Assembly (NCBI GenBank): GCA_965248915.1
Contig: OZ252216.1
Span: 153,091 to 217,090 of the forward strand
Source: Alphaproteobacteria bacterium
Lineage (GTDB): Bacteria > Pseudomonadota > Alphaproteobacteria > M2410
Direction of reading: 5' to 3'
Length of the DNA: 64,000 nucleotides
Part shown: piece after piece, positions 1 through 64,000 of the stretch
Numbering within the stretch: the stretch's first letter is position 1
Layout of the letters: each line of letters begins with the position of its first letter
Made by a program: the position numbers and the translations under genes
Notes under the pieces: model-generated
The model's database searches: none
Seen by the model: only the letters and a program-made list of their open reading frames with translations
What the model was told of the DNA's origin: nothing

Positions 1-40
1 CAGGGAGAAGAACTTGGGCAGCCATGGTGACCTCTCAATC

Positions 41-850
41 TCAATTGCCTTCAAAGATGGGTTTTTCTTTAGCGACAAAGGCGTCATAGGCCCGCACGAA
101 ATCTTGCGTTTGCATGCAAATCGCTTGCGCTTGCGCCTCGCACTCGATTGCCGTGTCGAGGCTCATATCCCACTCAATGTTGAGCTGGTTCTTCGTGAAT
201 GCGTTTGCGAAGTTGGGGCCGGATGCCAATCGTGTCGCCATGTCCATGGCATCGCCGAGGAGTGCATTATGCTCGCAGAGTCGATTGAAGAACCCCCATC
301 GTTCCGCTTCTTCGCCTCCGAGCGACCGGCCGGTGAACAAGAGTTCCGCCGCCCGGCCTTGCCCAATAATGCGAGGCAAGATGGCACATGCGCCCATGTC
401 ACATCCCGCCAGTCCGACGCGATTGAACAGGAAGGCTGTCTTAGAGCGCGATGTCCCCAAACGAAGATCCGAAGACATGGCAATAATTGCGCCCGCACCC
501 GCACAAACACCGTCGATTGCCGCGATGATGGGTTGCGGCGCATGACGCATGGACTTGACCAGGTCACCGGTCATGCGGGTGAACTTCATGAGCTCCGTCA
601 TGTCCATTTTGGTGAGCGGACCTATGATCTCGTGAACGTCTCCGCCGGAACAGAAGTTCTCTCCCGCACCTGAAAAGACGATCGCTTTAACATTGTCCGC
701 GTAGACCAGGTTCCGAAACAGATCCCGCAACTCTGCATAGGAGGCAAAGGTCAGCGGGTTTTTGCGGTCCGGTCGATTCAACGTCACATGCCCAACGCCG
801 TTGTCGAAGCTCCATTTAAAGTGTTGGGGGGCGAAATTTGTCGGATCCAT
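41..850 (-). CDS. enoyl-CoA hydratase/isomerase (crotonase) family protein
   Basis: 269-aa ORF. Crotonase-fold signatures in the translation (…[15 protein letters not shown]…, …[15 protein letters not shown]…). The antisense ORF 14..673 has no recognisable family. Confidence 0.85.
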
Positions 851-934
851 TGAAATCTCCGCTGTCAGGGTGCGCGTGATGCGGATAGCAACACGACCTA
901 ATGTTTAGTATCGACGTGGAAAAGCCACAAGCAG

Positions 935-1693
935 CTACATGATTTCGCCGCCGGCAAGTGTCAGGGCCTGTCCAGTCAGCGAGGTGACATTGTTTGAGCA
1001 GAGCCACAAAACGGTTTCGGCAACCTCTTTTGGATCGACCAGTCGATTCTGCGGATTGAACTTGGTGAATTCGGACAAGACGTCATCACGAGACCGGCCA
1101 GTCTTCTCAACAATCTGGTCGATGAACTCTTGAACCAATTTTGTGTCCGTAAATCCAGGACACACCGCATTGACCCGGACGGGCGACTCCGCAAGTTCTA
1201 CAGCCAAGGCACGTGTCAACCCGATGACCCCATGCTTGGCTGCTGTGTAAGCGGACGTGTAGGCATACCCCTTAAGGCCCGACGTGCTCGCAATGTTGAT
1301 GATGTGTCCGGCTTTGGACTTCTTGAGACTCTTGAGAGCAGCTCGTGTGCACAGGTAAGTTCCGGTGAGATTAACATCCAACATCGCTTGCCACAAATCG
1401 AGGTTTGTCTTCTCAAAGGGCGCCGACTGCGCGGCACCCGCATTGTTGACCAGGATGTCAATGTCGCCGTTTTGTGAGATGACATTTTGAAAGGCCGAGT
1501 CGACGACCGCAGGTTTAGTTAAGTCCATGCCAATTGCGACTGCCTTTGGCAATTTTTTGGCCACCTTCTTCGCACGCTCGACGTCGCGAGCCAGAATACT
1601 AATAAATGCACCCTTAGTTGCGAGCGCTTCTGAAATAGCGCGTCCAATTCCGGTTGCCCCACCGGTAACAACGGCATGTCTACCAGTTAGCAA
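935..1693 (-). CDS. SDR-family NAD(P)-dependent oxidoreductase
   Basis: N-terminal TGGATGIG Rossmann motif, NNAG, and catalytic Y-x3-K (YTAAK). Length of 252 aa is typical of classical SDRs. Confidence 0.88.
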   Translation of the reverse strand: MLTGRHAVVTGGATGIGRAISEALATKGAFISILARDVERAKKVAKKLPKAVAIGMDLTKPAVVDSAFQNVISQNGDIDILVNNAGAAQSAPFEKTNLDLWQAMLDVNLTGTYLCTRAALKSLKKSKAGHIINIASTSGLKGYAYTSAYTAAKHGVIGLTRALAVELAESPVRVNAVCPGFTDTKLVQEFIDQIVEKTGRSRDDVLSEFTKFNPQNRLVDPKEVAETVLWLCSNNVTSLTGQALTLAGGEIM

Positions 1694-1925
1694 AGTTTTC
1701 CTACCTCAATGAAATACTAAGACGCTCTCAAGCCCGAGATACGGAATTGGCTTAGCACACCACGTATGAATTGTCAGGCGCGACAGCCATCGCGGTTTTA
1801 CATAATGTGAGTAGGTAAGTATTTGAGTATTAATCATGTATTGGCATAGCTTTTTGTATACAACGATGGGGCGTCCAAAAAGTGGGCGCTAAACAACTTC
1901 TCACCAATGTGTTTCAACTGGCACC

Positions 1926-2960
1926 ATGGTAAAATCACTACTCCACAATATCCTTAGTGCGGCAGCGGATGCCTCACAAAGCCAGGGAAAGAGAAAAAGT
2001 CACTGGGGCACGCTCATTCGTGTTGCTGTGACAATTGGCATATTTGCGGCGTTGTTCAGCTGGCTGCCGATTGAGGTCCTGATTGAGGCAATTGCCTCAA
2101 TCCCCCTGCATATTTGGGTCTTTGTCGTTGGCCTGGTGCTAGTCAACCACTTTGTTTCCGCCATGAAGTGGCGGCTACTACTTTCGGCCGCAGGAACACG
2201 AATACTCAGAACGAGTGCCGTACAAGCTCATGGAGCGGGTCTGTTTGCAACAATCTTTCTCCCCGGCAATGTTGGTGGAGACTTTGTTCGCGCCGCCGTA
2301 ATAGCACGGCAAAAGAAAGGGCAAATGGGAGCGATCGCAGTCGGCGGGATGGGTGACCGTGTCAATGACCTGGTTGCTCTCGTGTTAATTTCGTTTGTGG
2401 CGAGTTTGTTTCTGCCCGAAATCGAGAATTCAGCCTACGGCAATGTTCTATCAATAGTGACAGCGGCAATATTATTAGGTGTGATTGTTGGGTCTTGGAC
2501 CATTCTCAAATTTCCACTAGATCGTTTGCCAGTGCAACTGTCGAATGTAGTCACGAAACTTCGTGATGCCTTGAGATCTCTACTGGCTGAGCCCCTCGCC
2601 GGAGCGATTGGTCTTTTCATGTCCATCGTGATTCAGTGCATTTTCGTATTTCTGAATATCGTCTTTGCAAAGAATATGGGACTCGAAGTTCCCATTGTGC
2701 TTTGGTTCTTCGCCTGGCCGATGACCAAGCTCATCGCTCTTGTTCCCATTAGTTTGGGGGGGTTGGGTGTGAGAAATGCAGTTCTCGCCGGACTAATGGC
2801 ACCGTTCGGGATTGCGTCGAGTCTGGTCGTTGCGCAATCACTATGTTGGGACGCAGTGATGATCTTAACAGGTCTCGCAGGTCTGGGCGCCGCCGCTGTT
2901 CCATCGAGCAATAATGTGAGGCCCTCTGGACCTTCTATGAGTGACGTAGGGAACGACTGA
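1926..2960 (+). CDS. UPF0104 / lysylphosphatidylglycerol-synthase-TM-region (flippase-like) family membrane protein
   Basis: 344 aa with about 8 hydrophobic helices. Family-typical KWRLLL and GGDFVRA motifs. Same family as MprF N-domain / YbhN / HpnL. Confidence 0.65.
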   Translation: MVKSLLHNILSAAADASQSQGKRKSHWGTLIRVAVTIGIFAALFSWLPIEVLIEAIASIPLHIWVFVVGLVLVNHFVSAMKWRLLLSAAGTRILRTSAVQAHGAGLFATIFLPGNVGGDFVRAAVIARQKKGQMGAIAVGGMGDRVNDLVALVLISFVASLFLPEIENSAYGNVLSIVTAAILLGVIVGSWTILKFPLDRLPVQLSNVVTKLRDALRSLLAEPLAGAIGLFMSIVIQCIFVFLNIVFAKNMGLEVPIVLWFFAWPMTKLIALVPISLGGLGVRNAVLAGLMAPFGIASSLVVAQSLCWDAVMILTGLAGLGAAAVPSSNNVRPSGPSMSDVGND

Positions 2961-3306
2961 GGATTGGAATTGTCTAAAAACCACACCAAGAGTCGGTGAA
3001 TTAACGATTTTTCCTCCCACGGATGATCGAAATCGACCATCACCACCGCAACGCCAACGATCACCAGAGATGTGCCTGATAGAGGCAACGGGCTCGAATT
3101 TTGCATTCCCATAGCTCTGAAATCTGGGATGAATATAGGACAACGGGGGGCTCTTGAGTCCTTATTAGGAAATTAGGCGTTGAATGTTATCCAAGGCCTG
3201 GGTCTAATCGTCTTTAACTGGGTCATTTGGGTTCTAGATACACGCATTTGTGTACGATTTCGGGAATACCTGAGTAAAAGCGTAGGGAATTGAGTTAGGG
3301 GAAGTA

Positions 3307-4983
3307 ATGAAAATCGCACTTTGTTATCCATCACTTTTGCCGGGTGAACGGCCGAGTTACGGTTTGCCGCCAATGGGTATTCTTTATATTGCGGCAGAGC
3401 TGCAATTGGCGGGGCACACAGTAACCGTTGTGGACTCTGATATCGAAGGATTGACTGCGCAAGAAACGGCGGAGTGCATTTTGGCCTCTGACCCGGATCT
3501 TATCGGGTTCAGCATTATGACGCCTCAGGTTCCCTGTTGTTTGCAAGCCTGTCATATTTTGAAGCGTGAACGCCCCGATATTCCCATCGTCATTGGCGGC
3601 GCCCATATCGCATCGACCCTGGATGACATCTTCACTCAAAGTGATGACTTCGATTTCGTGATCAATGGCGAGGGCGAGGTTACGATGCTCGAAGTTTGCG
3701 CCAAGATGCGTGAACAGAAAGTTCCAGAGTGTCTAGTGGGCGTCCCTGGCGTCATGTACCGCAAACCAGATGGTAAGGCCAAGATCAACCAACCACGACC
3801 CTTCTTTAAGGATCTCGATGAGTTGGCACCAATTGATTATTCATTGGTGGATGTTTTCAAATACAAAATCCCGACCCTACCTGGGCCGCCAGTTGTTGGC
3901 TTGATGATCACGCGCGGGTGTCCGTTCAAGTGTACATACTGTGATGCACCGACGACAACCGGTCGCAAAATCAGATATCATTCGCCGAAACGCGCGGTCG
4001 AAGACATTGTGCGGCTTAACAAACAATTCGGCGTGCGAGGATTTTCTTTCCGCGACAGTACCTTTACGGCGTCAAAGAAATGGACCAAGGAATTCTGCGA
4101 ACGTCTTATTGATAGCGGTGTCAAAATCGCTTGGCGTTGCAACACGCGCGTCGACTGTGTCACCGAAGAACTTCTGATGCTCATGAAGAAGTCAGGCTGT
4201 CACACCATCAATTTCGGTGTGGAATCCGGACACCCAGACATTCTGGCGCGCATCAAGAAAGAAGTGAAGATTGACCGGATTTACGACGCTCATAAATGGA
4301 CGCGAAAAGCCGGAATCAGAACTTACACGACATTTTTGGTCGGTTCACCCGGTGAGACCGATGAAACAATACGTGAGACAATAGAGGTAGCAAAGCGAGC
4401 CAGGCCGAGCATGGCCATGTTCTTTGTGACCATTGGATATCCAGGAACCGAAATGTACCGCGAAGCCGTTCAAGAGGGCCTCATCGAACAAGGATGGTGG
4501 AACAAGCAACGCTGGGACAAAGATGTGAACAGCGCATTCGAAAAACGGTGGGGCTGGTCGGCCGATGCAGGGTCGTTACATCTTGAAGGCTTCGATTCAC
4601 AAGGCTGGCAGCGTCGCGCCACACGCGAGTTTTACCTTCGTCCCAGATTTGTACTAGACACATTGATCTTCACTTTGAAGAACCCGTATTTCCTAAGGCA
4701 CGTTATTGTCCTATCGAAAGAAGTCCTGCCTCTGCACAAATTGCGTCTTCCTTGGAAGAAGTCCAAAATCAATGAAGATCATAAAGTCTATTCCCGTTGT
4801 CCGGAAGCTGCGACATGGGATTACAAAGAACGTGATGACCTCCCAGCTCTCACCATTACATCAAGTGGTGCTGTGAAGCGGACCGAAGAGGACATCAAAA
4901 TCCCGAAGGACATTCCTCCCGTCACCTTGGCCGACAGTGGTTTGGTGGAGCTGCGTGCAGGCAAGACGCAAGCAGCGGAATAG
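3307..4983 (+). CDS. B12-binding-domain radical SAM protein (paralog A)
   Basis: N-terminal cobalamin-binding Rossmann segment (KIALCYP…GILYIAAEL…VTVVD). Radical-SAM Cx3Cx2C (GCPFKCTYCDAP). About 120-aa C-terminal extension with WWNKQRWD…RWGW and RCPxxxxWDYKxRD motifs. Confidence 0.85.
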   Translation: MKIALCYPSLLPGERPSYGLPPMGILYIAAELQLAGHTVTVVDSDIEGLTAQETAECILASDPDLIGFSIMTPQVPCCLQACHILKRERPDIPIVIGGAHIASTLDDIFTQSDDFDFVINGEGEVTMLEVCAKMREQKVPECLVGVPGVMYRKPDGKAKINQPRPFFKDLDELAPIDYSLVDVFKYKIPTLPGPPVVGLMITRGCPFKCTYCDAPTTTGRKIRYHSPKRAVEDIVRLNKQFGVRGFSFRDSTFTASKKWTKEFCERLIDSGVKIAWRCNTRVDCVTEELLMLMKKSGCHTINFGVESGHPDILARIKKEVKIDRIYDAHKWTRKAGIRTYTTFLVGSPGETDETIRETIEVAKRARPSMAMFFVTIGYPGTEMYREAVQEGLIEQGWWNKQRWDKDVNSAFEKRWGWSADAGSLHLEGFDSQGWQRRATREFYLRPRFVLDTLIFTLKNPYFLRHVIVLSKEVLPLHKLRLPWKKSKINEDHKVYSRCPEAATWDYKERDDLPALTITSSGAVKRTEEDIKIPKDIPPVTLADSGLVELRAGKTQAAE

Positions 4984-5009
4984 GTTTGCAGAAATCCAAA
5001 TAGAAGAAA

Positions 5010-5040
5010 GGACCGGAGAAATCTTCGGCCCTTTTTGTTT
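5010..5040 (+). terminator. putative intrinsic terminator between the convergent radical-SAM genes
   Basis: GGACCGGA-GAAAUC-UUCGGCCC hairpin (8 bp, one mismatch, one G-U) followed by UUUUUGUUU. Sits 27 nt after the stop of paralog A, with paralog B converging from the other side. Confidence 0.35.
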
Positions 5041-5067
5041 ATTCTTCTTGTGTTACCGAAACCGTTC

Positions 5068-6669
5068 TTACTCGCTCACCGTCAGATGTGAATTCGCGTC
5101 ACTGCGCTTCTTATAATCCCAGTTGGGCTGCGACGGACAACGCTCAAGTATTTGCAGGCGTTCATCTTCCTTGATCTTCTTTTGCGGTAAGAGATTGCGC
5201 AATTTGTAGAAGGGAAGAACTTCAAATCCAAGATTCCACAAATGCCTCATGAAATAAGGGTTCTTCAACGTGAAAATTCCCGTGTCCCAAATAAAGCGTG
5301 GACGCATGTACCAGGCTCGGGTTGCCTTGCGTTGCCACAACTCCGCGTCAAATCCGTTCTTGAAGGTAAGGGCGCCTGCATCTGTCCAGCCCCAACGGAC
5401 TTGGAAGGCAGAGTTCTTTGAGGCGTCAAATTCTTGTTTGGCCCACCACCTGGGTTGAACCTCGCCGGCCACGAGTGCCTCATCATACATCGGCGTTCCC
5501 GGATAGGCCGTTGAAACGAAGAACATGCAGAGGCTTGGCCGAACGCGTTTGGAGAAATCGAGTGTATTTTGAGCGCTTTCTTCTGTTTCCCCAGGATTGC
5601 CAATAAGGAATGTCGCGTATGTCCGGATGCCCAATTTGCGGCAGCGCTCAAAGGCATCAACGACCTCTTCGAGATCAACTTCTTTCTTGATGCGCTTCAA
5701 GACTTCCTGGTCACCGGATTCAACGCCAAAGTTGATGACGTAGCAACCGGCCTCGGCCATGAGGTCAAGAAGACCAGGTGGGACGAGATTTGCACGGGTG
5801 TTGCAGCGCCATTTGATATTGAGATTTTCGTCGACCAACCGTTGGCAGAACTCCTGCGCCCACTTCTTCTTTGCGGTGAAAGTTGAGTCCTTAAACACGA
5901 AATTGGTGACACCGTACTTCTCTTTGTAGAACTTGATGTCTTCAATCACTCGGTCAATGGACCAAAATCTGAGCTTGGTTCCCATAGTGATCGGTGCGTC
6001 ACAGAATGTACATTTGAATGGACAACCGCGGGACAACATCATTGAAACCACATAACCACCCGCCATGGTCGGAATGCTGTACTTCTTAATATCGACCATG
6101 TCGTAGTCGACCGACGGAAACTCATCGAGATTGCGGGTAAACGGACGACCGAGGTTGACCTGGACTTTGCCAGTCTCTTTGTCGCGGTAAATTATGTTGG
6201 GCACATCTTCGATGCACTCTTGGAAATTGGTGTAGCCTTCTTCGGTCTTTACGCCCTTGTCGCGCAAGTTTTGGCAGGCCTCAAGCAGCGTGTACTCGCC
6301 TTCACCGTGAACGGCAAAATCGAAACAGTCAGCCATTTCGTATGTGTCACCCTTAGTGGAGTCGACATGAGCGCCTCCAAGTACGACGGGAAGGTCAGGA
6401 CGGGCTTCTTTAATCAGTGTCGAACATGCCAGCGCTGTAATCAGCTGCGGCGTCATCATGCTAAAGCCGATGAGGTCCGGTTCGCTTTCTAAGACGCGCA
6501 CGACCGTTTCTTCCACAGAAAGACCGTCGATGTCCGCGTCGATCACTTCGACGTCGAAACCATTCTCCTTCAACAAGGCCGCAATGTACAAGACGCCCAA
6601 GGGTTGCAGCCCGTACTTTGCTTTGTGTCCCGGTACCAATGCCGGATAACAGAGAGTGATCTTCTTCAT
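5068..6669 (-). CDS. B12-binding-domain radical SAM protein (paralog B)
   Basis: Same architecture as 3307..4983 (KITLCYPALVP…GVLYIAALL…VEVID; GCPFKCTFCDAP; C-terminal RWWAKQEF…RWGW and RCPSQPNWDYKKRSD). Clearly homologous but diverged, roughly 55-60% identity by eye. Confidence 0.85.
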   Translation of the reverse strand: MKKITLCYPALVPGHKAKYGLQPLGVLYIAALLKENGFDVEVIDADIDGLSVEETVVRVLESEPDLIGFSMMTPQLITALACSTLIKEARPDLPVVLGGAHVDSTKGDTYEMADCFDFAVHGEGEYTLLEACQNLRDKGVKTEEGYTNFQECIEDVPNIIYRDKETGKVQVNLGRPFTRNLDEFPSVDYDMVDIKKYSIPTMAGGYVVSMMLSRGCPFKCTFCDAPITMGTKLRFWSIDRVIEDIKFYKEKYGVTNFVFKDSTFTAKKKWAQEFCQRLVDENLNIKWRCNTRANLVPPGLLDLMAEAGCYVINFGVESGDQEVLKRIKKEVDLEEVVDAFERCRKLGIRTYATFLIGNPGETEESAQNTLDFSKRVRPSLCMFFVSTAYPGTPMYDEALVAGEVQPRWWAKQEFDASKNSAFQVRWGWTDAGALTFKNGFDAELWQRKATRAWYMRPRFIWDTGIFTLKNPYFMRHLWNLGFEVLPFYKLRNLLPQKKIKEDERLQILERCPSQPNWDYKKRSDANSHLTVSE

Positions 6670-6973
6670 TCGTAAACTCCTGAACCCCTCGGGCCACCCA
6701 AGGCCAAGTACACATTACTTGATAGGGCAGCCAAGCGCCACCTTGGGAAATCACATAATCCGCAATCTTCTAATAGCGATTTCTAAGACTTATACCGCTG
6801 GCAACGTTACCAAATTGATACAACATGTCTTTCTCGCCTGGATCGGGAGGTTCCCAAGAATGTTCGCCCCACAGAACATGCGCCACCCTGAAACGATGGC
6901 GTATTTTCAACAAATGGCTAAAGCAAGCAACATGCCACGGATGGCGTGAATAACCCTTGTCCGTGTGGTGATA

Positions 6974-8638
6974 TTAGGTGGTCAATCCGTCCTGAAATTC
7001 CGGTTCCTCTGATGGCAGAAAGGATCTGCCCAGAACCGCATCGGACATTTTTTCTGCAATCATGATGGTCGGCGCATTCGTATTTCCACTGACGATGGTC
7101 GGCATCACCGAAGCATCAATCACACGCAAGTTTCCGATTCCCCGCACACGGCACGTTTCATCAACAACCGCCTTGTCGTCGTGACCCATTTTACAGGTTC
7201 CAACGGGGTGATAGTCCGTCTCCATATTCTCTGAAATATGTCGATCAATATCATCATTTGATTGAGCTCTATCGCCTGGCCAAATTTCCGCACCTCGGTA
7301 GGGGTCCATGGCGGGTTGGGCGATGATTTGACGGGTCAACTTCACACCGGCTCGCATGGTCTGAATGTCTACTCTTGTGTCTAGATAATTTGGATGAATT
7401 CCTGGCGCGTCATGTGTTGATGGAGACTTCAAACAAATACGACCGCGGCTCTCGGGCCGCAATTGGGTAACGTGAACCAGAAATCCATGCCGTTGTCCTC
7501 CTTCAATCGGTTGTCGGCCATGATCCTTCATCAATCCTGCAACAAACTGTAATTGAACATCTGGGATTCCAAGCTCCGGGCGTGTCTTGATAAACCCGCC
7601 CGCTTCAACTGGGATGGCAGCTGCTGGTCCTGTCTTGGTGAGAAGATATCGCAAGCCGACGCCAAACCGCCGAAATCGATTGGTCGAGTATTTGTGGTAC
7701 GTGACAGGCTTCAAACATTCGTACTGGACAAAATAATCCGCATGGTCTTGCAAGTTCTCCCCAACCCCCGCGAGGTCGGTGATACAAGGAATGCCAAACT
7801 CACGTAGATGTTCTGCCGGTCCAATGCCGGACGCAAGAAGAAGGTGAGGGGACCCAACCGCCCCCGCGCTGCATATAACCTCGTTCGATGCGGTAAGGGT
7901 CAGTTGCTCGCTGTCCTTTGAAATCAAGACGCCTGTCGCCCTCTTGCCCTCAAAGACGATCTTTTCTGCATGAGAATTTGTGAAGATGGAGAGATTGTCG
8001 CGACCCATCGCTTGCTCCAAGTAGGTGCTGGCCGTGCTTGCGCGCTCTCCTTTGTGGATGGTGAATTGATAGTGACCGACACCTTCTTGATTAGGACCAT
8101 TGAAGTCTGGGTTGTGCTTGTATCCTGCTTGAACACCTGCTTGAACACCTGCTTGCACAAAGGCCTCAAAGAGGTGCAAGTCAGTACTCGCATCTGAAAC
8201 ATTGAGGGGGCCATCATCGCCGTGCAGTGGGTCGGACTTAGAGTTGTTGCTTTCAGAGCGCTTGAAATAGGGAAGGCAGTCCGCAAACCCCCACCCGGTA
8301 AGCCCCATCTGTCGCCATTGGTCGTAGTCCAAGCGATTACCGCGAATGTAGATCATGCCGTTGATCGAAGAAGAGCCTCCAAGCACTTTGCCACGCGGCC
8401 AATAGAGTTTGCGATTGGCAGTCTTGGGGTCAGGTTCCGTCTCAAAAGACCATTTGTGATCCGCGTTCGATAGGATGGTACCCATACCCGACGGCATCTT
8501 GATCAATGTGTGATTGTTTGCCCCACCAGCTTCGATAAGCGCAACGCGATGTTGACCGCCATCGCTCAAGCGATTGGCCAGCACGCACCCAGCGCTGCCT
8601 GCGCCGATGATGACGTAGTCGAATTGAAGGTCTGACAT
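6974..8638 (-). CDS. GMC-family FAD oxidoreductase (choline dehydrogenase-like)
   Basis: N-terminal [22 protein letters not shown] motif and GMC signature regions. Length 554 aa. Lies 4 nt downstream of the MFS gene on the same strand. Confidence 0.85.
8124..8159 (-). repeat. in-frame 12-nt tandem repeat x3 (cctgcttgaaca) inside the GMC oxidoreductase gene
   Basis: Read directly from the sequence: two perfect copies and one one-mismatch copy. Encodes [11 protein letters not shown] in the protein. Confidence 0.8.
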
Positions 8639-8642
8639 CTAC

Positions 8643-9998
8643 TTATCCCTTTGCCCCTGCCGAGGCGGGGTCTTCAAGTACCTTTTCACGAGTCTTAGCA
8701 TCTAACCAGAGGAGCCCAAAGAGAGGAGGGATTGTAAGGAAGGCGTAAATCGCGCCACCAAGGGCAATTGTTCGGATGGACACGCCGGCGTCCAACAAAT
8801 AGCCAAAGCTCGCGGGCGCCAATCCTGTAGCGAGAACCATAACGGCGGAAATCATAGATCGGATGGCGCCAAGATGCTGTACCCCGTAGAGACCTGGCCA
8901 AAGTGCGCCCGAAATGGGAATGCTAATTCCAACCGCGACCCCCGATAGGGCGTAGAATGCCCAAATGCCGGTGAAACTGTCTGAGAGACTAAGTGTCAGA
9001 ATGGACAGGGCGAGAAGCAAGGCGGAAACTGGATAGAGTTTAAGAAACCCGATCCTGTCGACCCACGGACCCAGTCCAAGGGATCCGATCATCTTTGCAA
9101 TCGCAAAAGCGGTGAAACAACCGGCAATGAATTCAAGGCTTAGTCCGGATTCGCTGGCAAGAGATGCCTGGTGGAAAAAGAGCCCCGTCAGCAAGTAAGG
9201 TGACCCCAACATAGCTGGCAGCAACAACCAAAACCGCGTGTCGCGAATGACCTCCCCACGTGTCCATTGTTTGTGCCACTGAACAGGCTTGCCTTTATGC
9301 GATCCATTCGAATTGCGAACATTCTCATAATGTAGTTTGAGGTCGCGGCGATTGGCCTTGAGTAAGAACAGTGCAACGGGAAGAAAGACAAACGCGATGA
9401 AAGCCGCGATCGAAAGCCAAGTGAAACGCCAGCCGACAAGTCCCAGCATGGCGACAACGCAAATGGGCATGGCGGCTTCTGCGGTTGCAAATCCCATGGA
9501 GGCGAGGCTTGCCGCCTTGGCGCGATTGTTATGAAAATACCGCGCCATCGTGGTGGATGACGTATGACCCATCAACGCTTGGCCAAGATGACGGATGCCG
9601 AAGATTGCAATGGCGAGAACCGCAACGTGGAAAGCCAAACCGACCAATGCCGCCGCGCCTGCAAAGAGGAGGCTGAAGACCACAATCGTCCGTCGCACGG
9701 TCCATCTATCGATGAGCTTGCCCGTCCAAAAGAAAACACCCGCGCTCACCAAGGTTGCTGTCGAAAAGATGAGGCCAAAGTCGCCGATCGAAATGCCAAA
9801 ATGACCTGCAATGTCGTCTCGAAACAGACCGACGAAAAATGTCTGGCCAGGTCCCGAGAGTGCCGTCAATAGAAAGCCAAAACCAAGAAGTGGCCAATCC
9901 TGCTTGATGAATTTCCAATACGTCACTTGGCTGGACCTTTTGCTCAGTCGGCATCGCTGACCATCTGAGGGCAGAGAGGCATTTAGTCTCGGAATCAA
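8643..9998 (-). CDS. MFS transporter
   Basis: About 12 predicted TM helices and MFS-like loop motifs. The track start at 9998 is TTG. An in-frame GTG about 72 nt downstream (…VTYWKF…) with an upstream AAGG is an alternative start. The stop lies 4 nt before the GMC start, implying an operon. Confidence 0.7.
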   Translation of the reverse strand: MIPRLNASLPSDGQRCRLSKRSSQVTYWKFIKQDWPLLGFGFLLTALSGPGQTFFVGLFRDDIAGHFGISIGDFGLIFSTATLVSAGVFFWTGKLIDRWTVRRTIVVFSLLFAGAAALVGLAFHVAVLAIAIFGIRHLGQALMGHTSSTTMARYFHNNRAKAASLASMGFATAEAAMPICVVAMLGLVGWRFTWLSIAAFIAFVFLPVALFLLKANRRDLKLHYENVRNSNGSHKGKPVQWHKQWTRGEVIRDTRFWLLLPAMLGSPYLLTGLFFHQASLASESGLSLEFIAGCFTAFAIAKMIGSLGLGPWVDRIGFLKLYPVSALLLALSILTLSLSDSFTGIWAFYALSGVAVGISIPISGALWPGLYGVQHLGAIRSMISAVMVLATGLAPASFGYLLDAGVSIRTIALGGAIYAFLTIPPLFGLLWLDAKTREKVLEDPASAGAKG

Positions 9999-10052
9999 CC
10001 CATTAACTCCGGAAGAAAGTGATTTGCTGTGTTTTCGCTGCTGTTCTGTAAA

Positions 10053-10615
10053 CTAGGTGACGCAGGCTTCAATAGAAGAACCGATAGGTTCGCCAAACCT
10101 ATTTGGACATAGAATGGGGGCTTTACACAATGGGATTAGCTCGTTCTGAAGAAAATCAACAAAGGTCTCAGCTTCTCCTGCGGTTGGGAAAACAAGATCA
10201 ACGCCTGAGTTTTGGGTCGGTGTATAGTCTCGATCACGGTCTACGTTCTCGATACCGACAACAATCACTTGTGGAATCCTAATGCCGGCAACTTCGTCAT
10301 ATGAATAGAATCGTGCGTGCGAGCTTGCAAGATGGAATAGCCATTCGCCATCCAATACGTAGAGCACAGGATATTTCTTATCCCTCCGGCTGTACCCTTC
10401 TGGCAACTGAACATAGATGCGGCGAGTTTCGTCGAGTACGGTGGAATAGAAGTCCACTGTCTCACCTGGATTGGGCATTCCTTGAATGACAGACACATTA
10501 TTGTGAGCGTTCTGAGACATTTGGTCAGCTTGTTCGACTGCCGCTCCGCCCGAGCAGCCTGTAAGAAAGATCGCCAAAAAAGTTGTGTCAGAGTTCCACG
10601 TTTAGAATTTCCCAT
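10053..10615 (-). pseudogene. decayed lipoprotein esterase (putative esterase / enterochelin-esterase family) remnant
   Basis: The frame 10053..10577 encodes the lipobox LTGC plus esterase-family core (YVLDGEW…DRDYTP…FLQNELIPL) but stops before the GxSxG nucleophile. The ATG at 10613-10615 opens a different frame (MGNSKRGTLTQLF…). One extra A in the A6 run (10576-10581) would fuse it into a canonical signal peptide MGNSKRGTLTQLFLAIFLTGC. Only about 55 nt separate the stop from the MFS start. Confidence 0.45.
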
Positions 10616-10744
10616 TGTTATAGAGCCCCCCAATTCATAGTGAGAGAAAGAAGAACAGTTCGGGGTGTCGGTTTCAGTAAACAAACTTGCACTAGTTGTT
10701 CGATGGGTGGGCAGTAGAGGTTGCTGTGGCCACCGATCAGCCTT

Positions 10745-10764
10745 TGTGCAATCCGATTTGCACA
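10745..10764. promoter_or_regulatory. perfect 7-bp inverted repeat TGTGCAA-N6-TTGCACA about 110 nt upstream of the nitronate monooxygenase gene (candidate operator)
   Basis: Seen directly in the sequence. No cognate regulator gene identified in the window. Confidence 0.2.
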
Positions 10765-10871
10765 GCCAGTGTAGATAGCGTAAGTAAAGCAGAGGCTGTG
10801 TGGGTGAGAGGAAAGAACCTAAATTCTCAAATCAGGCGGCGTCCCAAAAAACAAAAAATGGGGTAGGAAAC

Positions 10872-11843
10872 ATGAAAACCAAAATTACCGAACTCTTTGG
10901 CATCGAGCATCCGATCGTGCAAGGCGGTATGCACTATGTTGGCTTTGCGGAACTGGCGGCAGCCGTCTCAAATGCGGGCGGTCTTGGCATAATTACTGGA
11001 CTGACCCAACCGACGCCGGAAGATCTCGCCAAAGAGATCGCCAGATGTCACGAAATGACCGACAAACCATTTGGTGTCAATTTGACTTTCCTGCCTGGCT
11101 TCACCGCTCCACCATATCCTGAATACATCGAAGCGATCATCAATGGCGGCGTGAAGATTGTCGAAACGGCCGGGCGCAATCCGCAAGCATATATGCCGGC
11201 CATGAAAGAAGCAGGCATCAAGGTCATTCACAAATGCACATCCGTCCGCCATTCCATTAAGGCGGAGAGCATTGGCTGTGACGCCGTGAGTGTCGACGGC
11301 TTCGAGTGCGGCGGACACCCGGGCGAAGATGACATTCCAAATATGATTCTGCTTCCGCGCGCAGCGGAGGAACTAAAGATTCCTTTCGTTGCCTCTGGCG
11401 GCATTGGCAACGCTCAGCAGTTGGTGGCGGCACTCGCTTTGGGCGCCGATGGCATTAATATGGGCACCCGTTTCATCGCGACGCAAGAAGCGCCGGTCCA
11501 CCAAAACGTCAAAGACGCGTTGGTCGCCGCCAGTGAGTTAGATACGCGATTGATCATGCGCCCCTTGCGCAATACAGAGCGTGTCCTTTCCAACCCTGCA
11601 GTCGAGAAGATTGTCGAGATTGAGAAAGAGAAAGGCGCTGGCCTTGAAATCGGCGACATCATGGAACTTGTCGGTGGTGTTTATCCGAGGGTCATGCAAG
11701 AAGGCGAAATGGACATAGGCGCCTGGAGCTGTGGCATGGTGGCTGGGCTTATCCATGATATCCCGACCGTCAAAGAACTCGTGGATCGGTTCATGAGTGA
11801 GGCTGAGGAGCTCATTCGCGGGCGACTCCAAGCGGTTCTCTAG
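10872..11843 (+). CDS. nitronate monooxygenase / 2-nitropropane dioxygenase family (FabK-like FMN enzyme)
   Basis: MKTKITELFGIEHPIVQGGMHYV…GGLGIIT. TIM-barrel FMN family. The track ORF starts at 10800, but an AGGAAA SD precedes the ATG at 10872. Confidence 0.85.
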   Translation: MKTKITELFGIEHPIVQGGMHYVGFAELAAAVSNAGGLGIITGLTQPTPEDLAKEIARCHEMTDKPFGVNLTFLPGFTAPPYPEYIEAIINGGVKIVETAGRNPQAYMPAMKEAGIKVIHKCTSVRHSIKAESIGCDAVSVDGFECGGHPGEDDIPNMILLPRAAEELKIPFVASGGIGNAQQLVAALALGADGINMGTRFIATQEAPVHQNVKDALVAASELDTRLIMRPLRNTERVLSNPAVEKIVEIEKEKGAGLEIGDIMELVGGVYPRVMQEGEMDIGAWSCGMVAGLIHDIPTVKELVDRFMSEAEELIRGRLQAVL

Positions 11844-12733
11844 TCGACTGAAGGGGTGTCTTCTTCCGCGATGTGTCGGGCCACAAGTTCAGGGTCTTGC
11901 ATAGGAATGTAGTGGGTCAGATGCGGGAGATAGACGTCCCGTCCATTTGGGAATAGATCTGCGAGCTTTTCCCAAGTCGGAGAAATGGAGAAGTCCAGTG
12001 CGTCATCGTGGCCAGGCTCAATCCCTTTCGCGCGCAAGATGGTAACCGGCAAGTCGATCTCTTTCACAAGGTGATGGATATTGGCGTCGACGCTTCCAAT
12101 ATAGACCGATGATTCGATTACGGGCGGACACGCAAGTTCGAACCCGTCTTCCGTGTCACTTGGGAGGAGACCGTGTCTGCAATAGTCCCGCAAGACTTGC
12201 TTGTTCCAGTTCGAATGGGGTTGTCGACGCTGAAAGCGCTCATACATGGCTTCCCAAGACTCAAATCGCCCGCGTCGTCGTGACACCGGATGATCTTCGG
12301 GACCAGAAAGGTCTGCGTATCTGCCTGAAGTATAGGCCTCTGGACGCATGATTACCGGGTCGATCAATAGGAGGCGCTGATAGAGATGGGGCAGACGGTG
12401 CGTAACCTGGGTTGTGCAATGACCACCCATGGAGTGACCGACACCAATGATGTTCTCAAGACCAAGGTGTTGAACCAGTTCAAAGACGTCTTGGGCGACC
12501 AGGCGCCAATCGCTCAAGGGGCCGGTTTTTTCGCTGCGGCCGTGCCCCCGGAGATCGACGGAATAAACATGAAATCCTTCTGGCAGGGCGGCCACCGTCT
12601 GATCCCAAACACGGGCGTGAAAGCCGGTCGCGTGGGTCAGAAAGACAGGTGTGCCGCCGGGCTCTCCCCATTCGAAATAGGTGATCTGTGCGCCTGAGGC
12701 TTGGAATCGATGCTGTTTAGGAGTGGCGTCCAC
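11840..12733 (-). CDS. alpha/beta-fold hydrolase
   Basis: GVGHSMGGH nucleophile elbow. N-terminal …ITYFEWGEPGGTPVFLTHATGFHARVW… is typical of the abhydrolase_1/6 family. Convergent with the NMO gene, with a 4-nt overlap. Confidence 0.8.
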   Translation of the reverse strand: MDATPKQHRFQASGAQITYFEWGEPGGTPVFLTHATGFHARVWDQTVAALPEGFHVYSVDLRGHGRSEKTGPLSDWRLVAQDVFELVQHLGLENIIGVGHSMGGHCTTQVTHRLPHLYQRLLLIDPVIMRPEAYTSGRYADLSGPEDHPVSRRRGRFESWEAMYERFQRRQPHSNWNKQVLRDYCRHGLLPSDTEDGFELACPPVIESSVYIGSVDANIHHLVKEIDLPVTILRAKGIEPGHDDALDFSISPTWEKLADLFPNGRDVYLPHLTHYIPMQDPELVARHIAEEDTPSVD

Positions 12734-12902
12734 GCTTGTGCTTTCTTGTTCTTCTTTGCTGGGAACTATAGGGGGGGCTTTGGACCGAGAATAGGGACTT
12801 TGTCACAAGCCGTCATTATCATTGGAAAGACGCGAAAGACGAGGTAAGAGGGGCGAGAAATTTCTGATCCTGCCGGCTGGCGAAAACAGAGGCGCGGCCA
12901 AT

Positions 12903-15098
12903 ATGAAAAATCGGGCGGACGTGGTTCATGAGAACTTCCTGAACCGTGTGAAATCTGAAGACTTTCCGAACCCCAGGTCATCCGTCAGCCTGGAAGACGC
13001 TGGGCTCAACACATCGCAATTGGTTGAGATGTTTGAAACCCAAGTCTTGAGTCGACACTTGGACCTACAATCGCGCAAACTCCAAGCACGCGGCGAGGGC
13101 TTTTACACAATCGGTAGTTCTGGGCACGAGGGCAATGCGGCCATTGCTGCTGCGTTTCGAATAGGCGATATGGCGTTCCTGCACTACCGTGATGCCGCCT
13201 TCCATATTCAGAGGTCAAAGAAGGTGCCGGGTCAAACTCCGATCTGGGACATGCTCTTGAGCTTTGTCGCCTCCAGTGACGATCCCATTTCCGGTGGGCG
13301 TCATAAAGTTCTGGGCAGTAAGGCGCTTTCGATCCCCCCTCAAACCAGCACCATTGCGTCCCACCTTCCAAAGGCGGTTGGGGCTGCCTACAGCATCGGC
13401 CTTTCACGCCTCATGAAACGAGAAGGGGATCTCGACCGCGACGCTGTCATCCTGTGTAGTTTTGGTGACGCGTCGGTCAATCATTCGACCGCTCAAGGCG
13501 CCATCAACACGGCCTGCTGGACATCCTTCCAAGGCGTACCGCTTCCCTTGGTTTTTGTGTGTGAAGACAATGGTATTGGCATTTCTACCAAAACCCCCTC
13601 CAACTGGGTCGAGCGAAGCTGCGGTCATAGACCGGGTCTTGCCTATTTCAAATGCGATGGCCTGAGTCTCCTCGACACCTACCGAGCCGGACAGGTCGTA
13701 GAGCAATACGTTCGCCGCCATCGTAAGCCTGTCTTTCTTCACATGGGCTGCGTGCGCCTCTTTGGACATGCCGGAGCGGACGTTCAAGAGAGTTACATGC
13801 CCAAGCAAGAGATCTTGGAAATGGAAGCAAACGATCCGCTTCTGCATTCAGCGCGCATCATCGTTGAAAACAATATCCTAACCTCTCAGGAAATTCTCGA
13901 CCTTTACAAGAGAACCGAGGACCGCGTAATCCGAACGGCGGAGGAGGTTATCAAACGTCCCAAATTGGCCACACGGGCCGACATTCGCGGCAGCTTAATC
14001 CCGCCAATGAAGGAGCCCGCCCAGGTCGCCGACAAGGTCGCATTGGCTGAGCGAGGACAGTCACCGCAGCATATGGCCCGCCTCATCAATTGGGCCCTCG
14101 CTGACATCATGGCAGAACGTCCCAATGTCGTTTTGGCCGGGGAGGATGTCGGCGCTAAGGGCGGCGTCTATGGCGTCACAGCCAAACTCTCTGAGACGTT
14201 CGGCAATCACCGTGTCATCAACACACTGCTTGACGAGCAAAGCATTCTGGGGCTCGCCATCGGTCTCGCCCACAATGGTTTTATCCCGATCCCGGAAATC
14301 CAATTCCTCGCCTATGTCCACAATGCAGAAGACCAAATCCGCGGTGAAGCATCGACCTTGAGTTTTTTCTCCAACGGTCAATACACCAACCCAATGGTTA
14401 TTCGCATTGCAGGACTTGGTTATCAAAAAGGGTTTGGCGGACACTTCCACAATGACAATTCCATCGCCGCTTTGCGTGACATTCCGGGCATTGTGATTGC
14501 CTGTCCGAGCAATGGCGCCGACGCGGTCGGCATGTTGCGTGAATGCGTGCGTCTCGCCGAAGAAGAACAACGCGTGGTGATTTTCTTGGAGCCAATTGCG
14601 CTCTACATGACGCGCGATTTGCATGAGCCTAAGGACGGTCTTTGGACATTTCCCTACAAAGCACCTTCCAAAATGGAAGGTGTAAAAGTAGGAGAGGTCA
14701 GCCTTCACGGATCAGGTGAAGACCTTTGCATCCTCACTTTCGGTAACGGTGTCTATCTCAGTCGCCAGGCTGAAAAAGTCTTGCAAGAGGATTACAAGGT
14801 CAACACGCGCATTGTCGATCTGCGCTGGCTTGCGCCTCTGAATCAAAAGTCGATCATGAAGGCGATTGGTCCTTGCAAGAAAGTTCTGATTGTTGATGAG
14901 TGTCGTGCCACCGGATCTCAAAGTGAGGCTCTGGTCACGTTGCTTCATGAGCATGGGGCAGGTGATCTTGCAATCGGCCGCATCACCGCAGACGATACGT
15001 TCATTCCGTTGGGCCGTGCTGCCACGGTGCCTCTCCCAAACAAAGAAGAGATCGTTGAAGCAGCGATGAACCTGGTAAACGGGGGAGAAGCGTCATGA
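12903..15098 (+). CDS. thiamine-diphosphate-dependent 2-oxoacid dehydrogenase E1 component, fused alpha/beta subunits
   Basis: N-half resembles E1-alpha (TPP-binding GDAS…NH region, GSSGHEGNAA). C-half resembles E1-beta / transketolase-like Pyr and C-terminal domains. 731 aa counted from the ATG at 12903; the track ORF starts upstream at 12822. Confidence 0.8.
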   Translation: MKNRADVVHENFLNRVKSEDFPNPRSSVSLEDAGLNTSQLVEMFETQVLSRHLDLQSRKLQARGEGFYTIGSSGHEGNAAIAAAFRIGDMAFLHYRDAAFHIQRSKKVPGQTPIWDMLLSFVASSDDPISGGRHKVLGSKALSIPPQTSTIASHLPKAVGAAYSIGLSRLMKREGDLDRDAVILCSFGDASVNHSTAQGAINTACWTSFQGVPLPLVFVCEDNGIGISTKTPSNWVERSCGHRPGLAYFKCDGLSLLDTYRAGQVVEQYVRRHRKPVFLHMGCVRLFGHAGADVQESYMPKQEILEMEANDPLLHSARIIVENNILTSQEILDLYKRTEDRVIRTAEEVIKRPKLATRADIRGSLIPPMKEPAQVADKVALAERGQSPQHMARLINWALADIMAERPNVVLAGEDVGAKGGVYGVTAKLSETFGNHRVINTLLDEQSILGLAIGLAHNGFIPIPEIQFLAYVHNAEDQIRGEASTLSFFSNGQYTNPMVIRIAGLGYQKGFGGHFHNDNSIAALRDIPGIVIACPSNGADAVGMLRECVRLAEEEQRVVIFLEPIALYMTRDLHEPKDGLWTFPYKAPSKMEGVKVGEVSLHGSGEDLCILTFGNGVYLSRQAEKVLQEDYKVNTRIVDLRWLAPLNQKSIMKAIGPCKKVLIVDECRATGSQSEALVTLLHEHGAGDLAIGRITADDTFIPLGRAATVPLPNKEEIVEAAMNLVNGGEAS

Positions 15099-16138
15099 CA
15101 GATAAGCAAACAGCACTCGTGGTCTGTCCCGGACGGGGTACCTACAACAAACCTGAACTGGGTTACTTCACCAGACATCACCCAGACAAGACGGATCTCC
15201 TCAAGAGATTTGATACCTTTCGCACTAGCAAAGGACAAGTTGAGATTAGTGAACTGGACCGCCGCGAACGGTTTTCCATGAAAGACTTCTCACGCGGCGA
15301 CAACGCATCCGCGTTGATTTACGCCTGTGCCTACGCCGACTTTCTCTCCATCGACCGCGAGAAATTCGATATCATCGCGGTGACCGGCAACTCCATGGGG
15401 TGGTACATCGCCACCGCTTGTGGCGGTGCGGTGAGCGAGGCCGGGGGTCTCGAGGTTATCAACACCATGGGCACATTGATGCATGACCATCTCGAAGGCG
15501 GACAAGCAATCTATCCGCTGATGGATGAAGAGTGGCATACAATTCCGGGGCGCCGTGAGGAGTTGTTGGGCCTCATCGACGACATTCATCACGAGCAGAA
15601 TAACAGGCTCTATGTTTCCATCGACCTTGGCGGCATGTTGGTCTTTGGCGGCGAAGACAAAGCGCTGGATCTATTGATGGAAAAACTGCCGGAAGAGCAG
15701 GGACGCTTTCCGCTTCGTTTGAACAATCACGCGGCGTTTCACACGCCTATTTTGCAAGACAATTCTGAGCGCGGCAAGGCACTGCTGTCGCAGGATCTGT
15801 TCCACCGCCCGTCCCTTCCCCTCATAGATGGACGCGGACACATATGGACCCCTTACTCTTCTGACCCAATTGAGATGTGGGACTACACACTCGGCGCTCA
15901 AATTGTCTCAACCTATGACTTCACGCGCGCCGTAGCGGTCGGCACGCAAGAGTTCTCGCCAGACTGCATTATCATCTTAGGTCCCGGCACCACACTGGGG
16001 GGCGCCGTGGCTCAATCCCTCATTTCGATTGATTGGCAGGGCCTGTCGTCAAAGGACGATTTTGTGAAAAGACAAAAATCAGACCCGATCATTTATTCCA
16101 TGGGAATGGACGATCAACGTGCAGAAGTTACAACATAG
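15095..16138 (+). CDS. acyltransferase-domain protein of the malonyl-CoA:ACP transacylase (FabD-like) superfamily
   Basis: GNSMG nucleophile elbow (GHSLG in FabD) and a downstream AAFHTP motif matching the FabD AFHS His. Its ATG overlaps the E1 stop (ATGA), indicating translational coupling. Confidence 0.55.
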   Translation: MTDKQTALVVCPGRGTYNKPELGYFTRHHPDKTDLLKRFDTFRTSKGQVEISELDRRERFSMKDFSRGDNASALIYACAYADFLSIDREKFDIIAVTGNSMGWYIATACGGAVSEAGGLEVINTMGTLMHDHLEGGQAIYPLMDEEWHTIPGRREELLGLIDDIHHEQNNRLYVSIDLGGMLVFGGEDKALDLLMEKLPEEQGRFPLRLNNHAAFHTPILQDNSERGKALLSQDLFHRPSLPLIDGRGHIWTPYSSDPIEMWDYTLGAQIVSTYDFTRAVAVGTQEFSPDCIIILGPGTTLGGAVAQSLISIDWQGLSSKDDFVKRQKSDPIIYSMGMDDQRAEVTT

Positions 16139-16154
16139 AACTGAGGAGTGACCG

Positions 16155-16871
16155 ATGACGGAAGAACGGACCGGAATTCGACAAGGCTTTACACACCTGA
16201 TGGAGCGCCAACCCGTGCGACTGGGCCTCCTCATCCTCATTCCTTTGTTGATCGCGTTGACCTTCGCCACGCCCTATTCCAATTTTGCCATCCTTGGTGG
16301 CTTTGCATTCATCATCATAGTGTCTTTGCTGCGGGTGAAGGGGTTTCAACATCTAGGATTTCGGTCGCCAGGAAAATGGGGTGCCCTCATTCTTGCCGCC
16401 ATAGGCCTCGCGGTAATACTCGAAATTGGCGCCGATGTTCTAATTGAGCCCTTCGTGGCCAAGTGGACCGGCGAAGAAGCCGATTTCTCGGCCTTCGATG
16501 GCCTCGTTGGGAATGTGCCCAACACGCTCATCATGATCGCCATTGGCTGGATCATCGGCGGCTTTTTGGAGGAGATGTTCTTTCGCGGATTCTTGCTTCA
16601 GGAGACCGGCCTGCTGCTCGGTGGGCGCAATGTCGGCTTCGCAATCGGACTAGTCCTGTCGTCAGCCTTGTTTGGCATGTCCCACTTTTATCAGGGACCA
16701 ACAGGTATGATCATGACCGGCTTGATGGGCTTCTTCTTAGGCCTGATCTACCTTGCTAAAGGGCGAAATATTTGGCTCGCGGTGCTCGTGCACGGCATCG
16801 TCGACACGATCGGCTTCACACTCATCTACTTCGACAAGTACGAAGCCCTCCGCGAAATCGTGCCGGCTTAG
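16155..16871 (+). CDS. CPBP-family intramembrane glutamic endopeptidase (CAAX protease / Abi family)
   Basis: Multi-TM protein with the family motifs EEMFFRGFL (EExxxR), …FGMSHFY… and HGIVDT. GAGGAG SD 6 nt upstream of the ATG. Confidence 0.75.
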   Translation: MTEERTGIRQGFTHLMERQPVRLGLLILIPLLIALTFATPYSNFAILGGFAFIIIVSLLRVKGFQHLGFRSPGKWGALILAAIGLAVILEIGADVLIEPFVAKWTGEEADFSAFDGLVGNVPNTLIMIAIGWIIGGFLEEMFFRGFLLQETGLLLGGRNVGFAIGLVLSSALFGMSHFYQGPTGMIMTGLMGFFLGLIYLAKGRNIWLAVLVHGIVDTIGFTLIYFDKYEALREIVPA

Positions 16872-16878
16872 GACCGAA

Positions 16879-17643
16879 CTACTTGCCTTTCCAGTCAGGT
16901 GCCCGCTTTTCCGCAAAGGCGACGGACCCCTCTATGGCATCCTCGCTGGCAAAGATCGGTCCGGTGATCTTGTTTTGATTTTTGTAGAGATCTTCTGTTG
17001 CCCAGTCTTGGCTTTCCACCATCACCTGTTTGCTGGCTGCGACTGCCATAGGCCCGTTCGCGCAAATCATTTGAGCGAGCTTTTTCGCCTCTTTAAGAGC
17101 CGTACCCTTAGGGACGACTCTGTTGATCAAGCCCATCTCGTAGGCCCGTTGTGAGGTGATGAATTCACCGGTGAGCGCAAGTTCCATAGCAAGACGTGGT
17201 GGGATTTGACGAGGGAGTTTGACAAGACCCCCTGCTGCTGCTGCGAGCCCGCGCTTCACTTCTGGAATACCGAACATGGCATTGTCCGCCGCCACGATGA
17301 GATCGCAGCTGATGGCAAGCTCAAAACCGCCAGCCAATGCGTAACCCTCAACCGCCCCGATCAAAGGCTTTTGGGGCGGCGCTTCTGTGACGCCTGCAAA
17401 TCCACGACCCTCAACCGAAGGGAACTCGCCTTTGACAAAGGCCTTGAGATCCATACCGGAACAAAATGTGCCATCCGCCCCGGTGATAATCGCGACCCGC
17501 AAATCATCATTGCCATCGAGCTCATCCATGGCGGCTGCGATGGCCACAGCCACCGCACGATTGGCAGCATTCTTGGCCTTTGGCCGGTTGATGGTTACGG
17601 TCATGATGCCGCCTTCAGTGCTGACGAGGACTTCTTCGCTCAT
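16879..17643 (-). CDS. enoyl-CoA hydratase/isomerase family protein
   Basis: MTVTINRPKAKNA…FCSGMDLKAF and the AGGFELA crotonase signature. Confidence 0.85.
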   Translation of the reverse strand: MSEEVLVSTEGGIMTVTINRPKAKNAANRAVAVAIAAAMDELDGNDDLRVAIITGADGTFCSGMDLKAFVKGEFPSVEGRGFAGVTEAPPQKPLIGAVEGYALAGGFELAISCDLIVAADNAMFGIPEVKRGLAAAAGGLVKLPRQIPPRLAMELALTGEFITSQRAYEMGLINRVVPKGTALKEAKKLAQMICANGPMAVAASKQVMVESQDWATEDLYKNQNKITGPIFASEDAIEGSVAFAEKRAPDWKGK

Positions 17644-17755
17644 TGGGTTAGCTCCAGGTTATCTGTTATAAGTTCTTGTCTTGACCCCCATGATAGTGCC
17701 AATTTGTCGACCACAACAACAAAACAAAAACACCAGGGACAAGAGGAAACGGAAC

Positions 17756-18988
17756 ATGAGCGAAGCATGGATCATTGATGCCTGCCGGACACCGCGGGGA
17801 ATTGGCAAGATCGGCAAAGGCGCACTCGCCGAAATGCACGCGCAACACTTAGGCGCAACGGTCTTGAAAGCTTTGAAAGAGCGCAACGATCTCAACACCG
17901 CCGAAGTCGACGACATAATATGGGGAACCAGCTCTCAGCGTGGCGACCAAGCCGGTGATCTCGGTCGCATGGCCGCCCTTGATGCAGGTTACGACGTTCA
18001 ATCTTCCGGTGTGACCCTTGATCGCTTTTGTGGATCTGGCATCACAACCGTCAACTTTGCAGCCGCCAGTGTCATGTCGGGATTTGAAGACCTGGTCATT
18101 GCCGGTGGAACGGAAATGATGTCACACTATGGTCAAATGCAAGGCTCATCACCTTTCCTTGACAATGGAAACACCCGTCTTCGTCATGAACATCCGCAAC
18201 CTCACCAAGGCGTCTGCGCTGATGCCATCGCGACCTTGGAAGGAATTTCACGGGACGCCGTTGATGACTTGGCTTTGGTGAGCCAACAGCGCGCTGACAA
18301 TGCCATCAAGAACGGTCACTTCGAAAAATCATTGGTGCCGGTCTACAAGGAAGACGGATCTCTCGCTCTCGACCGCGAAGAATTTCCCCGCCCACAAACC
18401 ACCAAAGAAGGCTTGGCCGGACTAAACGCCTCCTTTGCGGCGATTGCTGATTTCGAACTTGACGAAGACGGCACCACCTTCCGCAAACTGGTGCTGCAGA
18501 AATACCCAGACCTGGAAATCGACCATGTCCACCACGCCGGTAATTCCTCCGGTGTTGTTGATGGCGCTGCAGCTCTTCTTTTGGCCTCGCCAAAATACGC
18601 TGAGAGCCATGGCATGAAGCCGCGCGCCCGCGTTGTCGCGATGGCCAATATGGGCGACAGCCCAACCTTGATGCTCAACGCGCCGGTTCCAGCCGCCAAG
18701 AAAGTCTTGGCGAAAGCGGGCATGAAGGTTGAGGACATCGATCTCTTTGAGATCAACGAAGCCTTCTCGGTGGTGGCCGAAAAGTTCATCCGCGATCTGG
18801 ATCTCGACCGCAGCCGCGTCAACGTGAACGGCGGCGCCATGGCGCTTGGTCACCCGATCGGCGCCACAGGGTCAATCCTCATTGGCACCATGGTCGATGA
18901 GCTCGAACGCCAAGACAAACAGTTTGGTCTTGTGACCATGTGCGCCGCCGGCGGCATGGCCCCGGCTATCATTGTTGAGAGGATGTAA
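17756..18988 (+). CDS. acetyl-CoA C-acyltransferase (thiolase)
   Basis: MSEAWIIDACRTPRG… thiolase N-terminus. Active-site regions …CGSGIT… and C-terminal …GGAMALGHPIGATG…MCAAGGMA. AAGAGGAAA SD before the ATG at 17756; the track ORF is over-extended. Confidence 0.9.
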   Translation: MSEAWIIDACRTPRGIGKIGKGALAEMHAQHLGATVLKALKERNDLNTAEVDDIIWGTSSQRGDQAGDLGRMAALDAGYDVQSSGVTLDRFCGSGITTVNFAAASVMSGFEDLVIAGGTEMMSHYGQMQGSSPFLDNGNTRLRHEHPQPHQGVCADAIATLEGISRDAVDDLALVSQQRADNAIKNGHFEKSLVPVYKEDGSLALDREEFPRPQTTKEGLAGLNASFAAIADFELDEDGTTFRKLVLQKYPDLEIDHVHHAGNSSGVVDGAAALLLASPKYAESHGMKPRARVVAMANMGDSPTLMLNAPVPAAKKVLAKAGMKVEDIDLFEINEAFSVVAEKFIRDLDLDRSRVNVNGGAMALGHPIGATGSILIGTMVDELERQDKQFGLVTMCAAGGMAPAIIVERM

Positions 18989-19123
18989 GAGGAAGCGTGG
19001 GTCGCGGCGGGTTCATTTTCCCATTTGATTAGACCCCCAATGCGCCAATGACCATCGTCATGGCTAACCGCGGGCGAGGTTAATTGGGATTGTCAGTCCT
19101 GGGATTTCTTGGGGTGGTTTCGC

Positions 19124-19615
19124 TTAGTCGGTGTCAGGAGATCCAACAAAGATTTCCATTTTGTGCCCAAACCCTTGGCTATTGTCGATGAGGCGAATCC
19201 ACTGTGGGCGAAAACAGAAATACGGAGTTTCGTTCAACCGCGTCACCAAATCTTGTTTGGCCGGATCGTCTTTATCACCATCTTTGGGTTGGAGGAATGA
19301 AAACTTCTCGAGATAGAGGTCGTTAGCGCAAGAAGCATCAGCGGTGTCAACTTGGTTGCAGCTCCCGACGGCCTGAATACCAACAATACTTTGCCACTCT
19401 TGCCCATCATCTTGGATCGTCGCAGCGATTTGTGCGGTTTGAGTGATGTCGATGCCGTGCCGAGTGCTGGGGCTGGTCTTGAAGAAAAAATTGAAATTGT
19501 CACCGTTGGCGTAAAAGACCGCTGCGGCCCAGGGGCCATCCTCGCCAAGGGTCGCCAACGTCATTGTGTTATGCGTTGCCAGGTAGTTGAGGATACGTGT
19601 GTGATCATCCGACAT
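19124..19615 (-). CDS. pyridoxamine 5'-phosphate oxidase-like FMN-binding (split-barrel) family protein
   Basis: …ILNYLATHNTMTLATLGEDGPWAAAVFYA… is the typical PNPOx-like N-terminus. 163 aa. Confidence 0.55.
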   Translation of the reverse strand: MSDDHTRILNYLATHNTMTLATLGEDGPWAAAVFYANGDNFNFFFKTSPSTRHGIDITQTAQIAATIQDDGQEWQSIVGIQAVGSCNQVDTADASCANDLYLEKFSFLQPKDGDKDDPAKQDLVTRLNETPYFCFRPQWIRLIDNSQGFGHKMEIFVGSPDTD

Positions 19616-19619
19616 TTTT

Positions 19620-20198
19620 CTAGTCGATACTTTTGCTCATACCGGACCAACGTTTGACCCGGCCTGTGTCGATGTCAAAGAGGTCCAAGACACGGCCGAC
19701 GCTGTGATTGATGATGTCATCGATGCTTTGTGGATTGTTATAAAAGGCGGGCATCGGTGGCGCGATGATAATCCCCATCTGTGCGGCCTCATAGAGGAGC
19801 TTGCAATGTCCAACATGCAGTGGTGCTTCCCGCGGCATCAAGACCAGGCGCCGTCCTTCTTTCAAGACGACATCTGCAGCCCTGGTGAGAAGATTGTCCG
19901 CATTTGAGTGCACGATCGCTGAGAGTGTTCGGATCGAACATGGCGCAACAAGCATACCGTCTGTCTTGAAAGACCCAGATGAAATAGTCGCTCCGAGATT
20001 CTTGCTTGAATGGACTTCATGGGCGAGGCCTTCGATGTCTTTGACCGTCCATTCGGTTTCCGCAGCAATAGTCGCGCGCGCACCATCAGAGAGGACGAGA
20101 TGCGATTCAACATCCGAAATTTCAGACAATGTTTCTAGGGCGCGGATGCCATAAATGGCACCGCTTGCACCGGATATGCCGACGATGATGCGTCTCAT
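19620..20198 (-). CDS. ubiX: UbiX-family flavin prenyltransferase (prFMN synthase)
   Basis: MRRIIVGISGASGAIYGIRALE… N-terminus and about 190-aa length. The 50-aa extension in the track ORF has no homology. Confidence 0.85.
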   Translation of the reverse strand: MRRIIVGISGASGAIYGIRALETLSEISDVESHLVLSDGARATIAAETEWTVKDIEGLAHEVHSSKNLGATISSGSFKTDGMLVAPCSIRTLSAIVHSNADNLLTRAADVVLKEGRRLVLMPREAPLHVGHCKLLYEAAQMGIIIAPPMPAFYNNPQSIDDIINHSVGRVLDLFDIDTGRVKRWSGMSKSID

Positions 20199-20365
20199 TG
20201 ACAAATCGCTCCACTCTCGATCCGAGGAAACATAGTGCTTATGTGTCCGTCGGGCCAGGTCAAAGAGAGCCAGGGTAAATGACGGCGAGTTTCCCAATGC
20301 CTTTGGCGAGGGCCATAGTTCATGTAGGGTGCCCTGAGCGTTAAGCAAGGAATGATCGACGACTG

Positions 20366-21571
20366 ATGACCATCAATGGCGAAATGGTATTTGAGAGCTG
20401 GGAACTCGCGAAGCTAAAACTGCGCAACCGTGTCATCCGAGCCGCAACTTACGAAGGTCGTACACCAGGCGGCAAGATCACAGATGAACAGATCGACTTT
20501 CACCGCGACCCGTCCGCCGGCGGTGTGGCCATGACCACCGTTGCCTATGGTGCGGTCTCAAAGGACGCACGTACTTTCGATGATCAGATTGTGTTGTCCG
20601 AGGACGAGATTCCGAATCTGAAGCGATTGACTGAAGCCGTGCAATCAGAAGGCGCTGCAGCTTCCATTCAACTGGCCCACGCAGGCGGATTTACACGGGC
20701 CACTGGCAGATCAACCTGGGCATCACGAGCGCCGTCCAGCGGGTTCAACACATACGGTCTGATGTCCGGATCCCCGTTCATGAAATCTCTCACGACCAGC
20801 GAAATGGACGAAATCGTTAAGGATTATGTTCGCGCCGCTGCGGTCGCGCGCGAGGCTGGTTTCGATGCTGTCGAAGTGCATATGGGCCATGGCTATCTCT
20901 TAAGTCAGTTCTTAAGCCCGGCTCTCAATCACCGTCGAGATCAGTATGGTGGCACGACCAACAATCGGACGCGATTTCCCCGCCGGGTTGCAGAAGCTCT
21001 ACGAAAAGAGTTGGGAACAGACTTTCCGATTCTAGCAAAGGTGAACCTCAGTGATGGTGTTCGCGGTGGTTTATGTACGACCGAGGCAACAGAGGTCGCC
21101 TGTCATCTCGAAAGCACGGGGCTCAACGCACTCGTATTGTCAGGCGGCATCGTCAGCAAGTCGCCGATGTTTCTCTTTCGTGGCGGCAGCCCTCTCAAAG
21201 CCATGGTGGCTGTGGAATCATCTGCATTTCGAAAGGCCATTTTGAGAATTGGCGGTGCGCGGATGCTGCGCGAGTTGCCCTTTGAGGAACTCTTCTTTCT
21301 TGATCAGGCCCGCCAAATTCGCGCGGCGGTAGATATGCCCTTGGTACTCATTGGAGGGGTGCGCAGCCGCGCCAATATCGAAAAAGCAATCGCGGAAGGC
21401 TTCGATGCGGTCGCCATGGGCCGCCCCCTTATTCACAATCCCAACTTGATCAATGAGTTCAAATCCGGCCAGTCTCACCGATCTCTCTGCGACAATTGCA
21501 ATCGTTGTGTCGGAGAGATGGAATCCGCACACGGTGTGGTGTGTGTCACCCGGCGCGAGACGCAAAGTTAG
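20366..21571 (+). CDS. NADH:flavin oxidoreductase, Old Yellow Enzyme family
   Basis: …LRNRVIRAATYEG… and …IQLAHAGG… TIM-barrel FMN motifs. 401 aa with no Fe-S extension. Confidence 0.8.
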   Translation: MTINGEMVFESWELAKLKLRNRVIRAATYEGRTPGGKITDEQIDFHRDPSAGGVAMTTVAYGAVSKDARTFDDQIVLSEDEIPNLKRLTEAVQSEGAAASIQLAHAGGFTRATGRSTWASRAPSSGFNTYGLMSGSPFMKSLTTSEMDEIVKDYVRAAAVAREAGFDAVEVHMGHGYLLSQFLSPALNHRRDQYGGTTNNRTRFPRRVAEALRKELGTDFPILAKVNLSDGVRGGLCTTEATEVACHLESTGLNALVLSGGIVSKSPMFLFRGGSPLKAMVAVESSAFRKAILRIGGARMLRELPFEELFFLDQARQIRAAVDMPLVLIGGVRSRANIEKAIAEGFDAVAMGRPLIHNPNLINEFKSGQSHRSLCDNCNRCVGEMESAHGVVCVTRRETQS

Positions 21572-21576
21572 ATGGT

Positions 21577-23199
21577 CTAAGCGGTTGGGTGTGACCCATT
21601 GGCGCGAGATGGTGCTTTGCGCGTGCTGCTTGTCTTGCGTTTCGTTTTAGCTTTCGCCTTCGTTTTTGCCTTAGCTTTAGCCTTCGATTTAGCTTTTGGC
21701 TTTGCTTTGGTTTTCGGTCTTGCAGATTTTTTGGCCACAGGTTTCTTCAGCGGTTTTTCCTCTTCGCCCTGGCCCAATCCATGAAGGAAGAGGGTTCTCA
21801 CATCCGCAATGTGTTTCTCGAGATTCTTCACATCCCAATCCTTAGTCGAAATGGGTGGTAGAACTTTGACTTCAATCGTTGTCGGTCGGGCGATGGCCGA
21901 TCCTTTGGGCATGGCATCCGTTGTATTCATCAAAAGGACCGGAACGATGGGCGCGTCTGCCTGCATCGACAAATGAAACCCGCCTTTCTTAAACGGTCCT
22001 AGCTTGTTGGTGACACTCCGGGTTCCTTCCGGCGCCATCATGACCGAAATGCCTGACTTCAACCCATCAATGGCTGGTTTGATAGCCTCGATGGCTTTTT
22101 CTGTATTGGAACGGTCAACAAAGAAAGTTCCAAGGGCGCGCGCCACCTGGCCGATTACAGGTTGTTTGCTGATCTCGATCTTTCCAATAGGGGCAAAGTC
22201 ACGCTTCAAGAGCTTGATCATGACAATCGCGTCAACAGCGCTTTGATGATTGAACATGAAGATTGCGGGTCGATGGGACCACAGGTGTTCTTCACCTTCC
22301 GTATTGATTCTAAGGCCTGTCGAGGCTGCCGACAATTCGCCCCAAACGGAATTGAAGATGTTACGTGCTTGCCAGGGGGAGCGGTTAAGCGCATAGGCCG
22401 ACAACGCTGCCGAGGCCGCAACCATGGAAGAACCATAAGCGAGCCCCGTACGCACGACATCCATTGTTGAAGGTGTGCCGCGGCTATCAAATCTGGTGAT
22501 GGGCCAGTCCCGTTCCTCTGCGATGCGCGTGAGCTTGCGTCCCGGATTAAGAGGGCGGGGATACTTCACCGCGTCTAGGAGTGGCAAATCCTCTGAACCG
22601 TCGGAATAGAAGTAGCTCTTAAGGAGGTCGGCGCCTTTTTCATCGCACAAAGCTTGAGCGGCCACGAGTTTTCCTTCGCCGTAACAGGCAGGTTCGATAA
22701 TGCGGCCAGTACAAACGCCGTTCTCAACTTCTAAATGATTGCAGAGAACGTTGTCGATGCCAAAGTCTTCGGCAACAGGGTCGACCTGATACGACGTCGC
22801 CGAAGAGACGATGGCAACAGTGTGCCCTTTGCGGAAGTGTGCCTCGATCAACCCGCGTGCTTCAGGATAAATCCGTGCGGCGACGCGTTCATCAAAGACT
22901 TTGCGTCCAAATTCGCAATTGGTTTCATCAAGCTGACCGCGCAAGGATGAGATCGTCGCGTTGACCCACTCGGTGAAGTCAATTTTGCCGCGCGCGAACT
23001 CCGTTGAAACGGCGACCCCGTCAATCAGCTCCGGGATCGACATATCACCTTCTTTGAGGCGCTCAACGAACAAGTCTTGAGCTGAAAACCCTGCCAGGAC
23101 GGTCTTGTCCATGTCGAAAAAGGCACCGACGGTCGAGCCTGAGGGGCCATCTTCGATGTCCCGCAACAATGTTTGATAGGTCGCCATAATTCTTCCCAA
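21577..23199 (-). CDS. bifunctional HAD-IB family phosphatase / 1-acyl-sn-glycerol-3-phosphate acyltransferase (PlsC-like) with Lys/Ala-rich basic C-terminal tail
   Basis: N-half has HAD motif I FFDMDKTV and motif IV …YSDGSEDLPLL. C-half has the LPLAT H(x4)D motif (NHQSAVD) and EGTRS motif. The last about 50 aa are KAKxK repeats. The start lies 4 nt after the plsB stop. Confidence 0.75.
   Translation of the reverse strand: MGRIMATYQTLLRDIEDGPSGSTVGAFFDMDKTVLAGFSAQDLFVERLKEGDMSIPELIDGVAVSTEFARGKIDFTEWVNATISSLRGQLDETNCEFGRKVFDERVAARIYPEARGLIEAHFRKGHTVAIVSSATSYQVDPVAEDFGIDNVLCNHLEVENGVCTGRIIEPACYGEGKLVAAQALCDEKGADLLKSYFYSDGSEDLPLLDAVKYPRPLNPGRKLTRIAEERDWPITRFDSRGTPSTMDVVRTGLAYGSSMVAASAALSAYALNRSPWQARNIFNSVWGELSAASTGLRINTEGEEHLWSHRPAIFMFNHQSAVDAIVMIKLLKRDFAPIGKIEISKQPVIGQVARALGTFFVDRSNTEKAIEAIKPAIDGLKSGISVMMAPEGTRSVTNKLGPFKKGGFHLSMQADAPIVPVLLMNTTDAMPKGSAIARPTTIEVKVLPPISTKDWDVKNLEKHIADVRTLFLHGLGQGEEEKPLKKPVAKKSARPKTKAKPKAKSKAKAKAKTKAKAKTKRKTSSTRKAPSRANGSHPTA
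21600..21745 (-). repeat. imperfect short tandem repeats (gcyttrgcyttcg-like) encoding the Lys/Ala/Pro-rich tail
   Basis: Visible on the + strand as repeated gctttagccttcg / gcttttggctttg units. Translation on the minus strand gives KPKAKSKAKAKAKTKAKAKTKRK. Confidence 0.6.
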
Positions 23200-23202
23200 A
23201 CC

Positions 23203-25569
23203 TCAGTCTTCTTGGCGGCTTAGCACCATTGTGACGATAATGTCGAGTCGGCGGGAGATATCTCGCATATCCTGCGCCCATTGAACCCGCCGTTCGGCCA
23301 CTTCCGCGCCGCCCTCGTCAAGCCCGCGATTGGTGGCGAGTTTTAAGCCCGTTTCATAAAGGCTTTTGGAAACTGATTCTTCCGAGAAAATCCGACTTTG
23401 CAAATACATCTGCTTTCCAAGTTTGATGCAGTCAGCCAAAAAGGACTTGGCGTCTTCAACCGGCTCAGATCCGAGGCGACAAAGAGCTTGAGCCACAACC
23501 GAATAGGCATCCGTGAAAGAACGAAGAACTCCCTGGGCCACAAGGGGTCTTGTTTCATCAAGCGCATCGCGCGCTGCATGACCGCCCTCTCTGAGAGCCG
23601 CTTCCCAACTCTTCGTGCGCGCTTTGAGTTCAGAATCAACTTCCGCCCGAAACTCGTCTTTTGGCGGGAAGTAAAACTCAAACTTCAACAAATCTCTCAA
23701 CGCTTCCACTTCACGCCAGAACACCAGCGCGCCGTCTTCACTAGGACGATCCGAGACCTTCATGAGCGCCAGCTCAACAATGGCATCGACAACAAAGAAG
23801 TGAATGATGGTATTTCGGTAATACGCCGCTTTGAGATACTCACCGCGACATATTGCGTAGACCTTCTCAAGTCCCTCTTCGTAACAGGTTACCACCCCAT
23901 TGCGGGTCAACTGTTCAAGCGTTAGCTCAATGGCTTCGAGGGTGTCGAGCTCTAGAGGTCCGGCTGTCGGAAACTGCCGACGATTGACGACTTCCATCCA
24001 GGATTGAATGGTCCGCTGAATACCTTTGAGGGTGCGCGCTCGTGTGCTATTGGCGAGGAGGGACAGTGTTACCAATGAAGTGGCCGTTATGGGAGTGACC
24101 TCATTGATACGAACGGCGACTTGGAAAGCGAGCTTTTGTACGGCTTCGGTTTTTTGGTCTGCATTGAGGCCGTCATTGAGGCGCTCTGGGGGAACAATGT
24201 CAGGAAGACGAAGCGGTTCGCCAAAGCGCAAGAAGATGCGGCCGAGCTTTTGCTTGGAGCGGAGGAACTTTGCGATCCAAGCCATGCCCTCTGGCTTCTT
24301 GTCGAGCCCTCGCTGTTCGCGAATATAGTCATCGACTTCATTGATCTGATCATAGGCAATTGTGACCGGAACAAATGTGACGTCATAGCTCTTGTTTCTC
24401 AGGATCGATTCAACGAAGTAATTGAACATGCCATACCGTGGCGGCAGCAGTTTTCCGGTTCGAGACCGTGTTCCTTCAAATGCCCAAACAAACGAAAAGC
24501 GCTTGTCGACCATATAGTCAATGTAACGCCGGAATGTTGCCTTGTAGGTTTCATTGTCTTGGAAACTGCGCCGAATAAAGATGACACCAGCGTTCTTGCC
24601 AAGGGCGCCAAGGCCAAAGGTATTGAGATTGATGCCGCCGAAAGCCATGGGCGGCGGCAGATTGTTGTCAAACAAAGTGACCGACAAAGCGACCGTATCG
24701 AGCATTGACTTGTGAGTGACCAAAAAGACCACAGGCCTTGAGGTGAGCAAGTCGCGAACTTCTTCCAACTGCCCTTTGTCATAGTCAATTTCAGGATCGT
24801 ACGTACTCACATACATGGCGCGTTGCAGCGCAATGAAGCAATCGAGTGTGAACGGGTTTTGAGCTGCCGCCATTTCTTTGAGATACGCTTCGGCTTTCTC
24901 GCGGACCTGCGGTAAGTCAGCATCGCCCGACTGGGAAATATCAACCAGCTTCTTTTGATAGGTTTGGTCCGAGAAGACGTCACTAGTGAGAAGTTTCGGC
25001 ACCTTGTATCTCGCGCCGCGCAAGACACGTTCGGCTCGTTCCAAGACGACGGCGGCCTGACGCAAGACAAAATCGCTCAGAGTGCTGTCATCAAATTCCG
25101 CTGAACCCCAATCGTCTTCAAATTGGCGTCGCACATCGCTCAAATGGGCGCCGAGACCTGCAGCACATTTTACCCGGTCAGGATGTCTCTTGAGCAGCCA
25201 GCGCCCTCTAAATCTTCCAGGGTGTTGAACGATCCCGGCAAAGAGGTCTTGAACGAGGGGAAATCTTTTCTCCGCGCTGCTTTGCCCAAGCCACACCACG
25301 CGCACCGGTTGGAGCCAGGGGTCATGGCCATATTGCGTGGTACTTTCAATAACCGATGATAGGTCGCTTTGGGCATCCCCACCAATATTGCAAAATGAGT
25401 GATCGACATTTTCGCCGTCGGAATGGTCCGCGATCCATTTCTTGAGGATCTCGTCTTCCAGATCATTCGCCGCATCCAACAGAAAAATAACCTGAGCTTT
25501 GCCTGCCCAAGGGCCAGTGGAAGTTTCTTGATCAACGGCGGTTTCGTGCAAGATGGTCGTTTGACTCAT
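23203..25569 (-). CDS. plsB: glycerol-3-phosphate 1-O-acyltransferase
   Basis: 788 aa, the same size as E. coli PlsB (807 aa). Contains VTHKSMLDTVAL (H(x4)D) and FEGTRSRTGKLL motifs. Confidence 0.85.
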   Translation of the reverse strand: MSQTTILHETAVDQETSTGPWAGKAQVIFLLDAANDLEDEILKKWIADHSDGENVDHSFCNIGGDAQSDLSSVIESTTQYGHDPWLQPVRVVWLGQSSAEKRFPLVQDLFAGIVQHPGRFRGRWLLKRHPDRVKCAAGLGAHLSDVRRQFEDDWGSAEFDDSTLSDFVLRQAAVVLERAERVLRGARYKVPKLLTSDVFSDQTYQKKLVDISQSGDADLPQVREKAEAYLKEMAAAQNPFTLDCFIALQRAMYVSTYDPEIDYDKGQLEEVRDLLTSRPVVFLVTHKSMLDTVALSVTLFDNNLPPPMAFGGINLNTFGLGALGKNAGVIFIRRSFQDNETYKATFRRYIDYMVDKRFSFVWAFEGTRSRTGKLLPPRYGMFNYFVESILRNKSYDVTFVPVTIAYDQINEVDDYIREQRGLDKKPEGMAWIAKFLRSKQKLGRIFLRFGEPLRLPDIVPPERLNDGLNADQKTEAVQKLAFQVAVRINEVTPITATSLVTLSLLANSTRARTLKGIQRTIQSWMEVVNRRQFPTAGPLELDTLEAIELTLEQLTRNGVVTCYEEGLEKVYAICRGEYLKAAYYRNTIIHFFVVDAIVELALMKVSDRPSEDGALVFWREVEALRDLLKFEFYFPPKDEFRAEVDSELKARTKSWEAALREGGHAARDALDETRPLVAQGVLRSFTDAYSVVAQALCRLGSEPVEDAKSFLADCIKLGKQMYLQSRIFSEESVSKSLYETGLKLATNRGLDEGGAEVAERRVQWAQDMRDISRRLDIIVTMVLSRQED

Positions 25570-25626
25570 TGGCTGTTCGTTTCCTCACCGACTTCTCAAA
25601 TATGAAGTGGGATCAATACAGTTGAA

Positions 25627-27063
25627 CTACTTGGCGGTCTTCAATTTTGCGAAAGCCGCTTTTCTCAATTCGTTGTAAGATTGGTCAATGCACTCAGCGT
25701 AAAAATCAGGGTCAGGAAGATGTTCCCGACAAGCTGTTATAGAAATCGTTAGCGTGTTCTTGTGGCTGGTCACCGCGTGGAAAATGCCCATGCCGTCTCC
25801 AAGCGGCGCCATGCCGTACCCGGCGACGAGCTTTGCGCCAGCAAAGAAGATATCCATGGGAAGTCCGGGGACATTCGACACGAATGTATTGCAGATAGGC
25901 CGCATTTTGGAGATCCATTTCATACCTTCAGCACGGCGAAAAGTTGCCGACGCGAGGGCAGGGCTCAAAATGCCGGATATATGGGAGAGAAGATCGGGGC
26001 CGCGAACCGCAGCCATTCGCTTTGCGTCCTGAGTTCGGATGCGAATGGCTTGAAGTCGCGCGATGGGATCTTCTATATCCGTGCCCATGGCAACAGCCAT
26101 ATCTGAAATCTGGTTTCCTCCATCCCCTTCAGCCCCTTCGGTTCTGACCGAGATCGGGCACATCGCCACCAGCGATGTTTTCGGAAGTTCTTCTTTTGCC
26201 AATAGGTAGCGTCGCATCGCGCCGGCGCAAATGGCAATGGCGGCATCATTGATGGTCGCACCATTGATCGCTTTTCTGAATTTTCGAATGTCTTCGAGCA
26301 CATACTCGCGCCCCTCAAAGACGCGGTGCACCGATACCGGTTCGTTAAAGCGCGTGCGTGGGACGGAGGGACTCTTTAGCAGACGTTCCTGCCGTCGCGA
26401 CCGACCGGCTTTGAGTTCTCCGCGAATGAGCGCGGATGTGTGTCCGATCGACGTGAGCGGTTGCTGAACGAGATTTGGCAGAGCGCGCGTAAGCAGAGCG
26501 GCATCCGTGGGCAGGCTTTCATCTGTCCCATCAAATGAATCGGTTCCTTTGTCACGCGAGGCCTCTGGATCAAGTTCGTGTATGGCCTCCATAAGTGCGA
26601 TCGCCGAGACTCCATCTGTGAGGATGTGATGGATCTTGATGAGGACTGCAAAACTACCTTTCGGGATGTTGTCAATATTGTCTAAGCCGCCAATGACATA
26701 CATCTCCCACATCGGACGATTCATATCGAGAGGTCGGGAATAGATGCGGGCCAAGAGAATGCACAGCTGTTTCCAATCGCCTGGCTTTGGCAAGGCGATG
26801 TGGCGAACATGAAATTCAAGGTCAAAATCAGGATCATTGGCGAGATACGGCAGATCCAAGTCCATGGGTACGCGGACCAGTTTCTGCCGAAACGGCTCCC
26901 AGAGGTGCAGGCGCTCCCGCATATACTGCAGGATCTCCATGAACCTTACTTTGCCGCCTGGCGCCGAAGAGGGATCATAGATAGAAACACCACCGACGAC
27001 GCTCGGCGTATGCGGTGTATCCGCATAGAAGAAGACGGCATCTGTGTTGGAGATTTGCTTCAT
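25627..27063 (-). CDS. wax ester synthase / acyl-CoA:diacylglycerol acyltransferase (WS/DGAT) family
   Basis: HHILTDGVS active-site motif (HHxxxDG). 478 aa with a typical WS/DGAT N-terminus MKQISNTDAVFFYADTPHTP. Confidence 0.85.
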   Translation of the reverse strand: MKQISNTDAVFFYADTPHTPSVVGGVSIYDPSSAPGGKVRFMEILQYMRERLHLWEPFRQKLVRVPMDLDLPYLANDPDFDLEFHVRHIALPKPGDWKQLCILLARIYSRPLDMNRPMWEMYVIGGLDNIDNIPKGSFAVLIKIHHILTDGVSAIALMEAIHELDPEASRDKGTDSFDGTDESLPTDAALLTRALPNLVQQPLTSIGHTSALIRGELKAGRSRRQERLLKSPSVPRTRFNEPVSVHRVFEGREYVLEDIRKFRKAINGATINDAAIAICAGAMRRYLLAKEELPKTSLVAMCPISVRTEGAEGDGGNQISDMAVAMGTDIEDPIARLQAIRIRTQDAKRMAAVRGPDLLSHISGILSPALASATFRRAEGMKWISKMRPICNTFVSNVPGLPMDIFFAGAKLVAGYGMAPLGDGMGIFHAVTSHKNTLTISITACREHLPDPDFYAECIDQSYNELRKAAFAKLKTAK

Positions 27064-27227
27064 ACCCGGCCTTCAGATTCGACAACCACACCATGGAACG
27101 CTAGATTCCAAGGACATTGTGCCCAATATGCGGCTGTAAGTGTAGGTTTTTGTTTTTGCAGAGCCACGCCACGATGAAGCGCTGTTCCATGTCGCTGGTT
27201 CGGCTGTGGTTGACGTAAGGGGAAACT

Positions 27228-28235
27228 ATGAGCAATCCGTTGAATGTTGGTATTTTGGGTGCCGGTTCTTGGGGAACTACCGTTGCCTCCCTCGTCGCCC
27301 GAAACGCAAACGCGCTTTTGTGGGCGCGGGACCAGAAGTCGGTTGACGAGATCAACAATAATCACTCCTTGGAAAAATACCTACCGGGCGGATCCCTCAA
27401 CAAATCTCTTCGCGCAACTAATAGCATTGAGGAGGCGGTGCGTGGTGCCGACGTGATCATCATGGGCATTCCGTCGCAAAATTTTCGTTCGGTTCTAAAA
27501 GATGTTTCCAAACACATTCGAGCTTGGGTGCCCATCATCAGTCTCTCCAAGGGTCTTGAGCAGGGGTCCAGGTTGCGAATGACCCAAGTCATTGAACAAG
27601 TATTGCCGGGACATCCGCCCGGCGTCTTGACCGGTCCAAACTTGGCGCGGGAGATCATTTCCGGGGATGCCGCTGCCAGCGTCATTGCCATGGAAGACGA
27701 TGCCATTGTGAAGGCCCTTCAAAGCATTTTTCGCTCAGGGCTCTTTCGCGTTTACACAAACAACGATGTTACCGGGTGTGAGCTTGGTGGGGCGCTGAAA
27801 AATGTCGTCGCAATTGCTGCCGGAATGGGCGATGGCTTAGGCGCCGGCGACAATACCAGATCAGCCGTGATCACACGTGGGCTGGCCGAGCTCACAAGAT
27901 TGGGAACAGCCCTTGGCGGGCGCCCGGAAACCTTCGCAGGATTGGCAGGCATGGGGGATCTAGTGGCGACCTGCACGAGTCAGCAGAGCCGGAACAGATA
28001 TGTAGGCGAACAACTAGGCAAGGGACGATTGCTCGACGACATCATCAACGAGATGCACATGGTCGCCGAAGGCGTCAAGAGTGTTGGCGCCGTCATGGAG
28101 CTTTCCCAAGAGCACAATGTCGAAATGCCCATTGCCCAAGAGGTCTATGACGTCGTGCATCAAGGCGGTGGCCCGCACCGTGCCTTCAGAGGATTGCTCC
28201 GCAGCCAGTCAGGCGCGGAATGGGAGCCGGGCTAG
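27228..28235 (+). CDS. gpsA: NAD(P)H-dependent glycerol-3-phosphate dehydrogenase
   Basis: VGILGAGSWGTTVA Rossmann motif and GpsA-typical regions (…GIPSQ…, …NLAREI…). 335 aa. Confidence 0.9.
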   Translation: MSNPLNVGILGAGSWGTTVASLVARNANALLWARDQKSVDEINNNHSLEKYLPGGSLNKSLRATNSIEEAVRGADVIIMGIPSQNFRSVLKDVSKHIRAWVPIISLSKGLEQGSRLRMTQVIEQVLPGHPPGVLTGPNLAREIISGDAAASVIAMEDDAIVKALQSIFRSGLFRVYTNNDVTGCELGGALKNVVAIAAGMGDGLGAGDNTRSAVITRGLAELTRLGTALGGRPETFAGLAGMGDLVATCTSQQSRNRYVGEQLGKGRLLDDIINEMHMVAEGVKSVGAVMELSQEHNVEMPIAQEVYDVVHQGGGPHRAFRGLLRSQSGAEWEPG

Positions 28236-28269
28236 AACCCGACCCCACATCGATACCAAAACAACGATT

Positions 28270-28959
28270 CTATTCGGTTTTGCCGCCCAATAGCCCTGCG
28301 CGAAACAAAAAGCCCGCGACGACCGCTCCGAGGATTGGCGCGACTAAGAACAACCAGAGTTGGCTGATCGCCTCTCCGCCAACAAAAACAGCGGGGCCAA
28401 TGCTGCGGGCTGGGTTGACCGATACGCCGGTGACATTGATGCCGACGATGTGGATGACCACAAGTGCGATCCCGATCGCAAGACCCGCCACGGGCGTTGT
28501 TCCGGCCTCATCGGTTGACCCGAGTATTGTCACAACGAAAAGAAAGGTTGCGACAAACTCAAAAATGAATGCCGCGGTCATGGCATACTCACCCATATAC
28601 CCATCGCCCCAGCCATTTTTCCCGAGACCCGACGCAGCAACGTCATACCCGCCAAGTTGGCCACCAACGATGAGAAGAAGAACGCCTGCACCAAGCACTG
28701 CGCCAACGATCTGCGCGACAATGTACGTGCCCAGTTTAGATGCGGGCATCCGGTTCGCGATGACAGCTGCAATGCTGACCGCAGGATTGATATGGCATCC
28801 CGAAATGGGGCCAATACCGTAAGCCATAGCGATGAGTGCAAAGCCGAATGCGAAGGCGATCCCCAATACACCAATGTCACCACCAGCGATGACAGCCGCG
28901 CCGCAGCCAAAGAGCACAAGCGTGAACGTGCCAATAAGTTCTGCCAAAAAGATTTTCAT
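28270..28959 (-). CDS. aqpZ: aquaporin Z (MIP family water channel)
   Basis: Two NPA boxes (HINPAVS, VNPARS). MKIFLAELIGTFTLVLFGCG N-terminus. The ATG at 28959 is chosen over the extended track start. Confidence 0.9.
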   Translation of the reverse strand: MKIFLAELIGTFTLVLFGCGAAVIAGGDIGVLGIAFAFGFALIAMAYGIGPISGCHINPAVSIAAVIANRMPASKLGTYIVAQIVGAVLGAGVLLLIVGGQLGGYDVAASGLGKNGWGDGYMGEYAMTAAFIFEFVATFLFVVTILGSTDEAGTTPVAGLAIGIALVVIHIVGINVTGVSVNPARSIGPAVFVGGEAISQLWLFLVAPILGAVVAGFLFRAGLLGGKTE

Positions 28960-29186
28960 GTTTTTCCCCTGTCTTTTGAGAGTCAAAAGCAAGACCCGCT
29001 TCTCGCATCTGGGTTAGAAGGTACACAGAATATTTGCCTAAACCCAGTCAGAACTAGGTGGCGTAAGCCGTTTTCGGGTGGAAATATTGCTGCCTTAGAG
29101 TCTTATGGAAATTGATTTTGCATTTCATCTGCACGGTGGTGCCGATATGGTACGGTGACGAATCATCCGCAAACGGAGGCTATGCA

Positions 29187-29573
29187 ATGACTATCGAACT
29201 CTTGATGTTGCTTTACAGCACAATTCTCCTCTTTGTTTTGATTGCGATTCCTGCAACGGAATCAATCCTCAAAAACGGTGTCGCCGCGCAAGCGAGCTCG
29301 CGTGACAGTTTGCCGGATCCAACGGTGTTTAACAAACGCGCCGTTCGGTTGCGTAACAACATGCTTGAAAACATGGCATTGTTCATTCCGCTCGTCGTGA
29401 TCGTCACGGCCGTCGGCGGCAGTTCTGAGCAGACCGCCATGGGCGCACAAGTCTTCTTCTATGCGCGACTGGCACACGCGGTTGTCTATTTGGGAGGCTG
29501 GCCCTGGATACGTCCGTTGTTCTGGTTTGCCGGTGTTGTAGGCTTGATCCTGATGGCGTTGCCGCTCCTATGA
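29187..29573 (+). CDS. MAPEG-family membrane protein (microsomal GST-like)
   Basis: About 130 aa with four hydrophobic segments. …FYARLAHAVVYLGG… is typical of bacterial MAPEG. AACGGAGG SD before the ATG at 29187. Confidence 0.5.
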   Translation: MTIELLMLLYSTILLFVLIAIPATESILKNGVAAQASSRDSLPDPTVFNKRAVRLRNNMLENMALFIPLVVIVTAVGGSSEQTAMGAQVFFYARLAHAVVYLGGWPWIRPLFWFAGVVGLILMALPLL

Positions 29574-29812
29574 GGTGAGGTGCAGCTGCTGGTGAAATGG
29601 GGAGTTTGTCCTCGATCACGTTTGTGGTCGGGGATTTTTCTTGAAGGCGGGATGAGAAAAAAGCTGGTCGATTTGTGACCGTCAAGCTCACTTTGAACTC
29701 AATTCACGTCTTTCTGATTTTGCTGCTGTGACGAATTGAACTATCTTCGTTTAGGATTCGAATGGCTATTGTTTTGGTCTATCGCAATACCAAACCATGA
29801 GGAAATGACCTG

Positions 29813-30592
29813 ATGTTCGGATGGGTCTCTCGAAAGATCTCCAATGCCGTCGTCTGGTTCATAGAGCGACCGCTACGAAAATATCAACCGTTCTCAGTTG
29901 TCGAGTCCGAACGGCTCCAACACTGCCTGGAACCCGGTGATGTCTTGTTGATTGAGGGCAATCAACGCATTAGTTCAATTATCAAATACCTTACGCAATC
30001 GACTTGGTCGCACGCAGCTATCTTTGTCGGTGATCAACTTAGCGAAGATGGTGATAATAATCCGCCCACACTTGTGGAAGCACGAGCGAAAGATGGGGTT
30101 ATCGCGGTTCCTCTGTCAAAATTTGCGCAGTTCAACACCCGTATTTGCCGCCCCATAGGATTGAGCGACGAGGACCGTGCGCAAGTCGTGCAATTTGCCG
30201 TCGATAGTCTGGGCAAGAAGTATGACCTTCGAAACGTTGTCGATCTATTTCGATATCTCATCCCTCATCCACCGGTTCCGGTCCGTTTCCGTCGTAGAAT
30301 GTTAGCTTTAGGAAGTGGTGATCCGACCCGAGCTATTTGCTCAACACTTATCGCTCAGGCTTTTCAGACTGTGCGCTATCCAATTCTGCCGGATGTTGAG
30401 GCGGTCGACGGTACTCAGTACACCAAGAAAGAAGTCCTTCACATCCGGCACTATTCACTTTTCGCGCCGCGAGACTTTGATCTCTCACCGTATTTTGCCG
30501 TTGTAAAACCAACCATTGAAAGTGGATTCGACTATAAAGAGATTGTGTGGGGAGATCGACAACGGCACGAGCAGAATAGGCAAGACGCCTAG
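29813..30592 (+). CDS. YiiX/YebB-like permuted papain-fold (NlpC/P60-superfamily) protein
   Basis: His-before-Cys arrangement (…[11 protein letters not shown]… then …[11 protein letters not shown]…) and a length of 259 aa. Confidence 0.45.
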
Positions 30593-32019
30593 CACTCAAC
30601 GAGATTGACCGCGAGACCACCCTGACTGGTCTCCTTGTATTTGGTCTGCATGTCGAGACCGGTTTGGCGCATGGTCTCAATAACTTTGTCGAGAGAAACT
30701 GCATGACTGCCGTCGCCATTGAGTGCCAAGCGGGACGCATTGACCGCTTTGGCGGCTCCCATCGTATTGCGTTCGATACAAGGCACCTGTACCAAGCCGG
30801 CAATGGGATCGCAGGTGAGGCCCAGATTGTGCTCCATACCAATTTCCGCGGCATTCTCAATTTGTGCGTTCGTGCCACCAAGCGCTGCGGTCAAGCCGCC
30901 GGCCGCCATTGAGCACGCAACGCCCACTTCGCCTTGGCATCCAACTTCCGCGCCCGAGATGGAAGCTTTGTGTTTGTAGAGAGCGCCTATTGCGCCTGCG
31001 GTGAGGAGGAACCGCAAAACACCCTCATCATCGGAAGCCGGGCAAAATCGTTCATAATAAGTAAGCACGGCCGGAACGACCCCGGCGGCACCATTTGTCG
31101 GAGCGGTCACCACGCGACCGCCGGAAGCGTTTTCTTCGCTGACCGCCAAGGCATAGAGGTTGATCCAATCAAGAACAGTGAGAGGGTCTTTCAAGCCTTG
31201 TTCAGGAGTGGACGAAAGCTTGACGTGAATGGAAGGCGCGCGACGCTTCACGTTCAACGGGCCTGGCAGGTGTCCTTTTTGTCGACATCCGCGCGCGATA
31301 CAGTCGCGCATGACATCGCGGACTTTGAGGAGATAGTCACGGGTTTCTTCGGCGCTTCGCCATGCCAGTTCGTTTTCAGCGACCATTTCCGAGATTGTTA
31401 GACCCGTCTCTTGGCCGCGCTCAAGGAGTTCATCGGCGGACGAAAACGCGTGTTTGAGAACAACATTGTCGCCGTGGACAGGAACCCCGCCTATCTCATC
31501 TTCACACACAACAAACCCACCACCGACTGAAAAATACTCACGTGTAGAGAGGGACCGACCATCTTCAGCAACTGCCTCAAATCGCATGCCGTTTGGGTGC
31601 TGAGGCAAAATTTCTTCGTAGCAGAACTGGAGGTGTTCGCTCTCAGTAAAACGCACTTCCCGAGTTGCCCCAAGGGTCAGAGTTTCAGAGGACCGCACTT
31701 GCTCGACGATTTGAGAGCATCGATCTGGATCCACACTGTCGGGCAACTCGCCTGATAGACCAATGAGAATAGCACGGTCCGTGCCGTGGCCCTTGCCGGT
31801 TAGAGCCAGCGATCCAAAGAGTTTCGTGACGACGGCGTGGGTCTTGCTCAGCACGTTTTCGCGCCTGAGATCTTCGACGAACCGATGGGCGGCGCGCATC
31901 GGCCCAATGGTATGCGAGCTTGAAGGTCCAATCCCAACTGTAAAGAGGTCAACAACGCTCAAGCGGACGCCGCGTGTGGCATCACGTTGTTCGATGTGTA
32001 CATCCTCTTGATCGCTCAC
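30589..32019 (-). CDS. sdaA: L-serine ammonia-lyase (Fe-S L-serine dehydratase, single chain)
   Basis: …[22 protein letters not shown]… N-terminus and a conserved C-terminal beta-domain. 476 aa. Confidence 0.9.
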
Positions 32020-32033
32020 CGGGATCTCCCTGG

Positions 32034-33059
32034 TTAGTCCCAGTTCAAAATGACTTTGCCAGATTTGCCTGACCGCATCGTGTCGAAACCTTCCTGAAAG
32101 TCATCGATGGAAAAGTGATGGGTGATGATCGGTGATATATCGAGTCCGCTCTCGAGCATCGCGGTCATTTTATACCAAGTCTCAAACATCTCGCGCCCAT
32201 AGATGCCTTTGACAACGAGCCCTTTAAGGATCATGTCATTCCAATCAATATTGATCGGGCCGGGCAATAATCCAAGCAAGGCAACTTTGGCGCCGAAATT
32301 CATCGTCCGGATCATGTCGGAAATTGCAGCTGGATTGCCAGACATTTCGAGACCAATGTCGAAGCCTTCTGCCATACCGAGTTCGCCCATGACATCGTCC
32401 AGACTTTGATTGGCAACATTGACTGTGCGTGTTGCTCCCATCTTTTCTGCAAGGCTGAGGCGGTAATCGTTGACATCTGTGATCACCACATGACGCGCGC
32501 CCACATGACGACAGATCGCGGTCGCCATAATGCCGATCGGGCCAGCGCCGGTGATCAAGACATCTTCACCAACCAAATCAAACGAAAGCGCGGTGTGGGC
32601 CGCATTCCCAAGTGGATCGAGAATGGCGCCAAAGTCATCTGAGATTTCTTTCGGCAGATGAAAAGCATTCACAGCTGGGATCACGAGATGGTCGGCAAAA
32701 GCGCCGGGTCGGTTGACTCCCACACCGACTGTGTTGCGACAGAGATGTCGCCGACCGGCGCGACAGTTTCGGCAATGTCCACAGGTGATGTGACCCTCGC
32801 CGGACACGCGTTCGCCGACACTGAAGCCTTCGACTTCGCTACCAATCTCAACGATCTCACCAGAGAACTCATGACCAACCGTCATAGGAACCGGAATGGT
32901 TTCTTGGCTCCACTTGTCCCAATTGTAAATGTGAACGTCGGTGCCACAGATTGCGGTCTTCTTGACCTGGATACGAACGTCATTGTGACCACACGGCGGC
33001 TCCGGGATGTCTTCCATCCAGATACCAACTTCAGATTTTGCTTTGACCAAAGAACGCAT
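32034..33059 (-). CDS. tdh: L-threonine 3-dehydrogenase
   Basis: Zn-ADH fold with [22 protein letters not shown] and GAGPIG motifs. Immediately downstream of kbl. Confidence 0.9.
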
Positions 33060-33070
33060 GGAAAGTCTCC

Positions 33071-34261
33071 TTAGGAAATGACGCCGAGCTCTCGGCCAAC
33101 ATCTGCAAAAGCCGAGATGGCTGTGTCGAGATGCGCGCGTGTATGTGCAGCTGAAAGTTGTGTGCGGATGCGGGCTTGGCCCTTTGGCACGACCGGGAAT
33201 GAGAACCCAATGACATAAATGCCCTTCTCAAGCAATCGGTCTGCCATCTCTCCGGCCAGTTTGGCATCGCCTAACATCACAGGCGAGATCGGATGTCCAT
33301 TTCCACCCATTGCGAAACCGAGCGCGCTCATTTGTTCTCTGAAGTAGTCGGTATTGGATTGGAGCTGCTCGCGCAATCCGCCCGATGTCTCCAGCATTTC
33401 AAGAACTTTGAGCGACGTGGCCACGATCATTGGGGCGACTGAGTTGGAGAACAGATAAGGACGCGAACGTTGTCGCAGCCATTCGACAATTTCTTTGCGC
33501 GCCGAAGTGTAACCACCAGAGGCCCCTCCGAGCGCTTTTCCGAGTGTGCCGGTTACAATGTCGACCCGTCCTTCGACGCCACAAGCTTCCGGTGTCCCGC
33601 GACCGTTTGCTCCGACAAATCCAACCGCGTGCGAGTCGTCGACCATGACCATGGCATCGTATTTCTCCGCCAAATCACAAATGGCTTCAAGGTTGGCGAT
33701 GATACCATCCATAGAAAAGACACCATCCGTCGCGATAAGGCGGAAACGACAATCCTGCGAAGCCTTCAAATGCTCCTCGAGCTCGTCGATGTCGTTGTTG
33801 GCGTAACGCAAACGACGGGCTTTGCACAAACGAACACCATCAATGATGCTGGCATGATTGAGTGCGTCACTGATGATGGCGTCGCGGTCATCTAGAAGTG
33901 TTTCGAACAACCCTGTATTGGCGTCAAAACAAGATCCGTAGAGGATCGTATCTTCCATGCCGAGGAACTGGCTCAAGCGTTCTTCCAGCGCGCGGTGTGT
34001 CACTTGTGTCCCACAAATGAACCGTACCGATGACATGCCATAGCCATACTCACACAGAGCTTCACGACCGACTTCGATGAGATCCGGGTGGTCCGACAAT
34101 CCAAGATAGTTGTTGGCACAAAAATTGATGACTTCACTGCCATCTTCGAGCCGGATCATAGCTTCTTGAGGTGAGGCAATCACGCGTTCATACTTATAGA
34201 GACCGGCCTCTTTGACAGTCTCGATTTCGTTGCGCAGATGGTCCAAGAATGAGGTGATCAT
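33071..34261 (-). CDS. kbl: glycine C-acetyltransferase (2-amino-3-ketobutyrate CoA ligase)
   Basis: AONS-family PLP enzyme (…DDSHAVGF…GTLGKALGG…). Classic kbl-tdh pair. Confidence 0.9.
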
Positions 34262-34374
34262 GGGGGCACCCTTGTCGATGTGTGACAGTTATTGCGGCGC
34301 CCTCATAACCTGGCCAGGAAGCAAGGTCAACGACAGCTGGAAATGGAAGCTTGTTGACAGCTTGTCAGTCCAAT

Positions 34375-35400
34375 TCACTCGCTCTCGACAGGTCCACCAT
34401 TCTCGATCCAGCCTGCGCAATCAAGCGAGAGAGTTTTCCCCATCACTTCTTCGTAGAGTTTAAGGTCTTCTTCGTTGAGGACGTCTTTCCAGCGGCCATT
34501 GGTTCCCTTGTTGATAAAGGTGTCGGCACCCCCTTTGAAGCCGAAATCAATGCCGGGCCCCGTGACTATGTCCGGGTTCTTTTTCACGGTGGCAAAGGTA
34601 CAGGCTTCAACAATTCCCGGCCATTTCTCTTCCGGAATTTCGATATTCAGATAGGAGGCAACACGCTTCATTTCCTTGTCGAGGTCATCAAGCATGTCGC
34701 CGTAATGGAAGAACTCGATGTTTGGTAAGTTTCGGAATTCCCACCAGGTTTTGATGTGATGGAGGTGTGACCAATAAGGCCATCCATCGTTCTCCCAATC
34801 AAACCATCCTTGCGTCATCCACTTTTGCCAACTCCCATGAACATCGCCATCGTAAGTGGGCATTGGATCGCCGACGCGGTCTGGAATGATGTTCATGAGG
34901 TCCAGAAACTCCGGTGTATGATTTCCCCAGTGATTGAGCAATGACATGAACACGTCGCGCGGGTCGCGGCCAACAACAATGTACTTTGCTTCTGGATAAT
35001 AGGGCAGACCGTCGAGCGGGAGGTGTGACTTGATGAACCGGCGATGTGTTTGCGCTTCGAGAGTCCCCAACACGTCGTCGAGGGGGAAGATCCTCATATC
35101 GAGCCAAGGCGAAATCTCAGTAATGACTCCAGGTATTTCCCGGTCCCAAAAGATCAAGTAGGCCACAATCGTCTGCATCCAAGTCGTGCCTGCCTTGTAA
35201 GATGTGGAAATGATCACATCATCAGGACGAACCTTGAAATCACGCCACCGTTCTGTATCGAGGTGATGGTTTTGATAGATGTGGCGGATTTCTGGTTTGG
35301 ACTTGGTGGACACGAACGGGCCTCCGCAACAGGTGAATGTAAGAATCACTCTAAGGTCTAAGAAGCCGTCTGCAAAGGTCGCCGATCTTAACGGGGACAT
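34375..35400 (-). CDS. PAPS-dependent sulfotransferase (cytosolic SULT-like Sulfotransfer_1 fold)
   Basis: 5'-PSB motif YKAGTTW and 3'-PB motif RDPRDVFMS. The start is uncertain, since the N-terminal extension is long for the family. Confidence 0.7.
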   Translation of the reverse strand: MSPLRSATFADGFLDLRVILTFTCCGGPFVSTKSKPEIRHIYQNHHLDTERWRDFKVRPDDVIISTSYKAGTTWMQTIVAYLIFWDREIPGVITEISPWLDMRIFPLDDVLGTLEAQTHRRFIKSHLPLDGLPYYPEAKYIVVGRDPRDVFMSLLNHWGNHTPEFLDLMNIIPDRVGDPMPTYDGDVHGSWQKWMTQGWFDWENDGWPYWSHLHHIKTWWEFRNLPNIEFFHYGDMLDDLDKEMKRVASYLNIEIPEEKWPGIVEACTFATVKKNPDIVTGPGIDFGFKGGADTFINKGTNGRWKDVLNEEDLKLYEEVMGKTLSLDCAGWIENGGPVESE

Positions 35401-35480
35401 CTCCTTACTTCACAAGACGAATTTTATCTGCGTACAGTGCCTTTGCACCGCACAAGCTCGCAAAGGACGAAACAAGGCTC

Positions 35481-36569
35481 ATGTCTCTATCAAAGTTCCT
35501 GCAGATCTATGTTGTGCCAGGTGCTGTGTTTCAGTCGATCCTCGTTGGTGGTGGCTACGGCACCGGTCGCGAAGTGGTGGAGTATTTCACGCAATATGGC
35601 GCTGTCGGCGGGCTCATGGCCATCGCGGTTGCTTTTTCTCTATTTTTACTTGTCATCGGTTTGACATTTGAAATTGGTCGAAGATTTCAAGCTTATGACT
35701 ACCGCACATTTTTTCAACAGATCCTGGGGCGAGCTTGGCCAGCGTACGAAATTTTCGCGTTCTTTATGTTGATGCTTGTCTTTGCGGTTCTCATTTCAGC
35801 AGCCAGCGAAGTGCTCAATGATCAATTCGGTGTGCCAATACCTGCTGGCATGGCTGTCATGCTTCTGCTGGTTGGGACCTTGGAATATTTTGGCCGCGAG
35901 GTGGTGACCAGGGTGCTAACCTTTTGGTCGCTTTTTCTTTACATCGTCTTCATTGCGTTTCTTGTCGCCGTATTCTCACAGCTTTCTGGTCGAATTGGTG
36001 AGGCATTCGATGCCGGGGCCGTTGAGCCCGGTTGGGCGCTCTCAGGCTTCAAATACGCCATGTACAACATGACAGCGGCACCGATTGTACTCTACGTGGC
36101 GCGCGCGTTTGAGACCCGCTCCCAGGCGCTCACCTCGGCCGGGATTGCCACGGTGATTGCCCTTGCGCCTGCTTTGATTTTTCACGTAGCTTTTCTCGGC
36201 GCCTATCCCGAAATTCGAGCAGTCAACATTCCCGTTTACAGCATGATGGGTGATCTGGGCTTGGGCGTGTTGATGGTCTTCTTCACCATCATGTTGTTCG
36301 GTACGCTGATCGAAACCGGTGCGGGGGTTTTGCAAGGGATCAACGAGCGGATTGATACGCATAGAAGCGAACGTGGTCTGAAGTCCCTTAGCAAAGTCTC
36401 TCATTCTCTGATCGCAGTCGGCTTGATGAGTCTCAGCGCAATTCTGGCGAGTTTCGGCATTGTGGGCTTGATTGCCAAAGGTTACGGCACTCTGTCGTGG
36501 GGCTTCTTCGCGATCTACTTCATTCCGCTTGTGACGGTTGGCGTCTACAGACTCATGAACTCGAAGTAA
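35481..36569 (+). CDS. YkvI-like / APC-superfamily-like polytopic membrane protein
   Basis: About 11 TM segments. N-terminal …FQSILVGGGYGTGREVVEYF… resembles the YkvI-family GAGFASGQE motif. Confidence 0.45.
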   Translation: MSLSKFLQIYVVPGAVFQSILVGGGYGTGREVVEYFTQYGAVGGLMAIAVAFSLFLLVIGLTFEIGRRFQAYDYRTFFQQILGRAWPAYEIFAFFMLMLVFAVLISAASEVLNDQFGVPIPAGMAVMLLLVGTLEYFGREVVTRVLTFWSLFLYIVFIAFLVAVFSQLSGRIGEAFDAGAVEPGWALSGFKYAMYNMTAAPIVLYVARAFETRSQALTSAGIATVIALAPALIFHVAFLGAYPEIRAVNIPVYSMMGDLGLGVLMVFFTIMLFGTLIETGAGVLQGINERIDTHRSERGLKSLSKVSHSLIAVGLMSLSAILASFGIVGLIAKGYGTLSWGFFAIYFIPLVTVGVYRLMNSK

Positions 36570-37839
36570 CATCGTCTGACGACACGTCACTCTTCTTCCG
36601 ATGATTGGCAAGCGCCCATTCGAGAAATGCATGAACCGCATCAACGGTGTGTTCGGTTCGAATGGAATGAACAACCTCATAGGCATGTTGTGCCCAAGGA
36701 AGTTCAGCGTAGGCTGCTGGCGCGTTTGAGGATTGTCTGAGTTCATCAACAAAGTCCTGCGCACCCTCCACTGGAGCGAGGACGTCGTGTGTCCCATGGA
36801 TGACGAAGAACGGCGGCGCGTCTTCAGAGACCTGTGATATCGGTGAGACCAATTCCCAAAGGGCGCGGTCGTCTCCAGGCGAGGAAGGCATAACCGACTG
36901 GGTCAAGAAATCGATCATGCCGGGCCCATAGCGGCCTTCACCGCGATCGAGAAAATCGTAGATGCCATAAAATGGGACCGCGGCAGAAATGGATGTGTCG
37001 GCATTTTCAAATCCCGGCTGCAACACGGCCTTGTTTCCGGTCAGAGCGGTGAGGGACGAAAGATGACCTCCTGCCGAACCACCGGTGATGGCAATGAAGT
37101 CTGTATCCAGCCCATACGTGTTTCCATTCTCGTGCAGCCAAGCGATCGCGCGCTTCACGTCGATCACATGGTCTGGAAAACGAGCGTTGGGGCTCAACCG
37201 GTAATTGATCGCGACGCAGGCCCAACCTCGTTGAGCAAGATGCATCACTAGCGGCATCGCTTGCTGTTGCTTGTGGCCGACAACCCAGGCACCGCCATGA
37301 ACTTGTAGGAGAACAGGGCAAGGCGTATCGGGAGCGGGAGCGGGATCGGGGAGATAGATGTCGAGCGTGTGGCGTTCATGCTCATCCGAATAAGCCAGAT
37401 CTGCAATTCGTTTGACCCCTGGGCGTTTCATGGCGAAAGGCAGCAGCCACTCGCGAGGTGCAATTGAAGGGCGAAAGGTCTCACGGCGATCATCCGGTAT
37501 CTCTAGGCGAAACTCCTCTCCCAAAGCGTCATCAAGAGATTTGATCAGTACCTTCTTGTTCTCGTTGGCCAGAACGAAAACGACGCCAAGGCCAGCCCAA
37601 GACGCAAAAGAAATCGCCAAGCCCCATGATCCCTGCCAAACCTCAAAAACCCCAAAGAGGGCGAAAAAGAGGGTCAAGAGCAGTTGCACCGCGATGAAAT
37701 GCAACGGCATTTCGCTGGCCATCAGACTTAAGAAAAAGTAGGGGATGATCACCGGACCCGCCTTGTTATTGAGGCGAATGAGGGCAGTTGTGGTCCAGGC
37801 GGCGCCAATGAAGCAGCCAATCAAGTAAAGCCAAGCCAT
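36553..37839 (-). CDS. membrane-anchored alpha/beta hydrolase fold-3 esterase/lipase
   Basis: N-terminal about 120 aa with 3-4 TM helices. Then HGGAWVVG (HGGG-box variant) and GGSAGGHL nucleophile motifs. Confidence 0.7.
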   Translation of the reverse strand: MAWLYLIGCFIGAAWTTTALIRLNNKAGPVIIPYFFLSLMASEMPLHFIAVQLLLTLFFALFGVFEVWQGSWGLAISFASWAGLGVVFVLANENKKVLIKSLDDALGEEFRLEIPDDRRETFRPSIAPREWLLPFAMKRPGVKRIADLAYSDEHERHTLDIYLPDPAPAPDTPCPVLLQVHGGAWVVGHKQQQAMPLVMHLAQRGWACVAINYRLSPNARFPDHVIDVKRAIAWLHENGNTYGLDTDFIAITGGSAGGHLSSLTALTGNKAVLQPGFENADTSISAAVPFYGIYDFLDRGEGRYGPGMIDFLTQSVMPSSPGDDRALWELVSPISQVSEDAPPFFVIHGTHDVLAPVEGAQDFVDELRQSSNAPAAYAELPWAQHAYEVVHSIRTEHTVDAVHAFLEWALANHRKKSDVSSDDVTSSS

Positions 37840-37994
37840 GTGAATTGGAGACCTGTTCTTGTTGTTTTTCGGGTCAAATAAATCCTAGTTCAAAATGGAA
37901 CCCCTGGGAAAACATTTGATCATTCCAGGCGCAATGTCGCATGGTTGGCTGGCAATACTGATCCATGATGCATATTCCAGTGAAAGGGCTTGAG

Positions 37995-39233
37995 ATGGGT
38001 ACACTTGAGATCGTCAATGCCGAACTTCTGAACCCAGAGAGTGGCGACATGACAACCGGCGCCCATCTCGTCATTGAAGGCGACACCATTAAGGAAGTCA
38101 GCACTGGTCCCTCGAATGGAAACGCTGACCAAACCATTGACGCCAAAGGGGCCACCGTGATGCCCGGGCTCATCGACGCCCATGTGCATGCTTTTCTTAC
38201 CAGCATGGACTTGGCGAGCCTGTCGACCAAGCCCATGAGCCTTCATGCGGTTGAGGCGGCGAGAGCCTTGGAAGCGATGACAAAACGCGGCTTTACAACG
38301 GTGCGAGATGCGGCCGGTGCCGATTGGGGGTTGGCCTCTGCCGTCGAGCGCGGACTAATTGAGGGTCCACGCGTCTACTATTCAGGCCGCTCCATTTCCC
38401 AAACCGGTGGGCACGGCGATCCGAGACCCTTCTCTGAAGATCCTGCGGTGTGTGCATGTGGCGCATTTTCGAGCTGGCTGTCTCATGTGGTCGACGGCGT
38501 CGATGCCGTGCGCACCGCCGTCCGCAGTGAGCTAAGACATGGGGCCAAGCAAATCAAACTTATGGCCTCAGGTGGCGTCGCATCTCCAACAGATCCACTC
38601 ATGAGCCTGCAAATGAGCCTGGACGAAATGAAGGTCGCAACCGATGAGGCGAGAGATTGGGGCACCTACACCATGGCCCATGCCTATGCGCCGGAAGCGA
38701 TCCGGCGTGCCGTCGAGGCGGGCGTGCGCAGTATTGAACACGGCAATCTTCTCGATGAACCTGTTGCAAAACTCATGGCGGAGAAGGACGCCTTTCTTGT
38801 TCCAACCCTGGTGACCTATCACACACTTCACGAGTTGGGACGCAGTGCCGGATTTCCTGAAGTGAGTCTCAATAAACTGTCGAGCGTATTGGACGCCGGA
38901 CTACGTTCTCTGGAAATCGCAAAGGCCGCTGGCGTGCCTATGGGCTACGGCACGGATCTTCTTGGCGATGCGCACAGCCAACAGTGTCGCGAGTTCACAA
39001 TCCGCTCAGAAGTGCTGTCACCGCTTGAACTCATTCGGTCGGCCACTACCGTCAATGCAAATCTTCTCAATGAGACGGGCCGTCTTGGTATTTTAAAAGA
39101 AGGCGCCCTCGCCGACATCATCTTCGTGAGTGGAAATCCACTCGAAGACATCAATGTGTTGGCAACGCCGGAAGAACATTTGCGTCTGGTGATGAAGGCA
39201 GGTCGCGTGCAAGTCGATCATCGCGCCGAGTAA
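37995..39233 (+). CDS. metal-dependent amidohydrolase family protein
   Basis: …IVNAELL…VMPGLIDAHVHAF… HxH metal site. ATG at 37995 with an AAGGG SD; the track start is 30 nt upstream. Confidence 0.8.
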   Translation: MGTLEIVNAELLNPESGDMTTGAHLVIEGDTIKEVSTGPSNGNADQTIDAKGATVMPGLIDAHVHAFLTSMDLASLSTKPMSLHAVEAARALEAMTKRGFTTVRDAAGADWGLASAVERGLIEGPRVYYSGRSISQTGGHGDPRPFSEDPAVCACGAFSSWLSHVVDGVDAVRTAVRSELRHGAKQIKLMASGGVASPTDPLMSLQMSLDEMKVATDEARDWGTYTMAHAYAPEAIRRAVEAGVRSIEHGNLLDEPVAKLMAEKDAFLVPTLVTYHTLHELGRSAGFPEVSLNKLSSVLDAGLRSLEIAKAAGVPMGYGTDLLGDAHSQQCREFTIRSEVLSPLELIRSATTVNANLLNETGRLGILKEGALADIIFVSGNPLEDINVLATPEEHLRLVMKAGRVQVDHRAE

Positions 39234-39346
39234 GGCGCGGGCCTAAAGGCGTGACGTTGCTGCAAGCAACCACCTGGACTTGCTTCCCCAGCCGTTCTTA
39301 TAGTGGGGTAGCTGCTTTGTATCAGATAATCTGAGACACAGACACA

Positions 39347-40036
39347 ATGTCAGATGGCCCTGTAGAAATAGAAATCAGCAATGAATTCGCCAAAGCCGGC
39401 GTCAAGATCACCCTTGGTGCGATCACCTATTCGGTTCCAGAAGAATTGAATTCAGAGAAAGTCGAGGAAGCCTTCAACCAGGCAACAGAGAGGGCGGCCG
39501 CTCGTGTGGCTGAAAAGCGCTCCGCTGACTTGGAAGAGATCGCAACCACCAGGCAGGCGTTCAAAGCGCTCGGCAAAGACCCAAGCCGGTACAGACCGTC
39601 TTCCGAAGCGCTCTACCGTCGCATCGCCACCGGCAAGGGTCTTTGGCGCGTGAACGATATCGTGGATGCCAACAACATCATGTCCTTGGACGCCAAGTGG
39701 CCGGTAGGAAATTATGATCTCGCCAAAATCGAGCCACCCGTGAAGCTTCGGTTGGGGCGATCGGGTGAACCCTATGTCGGCGTCGGGCGGAGTGACATCA
39801 ATATCGAGTGCCTAACGGTTCTATCAGACCTGCAAGGGTCGTTCGGGGCGCCATTCTCAGATTCTGAGCGAACCAAAGTGACGCCTCAGACGCGTCATGT
39901 CATGTCCGTGCTTTATGTATACGGGGATGCACAAGGGATGGACGCATTGATAAAGAGGTCGGTCGAAACGCTCAAAAATCTGCTGGGCGCATCAAAGATA
40001 GAGGTCCAGACAGTGATCCAAACCGAAACACTCTGA
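39347..40036 (+). CDS. B3/4-domain (PheT B3/B4-like) protein
   Basis: …AFKALGKDPSRYRPSSEALYRRIATGKGLWRVNDIVDANN… matches the stand-alone B3_4 domain family. Confidence 0.5.
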   Translation: MSDGPVEIEISNEFAKAGVKITLGAITYSVPEELNSEKVEEAFNQATERAAARVAEKRSADLEEIATTRQAFKALGKDPSRYRPSSEALYRRIATGKGLWRVNDIVDANNIMSLDAKWPVGNYDLAKIEPPVKLRLGRSGEPYVGVGRSDINIECLTVLSDLQGSFGAPFSDSERTKVTPQTRHVMSVLYVYGDAQGMDALIKRSVETLKNLLGASKIEVQTVIQTETL

Positions 40037-40159
40037 CCTCACCGGAAATTCACCTGACAGGCAATCTGATTTGTGGCAGATTTCGCCTCGATTTATACGT
40101 GGGTCTCAGTCCAGATTCTCGAGACCTGTACAAAGACGACTATGGAGTAGCGCAGCGAA

Positions 40160-42817
40160 ATGATACGCCCTTTAAAATCGATTATTCTGACAATCTGCAT
40201 CTCTTTCATTGGTGTGGTGGTGTTTAGCCCGTCCATGTCTGTTGCCCAAGAAGCCGCGGCTGAGGAAACGGAGACCGAAAAGCCCAAGGAAGAAGAGAAG
40301 GCTTCAAAGTCAAAAAAGAAAAAGAAGAAAGACGATGACGAAGAAGATAAAGAAACCTTAGAGGAAGTAACGAAAGACTTTGAAAAGCTAGAAGGTCTTT
40401 TCACCCTCTACCGCGATCCGGAAAATGGCGCGCTCCACATGGAGATCGCATCAGACCAGATAGATAAGGAATTCATTTATCACGCGTTGACAGTCGATGG
40501 ACCTGCCGACCTAGGGTTCAACTATACCCGAGGCTCATATCTGGCCAATGATGTCATTTCAATTCGCAAGCACTACGAGACCATCGAGATCTACAAGGAA
40601 GTCACGTCCTTTTACTATGACCCAGAAAGTCCGATGTCTCGGGCGGCCAGAGTCAATCAAATCCCATCACTCATCGCCACAGCGACCATTACGGCAAAGA
40701 GCGAAGACGAGACACGTTATTTGATTGAGGCCGATCCACTGTTTGTCTCTGAAGCTCTAACACAGATTAGCCCTTCCCCAAGTGCCGAGCCACCCAAGAA
40801 TGTTCCCTTCTCAATCGGCGGCTTCAATCCTGAAAAAAGCAAGACACTTGATGTTCGCAGCTATCCGAAGAATGCGAACGTCACCGTCGCATTAACCTAT
40901 GACAGCAGCACGCCAATGAATTATGGCAGCGATGAAATTGTCGACGCACGCTCTGTCACCATCAATGTTCAGCACAGTTTTATCGCGATGCCGGACGATG
41001 GATTTAGACCTCGGTTTGATGATCAACGGGTGGGGTATTTTTATCAGCGTGTCACAGATCTCACCTCCGCTGACTTTACACCGTACAGAGATCTGATCGA
41101 TCGTTGGCGATTGGTGAAAAAGGATCCGGAGGCGGAGATTTCCGAACCGGTCACCCCAATCACCTATTGGATTGAAAATACAACGCCGCTTGAATACAGA
41201 GAAGCTATTAAGAAAGGCACCCTGGCTTGGAACGCGGCGTTTGAAAAAGTCGGGTTCAAAAACGCCATTGTGGTGAACATTCAACCCGATGACGCCGAGT
41301 GGGATGCCGGCGATATTGAATATAACGTCATCCGTTGGGTCTCCTCGCCGCAACCAATGTACTCGGGTATGGGCCCGAGCATAACCAATCCGCGAACCGG
41401 TGAAATCATTGGTACGGATATTATGCTTGAATACATTTCCGTGTCTTTCATTCTGCAACTGGAAAACTCATTTGACATCGCCGCCATGCCCGCATTGGCG
41501 CCGCCGGAGGGTCAAGAAAGCGAGTTGAACTATTGCAGCGCTGGCCTGGCGATGCAGTCGAATGTGATGTTTGGCCGCGCAGTATTACAAAGTCAGAATG
41601 CAAGTGAGGCGGAAGTCGGAGAGTTTCTTGAGCAGAGCTTGATCAGTCTTGCCGCTCATGAGGTTGGCCACACGCTGGGCTTGATGCACAATTTCCGAGC
41701 CAGCTATTATCAACCGATAGACAGAGTCTTCATTTCAGATGTCACGAAGGCAGATACGCTAAGCGCGTCCGTGATGGACTATGAGACAGCCAATTTGTCG
41801 AAAGACCGGAGTGTTGACGGACACTACTTCACAATGCAAATCGGGCCTTATGATCATTGGGCGATTGAGTATGGCTACTCCCAATCGGAAGAAGATGAGG
41901 AATTGGAGCAGACGCGCCTCGCAGAGATCTTGGCGAGGTCAACAGAGCCGGGACACGCTTTCGCAAATGACGCCGATGATATGCGCTACCCCGGAAAAGG
42001 CATTGATCCTCGCGCAATGATTTTTGACATGTCCGCCGACCCAATCTCTTACGCCATTGATCGCGCCAGCTTGGTCAAAGATCTTTTGTCGACCATGGCA
42101 CAAGAGTACGATGAAGAAGGTGCAACTTGGCACGGGCTTCGAACATCGTATCTCTATGTTTCCAGCCATACAGGATTGGCCTCGATGGTCTTGTCCAGAT
42201 ACATCGGTGGTGTCTATGTCGAACGACAAACCATTGGCCAACCTGGGCAAAAGCAACCATTCACTGCGGTTGCCTATGCCGACCAGAAGAGGGCCATGCT
42301 AGGTCTCCGTGACCACATTTTCGCGCCCGATGCGTTTGACATGCCTGTCGAACTCATCGCGCGTCTCCAGATGCAACGTCGCGGTCAGCAATTTTGGCCA
42401 ATCACTGAGGATCCGAAAATCCACGATCGGGCTCTCGGCATTCAAAACCGAGCCCTCGCCCATGTCATGCATCCGGTGGTCATGAAGCGTCTCACAGATT
42501 CACGTCTCTATGGAAACGAGTATTCTGTCGCAGAAATGTTGGGAGATTTGACGGACGCAATCTTCGAAGAGGATCTCAAAGGACCGGTCAACACCTATCG
42601 CCAAAACCTGCAGATGCAGTATGTCCAGCGTCTCACTGGAATCTTGTTTGGCGCGCAGGGGTATGACCAGATTTCTCAATCCGCGGCGCATTACAATCTT
42701 CGCCGCATTGAACGCATGATGCGGCAAGGTGCGCGTGGGAACTTGGAAACTCAAGCCCATCGCAGACATGTCCGCGCTTTGGTCGAGAACGTTCTCTATG
42801 GTGAACCCTCAAGATGA
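40160..42817 (+). CDS. secreted zinc-dependent metalloprotease (met-zincin, DUF4953-type)
   Basis: Signal peptide MIRPLKSIILTICISFIGVVVFSPSMSVAQ. Acidic/basic linker …EEKASKSKKKKKKDDDEEDKE…. HEVGHTLGLMHNF zinc site. 885 aa. Confidence 0.75.
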   Translation: MIRPLKSIILTICISFIGVVVFSPSMSVAQEAAAEETETEKPKEEEKASKSKKKKKKDDDEEDKETLEEVTKDFEKLEGLFTLYRDPENGALHMEIASDQIDKEFIYHALTVDGPADLGFNYTRGSYLANDVISIRKHYETIEIYKEVTSFYYDPESPMSRAARVNQIPSLIATATITAKSEDETRYLIEADPLFVSEALTQISPSPSAEPPKNVPFSIGGFNPEKSKTLDVRSYPKNANVTVALTYDSSTPMNYGSDEIVDARSVTINVQHSFIAMPDDGFRPRFDDQRVGYFYQRVTDLTSADFTPYRDLIDRWRLVKKDPEAEISEPVTPITYWIENTTPLEYREAIKKGTLAWNAAFEKVGFKNAIVVNIQPDDAEWDAGDIEYNVIRWVSSPQPMYSGMGPSITNPRTGEIIGTDIMLEYISVSFILQLENSFDIAAMPALAPPEGQESELNYCSAGLAMQSNVMFGRAVLQSQNASEAEVGEFLEQSLISLAAHEVGHTLGLMHNFRASYYQPIDRVFISDVTKADTLSASVMDYETANLSKDRSVDGHYFTMQIGPYDHWAIEYGYSQSEEDEELEQTRLAEILARSTEPGHAFANDADDMRYPGKGIDPRAMIFDMSADPISYAIDRASLVKDLLSTMAQEYDEEGATWHGLRTSYLYVSSHTGLASMVLSRYIGGVYVERQTIGQPGQKQPFTAVAYADQKRAMLGLRDHIFAPDAFDMPVELIARLQMQRRGQQFWPITEDPKIHDRALGIQNRALAHVMHPVVMKRLTDSRLYGNEYSVAEMLGDLTDAIFEEDLKGPVNTYRQNLQMQYVQRLTGILFGAQGYDQISQSAAHYNLRRIERMMRQGARGNLETQAHRRHVRALVENVLYGEPSR

Positions 42818-45532
42818 AGAATTGGGGTCGGGTGGATCACCGCTCGACCCATCTTCAACCGCGACGACGAACCTCTGATACAAAAATCCAATTGGTACCA
42901 AACTGAGGCCCAATCCCAAAACCGACAGTGCGCGTAAAATCGTGTTGTCCAGGCTCGACATATCGAACACGAAGATTTTGATGCTAGCGATTAACAACGC
43001 CGCTAATGAGGCGAGTCTCAGAGCTTTGTTGTTTTGCCAAATGCCGAAGGTGATGAGGACGGCCCCGTAAACGAGCCATACGAGAGAGTAGGTGTAGAAC
43101 TCCGGGTCGCTCGTCGGCCCATCGTTCAAGACGGTTCCATGGAAACCGCGTCGCACTTCGAAGGACAGATAGATGAGGCCTAAAACGAAACAAGCCACCG
43201 CCAATGCAGGTCTCAATCCATTGCCAAACACAGGCCCCATGCGCGCCTCATGCCAAGGTAAGAAATAGGCAGCCAAAAAGAAAATAGGCAGGGCATAAGC
43301 CAAGAAGAGCGTGTTGAGGATCGCAATGTTGCCGACCGCTTCCCCTGTAACCATGGGGTTGAGTGCCATGAGATGGATGAGTCCAATATGCGCAAGCGCT
43401 GAAAAGAGCAACGCCCGTGCGCCGTAAAGGATGACCGGGCTCGACCCATCCGTGCAACGCCGAAAGAGCCCGTAAGCCAGGGCCAACCAGAGGGCTGTGT
43501 TCAGACTTGCCTCACTCAAGAGATAGCTAAGCGCCTTCAAATCTCCATCGTGAAGGAAGAGGCGGATTTGGCCCGTCAGACAAACGACTGCGAAGACCAG
43601 AGAGCCAGCCTCGAGCAATATGACCGTGTCGTCTCGTTTGACTTGGGCATAGGTGCGAGCGGCCCAATAGAAAGCGAGTGCCGGAATGCCGTATCCATAG
43701 GTCAGCCAATTGAAAATCAAAACGTCCGGTATGGCATAATCGAGCGCGAAAGGATTGAAAATCAATCGCACGATAACAATGGCCGCTGCAATGATGGCAA
43801 CACGCCTCAGAATGGGGAGTGTGATCTGGGTGTAAACCCACGCCATAGCCGGCAGAAGTAACGCAAGCGCAACCGTGAGCCACGCCTTCTCCAAGGCCAT
43901 AGCAAAGGCAAGGGCAAGGGAAGCCAGCACACCGATGGCAAAAGCCGCACGAGCCGCGTCCGAGATCTTCTCGTTCGTTTTGCCGTGCAGTGACCAGGTG
44001 GCGTACAGGTAAAGTACAGCTGAAACGATGCCAATCGTTGCCCAACCAATCGAGTTTTCAAATCCGTTGATCCGCCAATAGGATATTGCGATGGCGGCAA
44101 GCGAGGTCGTCACGCCGATCCCGGCCCACAAACCACTTTGAGGTTTGCGGCGCCACGCGCTGAGAAGACCTGCGGCCGCATATCCAAGGGCAACCGCAAG
44201 ACATGTCATTGCGAAACGATAGGCATCCGGCGGAATGCTCAAGATGAACGAGGGCCGCCCGATCTCGCCCTCGACTTCTAGTGGCGGTACGTAAGGCAAA
44301 TGCCAGAACAAAAGGGTGAGAATGCCGGTGACCGCCCCGATAACATGGACGGGATAAAATGCCGGCCAGCGAAATCCGATGATCGCATTGCCAGCGCAGA
44401 ACAACGCAATCATGACCAGGATTTCCCGGTCCGGCCCTTGGCTACCAAACATTGCCAACAAAAAGAAAGCCGCCATGCCAGAGGCGGCGAGCGCAACTGC
44501 AAGGGCTGGAGCTTCAACACCATCGTTAGGGTCTGTCGCCTTTTCACTTCCACCAGCTTTCGGCGTCATGGAGAGCGGATACATCAAACCCACGAACGCG
44601 GCAAATCCTGCAATGACGAGCAATTCAAACGGCGTATTGGGTCCGGACACTTGGCCGAGGGCGATCCATGCGCCAGCGCCTGTGAGTGATAGCCAACCAA
44701 GCCACCACCAACGTCGCAATCGCACGATGCCAAGCGCGCCAAGTTGGACGAAAGTCAGATAACCATAGAGAGCCGGAAGGGAAGGCGTGTCCGTTCTAAT
44801 CAGTGCGGGCACAAGAAGCGCTCCCGCAATGCCAAGCGCACCGATCAGCGGTCCGTGCACGAGTGACAGAACCACCGCGCCCGCTGAAAGGAGGCCGAGA
44901 AGGAAGAACGCGACGGTTGAGCCGAGAAGGCCGTAAAGCAGATATGCAGCAAACACTGAGGCGTAAAGGGCAATGATCCCGGCAGCGGTAAGGGCCGGTG
45001 GCAGCATATCGTGCTCCATGATTGCCGCCGCCCGACCAAAAGACCGATGCCGCGTCACCTCGCCAAGTCCCAATAGTATGAAGCCAAATATTACCCCGAC
45101 CGCAATCCTTGCCGTTGGCCCAAGCAATCCTTGTTCGATCGAGTACTTGACGAGAAACACCACAAAGAATGCAAGCGCAATCCCGCCGCCAATAATCAGT
45201 ATGTTGGCTATGCTAATAGACTCGACGAATCCCTCCCATTGCATCGATTTCTTCTTTGCAGCGACCTGCGGAGAGGGCGCCAATTCCTCAGAGGGCGGAG
45301 GAGACGCCATCGGAGCGGGCGTCGGTTCTGTGTTTTCTTGTTCAGGTTCAGCCTGCGGTTCAGCTACGGTAGGTGCGACAAATTCAGGTGTTGAACTTTG
45401 TGCAAGGGTTGCCAGCGTTCTTTCGATAACACCTAGCCTTCGGTGCGCGTCTCGCGCTTGCAGCCAGCCGACCAAAGCGAGAATGGGTGTGGCGAGAACG
45501 ATGAGGCCTACAATGACAGCGAGCAAATACAC
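42809..45532 (-). CDS. large polytopic membrane protein (DUF2339-like), Pro/Glu-rich N-terminal region
   Basis: 907 aa. N-terminal TM helix followed by PQAEPEQENTEPTPAPMASPPPSEELAPSP, then more than 20 hydrophobic helices. Overlaps the metalloprotease 3' end by 9 nt (convergent). Confidence 0.45.
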   Translation of the reverse strand: MYLLAVIVGLIVLATPILALVGWLQARDAHRRLGVIERTLATLAQSSTPEFVAPTVAEPQAEPEQENTEPTPAPMASPPPSEELAPSPQVAAKKKSMQWEGFVESISIANILIIGGGIALAFFVVFLVKYSIEQGLLGPTARIAVGVIFGFILLGLGEVTRHRSFGRAAAIMEHDMLPPALTAAGIIALYASVFAAYLLYGLLGSTVAFFLLGLLSAGAVVLSLVHGPLIGALGIAGALLVPALIRTDTPSLPALYGYLTFVQLGALGIVRLRRWWWLGWLSLTGAGAWIALGQVSGPNTPFELLVIAGFAAFVGLMYPLSMTPKAGGSEKATDPNDGVEAPALAVALAASGMAAFFLLAMFGSQGPDREILVMIALFCAGNAIIGFRWPAFYPVHVIGAVTGILTLLFWHLPYVPPLEVEGEIGRPSFILSIPPDAYRFAMTCLAVALGYAAAGLLSAWRRKPQSGLWAGIGVTTSLAAIAISYWRINGFENSIGWATIGIVSAVLYLYATWSLHGKTNEKISDAARAAFAIGVLASLALAFAMALEKAWLTVALALLLPAMAWVYTQITLPILRRVAIIAAAIVIVRLIFNPFALDYAIPDVLIFNWLTYGYGIPALAFYWAARTYAQVKRDDTVILLEAGSLVFAVVCLTGQIRLFLHDGDLKALSYLLSEASLNTALWLALAYGLFRRCTDGSSPVILYGARALLFSALAHIGLIHLMALNPMVTGEAVGNIAILNTLFLAYALPIFFLAAYFLPWHEARMGPVFGNGLRPALAVACFVLGLIYLSFEVRRGFHGTVLNDGPTSDPEFYTYSLVWLVYGAVLITFGIWQNNKALRLASLAALLIASIKIFVFDMSSLDNTILRALSVLGLGLSLVPIGFLYQRFVVAVEDGSSGDPPDPNSSS

Positions 45533-45655
45533 AAAAAGACCTCGTTCTTTGCAAATGGGATTGAAGGAATCGTAACACGCTCATCCACGGGAGCCAGAGC
45601 GAATTGCTCTCCCCTCGTTTCGCATCAAACATTGGGGTGTTATGGAAAAGATAGT

Positions 45656-47692
45656 CTAGGTGATTGCCTCTACCTCGACCCGCGCGTCGTTGTAACAAGC
45701 ACCATCCGCGATGTCGGACTTGTGCCCTGGAATAAGGGCATTGGTTGTTTGATGGGTGGGGCTGGTTTTGAGCCAGGCGCCTTTGGGCGAATAAACACAT
45801 CCTGGCCGGACGACCGGCGTGATTTGTAAGCGCAGATGCACTTCTCCCAAGTCATTGTGGACCCGAACGGTCATCCCTTCCGTGAGTCCACGCGGTTCCG
45901 CGTCATCGGGGTGCATTTCCAAGACCTCCAACGCACTCTCAGGATCCGAACCGCCAAAGGTTGAATTGATGCGACGATCAGAAGATGGCGTCACCAGGGT
46001 GAGCGGGTACTCACTTGCAAGCGACCGGTATTTTGGAACCTGCGCATTGTAGCGTTCTTGCAAGCGGTCCGAACTCAACTCGATCTTTCCGCTTGGTGTT
46101 TGAGGCAACAGTCCCCGCAAGAGAGAAAGCGACCCCTCATCATCTTGCATTGGGTAAGCATCGGTCGTGCTAACTTGTTCACTTTGCGGTCCTGGCAGTC
46201 GATCATCTCCTATTGAAAGCGCCTCTGTGATGAGATCAAGATCTTGCGTTTTGAAACAGGCATCATGAAAACCAAACCGCGCCGCAAGTCGGCGAAAAAT
46301 TTCTGTATTGCTCAGTGCGTCACCAACGGCAGGGATCACAGGAACAGCTCTCTGCAAGTATTGATGGCCATAGGCAGGGTAGAGATCGTCAAACTCGAAA
46401 TGACTAGCCGCTGGCAAGATGACATCTGCAAATGCGAGGCTCTCCGTCATAGTGACATCGCACCCGACAGCAAAGAGATCCTCTTTCGCCAAGGCTCGCT
46501 TCATGCGGTTTTGGTTCGGATGAACGGCAATGGGATTGTGGTTAAAGATGAAGAGCGACATGATAGGCGGGTCGACTTTATCTTCAAGAATGTGAGTCAC
46601 CACATCAATAATATTGAACTCGCGTGGGATGCCGGACGTAAGGTCTGGCCTTTCCAAGGCTTCTCTGTTCATAGGGAAAGTTAGGCTGAACTTGTCGAAA
46701 AACCCACTGCCCACCTTGCCGATGTTCCCGCTGAGAGCCAGCAAACTAAGCGCTGCTCTGATACCACCGCCGCCATTTCGGTTCCGCTCAACGCCGACGC
46801 CTACCGTCATAGAGAGGGGCGCGCCGTCCGCAAAACACTGTGCCAGCGCACGAATATCCATGGCGTCGACGCCACAAATGGCCGCCGCCTTCTCGACCGT
46901 GTAAGTGCGGGCCTCAGTCATGTAGGGATCAAACCCCTCAACCCACTCCTTGATGAAGTCGTGATCCAATCCATCGAGGCGTTCCAATTCCGCTGCGACC
47001 GCATAGGCCAAGATCACATCCGTTCCGGGTCGCAGTCCGACATAGAGATCAGCTTGTTCGGCAATGCGAATGCGCTTCGGATCAATGACAATAAGTTTTA
47101 CCCCATTCTTTTGCGCCTGGGTAATCAACCGTGTCTGATGAAGAGCGGAGACCGTAATGTTGCGACCCCAGATGACGATGGTATTCGAGCGAATCACTTC
47201 TTCCGGGGAGATTCCAGAGGTCGTGCCAAAGAGTGAGGCGTAAGCGAGCGATCTGGTGCCAGCGCAGAGCGGCCCTCTGTCGAGTTTGGAAGCACCCAGC
47301 TTGTTGAAGAAACGAGTGGCCATCGATCCGCCCGCCAGAACCCCGTGGGGTCCGGCGTAGTTAAACGGGACGATGGCCTGCGCACCGTGGCTTGCGATGA
47401 TGTCGGAGTAGCGCTGATAGATGGTGTCGAGGGCCCGCTCCCAGCTCACCGCTTCGAACTGGCCATCCCCTTTTGCTCCCACACGAACGAGCGGTTGTTT
47501 TAGGCGATCAGGCCCGTGAATATAGTCTGGGTAGTACTTCATGACTTTGGAACAAACCGCGCCTGCCGTGATCGGATTGACGCGACTGCCATTAACTTTT
47601 GTCACTCTGTCATTCTCAACGGTGACACGGAGTGAGCATGTGTCTGGGCAATCCATTGGGCAAACACTGGGTTTTTGAAGGTGTTCGGTCAT
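45656..47692 (-). CDS. molybdopterin-dependent oxidoreductase (Fe-S containing, cytoplasmic NasA/Fdh-like)
   Basis: N-terminal CPMDCPDTC (Cx3Cx3C) 4Fe-4S motif followed by MopB-family regions. No Tat signal. Start placed at the MTEHLQ ATG. Confidence 0.8.
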   Translation of the reverse strand: MTEHLQKPSVCPMDCPDTCSLRVTVENDRVTKVNGSRVNPITAGAVCSKVMKYYPDYIHGPDRLKQPLVRVGAKGDGQFEAVSWERALDTIYQRYSDIIASHGAQAIVPFNYAGPHGVLAGGSMATRFFNKLGASKLDRGPLCAGTRSLAYASLFGTTSGISPEEVIRSNTIVIWGRNITVSALHQTRLITQAQKNGVKLIVIDPKRIRIAEQADLYVGLRPGTDVILAYAVAAELERLDGLDHDFIKEWVEGFDPYMTEARTYTVEKAAAICGVDAMDIRALAQCFADGAPLSMTVGVGVERNRNGGGGIRAALSLLALSGNIGKVGSGFFDKFSLTFPMNREALERPDLTSGIPREFNIIDVVTHILEDKVDPPIMSLFIFNHNPIAVHPNQNRMKRALAKEDLFAVGCDVTMTESLAFADVILPAASHFEFDDLYPAYGHQYLQRAVPVIPAVGDALSNTEIFRRLAARFGFHDACFKTQDLDLITEALSIGDDRLPGPQSEQVSTTDAYPMQDDEGSLSLLRGLLPQTPSGKIELSSDRLQERYNAQVPKYRSLASEYPLTLVTPSSDRRINSTFGGSDPESALEVLEMHPDDAEPRGLTEGMTVRVHNDLGEVHLRLQITPVVRPGCVYSPKGAWLKTSPTHQTTNALIPGHKSDIADGACYNDARVEVEAIT

Positions 47693-47814
47693 GCGAAAAC
47701 CGTAAACCATGAAGACTGAAACCTCCACTGAACTTTGTGTGGCCAGCTTCCGTCAGTCCACTTTGTGAGTTAGTCTTGAGTCTCTATCAGTTTGACCCAT
47801 GGAGGCGGGCAACA

Positions 47815-48900
47815 ATGCGCATTGAAGGCAAACCCTTTCGAACAATTTGGGTCGATGAAAACCCAATGGGACCTGTCAAAATCATCGATCAACGCAAACT
47901 CCCGCATGTTCTTGAAGTCATTGACCTGGCAACGATGGACGATGCTGTTGTCGCCATTCGAGACATGGCGGTTCGCGGCGCGCCTCTCATTGGCGCGACC
48001 GGCGCCTTCGGCGTCTATCTCGCACTGATGGAAAGCGGAATGGAAGGTTTGGAAAAAGCCGTCAATACCTTAAAGGCGGCACGACCTACCGCCGTCAACT
48101 TGGCCTGGGGCGTTGACCGTGTCGCAACTGTCGTAAGAGCGTCACCTGAAAATGCCGTACCAGTCGCGCGAGCAGAAGTGCTCAAGATCGTTGAAGAAGA
48201 TGTTGAAGTGTGTCGCAACATTGGGATGAACGGGTTGCCGCTCATTGAATCCATTGCCAATCGCAAAGTGGGCCCGGTTAACATTCTCACTCACTGCAAT
48301 GCCGGTTGGTTGGCGACCATTGACTGGGGCACCGCCACCTCACCCATCTACCACGCTCACAAACAGGGTATTCCTGTCCATGTTTGGGTCGATGAAACGA
48401 GACCTCGCAATCAAGGCGCCAGCCTGACGGCATTTGAGTTGGGCCAAGAGGGCGTGCCCCATACGGTGATTGTTGACAATGCAGGTGGGCACTTGATGCA
48501 GCACGGACAAGTTGATCTCGTTATCGTAGGCACCGACCGCACAACCGCAACAGGCGATGTTGCCAACAAGATCGGCACTTACTTGAAAGCCTTGGCGGCT
48601 CACGACAACGGAGTGCCTTTCTACGTCGGGCTTCCCTCATCAACCATTGATTGGCGAGCTCAATCTGGGTTTGAAGACATCCCCATTGAGGAGCGCGACG
48701 AAAACGAAGTCCATGAGATTGTTGGGCTCGACGGAGATCAAGTGCGCTCGGTGCGGATAACGCCACCGGGAAGCGCTGCCGCCAATCCTGCCTTTGATGT
48801 AACGCCGGCCCGCCTCGTTACCGGCCTTATCACCGAGCGTGGAATTGCTGAACCGAATGCACAGAGCATCGCGAAATTGTTCCCGGAATTGGTAGGGTAG
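47815..48900 (+). CDS. mtnA: S-methyl-5-thioribose-1-phosphate isomerase
   Basis: MRIEGKPFRTIWVDENPMGPVKIIDQRKLPH… and …AVRGAPLIGA… eIF2B-family motifs. GGAGG SD before the ATG at 47815. Confidence 0.85.
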   Translation: MRIEGKPFRTIWVDENPMGPVKIIDQRKLPHVLEVIDLATMDDAVVAIRDMAVRGAPLIGATGAFGVYLALMESGMEGLEKAVNTLKAARPTAVNLAWGVDRVATVVRASPENAVPVARAEVLKIVEEDVEVCRNIGMNGLPLIESIANRKVGPVNILTHCNAGWLATIDWGTATSPIYHAHKQGIPVHVWVDETRPRNQGASLTAFELGQEGVPHTVIVDNAGGHLMQHGQVDLVIVGTDRTTATGDVANKIGTYLKALAAHDNGVPFYVGLPSSTIDWRAQSGFEDIPIEERDENEVHEIVGLDGDQVRSVRITPPGSAAANPAFDVTPARLVTGLITERGIAEPNAQSIAKLFPELVG

Positions 48901-48904
48901 ACTT

Positions 48905-49525
48905 GTGACCGAAGCTGAAGGTGTCATCAAATATCGCCTCGACCATGTTGCATCTCCCATCAGCAATGCGCAACACGTTGAGGTTCTGAACCATTGGCGC
49001 AATGTCTTGGGTGGATTGGGACTCATTGGAGCGGACCCGGTTCGATACCAAGGACTAGGGTTTGGCAATCTCAGCGCCCGAACCAAAGACAACCAATTTC
49101 TCATTACCGGCAGTCAAACCGGAAATGTCGCGAAACTGACGGCGACCCACTACAGCTTTGTGAAGGAGGTGGATCTTGCAACTTTGACGGTCCGCGCTGA
49201 AGGGGAAACAAAGCCGTCATCGGAAGCATTGACCCACGCTGCAATGTATCAAGCAGATGCGGATATTAACTTCGTCTTCCATGTTCACAGCCCAGACGTG
49301 TGGCATGCGGCATCGAAGCTTGATCTGGCGGTCACACCAAGAGATGTGCCTTATGGCACACCTGAAATGGCCGAAGCGATGAAACGAGCTTTGGCAACTG
49401 AGGAAGCCTGCGCCACTGGCATCGTGGTCATGTTGGGCCATGAAGACGGTGTGGTTGGATTTGGGTGTTCGGCCGAAGAGGCGGGCGTGCGGTTGACCGA
49501 CGCTTTGAAGCGCGCCAATTCATGA
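48905..49525 (+). CDS. class II aldolase/adducin-family protein (MtnB-like methylthioribulose-1-phosphate dehydratase or MTRu-1-P aldolase)
   Basis: GNLSAR motif and HVHSP / LGHEDG metal-ligand regions. GTG start 4 nt after the mtnA stop. Confidence 0.7.
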   Translation: MTEAEGVIKYRLDHVASPISNAQHVEVLNHWRNVLGGLGLIGADPVRYQGLGFGNLSARTKDNQFLITGSQTGNVAKLTATHYSFVKEVDLATLTVRAEGETKPSSEALTHAAMYQADADINFVFHVHSPDVWHAASKLDLAVTPRDVPYGTPEMAEAMKRALATEEACATGIVVMLGHEDGVVGFGCSAEEAGVRLTDALKRANS

Positions 49526-49640
49526 GACCAGAACTCAGATTCTAGGCCAAGCGTGATGCCTTCACTCTGGCGCCGCTCTCCAAAATCGGTAAACTGCCGC
49601 CTGCCTTGTAAATAGGAAAAACAAACATTGTGAGGAAACC

Positions 49641-50831
49641 ATGAGTGATTTGGAGGCATTTCGCCAAGAGACGAGAAATTGGCTCGAGGAAAACTGCCCA
49701 CCATCAATGCGCACGCCTATGACATCCGAAGAGGATGCCGTCTGGGGTGGACGCAAAGAAACCTATGCCAACCCGGAAGCAAAACTCTGGCTGGATCGCA
49801 TGGGTGCCATGGGGTGGACAGCCCCGACCTGGCCAAAGGAGTATGGCGGTGGTGGCTTAACCAGCGAAGAAGCGCGTGTCCTTGGCCAAGAACTGGGGCG
49901 CATCGAAGCGCGTCCTGCTCTTGCAAGTTTTGGCCTTTGGATGTTGGGTCCGGTGCTCATCGAATATGGCACCGAAGAACAAAAGAAAGAGCACCTCCCG
50001 CCGATCGTGCGTGGTGAATTACGCTGGTGCCAGGGATACTCAGAACCTGGTGCTGGATCAGATCTCGCAGGCCTTCAGACAAGGGCTATCCTTGAGGGAG
50101 ACGAGTATGTGGTGAATGGTCAGAAGGTGTGGACTTCCTATGCAGATAAAGCAGACTGCATCTTCTGTTTGGTAAGAACGGATACATCCAAGAAACATGA
50201 AGGTATTTCGTTTTTATTGATTGATATGGATCAACCAGGGATCACAACGAAACCCATCAAACTTATTTCCGGCAATTCGCCATTCTGCGAAACCTTCATC
50301 GACGATGCCCGCGCGCCCCAGCGCAATTTGATCGGCCGTGTAAATGGCGGTTGGGAAATTGCCAAGAAGCTTCTTCAGCACGAGCGCACAAACATCTCAG
50401 CCGGCGGTTTTGGAACCGGCGGTCGGTCGACGCCCATGGAAGAGGTGGCCAAAGAATACCTCGGACAAGAAGGTGGCAAGATCGCTGATACCATTAAGCG
50501 AAGTGATATTGTGAAACAAAAGATGTTGGAACGCGCATTTGGGTTGACCTTGAAACGCATGCAAGATGAATCGAAAGCCGGCGAAGTTTCTGCCGTGTCA
50601 TCGATCATTAAATATGTTGCAGCCGAAATGAACAAAGACCGTCTCGAACTGATGGTCGAAATTATGGGTCTCCAAGCGCTCGGCTGGGAGGGCGACTATT
50701 TCTCAGATGCCGGACTGGCCACGACCCGTGGCATGTTGCGATCAAAAGCAAATTCCATTGAAGGCGGAACGTCTGAAGTTAACCTCAACGTGGTTGCCAA
50801 ACGTGTTTTGGGTCTTCGTGATCATCAGTAA
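49641..50831 (+). CDS. acyl-CoA dehydrogenase
   Basis: ACAD N-, middle- and C-terminal domains. …IEGGTSEV… region near the C-terminus (catalytic Glu position). Confidence 0.9.
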   Translation: MSDLEAFRQETRNWLEENCPPSMRTPMTSEEDAVWGGRKETYANPEAKLWLDRMGAMGWTAPTWPKEYGGGGLTSEEARVLGQELGRIEARPALASFGLWMLGPVLIEYGTEEQKKEHLPPIVRGELRWCQGYSEPGAGSDLAGLQTRAILEGDEYVVNGQKVWTSYADKADCIFCLVRTDTSKKHEGISFLLIDMDQPGITTKPIKLISGNSPFCETFIDDARAPQRNLIGRVNGGWEIAKKLLQHERTNISAGGFGTGGRSTPMEEVAKEYLGQEGGKIADTIKRSDIVKQKMLERAFGLTLKRMQDESKAGEVSAVSSIIKYVAAEMNKDRLELMVEIMGLQALGWEGDYFSDAGLATTRGMLRSKANSIEGGTSEVNLNVVAKRVLGLRDHQ

Positions 50832-50863
50832 AACAACAACAATAGGAAGAATGGAGGAAGCCA

Positions 50864-52003
50864 ATGGGCTTCGTACTGACAGAAGAACAAACGCTTTTGC
50901 GCGACTCGGCGCGTGAGTTTTTAGCTGAAAAGGCGCCAGTGTTGGCCTTTCGCAAACTGCGTGACGAAAAAGATGAAACTGGATTCTCGCGAGCGCTTTG
51001 GACCGAAATGGTCAAGATGGGCTGGGCCGGCATTACCATTCCAGAAACGTACGGCGGTCTTGATTTTGGGTTTCAGGGCTTAACGCTGGTTCTCGAAGAA
51101 GCTGGCAAGACACTGACCGCATCACCATTGGTCTCAACGGTTTTGCTGGGCGCACAGGCAGTAACATTGGGGGGCAGCGAAGAACAAAAACAAGAGATCT
51201 TGCCGAAGGTTGCCGCCGGAGAACTTCTACTTGCCTTGGCTGTTGATGAAGGGCCGCATTTCGATCCAACAAAAGTCGCCTTAGAAGCAACCGCTCAAGG
51301 CGATGGTTTCGAACTATCTGGATCTAAGACCTTTGTGCTCGATGGTCATGTCGCCGACACACTCATTGTTGTTGCACGGACAAGCGGGAGTGTTGGTGAG
51401 AGCAAAGGCCTATCACTTTTTCTGGTCGATGCAAATGCAGAAGGCGTATCACGAGAACGCCTTGAAATGCTTGACAGCCGAAATGCCGCAGTGGTTCGAT
51501 TGGACTCGGTGAAAGTATCAAAAGACGCTGTATTGGGATCGATCGATGGCGGGTTTGATGTGCTCGAGCAAGTGCTTGATCGCGCCGCCATTGGGTTGGC
51601 CGCAGAGATGTTTGGATCGATCTCCACTGTTTTTGGAACGACGCTCGAGTACTTGAAGGAGCGCAAGCAGTTTGGCCAACTCATTGGCAGCTTTCAATCC
51701 TTGCAACATCGCGCCGCTCACATGTACGCCGAAATCGAAATGGCAAAATCTGTGGTGGTCGAGGCTGCTAGCGCTGTCGATGAAGGATCAAACGATGTAG
51801 CGTTGCTGGCAAGCCTAGCCAAAGCGCGGATCAATGACACGTTCAACCTGGTTTCTCGGGAAGGTGTTCAAATGCACGGCGGCATTGGTATGACCGACGA
51901 ACATGATGTGGGTTTGTTTTTGAAACGAGCGCGTGTCGCTGAACACACATTTGGCTCATCAGATTATCACCGCGACAGATACGCTCAATTGAATGGGTAT
52001 TAA
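50864..52003 (+). CDS. acyl-CoA dehydrogenase family protein
   Basis: ACAD fold. The K-L loop position reads …MHGGIG… rather than YEG. Confidence 0.85.
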   Translation: MGFVLTEEQTLLRDSAREFLAEKAPVLAFRKLRDEKDETGFSRALWTEMVKMGWAGITIPETYGGLDFGFQGLTLVLEEAGKTLTASPLVSTVLLGAQAVTLGGSEEQKQEILPKVAAGELLLALAVDEGPHFDPTKVALEATAQGDGFELSGSKTFVLDGHVADTLIVVARTSGSVGESKGLSLFLVDANAEGVSRERLEMLDSRNAAVVRLDSVKVSKDAVLGSIDGGFDVLEQVLDRAAIGLAAEMFGSISTVFGTTLEYLKERKQFGQLIGSFQSLQHRAAHMYAEIEMAKSVVVEAASAVDEGSNDVALLASLAKARINDTFNLVSREGVQMHGGIGMTDEHDVGLFLKRARVAEHTFGSSDYHRDRYAQLNGY

Positions 52004-52010
52004 GAATGGT

Positions 52011-52039
52011 GAGGCAGGTGGCGGGGAACCACCTGCCTC
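52011..52039 (+). terminator. perfect 11-bp stem hairpin (GAGGCAGGUGG-CGGGGAA-CCACCUGCCUC) 8 nt after the ACAD stop; no U-tract
   Basis: Read directly from the sequence. A second GACGUC-N12-GACGUC hairpin follows at about 52047-52070. Confidence 0.3.
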
Positions 52040-52234
52040 GATACCTGACGTCTCGGGGGGGGCGGACGTCACTTTCGGCAGTATGTTATTACTGACTCGA
52101 TAAGCGGCTTTCGAATGGACGGGATGAACGCCGCTGAATAAACAATATAGGAATGAGCCCGGACTTGGGAAGTCACACACATTCACAAACGCGTGACGGT
52201 AGTTATCACGATGGCGTGAAACGAACATGTCCAT

Positions 52235-52687
52235 TTAACGATCACGCACCTTGGCATTGATGATGGTGTTGTGGAAATTTACGACGGTCTCTTCGCAAAC
52301 GCCAATCGACGTAAGATCTGCGAGAGTTTCATCGTAGGTGTCTTGATAAGATGCCTCAAGCGTTGCCAATTCTTCTTCGGTTCCACCGGCATTTTTATAG
52401 AAGGCGATCATGTCTTCCAAGCGATCTTCGGCATCAATTTCGAGCAATTGCGTATATCGCTTTGCACTAATCTCAAGGATCACGCGTGTCCTGGTGTCTG
52501 CATCGCTATCGATGAGGGGCATACAAACATCCGCAACAGCAAAAGCCTTGCCGGCATTACTCATTTGATCCGAGAATTTCTCAAGATCTTTGTTGGTCCA
52601 AGGAGTTGATGTTCCTTGGCTACATGCACTGAGGCCGCCGTACAATGCGAACAGCACCACTGCGTCTCGAATTCTCCGATTGCCCAT
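52235..52687 (-). CDS. hypothetical lipoprotein
   Basis: Signal peptide with lipobox (…LFALYGGLSAC). 150 aa with no recognisable domain. Confidence 0.45.
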   Translation of the reverse strand: MGNRRIRDAVVLFALYGGLSACSQGTSTPWTNKDLEKFSDQMSNAGKAFAVADVCMPLIDSDADTRTRVILEISAKRYTQLLEIDAEDRLEDMIAFYKNAGGTEEELATLEASYQDTYDETLADLTSIGVCEETVVNFHNTIINAKVRDR

Positions 52688-53039
52688 ATGTATCCCCTTG
52701 TCGCGTGATCAAGCGAACTCTATCAGCTTGTTGAGAGACCTCAAAGAGCTTGCATATTTTGGCAATTTTGACCCATAACCATGGGTGTCAGGCACGGCAG
52801 TCGATCGCTTTTTCACACGAGTACAAGGCATCCATTTGGCTTCGGTCTTGGGCATTATTGAAACCCTGCGCGGGCATGCAAGAGATGACCCGAAGTCCAA
52901 GACGAATTTTTTGGTGTGATGCAAGAGCAAGCGGAACGAATGGGGCGTCTCGTTGATGACCTTAGTTCTCACGAAAAAGCGAAGGCCCTCAAAATCATTT
53001 GAGGGCCATCCAGAGTTCTTGAAGGTCTCCAACAACAAA

Positions 53040-53480
53040 TTAGCCTGTGGCGCGGCGACGATCCCGACGGCTTTGTGCCGGTTGGTAAGCTAGGCGCGCG
53101 TGAGCGCTGCAATACGGTGACCCCGCCGTTGTATTGTTTCCACAAAAATGAAATTCATTTGAACCCGGATCGCCAATAGGCCAACGACACATCGACGAAC
53201 TCAATGTCATGACGGTTGCAAACTCACCATTTTCAAGTGTGGCCTCCTCGATGATTTCAGGTTCGCTCACCACGGGTTTTGGCTGCGGCTTTGGGATAGT
53301 CGCGCGTCTTGGCCGATCAACCCGGCTGGTTGTGGCGCGTCCAGACAGTCCCAAACGGTGAACTTTGCCAATCACAGCATTTCGGGTTACATCGCCCATT
53401 GTGCGGGCAATTTGGCTGGCGCTGAGGCCCTCGGCCCAGAGCTTTTTCAGTTGTTCGACCCGATCTTCGGTCCAAGCCAT
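53040..53480 (-). CDS. gcrA: cell-cycle transcriptional regulator GcrA
   Basis: MAWTEDRVEQLKKLWAEGLSASQIARTMG…NAVIGKVHRLGL is the diagnostic GcrA N-terminal DNA-binding domain. ATG at 53480. Confidence 0.85.
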   Translation of the reverse strand: MAWTEDRVEQLKKLWAEGLSASQIARTMGDVTRNAVIGKVHRLGLSGRATTSRVDRPRRATIPKPQPKPVVSEPEIIEEATLENGEFATVMTLSSSMCRWPIGDPGSNEFHFCGNNTTAGSPYCSAHARLAYQPAQSRRDRRRATG

Positions 53481-53557
53481 ATTCGTCTCCGTAATGCGGC
53501 CCCGAAAGGGGCGAATTTGGTTCGTGGGGGCTCGAGAGCAAATGCACGCTTTCAGAG

Positions 53558-53566
53558 TTATCCACA
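53558..53566 (+). promoter_or_regulatory. perfect DnaA box TTATCCACA about 78 nt upstream of the gcrA start
   Basis: Exact 9-mer consensus read from the sequence. A 7/9 copy (TTATCCAAG) follows at about 53608-53616. Confidence 0.45.
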
Positions 53567-53713
53567 AGATGTCGTGGGTGTGATCGCATTTTATACAAGA
53601 TAGTCCATTATCCAAGCTCAAATTGACCGGATTCTGGAAAGTCGGGCGCCTTGCGAGACTTATTCACATGGAGTATTCCTGATGCCTCCAAGCGATCTGC
53701 GGATCAGCTGACT

Positions 53714-53722
53714 CTATCCACA
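53714..53722 (+). promoter_or_regulatory. DnaA-box-like 8/9 match (CTATCCACA) about 50 nt upstream of the ABC-2 permease start
   Basis: Read from the sequence. Shares the extended core TATCCACAAG with the box at 53558. Confidence 0.35.
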
Positions 53723-53772
53723 AGCAAAAAAATTTCTGTCGGCAAGGCAATAAACGCGCCCAAAGGAAACCA

Positions 53773-54594
53773 ATGACAACGAATGAAGCGATAGCAAACA
53801 GAATTGCGCCCGGAACACGACACTTCGGACGCGTCAATTGGCTCGGGCTGCTGACCCTTTACACAAAAGAGATCCAAAGATTTTTGAAAATCTGGGGGCA
53901 GACGATTGCAGGTCCGGCAGTCACATCACTCTTGTTCTTGATCATCTTCAATCTGGCCATCGGACAATACCGGCCATCGATTGGTGGCATATCTTTCGCA
54001 GCCTTTGTCGCACCTGGGTTGGTTATGATGACGGTACTACAGCAAGCTTTTGCCAATACGGCTTCATCGCTGCTGGGATCCAAAATTCAGGGAAACTTGG
54101 TGGACTATTTGATGCCGCCGCTTTCCCCAGGAGAATTGGCGACCGGCTATGCTCTCGGGGGCATCACACGCGGCGTGGTGGTTGCTCTTAGTACCGCGGT
54201 TCTTATTTGGCCGTTCGCGCGCTTTGGTATTCATAACCCCTTTGCCATCCTCTTTTTCGCCATCGGTGCGTCTTGCATGCTGGCTCTCACCGGCTTGCTC
54301 GCGGGAATCTGGGCGGACAAGTGGGATCACATGTCAACGATAACAAACTTCATCATTCAGCCCTTGTCGCTTCTGTCTGGGACCTTCTACTCGGTGAGCC
54401 GCCTACCCGAGCCATGGTTTCAGATTAGCCAGTTTAACCCTTTCTTCTACCTAATTGACGGATTTAGATATGGGTTCACCGGCAATGCGGAAAGTAATCT
54501 CTTCATCGGGGCTACCATGGTGATTGTCGTCAATTTGGTTCTATGGGTCCTTTGTCTCTCGATTTTGAGAAGAGGTTACAAATTGAAGGCGTAG
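53773..54594 (+). CDS. ABC-2 type transporter permease
   Basis: Six TM segments with an ABC-2 family profile (…LLGSKIQGNLVDYLMPPLS…). No ATPase gene adjacent in the window. Confidence 0.75.
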   Translation: MTTNEAIANRIAPGTRHFGRVNWLGLLTLYTKEIQRFLKIWGQTIAGPAVTSLLFLIIFNLAIGQYRPSIGGISFAAFVAPGLVMMTVLQQAFANTASSLLGSKIQGNLVDYLMPPLSPGELATGYALGGITRGVVVALSTAVLIWPFARFGIHNPFAILFFAIGASCMLALTGLLAGIWADKWDHMSTITNFIIQPLSLLSGTFYSVSRLPEPWFQISQFNPFFYLIDGFRYGFTGNAESNLFIGATMVIVVNLVLWVLCLSILRRGYKLKA

Positions 54595-54763
54595 ACAAAC
54601 AAATTGACACGCAATGCTGCGGGCCTAGAATTGTCGGCCTAATGAACCGCCGACCGGCAATCCGGAGTGGCGGTTCGGCTTTTTTGAAGACCTCTAGGCA
54701 CCCCCATCCGATACTCCCGCCTGGAGAAAACCTCGATGGAGAAAACTGGTGATTTCTGCAGTC

Positions 54764-55927
54764 ATGCCGACATACGGCGGTGCCGATTATGGATTCGAAC
54801 GCGGTGAAGGTTGCTACCTCTTCAATCGCGATGGTGAGAGTTACTTGGATTTTGGATCAGGCATCGCGGTCAATGCCCTTGGTCATTGCCACCCGCATTT
54901 GCTCGCCGCTCTAACCGAGCAGGCGGGCAAATTGTGGCACACCTCCAACATGTTCAAGATCCCCAGCCAAGAACGACTGGCCGAGCGTTTGACAGAAGCG
55001 ACATTTGCTGACACGGCGTTCTTTACCAATTCTGGCGTCGAAGCCATCGAGTGCTCCATCAAAATGGCGAGGAAGTACCACGCGACCAACGGGCATCCTG
55101 AGAAGTATCGCCTCATCACATTTGAAGGGGCTTTCCATGGACGTTCCCTCGCGGCGATTGCTGCCGGAGGTCAACAAAAGTACTTGGATGGCTTTGGCCC
55201 AAAAGTTGAAGGATTTGATCAGGTTCCTTTCGCAGATGTCAAAGCGGTAAAGGCGGCGATCACTGAGGAAACGGCTGGAATCTTGATGGAGCCCGTGCAA
55301 GGCGAAGGCGGTATTCGTCCGGTGCCTTTCGAGATCATGCGTCAGTTGCGCCAGATTTGCGATGACAATGATATGCTTCTCATTTTGGATGAGGTTCAAT
55401 CCGGGATTGGGCGTACTGGAAAACTGTTTGCACATGAATGGTCAGACATCGAACCGGACATCATGGCGATCGCAAAGGGTATCGGAGGTGGATTCCCGAT
55501 GGGGGCCTGTCTTGCGACCGAGGGAGCCGCTAAAGGAATGGTCAAAGGCACCCATGGGTCTACATTTGGCGGCAATCCTCTCGCCATGTCCGTCGGGAAT
55601 GCGGTGCTTGATGTCGTCCTTGAGCCGGGTTTTCTCGATCACGTCAATGAGATGTCAAAGCGTTTGCGTCAACAGTTGGCCATGGTCATGGATGCTTATC
55701 CGGAGGTTGTTGAAGAGGTGCGAGGTGAGGGCCTCATGCTCGGCATTAAATGCAAGGTTCCCAATTTGGACATGTTGCAGGCCTTGCGGGATCGTAGAAT
55801 GCTCACAGTAGCCGCAGGCGACAATGTCATTCGCTTTTTGCCGCCTCTCATTGTGACCGAATCCGAGTTGGAAGAGGCCATCACAAAACTCGAGGATGCA
55901 TGTCAGTCATTCAAGCAGGACTCATAA
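54764..55927 (+). CDS. argD: acetylornithine aminotransferase (class III PLP aminotransferase)
   Basis: [44 protein letters not shown]…; conserved …GEGG…, …[14 protein letters not shown]… and …[10 protein letters not shown]… (PLP lysine) regions. Upstream of argF. Confidence 0.85.
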
Positions 55928-55937
55928 CAATAAAAAT

Positions 55938-56867
55938 ATGACCGATCTCAAACACTTTCTGGATTTGTCGGACATGGATTCGGCGACGCTCGCGCAGATG
56001 TTGGCAGATGCGCGTCAGCGAAAAGAGGGGCGTCGTGGCCTACCGAAGGGAACGCCCGATCCTGATGCTCCCTTAAAGGGGAGGGTTCTCGCGATGATTT
56101 TCGAGAGACCCTCGACCCGAACCCGTGTCTCCTTTGATGTTGGAATGCGTCAACTTGGTGGGCAAACGATTGTCCTTGGTGCTGATGACTTGCAGCTCGG
56201 AAGAGGGGAGACCATCGCCGACACCGCGCGCGTACTCTCTCGGTATGTGGATGCCATTATGATCCGCACGGATTCTCATGAGAAACTTCATGAATTGGCT
56301 GCTAACTCCAGCGTTCCCGTGATCAACGGTCTGACCAATGAAACCCATCCGTGTCAACTTATGGCGGACGTGATGACTTTTGAAGAGTCCAAAGGTCCGA
56401 TACGTGGAAAGACCGTCGCCTTCTTCGGCGACGCCAACAACAATGTTGCGGCCTCCTTCGTTCATGCCGCTTCCAAGTTTGGGTTTGATTTAAAATTTGC
56501 CTGCCCTGCGGCGTTGTCGCCTGACCAAGATGTCATGGCTTGGGCAGCCCGTGAGGGCGCTCGCGTCACCGTGACCGAAAACGCTGACGATGCGTTGAAA
56601 GGTGCGGACTGTGTCGTGACCGACACCTGGGTCTCCATGGGAGATGCTGACGGTGAAAGTCGGCACAACGTGCTGCAGCCGTACCAAGTTGATGATGTGA
56701 AAATGTCGAAAGCAAATCAGGGAGCAATTTTTATGCATTGTCTTCCTGCACATCGCGGTGAAGAAATGACGGCTGAAGTCATCGAAGGGCCCCAATCAGT
56801 CGTTTTCGACGAAGCCGAAAATCGAATGCATGTGCAAAAGGCCATTCTGGTGTGGTGCCTGTCCTAA
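55938..56867 (+). CDS. argF: ornithine carbamoyltransferase
   Basis: [12 protein letters not shown] carbamoyl-phosphate site and [10 protein letters not shown] ornithine site. ATG at 55938. Confidence 0.9.
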
Positions 56868-57799
56868 TGGCTTCGACAGTTCCAACAATGCGCGACGAAC
56901 ATTGTTTGCCTTTTCAGATCGAGGGTGCTGACGTCCGTGGCCAAATTGTTAAACTGGGATCGGTGGTCGACGAAGTTCTCACTAAACACGAATACCCGCA
57001 CGAAGTATCTATTCTCATCGGTGAGATGCTGACATTGGCGACAATGTTGGGAACTGCCCTAAAATTCCAAGGGCGCATTTCGCTACAAACAAAGAGTGAT
57101 GGGCCGGTCTCCATGGCGGTTGCTGACTTCTTTTCGCCAGACACAGTTAGGGCTTATGCGCGCTTTGATGAGGCCGCGCTTGCAAAGGCCCTTCAGGGTG
57201 TTGAGGGTGATCGCCCGAGTGTATCTGAACTGTGCGGCAAAGGACATTTTGCACTCATCATCGATCAAGGGGATGACACGGAACAGTACCAAGGTATCGT
57301 TCCATTGGAAGGCGGTACTATCTCAGAGTGCGCCCAGACTTACTTCCAGCAGTCCGAGCAACTTGCAACTTCTGTGAAGGCGTCTGTTTCCAAGATCATG
57401 AACGGTCAAGACGATGGTGCAGAAGAGAGTTGGCGGGCCGGGGCGATCATGATTCAACACACGCCGAGGCCAAAGGAAAAGAGAGCTCCGGAAGAAGAAG
57501 CACCATCGGAGATTTGGAACCGTGTGAACATTCTATTGGAAACCGTTGAAGATCATGAACTGCTCGACCCAACATTGCCTCCAGAGGAAGTGTTGTACCG
57601 GCTGTACCATGAAGACGGGGTGCGTGTTTACGATGCGCACGATTTGAAAGCCGGGTGTTCCTGTGATGAAGAGCGCGTCACGACCATGCTCAAAGGGTTT
57701 TCAGAAACTGAGAGATCCGACATGGCCAACGATGGCGGCATCGAAGTGCGGTGTGAATTCTGTAACCACCTTTATTTGGTCGAAGAAACAAAGCTCTGA
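56867..57799 (+). CDS. hslO: Hsp33-family redox-regulated chaperone
   Basis: Hsp33 N-domain. C-terminal zinc centre CSCDEE…CEFCNHLY. The ATG overlaps the argF stop (TAATG). Confidence 0.85.
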   Translation: MASTVPTMRDEHCLPFQIEGADVRGQIVKLGSVVDEVLTKHEYPHEVSILIGEMLTLATMLGTALKFQGRISLQTKSDGPVSMAVADFFSPDTVRAYARFDEAALAKALQGVEGDRPSVSELCGKGHFALIIDQGDDTEQYQGIVPLEGGTISECAQTYFQQSEQLATSVKASVSKIMNGQDDGAEESWRAGAIMIQHTPRPKEKRAPEEEAPSEIWNRVNILLETVEDHELLDPTLPPEEVLYRLYHEDGVRVYDAHDLKAGCSCDEERVTTMLKGFSETERSDMANDGGIEVRCEFCNHLYLVEETKL

Positions 57800-57873
57800 T
57801 TTTGAGGCTGGAGGTCTTATCTCTGCCATCATTGGAGACTACCAAAGCCCCAGTTTCAGAAAGGGAAAAATCC

Positions 57874-58506
57874 ATGTTTCGGAAATCAGCGTCGAGAAGT
57901 CCATTCACAAACCTCAAAAACGAGATCGCAACTATTGGCGCTTTATTGGTGGTTCCCTTGGCCTTGAGTGCGTGTCTTTCCTCGACATCAGCGCCGCGCC
58001 CCGTATCTCCGCCAGACTTGTCATTCGATCAAGGCGCGGTGGTTTCTGTTCAGGCCATGAATATTGTTTTTGTGGAGGATTATCTTCCACCCCTTCGCAA
58101 GCCAAATGTCGAACATGAATTCTCTCTCTTGCCTGTAGATGTGGTTCGCCATTGGACCAATGAGAGATTGAGCGCCGTTGGAGCCGATGGCCTCTTCACG
58201 GTGACGGTGAGAGAAGCCAGTGTGGTCGAAGAAGAATTACCCACGACGTCTGGTGTACAAGGGCGCTTCCGCCTCGAGGAAGATCGCAAACTGACCGCCC
58301 GGCTTGTCGTTGGTGTGACCTACCAGGGGCCAAGCGGCGAGAAGTCGGCAGACTTTGAAGTGACGGCGGTGAAAACATTGCTTGAGAGCGCCAGTCTAAA
58401 TGACCGGGAACGAGCCTACTATTGGCTCATCGAAAGACTGAAACACCAGACCCAAGAAGTCATGGAAGAACAGATCGCTACTACATTTTCAGGTGTGGTT
58501 GGTTAG
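57874..58506 (+). CDS. hypothetical lipoprotein
   Basis: MFRKSASRSPFTNLKNEIATIGALLVVPLALSAC lipobox. AAGGGA SD before the ATG at 57874. Confidence 0.45.
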   Translation: MFRKSASRSPFTNLKNEIATIGALLVVPLALSACLSSTSAPRPVSPPDLSFDQGAVVSVQAMNIVFVEDYLPPLRKPNVEHEFSLLPVDVVRHWTNERLSAVGADGLFTVTVREASVVEEELPTTSGVQGRFRLEEDRKLTARLVVGVTYQGPSGEKSADFEVTAVKTLLESASLNDRERAYYWLIERLKHQTQEVMEEQIATTFSGVVG

Positions 58507-58523
58507 AGCCCAATATCTGGCGA

Positions 58524-59666
58524 CTAGCCTTTCATGTGATTGATGAGCTTTCGAACAAAGGCCTCGCAAGCGACGATCTGGTCGATGTCAATGAATTCAT
58601 CCGGTTTGTGAGCCTGCTTGATGTCACCCGGCCCGCATACGACCGTTGGAACCGACGCCTCCTGAAAAAGGCCGGCTTCAGTTGCGTAAGAGACAGCCTC
58701 CGTTTCATTCTTACCGGTGAGGGCCAGGACAAGGCTTTCCGCGTCCGACCCACTGTCGACCTTTAGTCCAGGGGCAAAGGCGCGTTGTACGGTCTCCACC
58801 GAGCACTCCGCCGAGAACCCTCTCAGTTGAGTGTTCATCGCTTCTTGTTCCTCTTGAAAGCGCGTCCAAATTTCATCGGCGTCATGATCAGGAAGCCAGC
58901 GATACTCCCAGCCAAATGTACAATGATGCGGGATGATGTTGACGGCGGTACCACCCTCTATCGTACCAATCTGGATGGTGGTGTATCCCGGCTCAAAACG
59001 GCCACTTGTGTCGCCTCGATCTTTCAATTCACTTGAGAGTTCGTTTAGGAAGCCAATCAGCTTGGAGGTATAGACAATCGCGTTCACCCCAATTTGCTGC
59101 TGGCTCGAGTGAGCCTCAAGGCCAGTGACAGTGGTGCGAAACGACCGAATACCTTTATGCGCATTGATCACTTTCATCATTGTCGGCTCGCCGACAATGA
59201 CCGCCCTTGGCATCGGAACATGATTTATCATGTGTTCAATCATAGACCCGACACCAAGACAGCCGACCTCTTCGTCAAACGAGAAGGCAAAGTGGATAGG
59301 GCGGGACAAGTTTGCGTTATTCATTTCCGGTGCAAGGGATAGGGCGACGGCAATGAAACTCTTCATGTCGGCGGTTCCACGGCCAAACAGACGCTTCTCC
59401 GTTTCGGCAACAACGAAAGGATCTGTTGACCAATTTTGTCCATCAACGGGAACGACATCTGTGTGTCCTGAGAGAACAACCCCACCCTCAATTGCAGGTC
59501 CGATGGTGGCAAAGAGGTTGGCCTTGCTGCGATCCTCATTGTGGATGAGCGTGCTCTCGATACCTAGGTCTTTGAGGTATTTCTCAACAAACGAAATCAA
59601 ATGCAGATTTGAATCTCGGCTTGTGGTGTCGAACGAGATCAATCGATCGATCATGGCGCGAGACAT
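58524..59666 (-). CDS. M20-family metallohydrolase (acetylornithine deacetylase ArgE-like)
   Basis: M20 motifs (…LSGHTDVVP…, …GRGTADMK…, …DEEVGCLG…). The track start (GTG 59786) overlaps trkH by 88 nt, so the internal ATG (MSRAMIDRL…) near 59666 or MPGTS… near 59690 is preferred. Confidence 0.7.
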   Translation of the reverse strand: MSRAMIDRLISFDTTSRDSNLHLISFVEKYLKDLGIESTLIHNEDRSKANLFATIGPAIEGGVVLSGHTDVVPVDGQNWSTDPFVVAETEKRLFGRGTADMKSFIAVALSLAPEMNNANLSRPIHFAFSFDEEVGCLGVGSMIEHMINHVPMPRAVIVGEPTMMKVINAHKGIRSFRTTVTGLEAHSSQQQIGVNAIVYTSKLIGFLNELSSELKDRGDTSGRFEPGYTTIQIGTIEGGTAVNIIPHHCTFGWEYRWLPDHDADEIWTRFQEEQEAMNTQLRGFSAECSVETVQRAFAPGLKVDSGSDAESLVLALTGKNETEAVSYATEAGLFQEASVPTVVCGPGDIKQAHKPDEFIDIDQIVACEAFVRKLINHMKG

Positions 59667-59698
59667 TGGTTCGGTGGAGGTGCCAGGCATGTCTGTTC

Positions 59699-61162
59699 CT
59701 AGATGCGCCAAAACGCAGGTGTAAAGAGGACAAGAACGGTAAAGAGTTCCAATCGACCAAGGAGCATGCCAAGCGACATGAGCCACTTTGCGCCGTCAGG
59801 TAGCGTTGCAAATGTGCCGTCAGGACCAACAATGTCGCCAAGGCCCGGTCCTACATTGGCGATCGCGGTTGCTGCCGCCGACATTGCCGTCAATGTATCG
59901 AGACCGAGGGCCGTAAGTGCCAGTGCCAACACCCCGAAACACACAAAAAACAGAAAAAAGAAACTCGCGACCGATGAAACGACGCTTTGATCGATCTTTT
60001 TTCCGTTGTATCGCGGCGCAAAAATGCCGCTGGGGTGGATGAGCTTTTTGAGTTGAACGCGCATGGCTTGAAAGATCACTTGGAATCGAAAGATCTTGAT
60101 TCCACAAGAAGTCGATCCGGCGCAGCCCCCAATGAACATGATGCAGAAAAACGAAACGACCGCAAAATTCCCCCAACCACTGTAGTTGGTGGTCGCATAT
60201 CCAGTGCCAGTCAAAATGGATATCACATTGAAGGATGCATCTCGCATGGATTGGCTGAGATCACTGCCTCCGCTCAAGGTACGAAACGCAACCAAGAGAG
60301 CAATTAGAAAAATCACCGTGACCAGAAACCAGTGCACCTGAGTGTCACGCAACAGGGGCTTTGCCCTCCCTCTGATAGCTTGCAAATAAAGCGCAAAAGG
60401 CATCGAGCCAATCAACATAAAGACGATGGAAATTGTCTCAAGCGTCTGCGATTGGAAAGCACCGAACGAACCATCGCGGGTCGAAAAACCACCGGTTGCG
60501 ATTGTCGTCATCGCATGGCAAGTCGCGTCAAATGCGGTCATGCCAGCGCTCCAATAGGCGATGGCGCAGATGGTAGACAGCCCGACATATAGCGCAGTGA
60601 TTGATCCAGCGATCTGTGTCGCGCGAGGCAAGATCTTCTCAGAGGTGTCTGACGATTCAAGACGGAAGAGTTGCATACCCCCAATCTGCAACATAGGCAG
60701 GACGGCGATCGCCATGACAATGATACCAATGCCTCCGAGCCATTGCAGGAGGGCGCGCCAAAGCAAAATGCCAGGGGGCACTGAATCGAGGCCGACCAAA
60801 ATGGTGGAACCGGTGGTTGTCAGACCGGACATGGATTCAAAGAAAGAATCTGTATAGCTCAACCCAAGATCGGAAAAGACAAACGGCAGCGCCGCGAACG
60901 CCACCATGACAATCCAGGCCAGTGTCGTCAAAACGAACGCTTCTTTGAGACCCAACGCAGATTTGCTACCTAAGTTCGTTAGGCAAAGAGCCAATCCGAA
61001 AAAGACGGTTGCCGAGGAAGCAATCAAGAAAACCTGCCAGTCGGGATTGCCAACCGCCAAATCGACCATGGCCGGTAGCAACATCGCGCCGCCGAGCGTT
61101 GCAAGCAAAAGACCGATAACCTGAATGATGGGACGAAATTTCTGCAATTGAGCTCGATCCAC
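59699..61162 (-). CDS. trkH: TrkH-family potassium uptake protein
   Basis: 487 aa, polytopic, with TrkH-typical repeated M-P-M segments (…TTTGSTIL…, …GGFSTRDGS…, …ILTGTGYATTN…). Confidence 0.9.
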   Translation of the reverse strand: MDRAQLQKFRPIIQVIGLLLATLGGAMLLPAMVDLAVGNPDWQVFLIASSATVFFGLALCLTNLGSKSALGLKEAFVLTTLAWIVMVAFAALPFVFSDLGLSYTDSFFESMSGLTTTGSTILVGLDSVPPGILLWRALLQWLGGIGIIVMAIAVLPMLQIGGMQLFRLESSDTSEKILPRATQIAGSITALYVGLSTICAIAYWSAGMTAFDATCHAMTTIATGGFSTRDGSFGAFQSQTLETISIVFMLIGSMPFALYLQAIRGRAKPLLRDTQVHWFLVTVIFLIALLVAFRTLSGGSDLSQSMRDASFNVISILTGTGYATTNYSGWGNFAVVSFFCIMFIGGCAGSTSCGIKIFRFQVIFQAMRVQLKKLIHPSGIFAPRYNGKKIDQSVVSSVASFFFLFFVCFGVLALALTALGLDTLTAMSAAATAIANVGPGLGDIVGPDGTFATLPDGAKWLMSLGMLLGRLELFTVLVLFTPAFWRI

Positions 61163-61282
61163 ATGGAATGCGCGAAAGCGCCTCTAGGCCTCAATAAGAA
61201 GGGCTAGGGCGTAATCGTGAGGAGGTCAAGAAAAACACATCTTCGATGCGCCAAAACCGCCACTCTTCCTCAAGGATCTAAT

Positions 61283-61990
61283 TCAGTCGTTCACGACGCT
61301 GGAGGGATTGCCGATAATCGTTAGGAATTCACGGCGGGTCATGGGATCTGTACGGAAAGCGCCGAGCATTTGGCTTGTCACCATTGATACACCTGGCTTG
61401 TGGACGCCCCGTGTCGTCATGCATTGGTGTGTTGCCTCGATAACCACTGCAACGCCACGAGGCTGCAGGACATCTTGAATGCACTGCGCAATCTGCGCTG
61501 TCATTTTTTCTTGCACTTGAAAACGCCGCGCATAGGTTTCGACCACACGCGCGAGCTTGCTGATGCCAACAACGCGAGCGTCCGGCAGATAAGCCACATG
61601 TGCGCGTCCGATGATTGGAGCCATGTGGTGTTCGCAGTAGGACTCAAGGCGAATGTTCTTGAGCAAGACGACTTCGTCATAGCCTTCGACTTCTTCAAAC
61701 GTTCGTTGAAGGTATTCCACCGGATCATCGTGATAGCCGGCAAACCATTCTTCGTAGGCACGTGCAACCCGCGCTGGGGTGTCCGCGAGCCCTTCACGCG
61801 ATGGATCGTCTCCAGCCCAACACAAAAGAGTGCGAACCGCTTCTTCGGCCTCTTTCCTTGTTGGCTTTATCGGTTTGCTCGCTTGCGAAGTCGCTGCTTT
61901 GAGATTTGTCAAGGCTGGCTCCTTAGGAATTTCAATACGCTTTTGATCGTGATCCGGTGGCGATCTATGTGCCCACCCAGTATAGCTCAT
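61283..61990 (-). CDS. folE: GTP cyclohydrolase I
   Basis: …[39 protein letters not shown]… and the CEHHMAPI zinc site. The N-terminal extension, and therefore the true start, is uncertain. Confidence 0.9.
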
Positions 61991-62111
61991 TTTTGTGCTG
62001 ACGGGAGAGGGTCACATCAAATTGACCACTTAGTGCGATCCGCCAATCCGTCAACAAAAAGCCCTGACATCCAGAAAATCCCTATAGGCCAAACAAACCG
62101 TCAATTTGCCG

Positions 62112-63320
62112 TTACTGGGTATTGAACGCCCTTTGCAAGTCGCGGCACAAATCCTCTCCGTTTTCAAGGCCAACCGACAATCTCAGGAGCCCCGGGCGAA
62201 TGCCGAGTTCCGCCCGCGCTGCCGCGCTGAGTTTCGAATGTGTCGTGGTCGAGGGGTGGGTGATCAAACTCTTAGCATCGCCCAGATTGTTCGAGATTCT
62301 GATGATCTCAAGCTTGTTGGCGACCTTAAAGGCGCGCTCTTTTCCGCCCTCGATCTCAAAGGCAACCACATTACCACCTCGCAGCATTTGCTTCGTTGCC
62401 AAATCCCTTTGTGGATGGTCGGACCGTCCTGGATAGAGAGCCTGGGTCACCAAGGGATGATCGGCCAAGAATTCCGCCACCAATTCAGCGTTGTCGCAAT
62501 GCCTATGAACCCGCAGGTCCAACGTCTCAAGGCTCTTGAGAAGTACCCATGCATTAAACGGCGAGAGGGTGGGTCCAGTGTTGCGCAAGAATGGTTTGAG
62601 ATCTTTGAGAATGAACTCTTCATCATTAGACAGAACAATCCCGCCCAGACACCGACCTTGTCCATCAATGTGTTTTGTCGCGCTATAAATCACAATGTCT
62701 GCACCTAGGTCCAAAGGCTTTTGAAGGATGGGTGTTGCAAAAACGTTATCAACGATCAATCGCGCGCCTGCATTTTTAGCAAGAGCGGCAACAGCCGAGA
62801 CATCCACCAAGCTGACAGTGGGGTTCGAGGGCGTCTCAAGGAAGAACGCCTTGGTATTGGGTTGGATCGCGTCTTTCCAAGCGTCAATGCTCTCGCCGTC
62901 CACCAGTGTTGAAGTGATGCCGAGCCTCGGGCACAAAGTCTCAACAACATATCGACAAGACCCAAAGAGGGCTTTCGCCGCGACAATGTGGTCCCCGGCC
63001 GAAAGAGCCGACAAGAGCGCTGAAGTGACCGCTGCCATACCTGTCGCGGTTGCGCGCGCCAAATTGGCGCCTTCGAGCAGGCACATCCGGTCTTCAAACA
63101 TTTGGACCGTTGGATTTTCAAACCGACTATAGGCAAAGCCGTCATCTTGTTCTTTGAAACGGGCTTCCGCCTGTTCTGCATTTTCGTAGATGTACCCGGA
63201 GGTAAGAAAGATCGATTCGCTGGTCTCGCCAAACTGCGATCTCTGCGTGCCGCCATGTACCTGGCGTGTCTGTGCGTGCCATTCGCGCGCTTTTTCGAGG
63301 TCTTTTGATGTGTCCGTCAT
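62112..63320 (-). CDS. metZ: O-succinylhomoserine sulfhydrylase (Cys/Met-metabolism PLP enzyme)
   Basis: Cys/Met metabolism PLP fold (…IVIYSATKHIDGQG… PLP-lysine region). MetZ-like N-terminus …WHAQTRQVHGG…. Confidence 0.85.
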   Translation of the reverse strand: MTDTSKDLEKAREWHAQTRQVHGGTQRSQFGETSESIFLTSGYIYENAEQAEARFKEQDDGFAYSRFENPTVQMFEDRMCLLEGANLARATATGMAAVTSALLSALSAGDHIVAAKALFGSCRYVVETLCPRLGITSTLVDGESIDAWKDAIQPNTKAFFLETPSNPTVSLVDVSAVAALAKNAGARLIVDNVFATPILQKPLDLGADIVIYSATKHIDGQGRCLGGIVLSNDEEFILKDLKPFLRNTGPTLSPFNAWVLLKSLETLDLRVHRHCDNAELVAEFLADHPLVTQALYPGRSDHPQRDLATKQMLRGGNVVAFEIEGGKERAFKVANKLEIIRISNNLGDAKSLITHPSTTTHSKLSAAARAELGIRPGLLRLSVGLENGEDLCRDLQRAFNTQ

Positions 63321-63334
63321 TTTCGTTGTTCCAA

Positions 63335-63361
63335 TAAAAAACCCGCCTCTGACCGGGCGGG
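63335..63361 (-). terminator. intrinsic terminator/attenuator hairpin inside the metZ 5' leader
   Basis: On the minus strand: CCCGCC-CGGUCAGA-GGCGGG followed by UUUUUUAUU. It ends about 14 nt before the metZ ATG. Confidence 0.5.
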
Positions 63362-63432
63362 GAGAACAACGCCCGACCTTTTAGCGTTTTGAGTTTCCTC
63401 GTGGCCGCAAGCCGGTCGGCTCAAATCACCAC
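63362..63432 (-). promoter_or_regulatory. structured metZ leader; candidate SAM-responsive riboswitch aptamer (SAM-II/SAM-V-like motifs)
   Basis: The leader contains GAUUUGAGCC…GGCUUGCGGCC…AAAACGCUAAAAGG. A long-range helix CCGACC/GGUCGG is possible. GGGCG immediately 3' of it can pair with the 5' arm of the terminator, giving an antiterminator mutually exclusive with P1. Confidence 0.35.
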
Positions 63433-63440
63433 TACTTGGT

Positions 63441-63469
63441 TCAATAGGCGCTCATCGCTTTCACGTCAA
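63441..63469 (-). promoter_or_regulatory. sigma70-like promoter for metZ (TTGACG-N17-TATTGA)
   Basis: -35 and -10 hexamers read on the minus strand with an exact 17-nt spacer, about 110 nt upstream of the metZ ATG. Confidence 0.4.
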
Positions 63470-63684
63470 GAGAGGGCAAGAGATTCGGATCCAATCCAAT
63501 CGACCTTGGGGGTAAGTTGAGCCCGGTTTGGCCCATTTACCATATTCAGCTAGGATTTCTCGGCTTAACTCCGAGGGCGCCCTGTGGATAACTTTGTGGG
63601 TTACTTCCTGCTTGGCTTGCTGTAACACATTGAAATATAAACACAATCCAATCGGATTCGCGTTGAATTTTCCTGGAGTCCCAT

Positions 63685-64000
63685 ATGTCGCGTGCGACAG
63701 GCATTTTGCCAAACCAAACACTCAAAGCCCTCCTGCGGGATGGTGAGATCTTGGGCGATCCGGACATCCTCGCGGATCAAATTCAACCTGCGAGCATTGA
63801 CCTCAGATTGGGCGCTACGGCGTACCGAATACGCGCAAGTTTTTTGCCGGGTCCAGGCCAAGCCGTACGGGACAAGCTTTCAGAAGTCCTTATGCACGAG
63901 ATCGACCTGTCGGAAGGAGCGGTACTCGAACGCGGCTGTGTTTACTTGGTTCCTTTGATGGAGAAGCTCGCACTTTCTGACCGCATCTCAGGTTCCGCCA
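63685..64000 (+). CDS. dcd: dCTP deaminase (long alphaproteobacterial type), 5' partial - runs off the window
   Basis: Manual translation from the ATG at about 63685 gives MSRATGILPNQTLKALLRDGEILGDPDILADQIQPASIDLRLG…. This matches the Dcd N-terminus. The ORF stays open to the window end, so it is absent from the ORF track. Confidence 0.65.
   Translation, partial: MSRATGILPNQTLKALLRDGEILGDPDILADQIQPASIDLRLGATAYRIRASFLPGPGQAVRDKLSEVLMHEIDLSEGAVLERGCVYLVPLMEKLALSDRISGSA

Follow-up and report, generated by a model that had tools for sequence, protein, structure and literature searches.

The window, the whole 64,000-nucleotide stretch of DNA analyzed here, contains a minus-strand gene for a HAD-IB phosphatase domain fused to a PlsC-type acyltransferase domain (HAD-PlsC). 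Its maximal open reading frame of 540 codons (21577..23199) begins with a TTG at 23199, which is merely the first possible start. We consider the ATG at 23187 to be the most likely start, with a predicted product of 536 amino acids, because the N termini of homologues align there; this ATG lies 15 nt past the plsB stop codon. Residue numbers were counted from this ATG. The two fused domains named in an earlier sequence-only reading of the DNA were recovered by Pfam (PF12710 and PF01553) and by NCBIfam (TIGR01490 and TIGR00530). The genes for WS/DGAT, PlsB, and HAD-PlsC follow one another on one strand, separated by 57 and 15 nt and with HAD-PlsC last, and strand and profile matches agreed with its earlier placement directly downstream of plsB and a WS/DGAT. 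The shared strand and these two gaps were the only basis for calling a putative operon; a scan of positions 21000-27400 for promoters and terminators returned nothing beyond shuffled expectation. Apart from the phosphatase, the cluster covers every step of the Kennedy pathway, and its sole candidate for that activity is the HAD domain. Features are listed in Table 1.

Table 1. Coordinates of the HAD-PlsC gene, its domains and motifs, and the adjacent genes (window positions)
Feature	Position	Strand	Evidence
HAD-PlsC fusion gene, 536 aa + stop	21577..23187	-	ORF call, translation, Pfam, NCBIfam, homologue alignment
HAD-IB domain, TIGR01490 type, aa 1-235, helical C1 cap aa ~35-105	22483..23187	-	Pfam, NCBIfam, AF2, Foldseek
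HAD motif I FFDMDKT, aa 23-29 (nucleophile D25, D27, T29)	23101..23121	-	Translation; invariant in 40 homologues + 120 triple fusions
HAD motif II SSATS (S128)	22792..22806	-	Translation, homologue alignments
HAD motif III GEGK (K173)	22669..22680	-	Translation, homologue alignments
HAD motif IV YSDGSED, aa 194-200 (D196, D200)	22588..22608	-	Translation, homologue alignment
Two linker helices, aa 241-268 + 271-290	22318..22467	-	AF2 secondary structure, hydropathy, 5kym match
PlsC-type (LPLAT/AGPAT) acyltransferase domain, aa 292-470	21778..22314	-	PF01553, TIGR00530, 5kym
Acyltransferase block I NHQSAVD, aa 313-319 (HX4D: H314, D319)	22231..22251	-	Translation, alignments
Acyltransferase block III PEGTRS, aa 386-391	22015..22032	-	Translation, alignments
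Disordered Lys/Ala/Pro tail, aa 475-536	21580..21765	-	pLDDT <50 (AF2), composition
PlsB-type glycerol-3-phosphate acyltransferase, actinobacterial PlsB2-like	23203..25569	-	PF01553 + GPAT_C; NF002886 745.5 bits vs cutoff 721
WS/DGAT (wax ester synthase / diacylglycerol acyltransferase), first gene of putative operon	25627..27063	-	TIGR02946 393 bits
gpsA, divergent	27228..28235	+	Pfam, NCBIfam

The acyltransferase half is a complete LPLAT domain, as had been read from its NHQSAVD and EGTRS motifs in translation. PF01553 matched aa 293-418 (E 1.8e-28; 99.4 bits against a cutoff of 23), and TIGR00530 (AGP_acyltrn) passed marginally, with 105 bits against 102.95. H314, R359, and P386-E-G-T-R390 were invariant in 40 of 40 homologues, and D319 was kept in at least 90%. 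PlsC of T. maritima (5kym) aligned with this domain at E 3e-21 (3e-34 with a profile; TM 0.78, probability 1.0), including the two-helix region, and the linker helices occupy the place of its N-terminal two-helix motif; unlike the window protein, 5kym has no phosphatase domain. The linker helices are only moderately hydrophobic (hydropathy maximum 1.27), so a monotopic or interfacial protein is more probable than a transmembrane one. The C-terminal tail contains 20 K, 12 A, and 6 P, with a net charge of +21. Among the 120 best homologues, about 16 had similar tails, and Halieaceae homologues are also tailed, by up to about 160 aa.

For the HAD half, PF12710 matched aa 22-204 (E 1.8e-31), TIGR01490 (HAD-SF-IB-hyp1) scored 150.5 bits against a cutoff of 98.3, and TIGR01488 scored 84.4 against 45. 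The scores of both domains are far above chance. Motifs I (DMDKT) and IV (DGSED), earlier described as intact, were confirmed, and motifs II (S128) and III (K173) are also there, so all four HAD catalytic motifs (DxDxT, S/T, K, and (D/N)xxxD) are present. D25, D27, T29, K173, D196, and D200 were invariant in 40 of 40 homologues at 46-58% identity, and S128 was kept in at least 90% of the 40. In the AF2 model (pLDDT 85.7 and pTM 0.79 for the whole protein; pLDDT mostly >90 for the HAD domain), the HAD domain directly precedes the PlsC-like two-helix motif, and cap helices at aa 35-46, 51-65, 71-80, and 87-100 lie between motifs I and II. Foldseek placed 3fvv of B. pertussis, a TIGR01490-type HAD of unknown function, as the nearest fold (TM 0.86-0.90, 25% identity), with SerB enzymes also among the neighbors.

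Several named families were tried and rejected for this domain. Histidinol-phosphatases of Pseudomonas and Neisseria are its closest named relatives in NCBIfam, but the fusion scored well below their cutoffs (118.9 bits against 280 for NF052360 and 92.1 against 400 for NF052359); these enzymes and 3fvv are standalone and soluble, whereas the window HAD is fused. A SerB-type phosphoserine phosphatase, an identity that would have spoken against the sequence-only reading, was not found, since TIGR00338 gave 40.9 bits against a SerB threshold of 144.15 and NF008350 gave 28.6 against 413. A PAP2 identity was also rejected, as Pfam detected no PF01569 domain in HAD-PlsC or in 36 other window ORFs scanned. 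The analogy with eukaryotic lipins drawn earlier held at the level of the superfamily, as lipin/Pah1 (PAP1) and the window domain share the HAD superfamily and the DxDxT motif, which is common to all HAD phosphatases. At the family level it did not hold: the window domain has a four-helix C1 cap as in SerB and is nearest to 3fvv/SerB, Pfam gave no LNS2/lipin profile match (C-LIP or N-LIP) even at E<=10, and lipin structures were absent both from the PDB sequence matches at E<=1 and from the 50 best Foldseek matches. Membership in lipin/Pah1 was therefore rejected. This leaves a capped HAD-IB domain that is SerB-like yet neither SerB nor lipin; the usual substrates of this fold are small soluble phosphomonoesters. 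The SerB-like capped fold and the lack of a match to lipins, the known HAD-type phosphatidate phosphatases (PAPs), count against a PAP.

More than 3,900 homologues of the fusion are detectable, some with the legacy database name 'phosphoserine phosphatase / AGPAT'. The best came from Parvibaculaceae, with the top homologue at 58% identity; the best match in genomes returned by a pattern scan was at 47%, and an exact-sequence look-up of the window protein found no identical protein on record. Actinobacterial HAD-acyltransferase (HAD-AT) proteins are clear homologues of the window protein (L026 at 41-44% identity; P0192). Across Alphaproteobacteria, Gammaproteobacteria, and Actinomycetota, these four genes are found together in at least 4 different orders. 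In the window and in Parvibaculaceae, gpsA lies beside WS/DGAT-PlsB-HAD-AT, one 5.3-Mb genome has HAD-AT-GpsA-PlsB-WS/DGAT, Halieaceae have HAD-AT-PlsB-(WS/DGAT)-GpsA, with PlsB adjoining in 38 of 39 loci, and an actinobacterial MAG has PlsB-HAD-AT. For neighboring ORFs of high-GC Myxococcota loci, de novo clustering was noisy and Pfam was used to confirm. Most of the homologues examined lie in glycerolipid contexts, and a location mainly outside lipid contexts, which would have refuted the earlier proposal, was not observed. Most Halieaceae and Luminiphilus loci read HAD-AT-PlsB-GpsA with no WS/DGAT nearby (none within 10 kb in most Halieaceae loci), and two HAD-AT homologues are solitary; the Halieaceae loci and the solitary homologues count against a PAP. 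So does the setting of the standalone proteins most closely related to the HAD domain (39-46% identity), whose genes lie in mreCD-rodA rather than lipid operons.

Larger natural fusions were also found. A single polypeptide of HAD-AT-WS/DGAT occurs in at least 120 protein clusters, and its carriers include sequenced isolates of Pseudonocardia, Blastococcus, and Geodermatophilus; one complete Pseudonocardia genome has the gene directly after plsB. WS/DGAT-HAD-AT and PlsB-HAD-AT fusions also exist, on independent contigs. All of the larger fusions keep the HAD and acyltransferase catalytic residues, with one exception: at the position of D196, the first Asp of motif IV, the actinobacterial triple fusions invariably have Asn, an observation that counts against a PAP.

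The reading with the best support, and one that we infer, is that this protein joins a PAP to an LPAAT. The invariant catalytic residues, a gene association that survives rearrangement, and the natural fusions to WS/DGAT or PlsB argue for the HAD domain as a PAP. What stood of the sequence-only reading was the architecture and the gene context, to which the invariant HAD residues, the shuffled association, and the fusions were added; its novelty, its lipin analogy, and its description of bacterial PAPs as 'poorly defined' were overstated. We lean toward the view that HAD-PlsC is a bifunctional membrane-surface enzyme of triacylglycerol (TAG) synthesis in which the HAD domain makes diacylglycerol (DAG) from phosphatidate. 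GpsA would make glycerol-3-phosphate, PlsB would acylate it to lysophosphatidate, and the C-terminal PlsC-type domain would convert lysophosphatidate to phosphatidate by a second acylation. Dephosphorylation of phosphatidate to DAG would fall to the N-terminal, Mg-dependent HAD-IB domain, with possible channelling between the two active sites, and the putatively co-transcribed WS/DGAT would acylate DAG to TAG. The two-helix linker would hold the HAD domain at the membrane interface, and retention of the enzyme on anionic surfaces of membranes or lipid droplets is the probable role of the polybasic tail. By analogy, this mode of action would resemble that of lipin/Pah1, which hydrolyzes phosphatidate at the membrane surface and feeds DAG to TAG.

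Plant GPAT4/6 is, to our knowledge, the only biochemically characterized fusion of HAD and PlsC-family domains. GPAT4, GPAT6, and GPAT8 are bifunctional sn-2 GPAT/phosphatases of cutin synthesis whose product is 2-monoacylglycerol, and Yang et al. reportedly found in 2010 that the HAD domain of GPAT4/6 dephosphorylates lysophosphatidate. This precedent therefore acts on lysophosphatidate and not phosphatidate, which weighs against a PAP. A similar route is conceivable here, in which the HAD domain would dephosphorylate lysophosphatidate, supplied by PlsB or by GPAT activity of the acyltransferase domain, to monoacylglycerol, followed by stepwise acylation by WS/DGAT. The likeness is one of domain order, N-terminal HAD-like and C-terminal PlsC-family in both; a capped HAD-IB active site would, judging from the model, admit a single-chain lipid more easily, and PlsC-family enzymes can be GPATs, such as mycobacterial PlsM. 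However, the plant enzymes acylate glycerol-3-phosphate at sn-2, whereas the window system has a separate GPAT and an expected product of DAG. In nearly every context a dedicated GPAT, PlsB, adjoins the fusion or is part of it, so that a lysophosphatidate phosphatase and the acyltransferase domain of the same protein would draw on one substrate; that acyltransferase domain passes the AGPAT cutoff, though marginally. We regard this route as unlikely.

The substrate of the HAD domain could instead be a different lipid phosphate (phosphatidylglycerol phosphate, DGPP, or a polyprenyl phosphate, for example), with the fusion serving membrane lipids (DAG/PG for remodelling, for example) and not storage. 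The Halieaceae and Luminiphilus loci that have no WS/DGAT nearby are consistent with such a role, as is the proximity of close standalone HAD relatives to rodA, a gene of lipid-linked cell-wall synthesis. E. coli PgpC, a PGP phosphatase, belongs to the HAD superfamily, which also favors it. Yet no PgpC-type model in NCBIfam matched at E<=0.01, partners such as pgsA, cdsA, and glycosyltransferases were not conserved in the clusters examined, and fusions to WS/DGAT, a consumer of DAG, occur in both orders. We consider an alternative lipid phosphate quite unlikely.

That the domain is a small-molecule phosphatase (for phosphoserine, histidinol phosphate, glycerol-3-phosphate, or similar) tethered incidentally to PlsC is highly unlikely. 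The legacy naming of homologues, the histidinol-phosphatases as best characterized TIGR01490 relatives in NCBIfam, and the structural neighborhood of SerB enzymes point in that direction, but the SerB and histidinol-phosphatase scores given above are far under the equivalog cutoffs, serine or histidine biosynthesis genes do not accompany the fusion, and independent fusions to three different glycerolipid enzymes have arisen repeatedly. A catalytically silent HAD domain, serving as a scaffold, regulatory, or membrane-docking module, is barely credible: one actinobacterial locus has a HAD-less version of the same acyltransferase after plsB, so the acyltransferase can function without HAD, and the Asn of the triple fusions would also suit such a role, but 160 sequences from several phyla all share the nucleophile Asp, the second Asp, Thr, Lys, and the second Asp of motif IV, and at least 90% of them have the Ser of motif II, which is the pattern of a working active site. 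Lipins too carry Asn at the first motif-IV position.

The proposal of a PAP fused to LPAAT was not as new as the sequence-only reading implied. Amara et al. (2016) proposed the HAD domain of Rhodococcus atf9-plsB-plsC (Rv2483c in M. tuberculosis) as the Kennedy-pathway PAP, independently and from Rhodococcus transcriptomics (PMC4850399), and the R. jostii RHA1 genes have the same WS/DGAT, PlsB, HAD-AT order as the window (PMC4850399). The RHA1 system and the M. tuberculosis Rv2484c/Rv2483c/Rv2482c system have the same actinobacterial type of PlsB as the window (NF002886 above cutoff). Unlike those systems, the window has a probably alphaproteobacterial host, as indicated by a SAM_alpha riboswitch and by the best homologues being from Parvibaculaceae, as well as gpsA in the locus and a polybasic tail. 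The M. tuberculosis gene order is tgs-plsC-plsB2. Rv2483c has been located on lipid inclusions (PMC10699116). A 2023 PLoS One study of Antarctic and Subantarctic sediment metagenomes labelled a proteobacterial WS/DGAT-cluster gene 'PAP/AGPAT', with gpsA included, and stated that its function 'remains to be elucidated' (PMC10351704). Those clusters, from marine Gamma- and Alphaproteobacteria, have the same contents as the window (WS/DGAT, GPAT, AGPAT with a PF12710 HAD, and an adjacent glycerol-3-phosphate dehydrogenase) and were given the same interpretation; the study contains neither the larger fusions nor the tail, and a text search for 'fusion' found AGPAT-HAD only (PMC10351704). The fusion, the cluster, and the PAP idea are therefore already published; useful additions here are the polybasic tail and the fusions of more than two domains. 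In the searchable literature we found no biochemical test of HAD-PlsC or any homologue, and for Rv2483c, MSMEG_4704, and HAD-type bacterial PAPs we found only in-silico or omics mentions in place of experimental work.

The description of bacterial PAPs as poorly defined was correct in part: PAP2-type enzymes have been characterized, but double mutants still make TAG (PMC8225852). M. smegmatis without both PAP2 enzymes has DAG and TAG at wild-type level (PMC8225852), so a further PAP is needed in nature, a point in favor of the HAD domain as a PAP. The enzyme for the step from phosphatidate to DAG in bacterial storage-lipid synthesis is thus only partly known. We are evenly divided on a broader reading in which the capped HAD-IB domain would be a Mg-dependent PAP of a third, bacterial class, unrelated to PAP2 and remotely related to lipins. 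HAD plus AGPAT would then be the core of a modular 'TAG synthase', repeatedly extended by fusion to PlsB or WS/DGAT, which would explain the DAG and TAG of mycobacteria and streptomycetes that lack PAP2. In Proteobacteria, the polybasic tail would correspond to the lipid-droplet-binding repeats of HBHA/TadA. If the HAD domain is the PAP, one module of two to four genes would encode the whole Kennedy pathway and could be useful for engineering oil production, and through Rv2483c it would bear on how persisting mycobacteria store lipid. For tests of substrate channelling, the HAD-AT-WS/DGAT and PlsB-HAD-AT fusions found in nature are ready-made constructs. The window itself adds another member of the fusion family, in an apparently alphaproteobacterial genome, and no new principle.

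The minus-strand ORF at 21577..23199 translated without interruption. All of the motifs that the sequence-only reading had quoted for its HAD and LPLAT domains were verified by translation, and HAD motifs II (S128) and III (K173) were found likewise. Homologues align to a start at the ATG at 23187, from which residues are numbered here, and this codon lies 15 nt past the plsB stop codon; the product is, therefore, likely 536 aa long. By profile, this HAD-PlsC fusion is a member of both HAD-IB/TIGR01490 and PlsC/AGPAT. The HAD domain scored under the cutoffs for SerB and for histidinol-phosphatase, and a PAP2 identity was rejected for the fusion, which has no PAP2 domain. The comparison with lipins as DxDxT phosphatidate (PA) phosphatases held only loosely, at superfamily level: the protein may work in a lipin-like way without being a lipin, as it had no LNS2 profile match at E<=10 and no lipin among its PDB sequence matches at E<=1 or its top 50 Foldseek matches.

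Features of the window and of the HAD-PlsC fusion protein (nucleotide positions unless marked aa)
Feature	Position	Strand	Details
Protein with lysyl-phosphatidylglycerol synthase TM-region domain	1926-2960	+	
B12-binding radical SAM protein	3307-4983	+	
B12-binding radical SAM protein	5068-6669	-	
ORF	15095-16138	+	
PNPOx-like/YhbP-like protein	19124-19615	-	far side of fusion gene
UbiX-family flavin prenyltransferase	19620-20348	-	far side of fusion gene
Old Yellow Enzyme-type FMN oxidoreductase	20366-21571	+	converges on fusion gene; ends 5 nt from its stop codon
HAD-PlsC fusion	21577-23187	-	
C-terminal tail of fusion	21580-21765	-	residues 475-536
PF12710 HAD	aa 22-204		Pfam, E 1.8e-31
TIGR01490 (HAD-IB 'hyp1')	N-domain		NCBIfam, 150.5 bits vs cutoff 98.3
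PF01553 Acyltransferase	aa 293-418		Pfam, E 1.8e-28
TIGR00530	C-domain		NCBIfam, 105 bits vs cutoff 102.95
Rossmann-like HAD core with four-helix cap	cap aa ~35-105		AlphaFold2 model
Two long helices	aa 241-268, aa 271-290		AlphaFold2 model
Alpha/beta acyltransferase domain	aa 292-470		AlphaFold2 model
PlsB-type GPAT	23203-25569	-	Acyltransferase and GPAT_C domains; upstream of fusion gene
WS/DGAT	25627-27063	-	TIGR02946, 393 bits; upstream of fusion gene
gpsA	27228-28235	divergent	164 nt separate its start codon from that of WS/DGAT
ORF	28220-28822	+	16-nt overlap with gpsA 3' end
Sulfotransfer_1-domain protein	34375-35400	-	
ORF	35481-36569	+	
Cys/Met-metabolism PLP enzyme	62112-63320	-	
SAM_alpha (SAM-II) riboswitch	63361-63442	-	46.7 bits, over gathering threshold

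The AlphaFold2 model of the fusion was confident (mean pLDDT 85.7, pTM 0.79). Foldseek matched the N-domain to PDB entry 3fvv, a functionally uncharacterised Bordetella protein of the TIGR01490 type (TM 0.86-0.90), and the C-domain to 5kym, the T. maritima PlsC (TM 0.78); SerB enzymes ranked after both. No hydrophobic segment of transmembrane grade was found in the protein. Because the highest 19-residue Kyte-Doolittle mean was only 1.27, the protein is probably monotopic or peripheral, like PlsC.

Domain profiles and coordinates bore out the position of the fusion gene downstream of plsB and a WS/DGAT gene on the same strand, with intergenic gaps of 57 nt (WS/DGAT to plsB) and 15 nt. The PlsB scored 745.5 bits against the actinobacterial model NF002886 (cutoff 721). 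Genes for making G3P and for each of the three Kennedy-pathway acylations are present in the locus, and its sole phosphatase candidate is the HAD domain of the fusion; no PAP2 domain was found in the 36 other window ORFs scanned.

The fusion is widespread, with more than 3,900 proteins detected, named in their sources as 'HAD-IB family hydrolase' or 'putative phosphoserine phosphatase / AGPAT'; the top homologues were from Parvibaculaceae, which, taken with the SAM_alpha riboswitch in the window, points to an alphaproteobacterial host. Across 40 homologues (46-58% identity), HAD residues D25, D27, T29, K173, D196, and D200 and acyltransferase (AT) residues H314, R359, and PEGTR were invariant, and S128 and D319 were kept in at least 90%. 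The partners of HAD-AT were constant across loci while gene order varied. Parvibaculaceae shared the arrangement of the window, with a patatin-like lipase past gpsA, and other orders were HAD-AT-GpsA-PlsB-WS/DGAT (one 5.3-Mb genome), HAD-AT-PlsB-WS/DGAT-GpsA (one Halieaceae chromosome), and PlsB-HAD-AT (one actinobacterial MAG). A further 37 Halieaceae/Luminiphilus/Alteromonadaceae loci (within L002-L039) had HAD-AT-PlsB, in most cases with GpsA next, and lacked a WS/DGAT within 10 kb. Two HAD-AT homologues were solitary. These loci are phylogenetically clustered; what counts as independent evidence is how many distinct arrangements exist, not how many loci. In two Parvibaculaceae loci (L081:3240-4715, L083:3172-4692), the patatin-like lipase (DUF3336 and Patatin) and an alpha/beta hydrolase flanked gpsA beside the cluster; no patatin was found among the window ORFs scanned. 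In an actinobacterial MAG (L048:7860-10639), the gene after plsB encodes the same acyltransferase domain (41% identity) without a HAD domain, beginning at the two-helix motif.

We searched 1.84 billion representative proteins with the HAD domain alone and obtained 6,680 matches at E<=1e-3, 180 of them at E<=1e-30. Several top matches, 850-1,090 aa long, were resolved by Pfam as larger fusions: PlsB(GPAT)-HAD-AT (P0124, P0155, P0223, P0237), WS/DGAT-HAD-AT (P0142, P0154; also P0395), and HAD-AT-WS/DGAT (P0192; also P0270-P0388 and L088:7001-9970). The last type formed at least 120 protein clusters (66-91% identity, 99-100% coverage), some of them from the genomes of Pseudonocardia, Blastococcus, and Geodermatophilus isolates, with contigs as long as 9.9 Mb, which ruled out an assembly artefact. 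On a complete Pseudonocardia chromosome, plsB directly preceded it with overlapping stop and start codons. The other two types were found again on independent contigs from different archives. In every larger fusion the HAD domain was immediately N-terminal to the AT domain; thus, HAD-AT behaves as one module to which neighboring pathway enzymes have been attached. Catalytic residues were retained throughout, except at the first motif-IV position (the D196 column), where all 120 actinobacterial HAD-AT-WS/DGAT proteins (P0270-P0388) had Asn with the other catalytic residues invariant. Lipins also have Asn at this position (GNRxxD). The searched literature yielded no description of any of the three larger fusion types. 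Since a PA producer, a DAG consumer, and a phosphatase domain share one polypeptide, the phosphatase would perform the intermediate step (the Rosetta-stone argument). For enzyme assays, the triple fusions that occur in nature would be attractive material.

We favor, with moderate confidence, a pathway in which PlsB would make lysophosphatidate (LPA) and the acyltransferase domain would make PA, the latter in the cytoplasmic leaflet. The HAD domain, which is connected to the two-helix motif associated with the membrane, would then convert PA to DAG with D25 as nucleophile and Mg2+, and WS/DGAT would convert DAG to TAG. The basis computed here is domains, motifs, conservation, context, and fusions; the substrate of the HAD domain, any channelling, and the orientation are what we infer. 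The PA phosphatase-LPAAT proposed by the sequence-only reading thus stands as the best, if unproven, reading, strengthened by the larger fusions, conservation, and context, but it is not new. Amara et al. already put forward the PA-phosphatase hypothesis and gave Rv2483c as the equivalent in M. tuberculosis (PMC4850399). A 2023 metagenome study reported the same cluster, including the adjacent G3P dehydrogenase, in Actinomycetota, Alphaproteobacteria, and Gammaproteobacteria, and labelled the gene 'PAP/AGPAT' with a function that 'remain[s] to be elucidated' (PMC10351704). Angala et al. (2023) still placed Rv2483c among uncharacterised 'other PlsCs', and mycobacterial lipid inclusions carry Rv2483c and Rv2484c (PMC10699116). 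DAG and TAG are still made by M. smegmatis when its two PAP2 enzymes are missing, so a further PA phosphatase remains to be found; PAP1 enzymes are stated to be absent from prokaryotes (PMC8225852).

Three caveats apply to the PA-phosphatase reading. Most Halieaceae clusters have no WS/DGAT. The substrates normally taken by the capped, SerB-like fold are small and soluble. The standalone proteins closest to the HAD domain (39-46% identity; from Myxococcota and Spirochaetales, L040-L080, e.g., L046:5512-10657) are not beside lipid genes; their context is one of cell elongation, immediately downstream of mreC-mreD-pbp2-rodA. Fused and standalone forms differed at G33/E, F71/I, S129/G, Y133-Q134/F-V, C149/Y, G170/E, and A176/W. 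The main rival, in which the HAD domain dephosphorylates LPA to MAG in a reaction like that of plant GPAT4/6, is unlikely, and another lipid phosphate as substrate is decidedly so. A small-molecule phosphatase, implied by the legacy annotation of homologues, is very improbable, and a non-catalytic module is hardly credible.

Among the 62 residues of the C-terminal tail are 20 Lys, 12 Ala, and 6 Pro. Its net charge is +21, and its presence shifts the predicted pI of the protein upward, from 5.7 to 9.3. It was predicted to be disordered (aa 477-536, AlphaFold2 model). About 16 of the top 120 homologues, and a minority of the proteobacterial ones, had comparable AKP-rich tails, and on a Halieaceae chromosome (L001:11425-11905) the tail was expanded to ~160 aa with AAKKAPAAKKKP-type repeats. 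By analogy, its composition resembles that of the Ala/Lys/Pro repeats of mycobacterial HBHA and Rhodococcus TadA, which are required for lipid binding and lipid-inclusion formation (PMC6176652).

Elsewhere in the window, three ORFs of 200-362 aa had no Pfam family (listed as ORF in the table). The Sulfotransfer_1 domain, present in one protein, is found mainly in eukaryotic sulfotransferases. The SAM_alpha riboswitch lies upstream of the PLP enzyme gene.

Follow-up and report, generated by a model that had tools for sequence, protein, structure and literature searches.

The 5' leader of metZ in the window (the whole 64,000-nucleotide stretch of DNA analysed here) very probably contains a canonical riboswitch of the SAM-II class (RF00521) that switches the gene off at the level of transcription; the assignment is made from sequence, and we infer both that the leader binds SAM and that binding turns the gene off. 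The element is of a known kind, a SAM-II aptamer with a known terminator-type expression platform before a known target gene, and nothing in this arrangement is new. The regulated gene (ORF 62112–63320, minus strand) encodes a 402-residue O-succinylhomoserine sulfhydrylase, MetZ, which matches TIGR01325 at 538 bits (cut-off 510), and its ATG codon is at position 63320. The element lies in the 5' leader of a methionine-synthesis gene, as is characteristic of SAM-II riboswitches, and the relatives that share it are Alphaproteobacteria.

The surroundings of metZ are simple. Its downstream neighbour is folE, and a gene for a long-form dCTP deaminase (dcd) is transcribed divergently from it, from position 63685 on the plus strand. 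The dcd-metZ spacer contains a single conserved DnaA box, a perfect match. A replication origin in the spacer was considered and rejected, as only one perfect DnaA box is present; DnaA-like 9-mers occur in the window at chance frequency (12 against 10.1 expected), and a search for an informative turn in GC skew as a mark of an origin found none. The box is more likely to be regulatory than part of an origin.

A cmscan search with Rfam 15 yields only one match at gathering threshold in the whole window, to RF00521 (SAM_alpha, that is SAM-II), at 63442–63361 on the minus strand. The match extends over the full length of the model (positions 1–79). Its 46.7 bits exceed the gathering score of 36, and the E-values are 2.3e-7 for both strands of the 64-kb window and 1.8e-9 in a local search. 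SAM-V and SAM-II have an H-type pseudoknot and a binding-site architecture in common, and SAM-V was weighed as a rival assignment to SAM-II, as was the SAM/SAH class. A permissive search of 63250–63750 (501 nt, E≤10) gave no match to SAM-V (RF01826), SAM/SAH (RF01727) or SAM-II-long-loops (RF01726), whereas RF00521 is matched end to end, and assignment to another SAM-sensing class is exceedingly improbable. The SAM-II call of an earlier sequence-only reading of this DNA is thus borne out. Matches to anti-hemB (RF02837, 13–19.5 bits) in the permissive search were discarded as spurious, since they represent merely the terminator hairpin described below.

The SAM-II fold is an H-type pseudoknot, and each of its parts can be located in the leader (coordinates of all parts refer to the minus strand). 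According to the Rfam structure line, P1 is formed by GUGGU (63428–63432) and GCCAC (63401–63405), which make five pairs including one U-G; the sixth and outermost pair is an A-G mismatch in the window. Inside P1 are L1 (GAUUUGAG, 63420–63427), with three U residues equivalent to U10–U12, then CCGACC (63414–63419), the 5' strand of P2a, and CUUGC (63407–63411), the 5' strand of P2b, in which U63410, U63409, G63408 and C63407 correspond to U20, U21, G22 and C23. L3 (63386–63400) follows P1 and is 3 nt longer than the consensus in the Rfam alignment; a mini-hairpin, GAG-GAAA-CUC (63400–63391), could form within it, and is marginal with a predicted (((....))) structure at -1.4 kcal/mol. The GCUAAAA box (63379–63385) provides the 3' strand of P2b as well as the equivalents of the unpaired U44 (U63383) and of A45 and A46 (A63382 and A63381), and is followed by GGUCGG (63373–63378), the 3' strand of P2a. 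This last segment is the switching strand, common to the pseudoknot and the antiterminator.

The pseudoknot is made when the 3' tail GCUAAAA-GGUCGG pairs back with the P1 loop CCGACC-GG-CUUGC, generating P2a with six Watson-Crick pairs and, adjoining it, P2b from CUUGC (63411–63407) and GC-U-AA (63385–63381). The two strands of P2a enclose exactly 35 nt. The sequence-only reading had seen this long-range helix and the two SAM-II-like motifs within it, GGCUUGCGGCC and AAAACGCUAAAAGG, both of which do fall inside the 35-nt stretch; the helix exists and covaries, but it is the pseudoknot helix P2a and not P1 as had been supposed, and the true P1 (63432–63428 with 63405–63401) was missed. Minimum-energy folding that excludes pseudoknots was not used for the aptamer, as it nests CCGACC/GGUCGG and distorts P1.

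In the crystallised SAM-II aptamer the unpaired U44 pairs with the adenine of SAM, which is stacked between U21 and G22, and L1 residues U10–U12 form triples with the P2b pairs and contact SAM (PMC3303485). Every residue that contacts SAM in the crystal structure (U10–12, U20/U21/G22, U44, A45/A46) is present in the window. The contact set that includes C23, G42 and C43 is likewise present, at 63427–63420, 63411–63407 and 63385–63381, and is invariant in all 17 leaders of alignment A2, an alignment of orthologous leaders.

Those leaders come from loci in which the element stands in the same place before metZ. A genome scan with MetZ found 23 loci, and the six closest (58–65% identity; Hyphomicrobiaceae and related MAGs, and Limoniibacter) each have RF00521 directly upstream of metZ at 66–74 bits. 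In a protein search, the best MetZ relatives beyond the window's own protein are only ~70% identical, and ten of these were fetched for comparison of their leaders. Four of the ten match RF00521 with 60–82 bits, L034 with 36.2, and the remaining five with 31.9–35.2 bits, just under the threshold; the core GGUGAUUUGAGCCGACCGGCUUGCGGCCA...ACGCUAAAAGGUCGG is plain in all ten. RF00521 is present at gathering score and at the same position in 10 of the 16 orthologous metZ loci, and the other six score 31.9–36.2 bits. The relatives with the element include Hyphomicrobiaceae, Pyruvatibacter, Parvibaculum and Chthonobacter, and most of the ten fetched relatives also show dcd / metZ / apaG-or-folE synteny. 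RF00521 was not detected at gathering score at the distant MetZ loci L007–L022 and L024–L030 (Sphingomonadales, Bacteroidota and others), and a metagenome scan with MetZ returned seven distant loci only, with SAM-II in none of them.

Base pairing was counted on alignment A2, from which the distant loci L007–L030 were left out, with the pseudoknotted structure written explicitly and with controls in which the pairing partners were slid by 1–3 columns. Standard pairs occupy 95.6% of the pair cells over the 17 leaders, against 21–49% in the slid controls. P1 (columns 4–8 with 31–35) is 98% paired and two of its pairs are changed on both sides, one of them being pair 4-35, which is GC in 15 leaders and AU in two. 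Pair 20-75 of P2a reads AU in nine leaders, GC in six and GU in one, and pair 21-74 reads CG in 11, UG in three and UA in two. The check that had been proposed for the CCGACC/GGUCGG helix thus finds compensatory changes (A-U/G-C and C-G/U-A) in orthologous leaders. CUUGC and GCUAA of P2b and the UUU of L1 are invariant in 17 of 17 leaders; for P2b this is expected, because it is the ligand site.

The score of 46.7 bits is lower than the 60–82 bits of typical orthologues because A faces G at the outermost position of P1, one extra nucleotide precedes P2a, and L3 carries the 3-nt insert. Taken with the terminator, which is thermodynamically favoured whatever the pseudoknot does, the low score, the outer P1 mismatch and the L3 insert could be read as signs of decay: the leader would then hold a relic that resembles the aptamer but has degenerated or does not bind, and its hairpin would act irrespective of SAM, either as a simple terminator or as an attenuator assisted by a protein or by Rho. 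However, all of the ligand-contacting residues and all of the P2b pairs are intact, and the six Watson-Crick pairs of P2a are preserved through a compensatory A-U pair. It is insertions in the loops that lower the score, and at the same site the closest relatives carry longer ones with an intact core. The order of promoter, aptamer and terminator is moreover conserved in relatives whose MetZ proteins are only 58–73% identical to that of the window. We regard a relic as very unlikely, and a SAM-II aptamer that binds its ligand as the better reading.

The insertions in L3 have a pattern of their own. In the closest relatives L3 is 18–28 nt long and contains a hairpin of varying sequence, with predicted energies of -2.9 to -8.6 kcal/mol, and GAG-GAAA-CUC in the window is a vestigial version of this larger hairpin at the same site. 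The hairpin insert is the reason that the closest relatives fall under the Rfam threshold, five of the six being below the RF00521 gathering score. Enlarged SAM-II loops are known from RF01726, the 'long loops' variant of Bacteroidetes and marine sequences (PMC2864571), and a search of the insert-bearing L031–L033, L035 and L036 with RF01726 gave no match at E≤1. Given L3 inserts that place leaders just under the Rfam gathering score, the annotation of SAM-II in this clade is probably incomplete.

Upstream of the aptamer is a sigma70-like promoter, TTGACG-17-TATTGA, that had been noted from the sequence and is present with its -35 box at 63464–63469 and its -10-like box (cTATTGa) at 63441–63446, separated by 17 nt from the -35 box and by 7 nt from P1, on the minus strand. 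A scan of 62000–64000 with a generic E. coli-type sigma-70 model called no promoter, because TATTGA agrees with TATAAT at only three of six positions. We retained it despite the scan because it is conserved in the orthologous leaders: in 15 of 17 there is TTGAC(G/C) at the equivalent site, followed after 16–18 nt (mostly 17) by a 'TA' element, and the end of the TA-type element is 5–16 nt before P1 in nearly all leaders. A near-consensus -35/-10 promoter is usually found a few nucleotides upstream of P1 in this family (Corbino 2005, PMC1273637). Transcription probably starts at about 63434, a few nucleotides before P1, so that the full leader would measure ~114 nt and the terminated product, ending at 63336, ~99 nt.

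Between the aptamer and the coding region is an intrinsic terminator (63336–63361, minus strand) comprised of CCCGCC (63361–63356), the 8-nt loop CGGUCAGA, GGCGGG (63347–63342) and a run of six U residues (63341–63336). It is the top match of a terminator scan, with a stability of -11.8 kcal/mol, and the U run ends 15 nt upstream of the metZ ATG, close to the distance of about 14 nt given by the sequence-only reading. Equivalent terminators are present in 16 of the 17 orthologous leaders. The segment GGGCG (63374–63370), which overlaps the 3' strand of P2a, is complementary to the 5' arm of the terminator, again as had been read from the sequence, and the pairing extends to 9 bp between GGUCGGGCG (63378–63370) and CGCCCGGUC (63359–63351). 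These form the two strands of an antiterminator hairpin with a 10-nt loop (63351–63378, minus strand). Folding of the nascent transcript, taken from the P2a 3' strand as far as the loop of the terminator, gives the 9-bp antiterminator as the structure of lowest energy (-12.7 kcal/mol; the terminator has -11.8 kcal/mol), and the antiterminator duplex alone has -14.4 kcal/mol. The same exchange, with the P2a 3' strand pairing into the 5' arm of the terminator, is predicted for 15 of the 16 terminator-bearing leaders.

The complementarity itself is not statistically striking in the window, where 327 of 2000 composition-preserving permutations (16%) pair as well, which is not significant. For the closest clade 1.5–6% of permutations are as good as the antiterminator 9-mer, and in the L002–L006 clade permutations do as well as the direct antiterminator duplex. 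Pairing between a G-rich strand and a C-rich arm counts for little by itself, and support for the antiterminator is comparative. The permutation test was therefore replaced by a search for mimics of the P2a 5' strand. In 16 of 17 leaders such a mimic, a hexamer of the form CCGRYY, occurs 8–28 nt downstream of the P2a 3' strand, where 0.07 are expected per 25 nt, and the terminator arm carries a copy, or a wobble-compatible variant, of the leader's own P2a 5' hexamer. Hexamer and mimic are CCGACC/CCGACC in L033–L035, CCGGCU/CCGGCU in L036 and CCGACC/CCGGUC in the window. This recurrence supports the presence of a conserved competitor for the switching strand in the arm of the terminator.

The terminator state is slightly the more stable at equilibrium, even when the tail is free (-26.8 kcal/mol, including a small AACGCU/GGCGUU hairpin), from which it follows that antitermination would have to be kinetic. 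Kinetic switching is the norm for transcriptional riboswitches. The leader may accordingly work in the following manner. Transcription would initiate at the TTGACG-N17-TATTGA promoter, starting a few nucleotides before P1. When SAM is abundant, its binding in the P2b/L1 triplex would lock the pseudoknot and hold GGUCGG, so that the CCCGCC...GGCGGG-U6 terminator forms and transcription stops ~15 nt before the start of metZ; the gene would be off, and a leader RNA of ~100 nt would be released. When SAM is scarce, the tail would remain free while the polymerase advances, and GGUCGGGCG could pair with newly made CGCCCGGUC, including the 5' arm of the terminator; the antiterminator would block the terminator, and read-through would turn metZ on. 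The OFF-switch logic and the terminator platform have been described for SAM-II (PMC1273637, PMC2258182, PMC9373788), while Barrick and Breaker (2007) state that the control mechanisms of SAM-II were then without experimental establishment. The sequence-only reading had proposed that P1 stabilised by ligand frees the terminator, and the OFF-switch logic of that proposal recurs in the relatives and agrees with published SAM-II elements, but the structure concerned is the P2a/P2b pseudoknot and not P1.

In the terminator-type minimum-energy fold a further helix is formed by GUUGUUCU (63370–63363) and GGAACAAC (63332–63325), which encloses the terminator and is a candidate for occlusion of the ribosome binding site (63325–63370, minus strand); in the antiterminator-type fold the ribosome binding site is free. 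The duplex has -10.4 kcal/mol, a value equalled in 32 of 5000 and in 1 of 5000 permutations. It could be argued from this that the SAM-II element acts mainly on translation, with the SAM-bound fold hiding the ribosome binding site and the U-tract hairpin serving as a constitutive attenuator. The pairing over the ribosome binding site does beat nearly all permutations and depends on the fold, and control of translation has been documented in other SAM-II members, the crystallised metX element and that of S. meliloti metA (PMC3326309, PMC9373788). Against this, the Shine-Dalgarno sequence is outside the P2 3' strand, ~45 nt downstream and past a strong terminator. Comparable complementarity to the ribosome binding site is found in L031, L039, L002 and L035, but the helix is absent from L032, L033, L034 and L036, without consistent conservation, whereas nearly every leader has the terminator and the CCGRYY mimic. 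A mainly translational output is consequently quite unlikely. The preferred reading remains control by termination, and occlusion of the ribosome binding site would be at most a second layer added to it, a role that is speculative and derives from predicted folds. Two more elaborate proposals, that the leader exerts two-tier control (termination together with the clamping of GGAACAAC by GUUGUUCU) and, separately, that the aptamers of this lineage form an unrecognised alphaproteobacterial subclass of SAM-II with an L3 hairpin, are tentative and on balance doubtful. A two-tier leader would also silence translationally those transcripts that escape termination.

The closest known counterpart is the SAM-II element of Sinorhizobium meliloti metZ with its RZ sRNA (PMC9373788), which has the same gene and the same aptamer class as the window. 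A Rho-independent terminator is predicted to form there on SAM binding (Scheuer et al. 2022, PMC9373788), and the RZ RNA is ~100 nt long and more abundant in rich medium (PMC9373788); the product predicted for the window, from about 63434 to 63336, is of similar size at ~99 nt. The window differs in representing another, poorly sampled alphaproteobacterial lineage, in its 3-nt L3 insert, and in its possible RBS-occluding helix. The founding SAM-II member, the metA element of Agrobacterium tumefaciens (RF00521; Corbino et al. 2005, PMC1273637), has P1 and the P2 pseudoknot as in the window, and in both of them P1 is preceded at a short distance by a promoter, P2 is separated from the ORF by a terminator, and the logic is that of an OFF switch; the window has metZ in place of metA, the outer P1 mismatch, and additions of 1 nt before P2a and 3 nt in L3. 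The Sargasso Sea metX SAM-II (2QWY; PMC3303485, PMC3326309) has binding-site residues identical to those of the window (UUU in L1, U-U-G-C in P2b and the unpaired U of GCUAAA), but its control is translational, with the Shine-Dalgarno sequence within the P2 3' strand, whereas in the window the P2a 3' strand competes with the terminator arm. The RF01726 elements (Weinberg et al. 2010, PMC2864571) resemble the window's relatives in that the SAM-II core tolerates enlarged loops; they are from Bacteroidetes and marine sequences, however, their model matches neither the window nor the leaders tested among L031–L036, and the insert in the window is only 3 nt.

According to the 2007 survey the link between the SAM-II pseudoknot and a terminator was then without experimental establishment, and the copying of the P2a 5' strand by the 5' arm of the terminator offers a simple, checkable rule for this wiring. 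For the organism, the sequence suggests that metZ in a poorly sampled alphaproteobacterium is under SAM feedback through a textbook SAM-II terminator switch, and the main value of the finding is for annotation.

The dcd / metZ / (apaG or folE) / trkH gene order is kept in the relatives, and the window MetZ shares no more than ~73% identity with any other sequence in a set of 5.8 billion proteins. Within the spacer separating metZ from the divergent dcd gene there is a near-invariant block (63583-63642, minus strand; TTTATATTTCAA...GTTA...GCCAAG...CCCACA-N5-TTATCCACAGG), common to relatives with only ~70% MetZ identity and containing a perfect DnaA-box 9-mer (63591-63583, minus strand). The relatives also have in common ATGGTTAAC, a CtrA-like TTAACCAT motif whose version in the window is ATGGTAAAT, and, likewise in the spacer, TTACCCCCAAGG. 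These conserved motifs probably serve in the cell-cycle control of dcd or metZ transcription; nothing points to a replication origin in the spacer. An exact 11-nt direct repeat, CGATTGGATTG, is also present in this 365-nt spacer (63654-63644 and 63502-63492, minus strand, 152 nt apart) and shows only weak conservation among relatives.

Three DnaA-box-like 9-mers (TTATCCACA, TTATTCACA and CTATCCACA) are located elsewhere in the window within 165 bp (53558-53722, plus strand), in the intergenic region upstream of gcrA (53040-53480, minus strand; Pfam GcrA, 168 bits). The arrangement resembles the Caulobacter DnaA-to-gcrA circuit.

Two further structures are predicted in the metZ leader. Minimum-energy folds contain a small alternative hairpin, AACGCU/GGCGUU (63389-63368, minus strand), that is compatible with the terminator and, when no ligand is bound, can tie up the GCU of the SAM-binding GCUAAA box; this hairpin may influence partitioning of the apo state. 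The complementary strands GUUGUUCU (63370-63363) and GGAACAAC (63332-63325, a short way 5' of the metZ start codon) would form a helix enclosing the terminator (63325-63370, minus strand), and this pairing outperforms nearly all permutations, with inconsistent conservation among relatives. Because the helix is predicted only in the terminator-type conformation, it suggests possible occlusion of the ribosome-binding site in read-through metZ transcripts.

The metZ loci of the closest relatives (L031-L036) encode a SAM-II core with a variable-sequence hairpin inserted in L3, the loop between the P1 3' strand and the GCUAAAA box (locus coordinates L031:464-559, L032:475-560, L033:470-560, L034:465-559, L035:461-555 and L036:478-564). 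L3 is 18-28 nt long in these relatives as compared with 11-12 nt in typical SAM-II members, and the window retains only a 3-nt remnant of the insert, GAG-GAAA-CUC (63400-63391). At gathering score, the 64 kb window has no Rfam match besides RF00521, and no tRNA genes were found in it. The six relatives score 31.9-36.2 bits against RF00521, at or under the gathering score of 36, and the five searched with RF01726, the SAM-II long loops model (L031-L033, L035 and L036), give no match; SAM-II is therefore probably under-annotated in the alphaproteobacterial clade of the closest metZ relatives.
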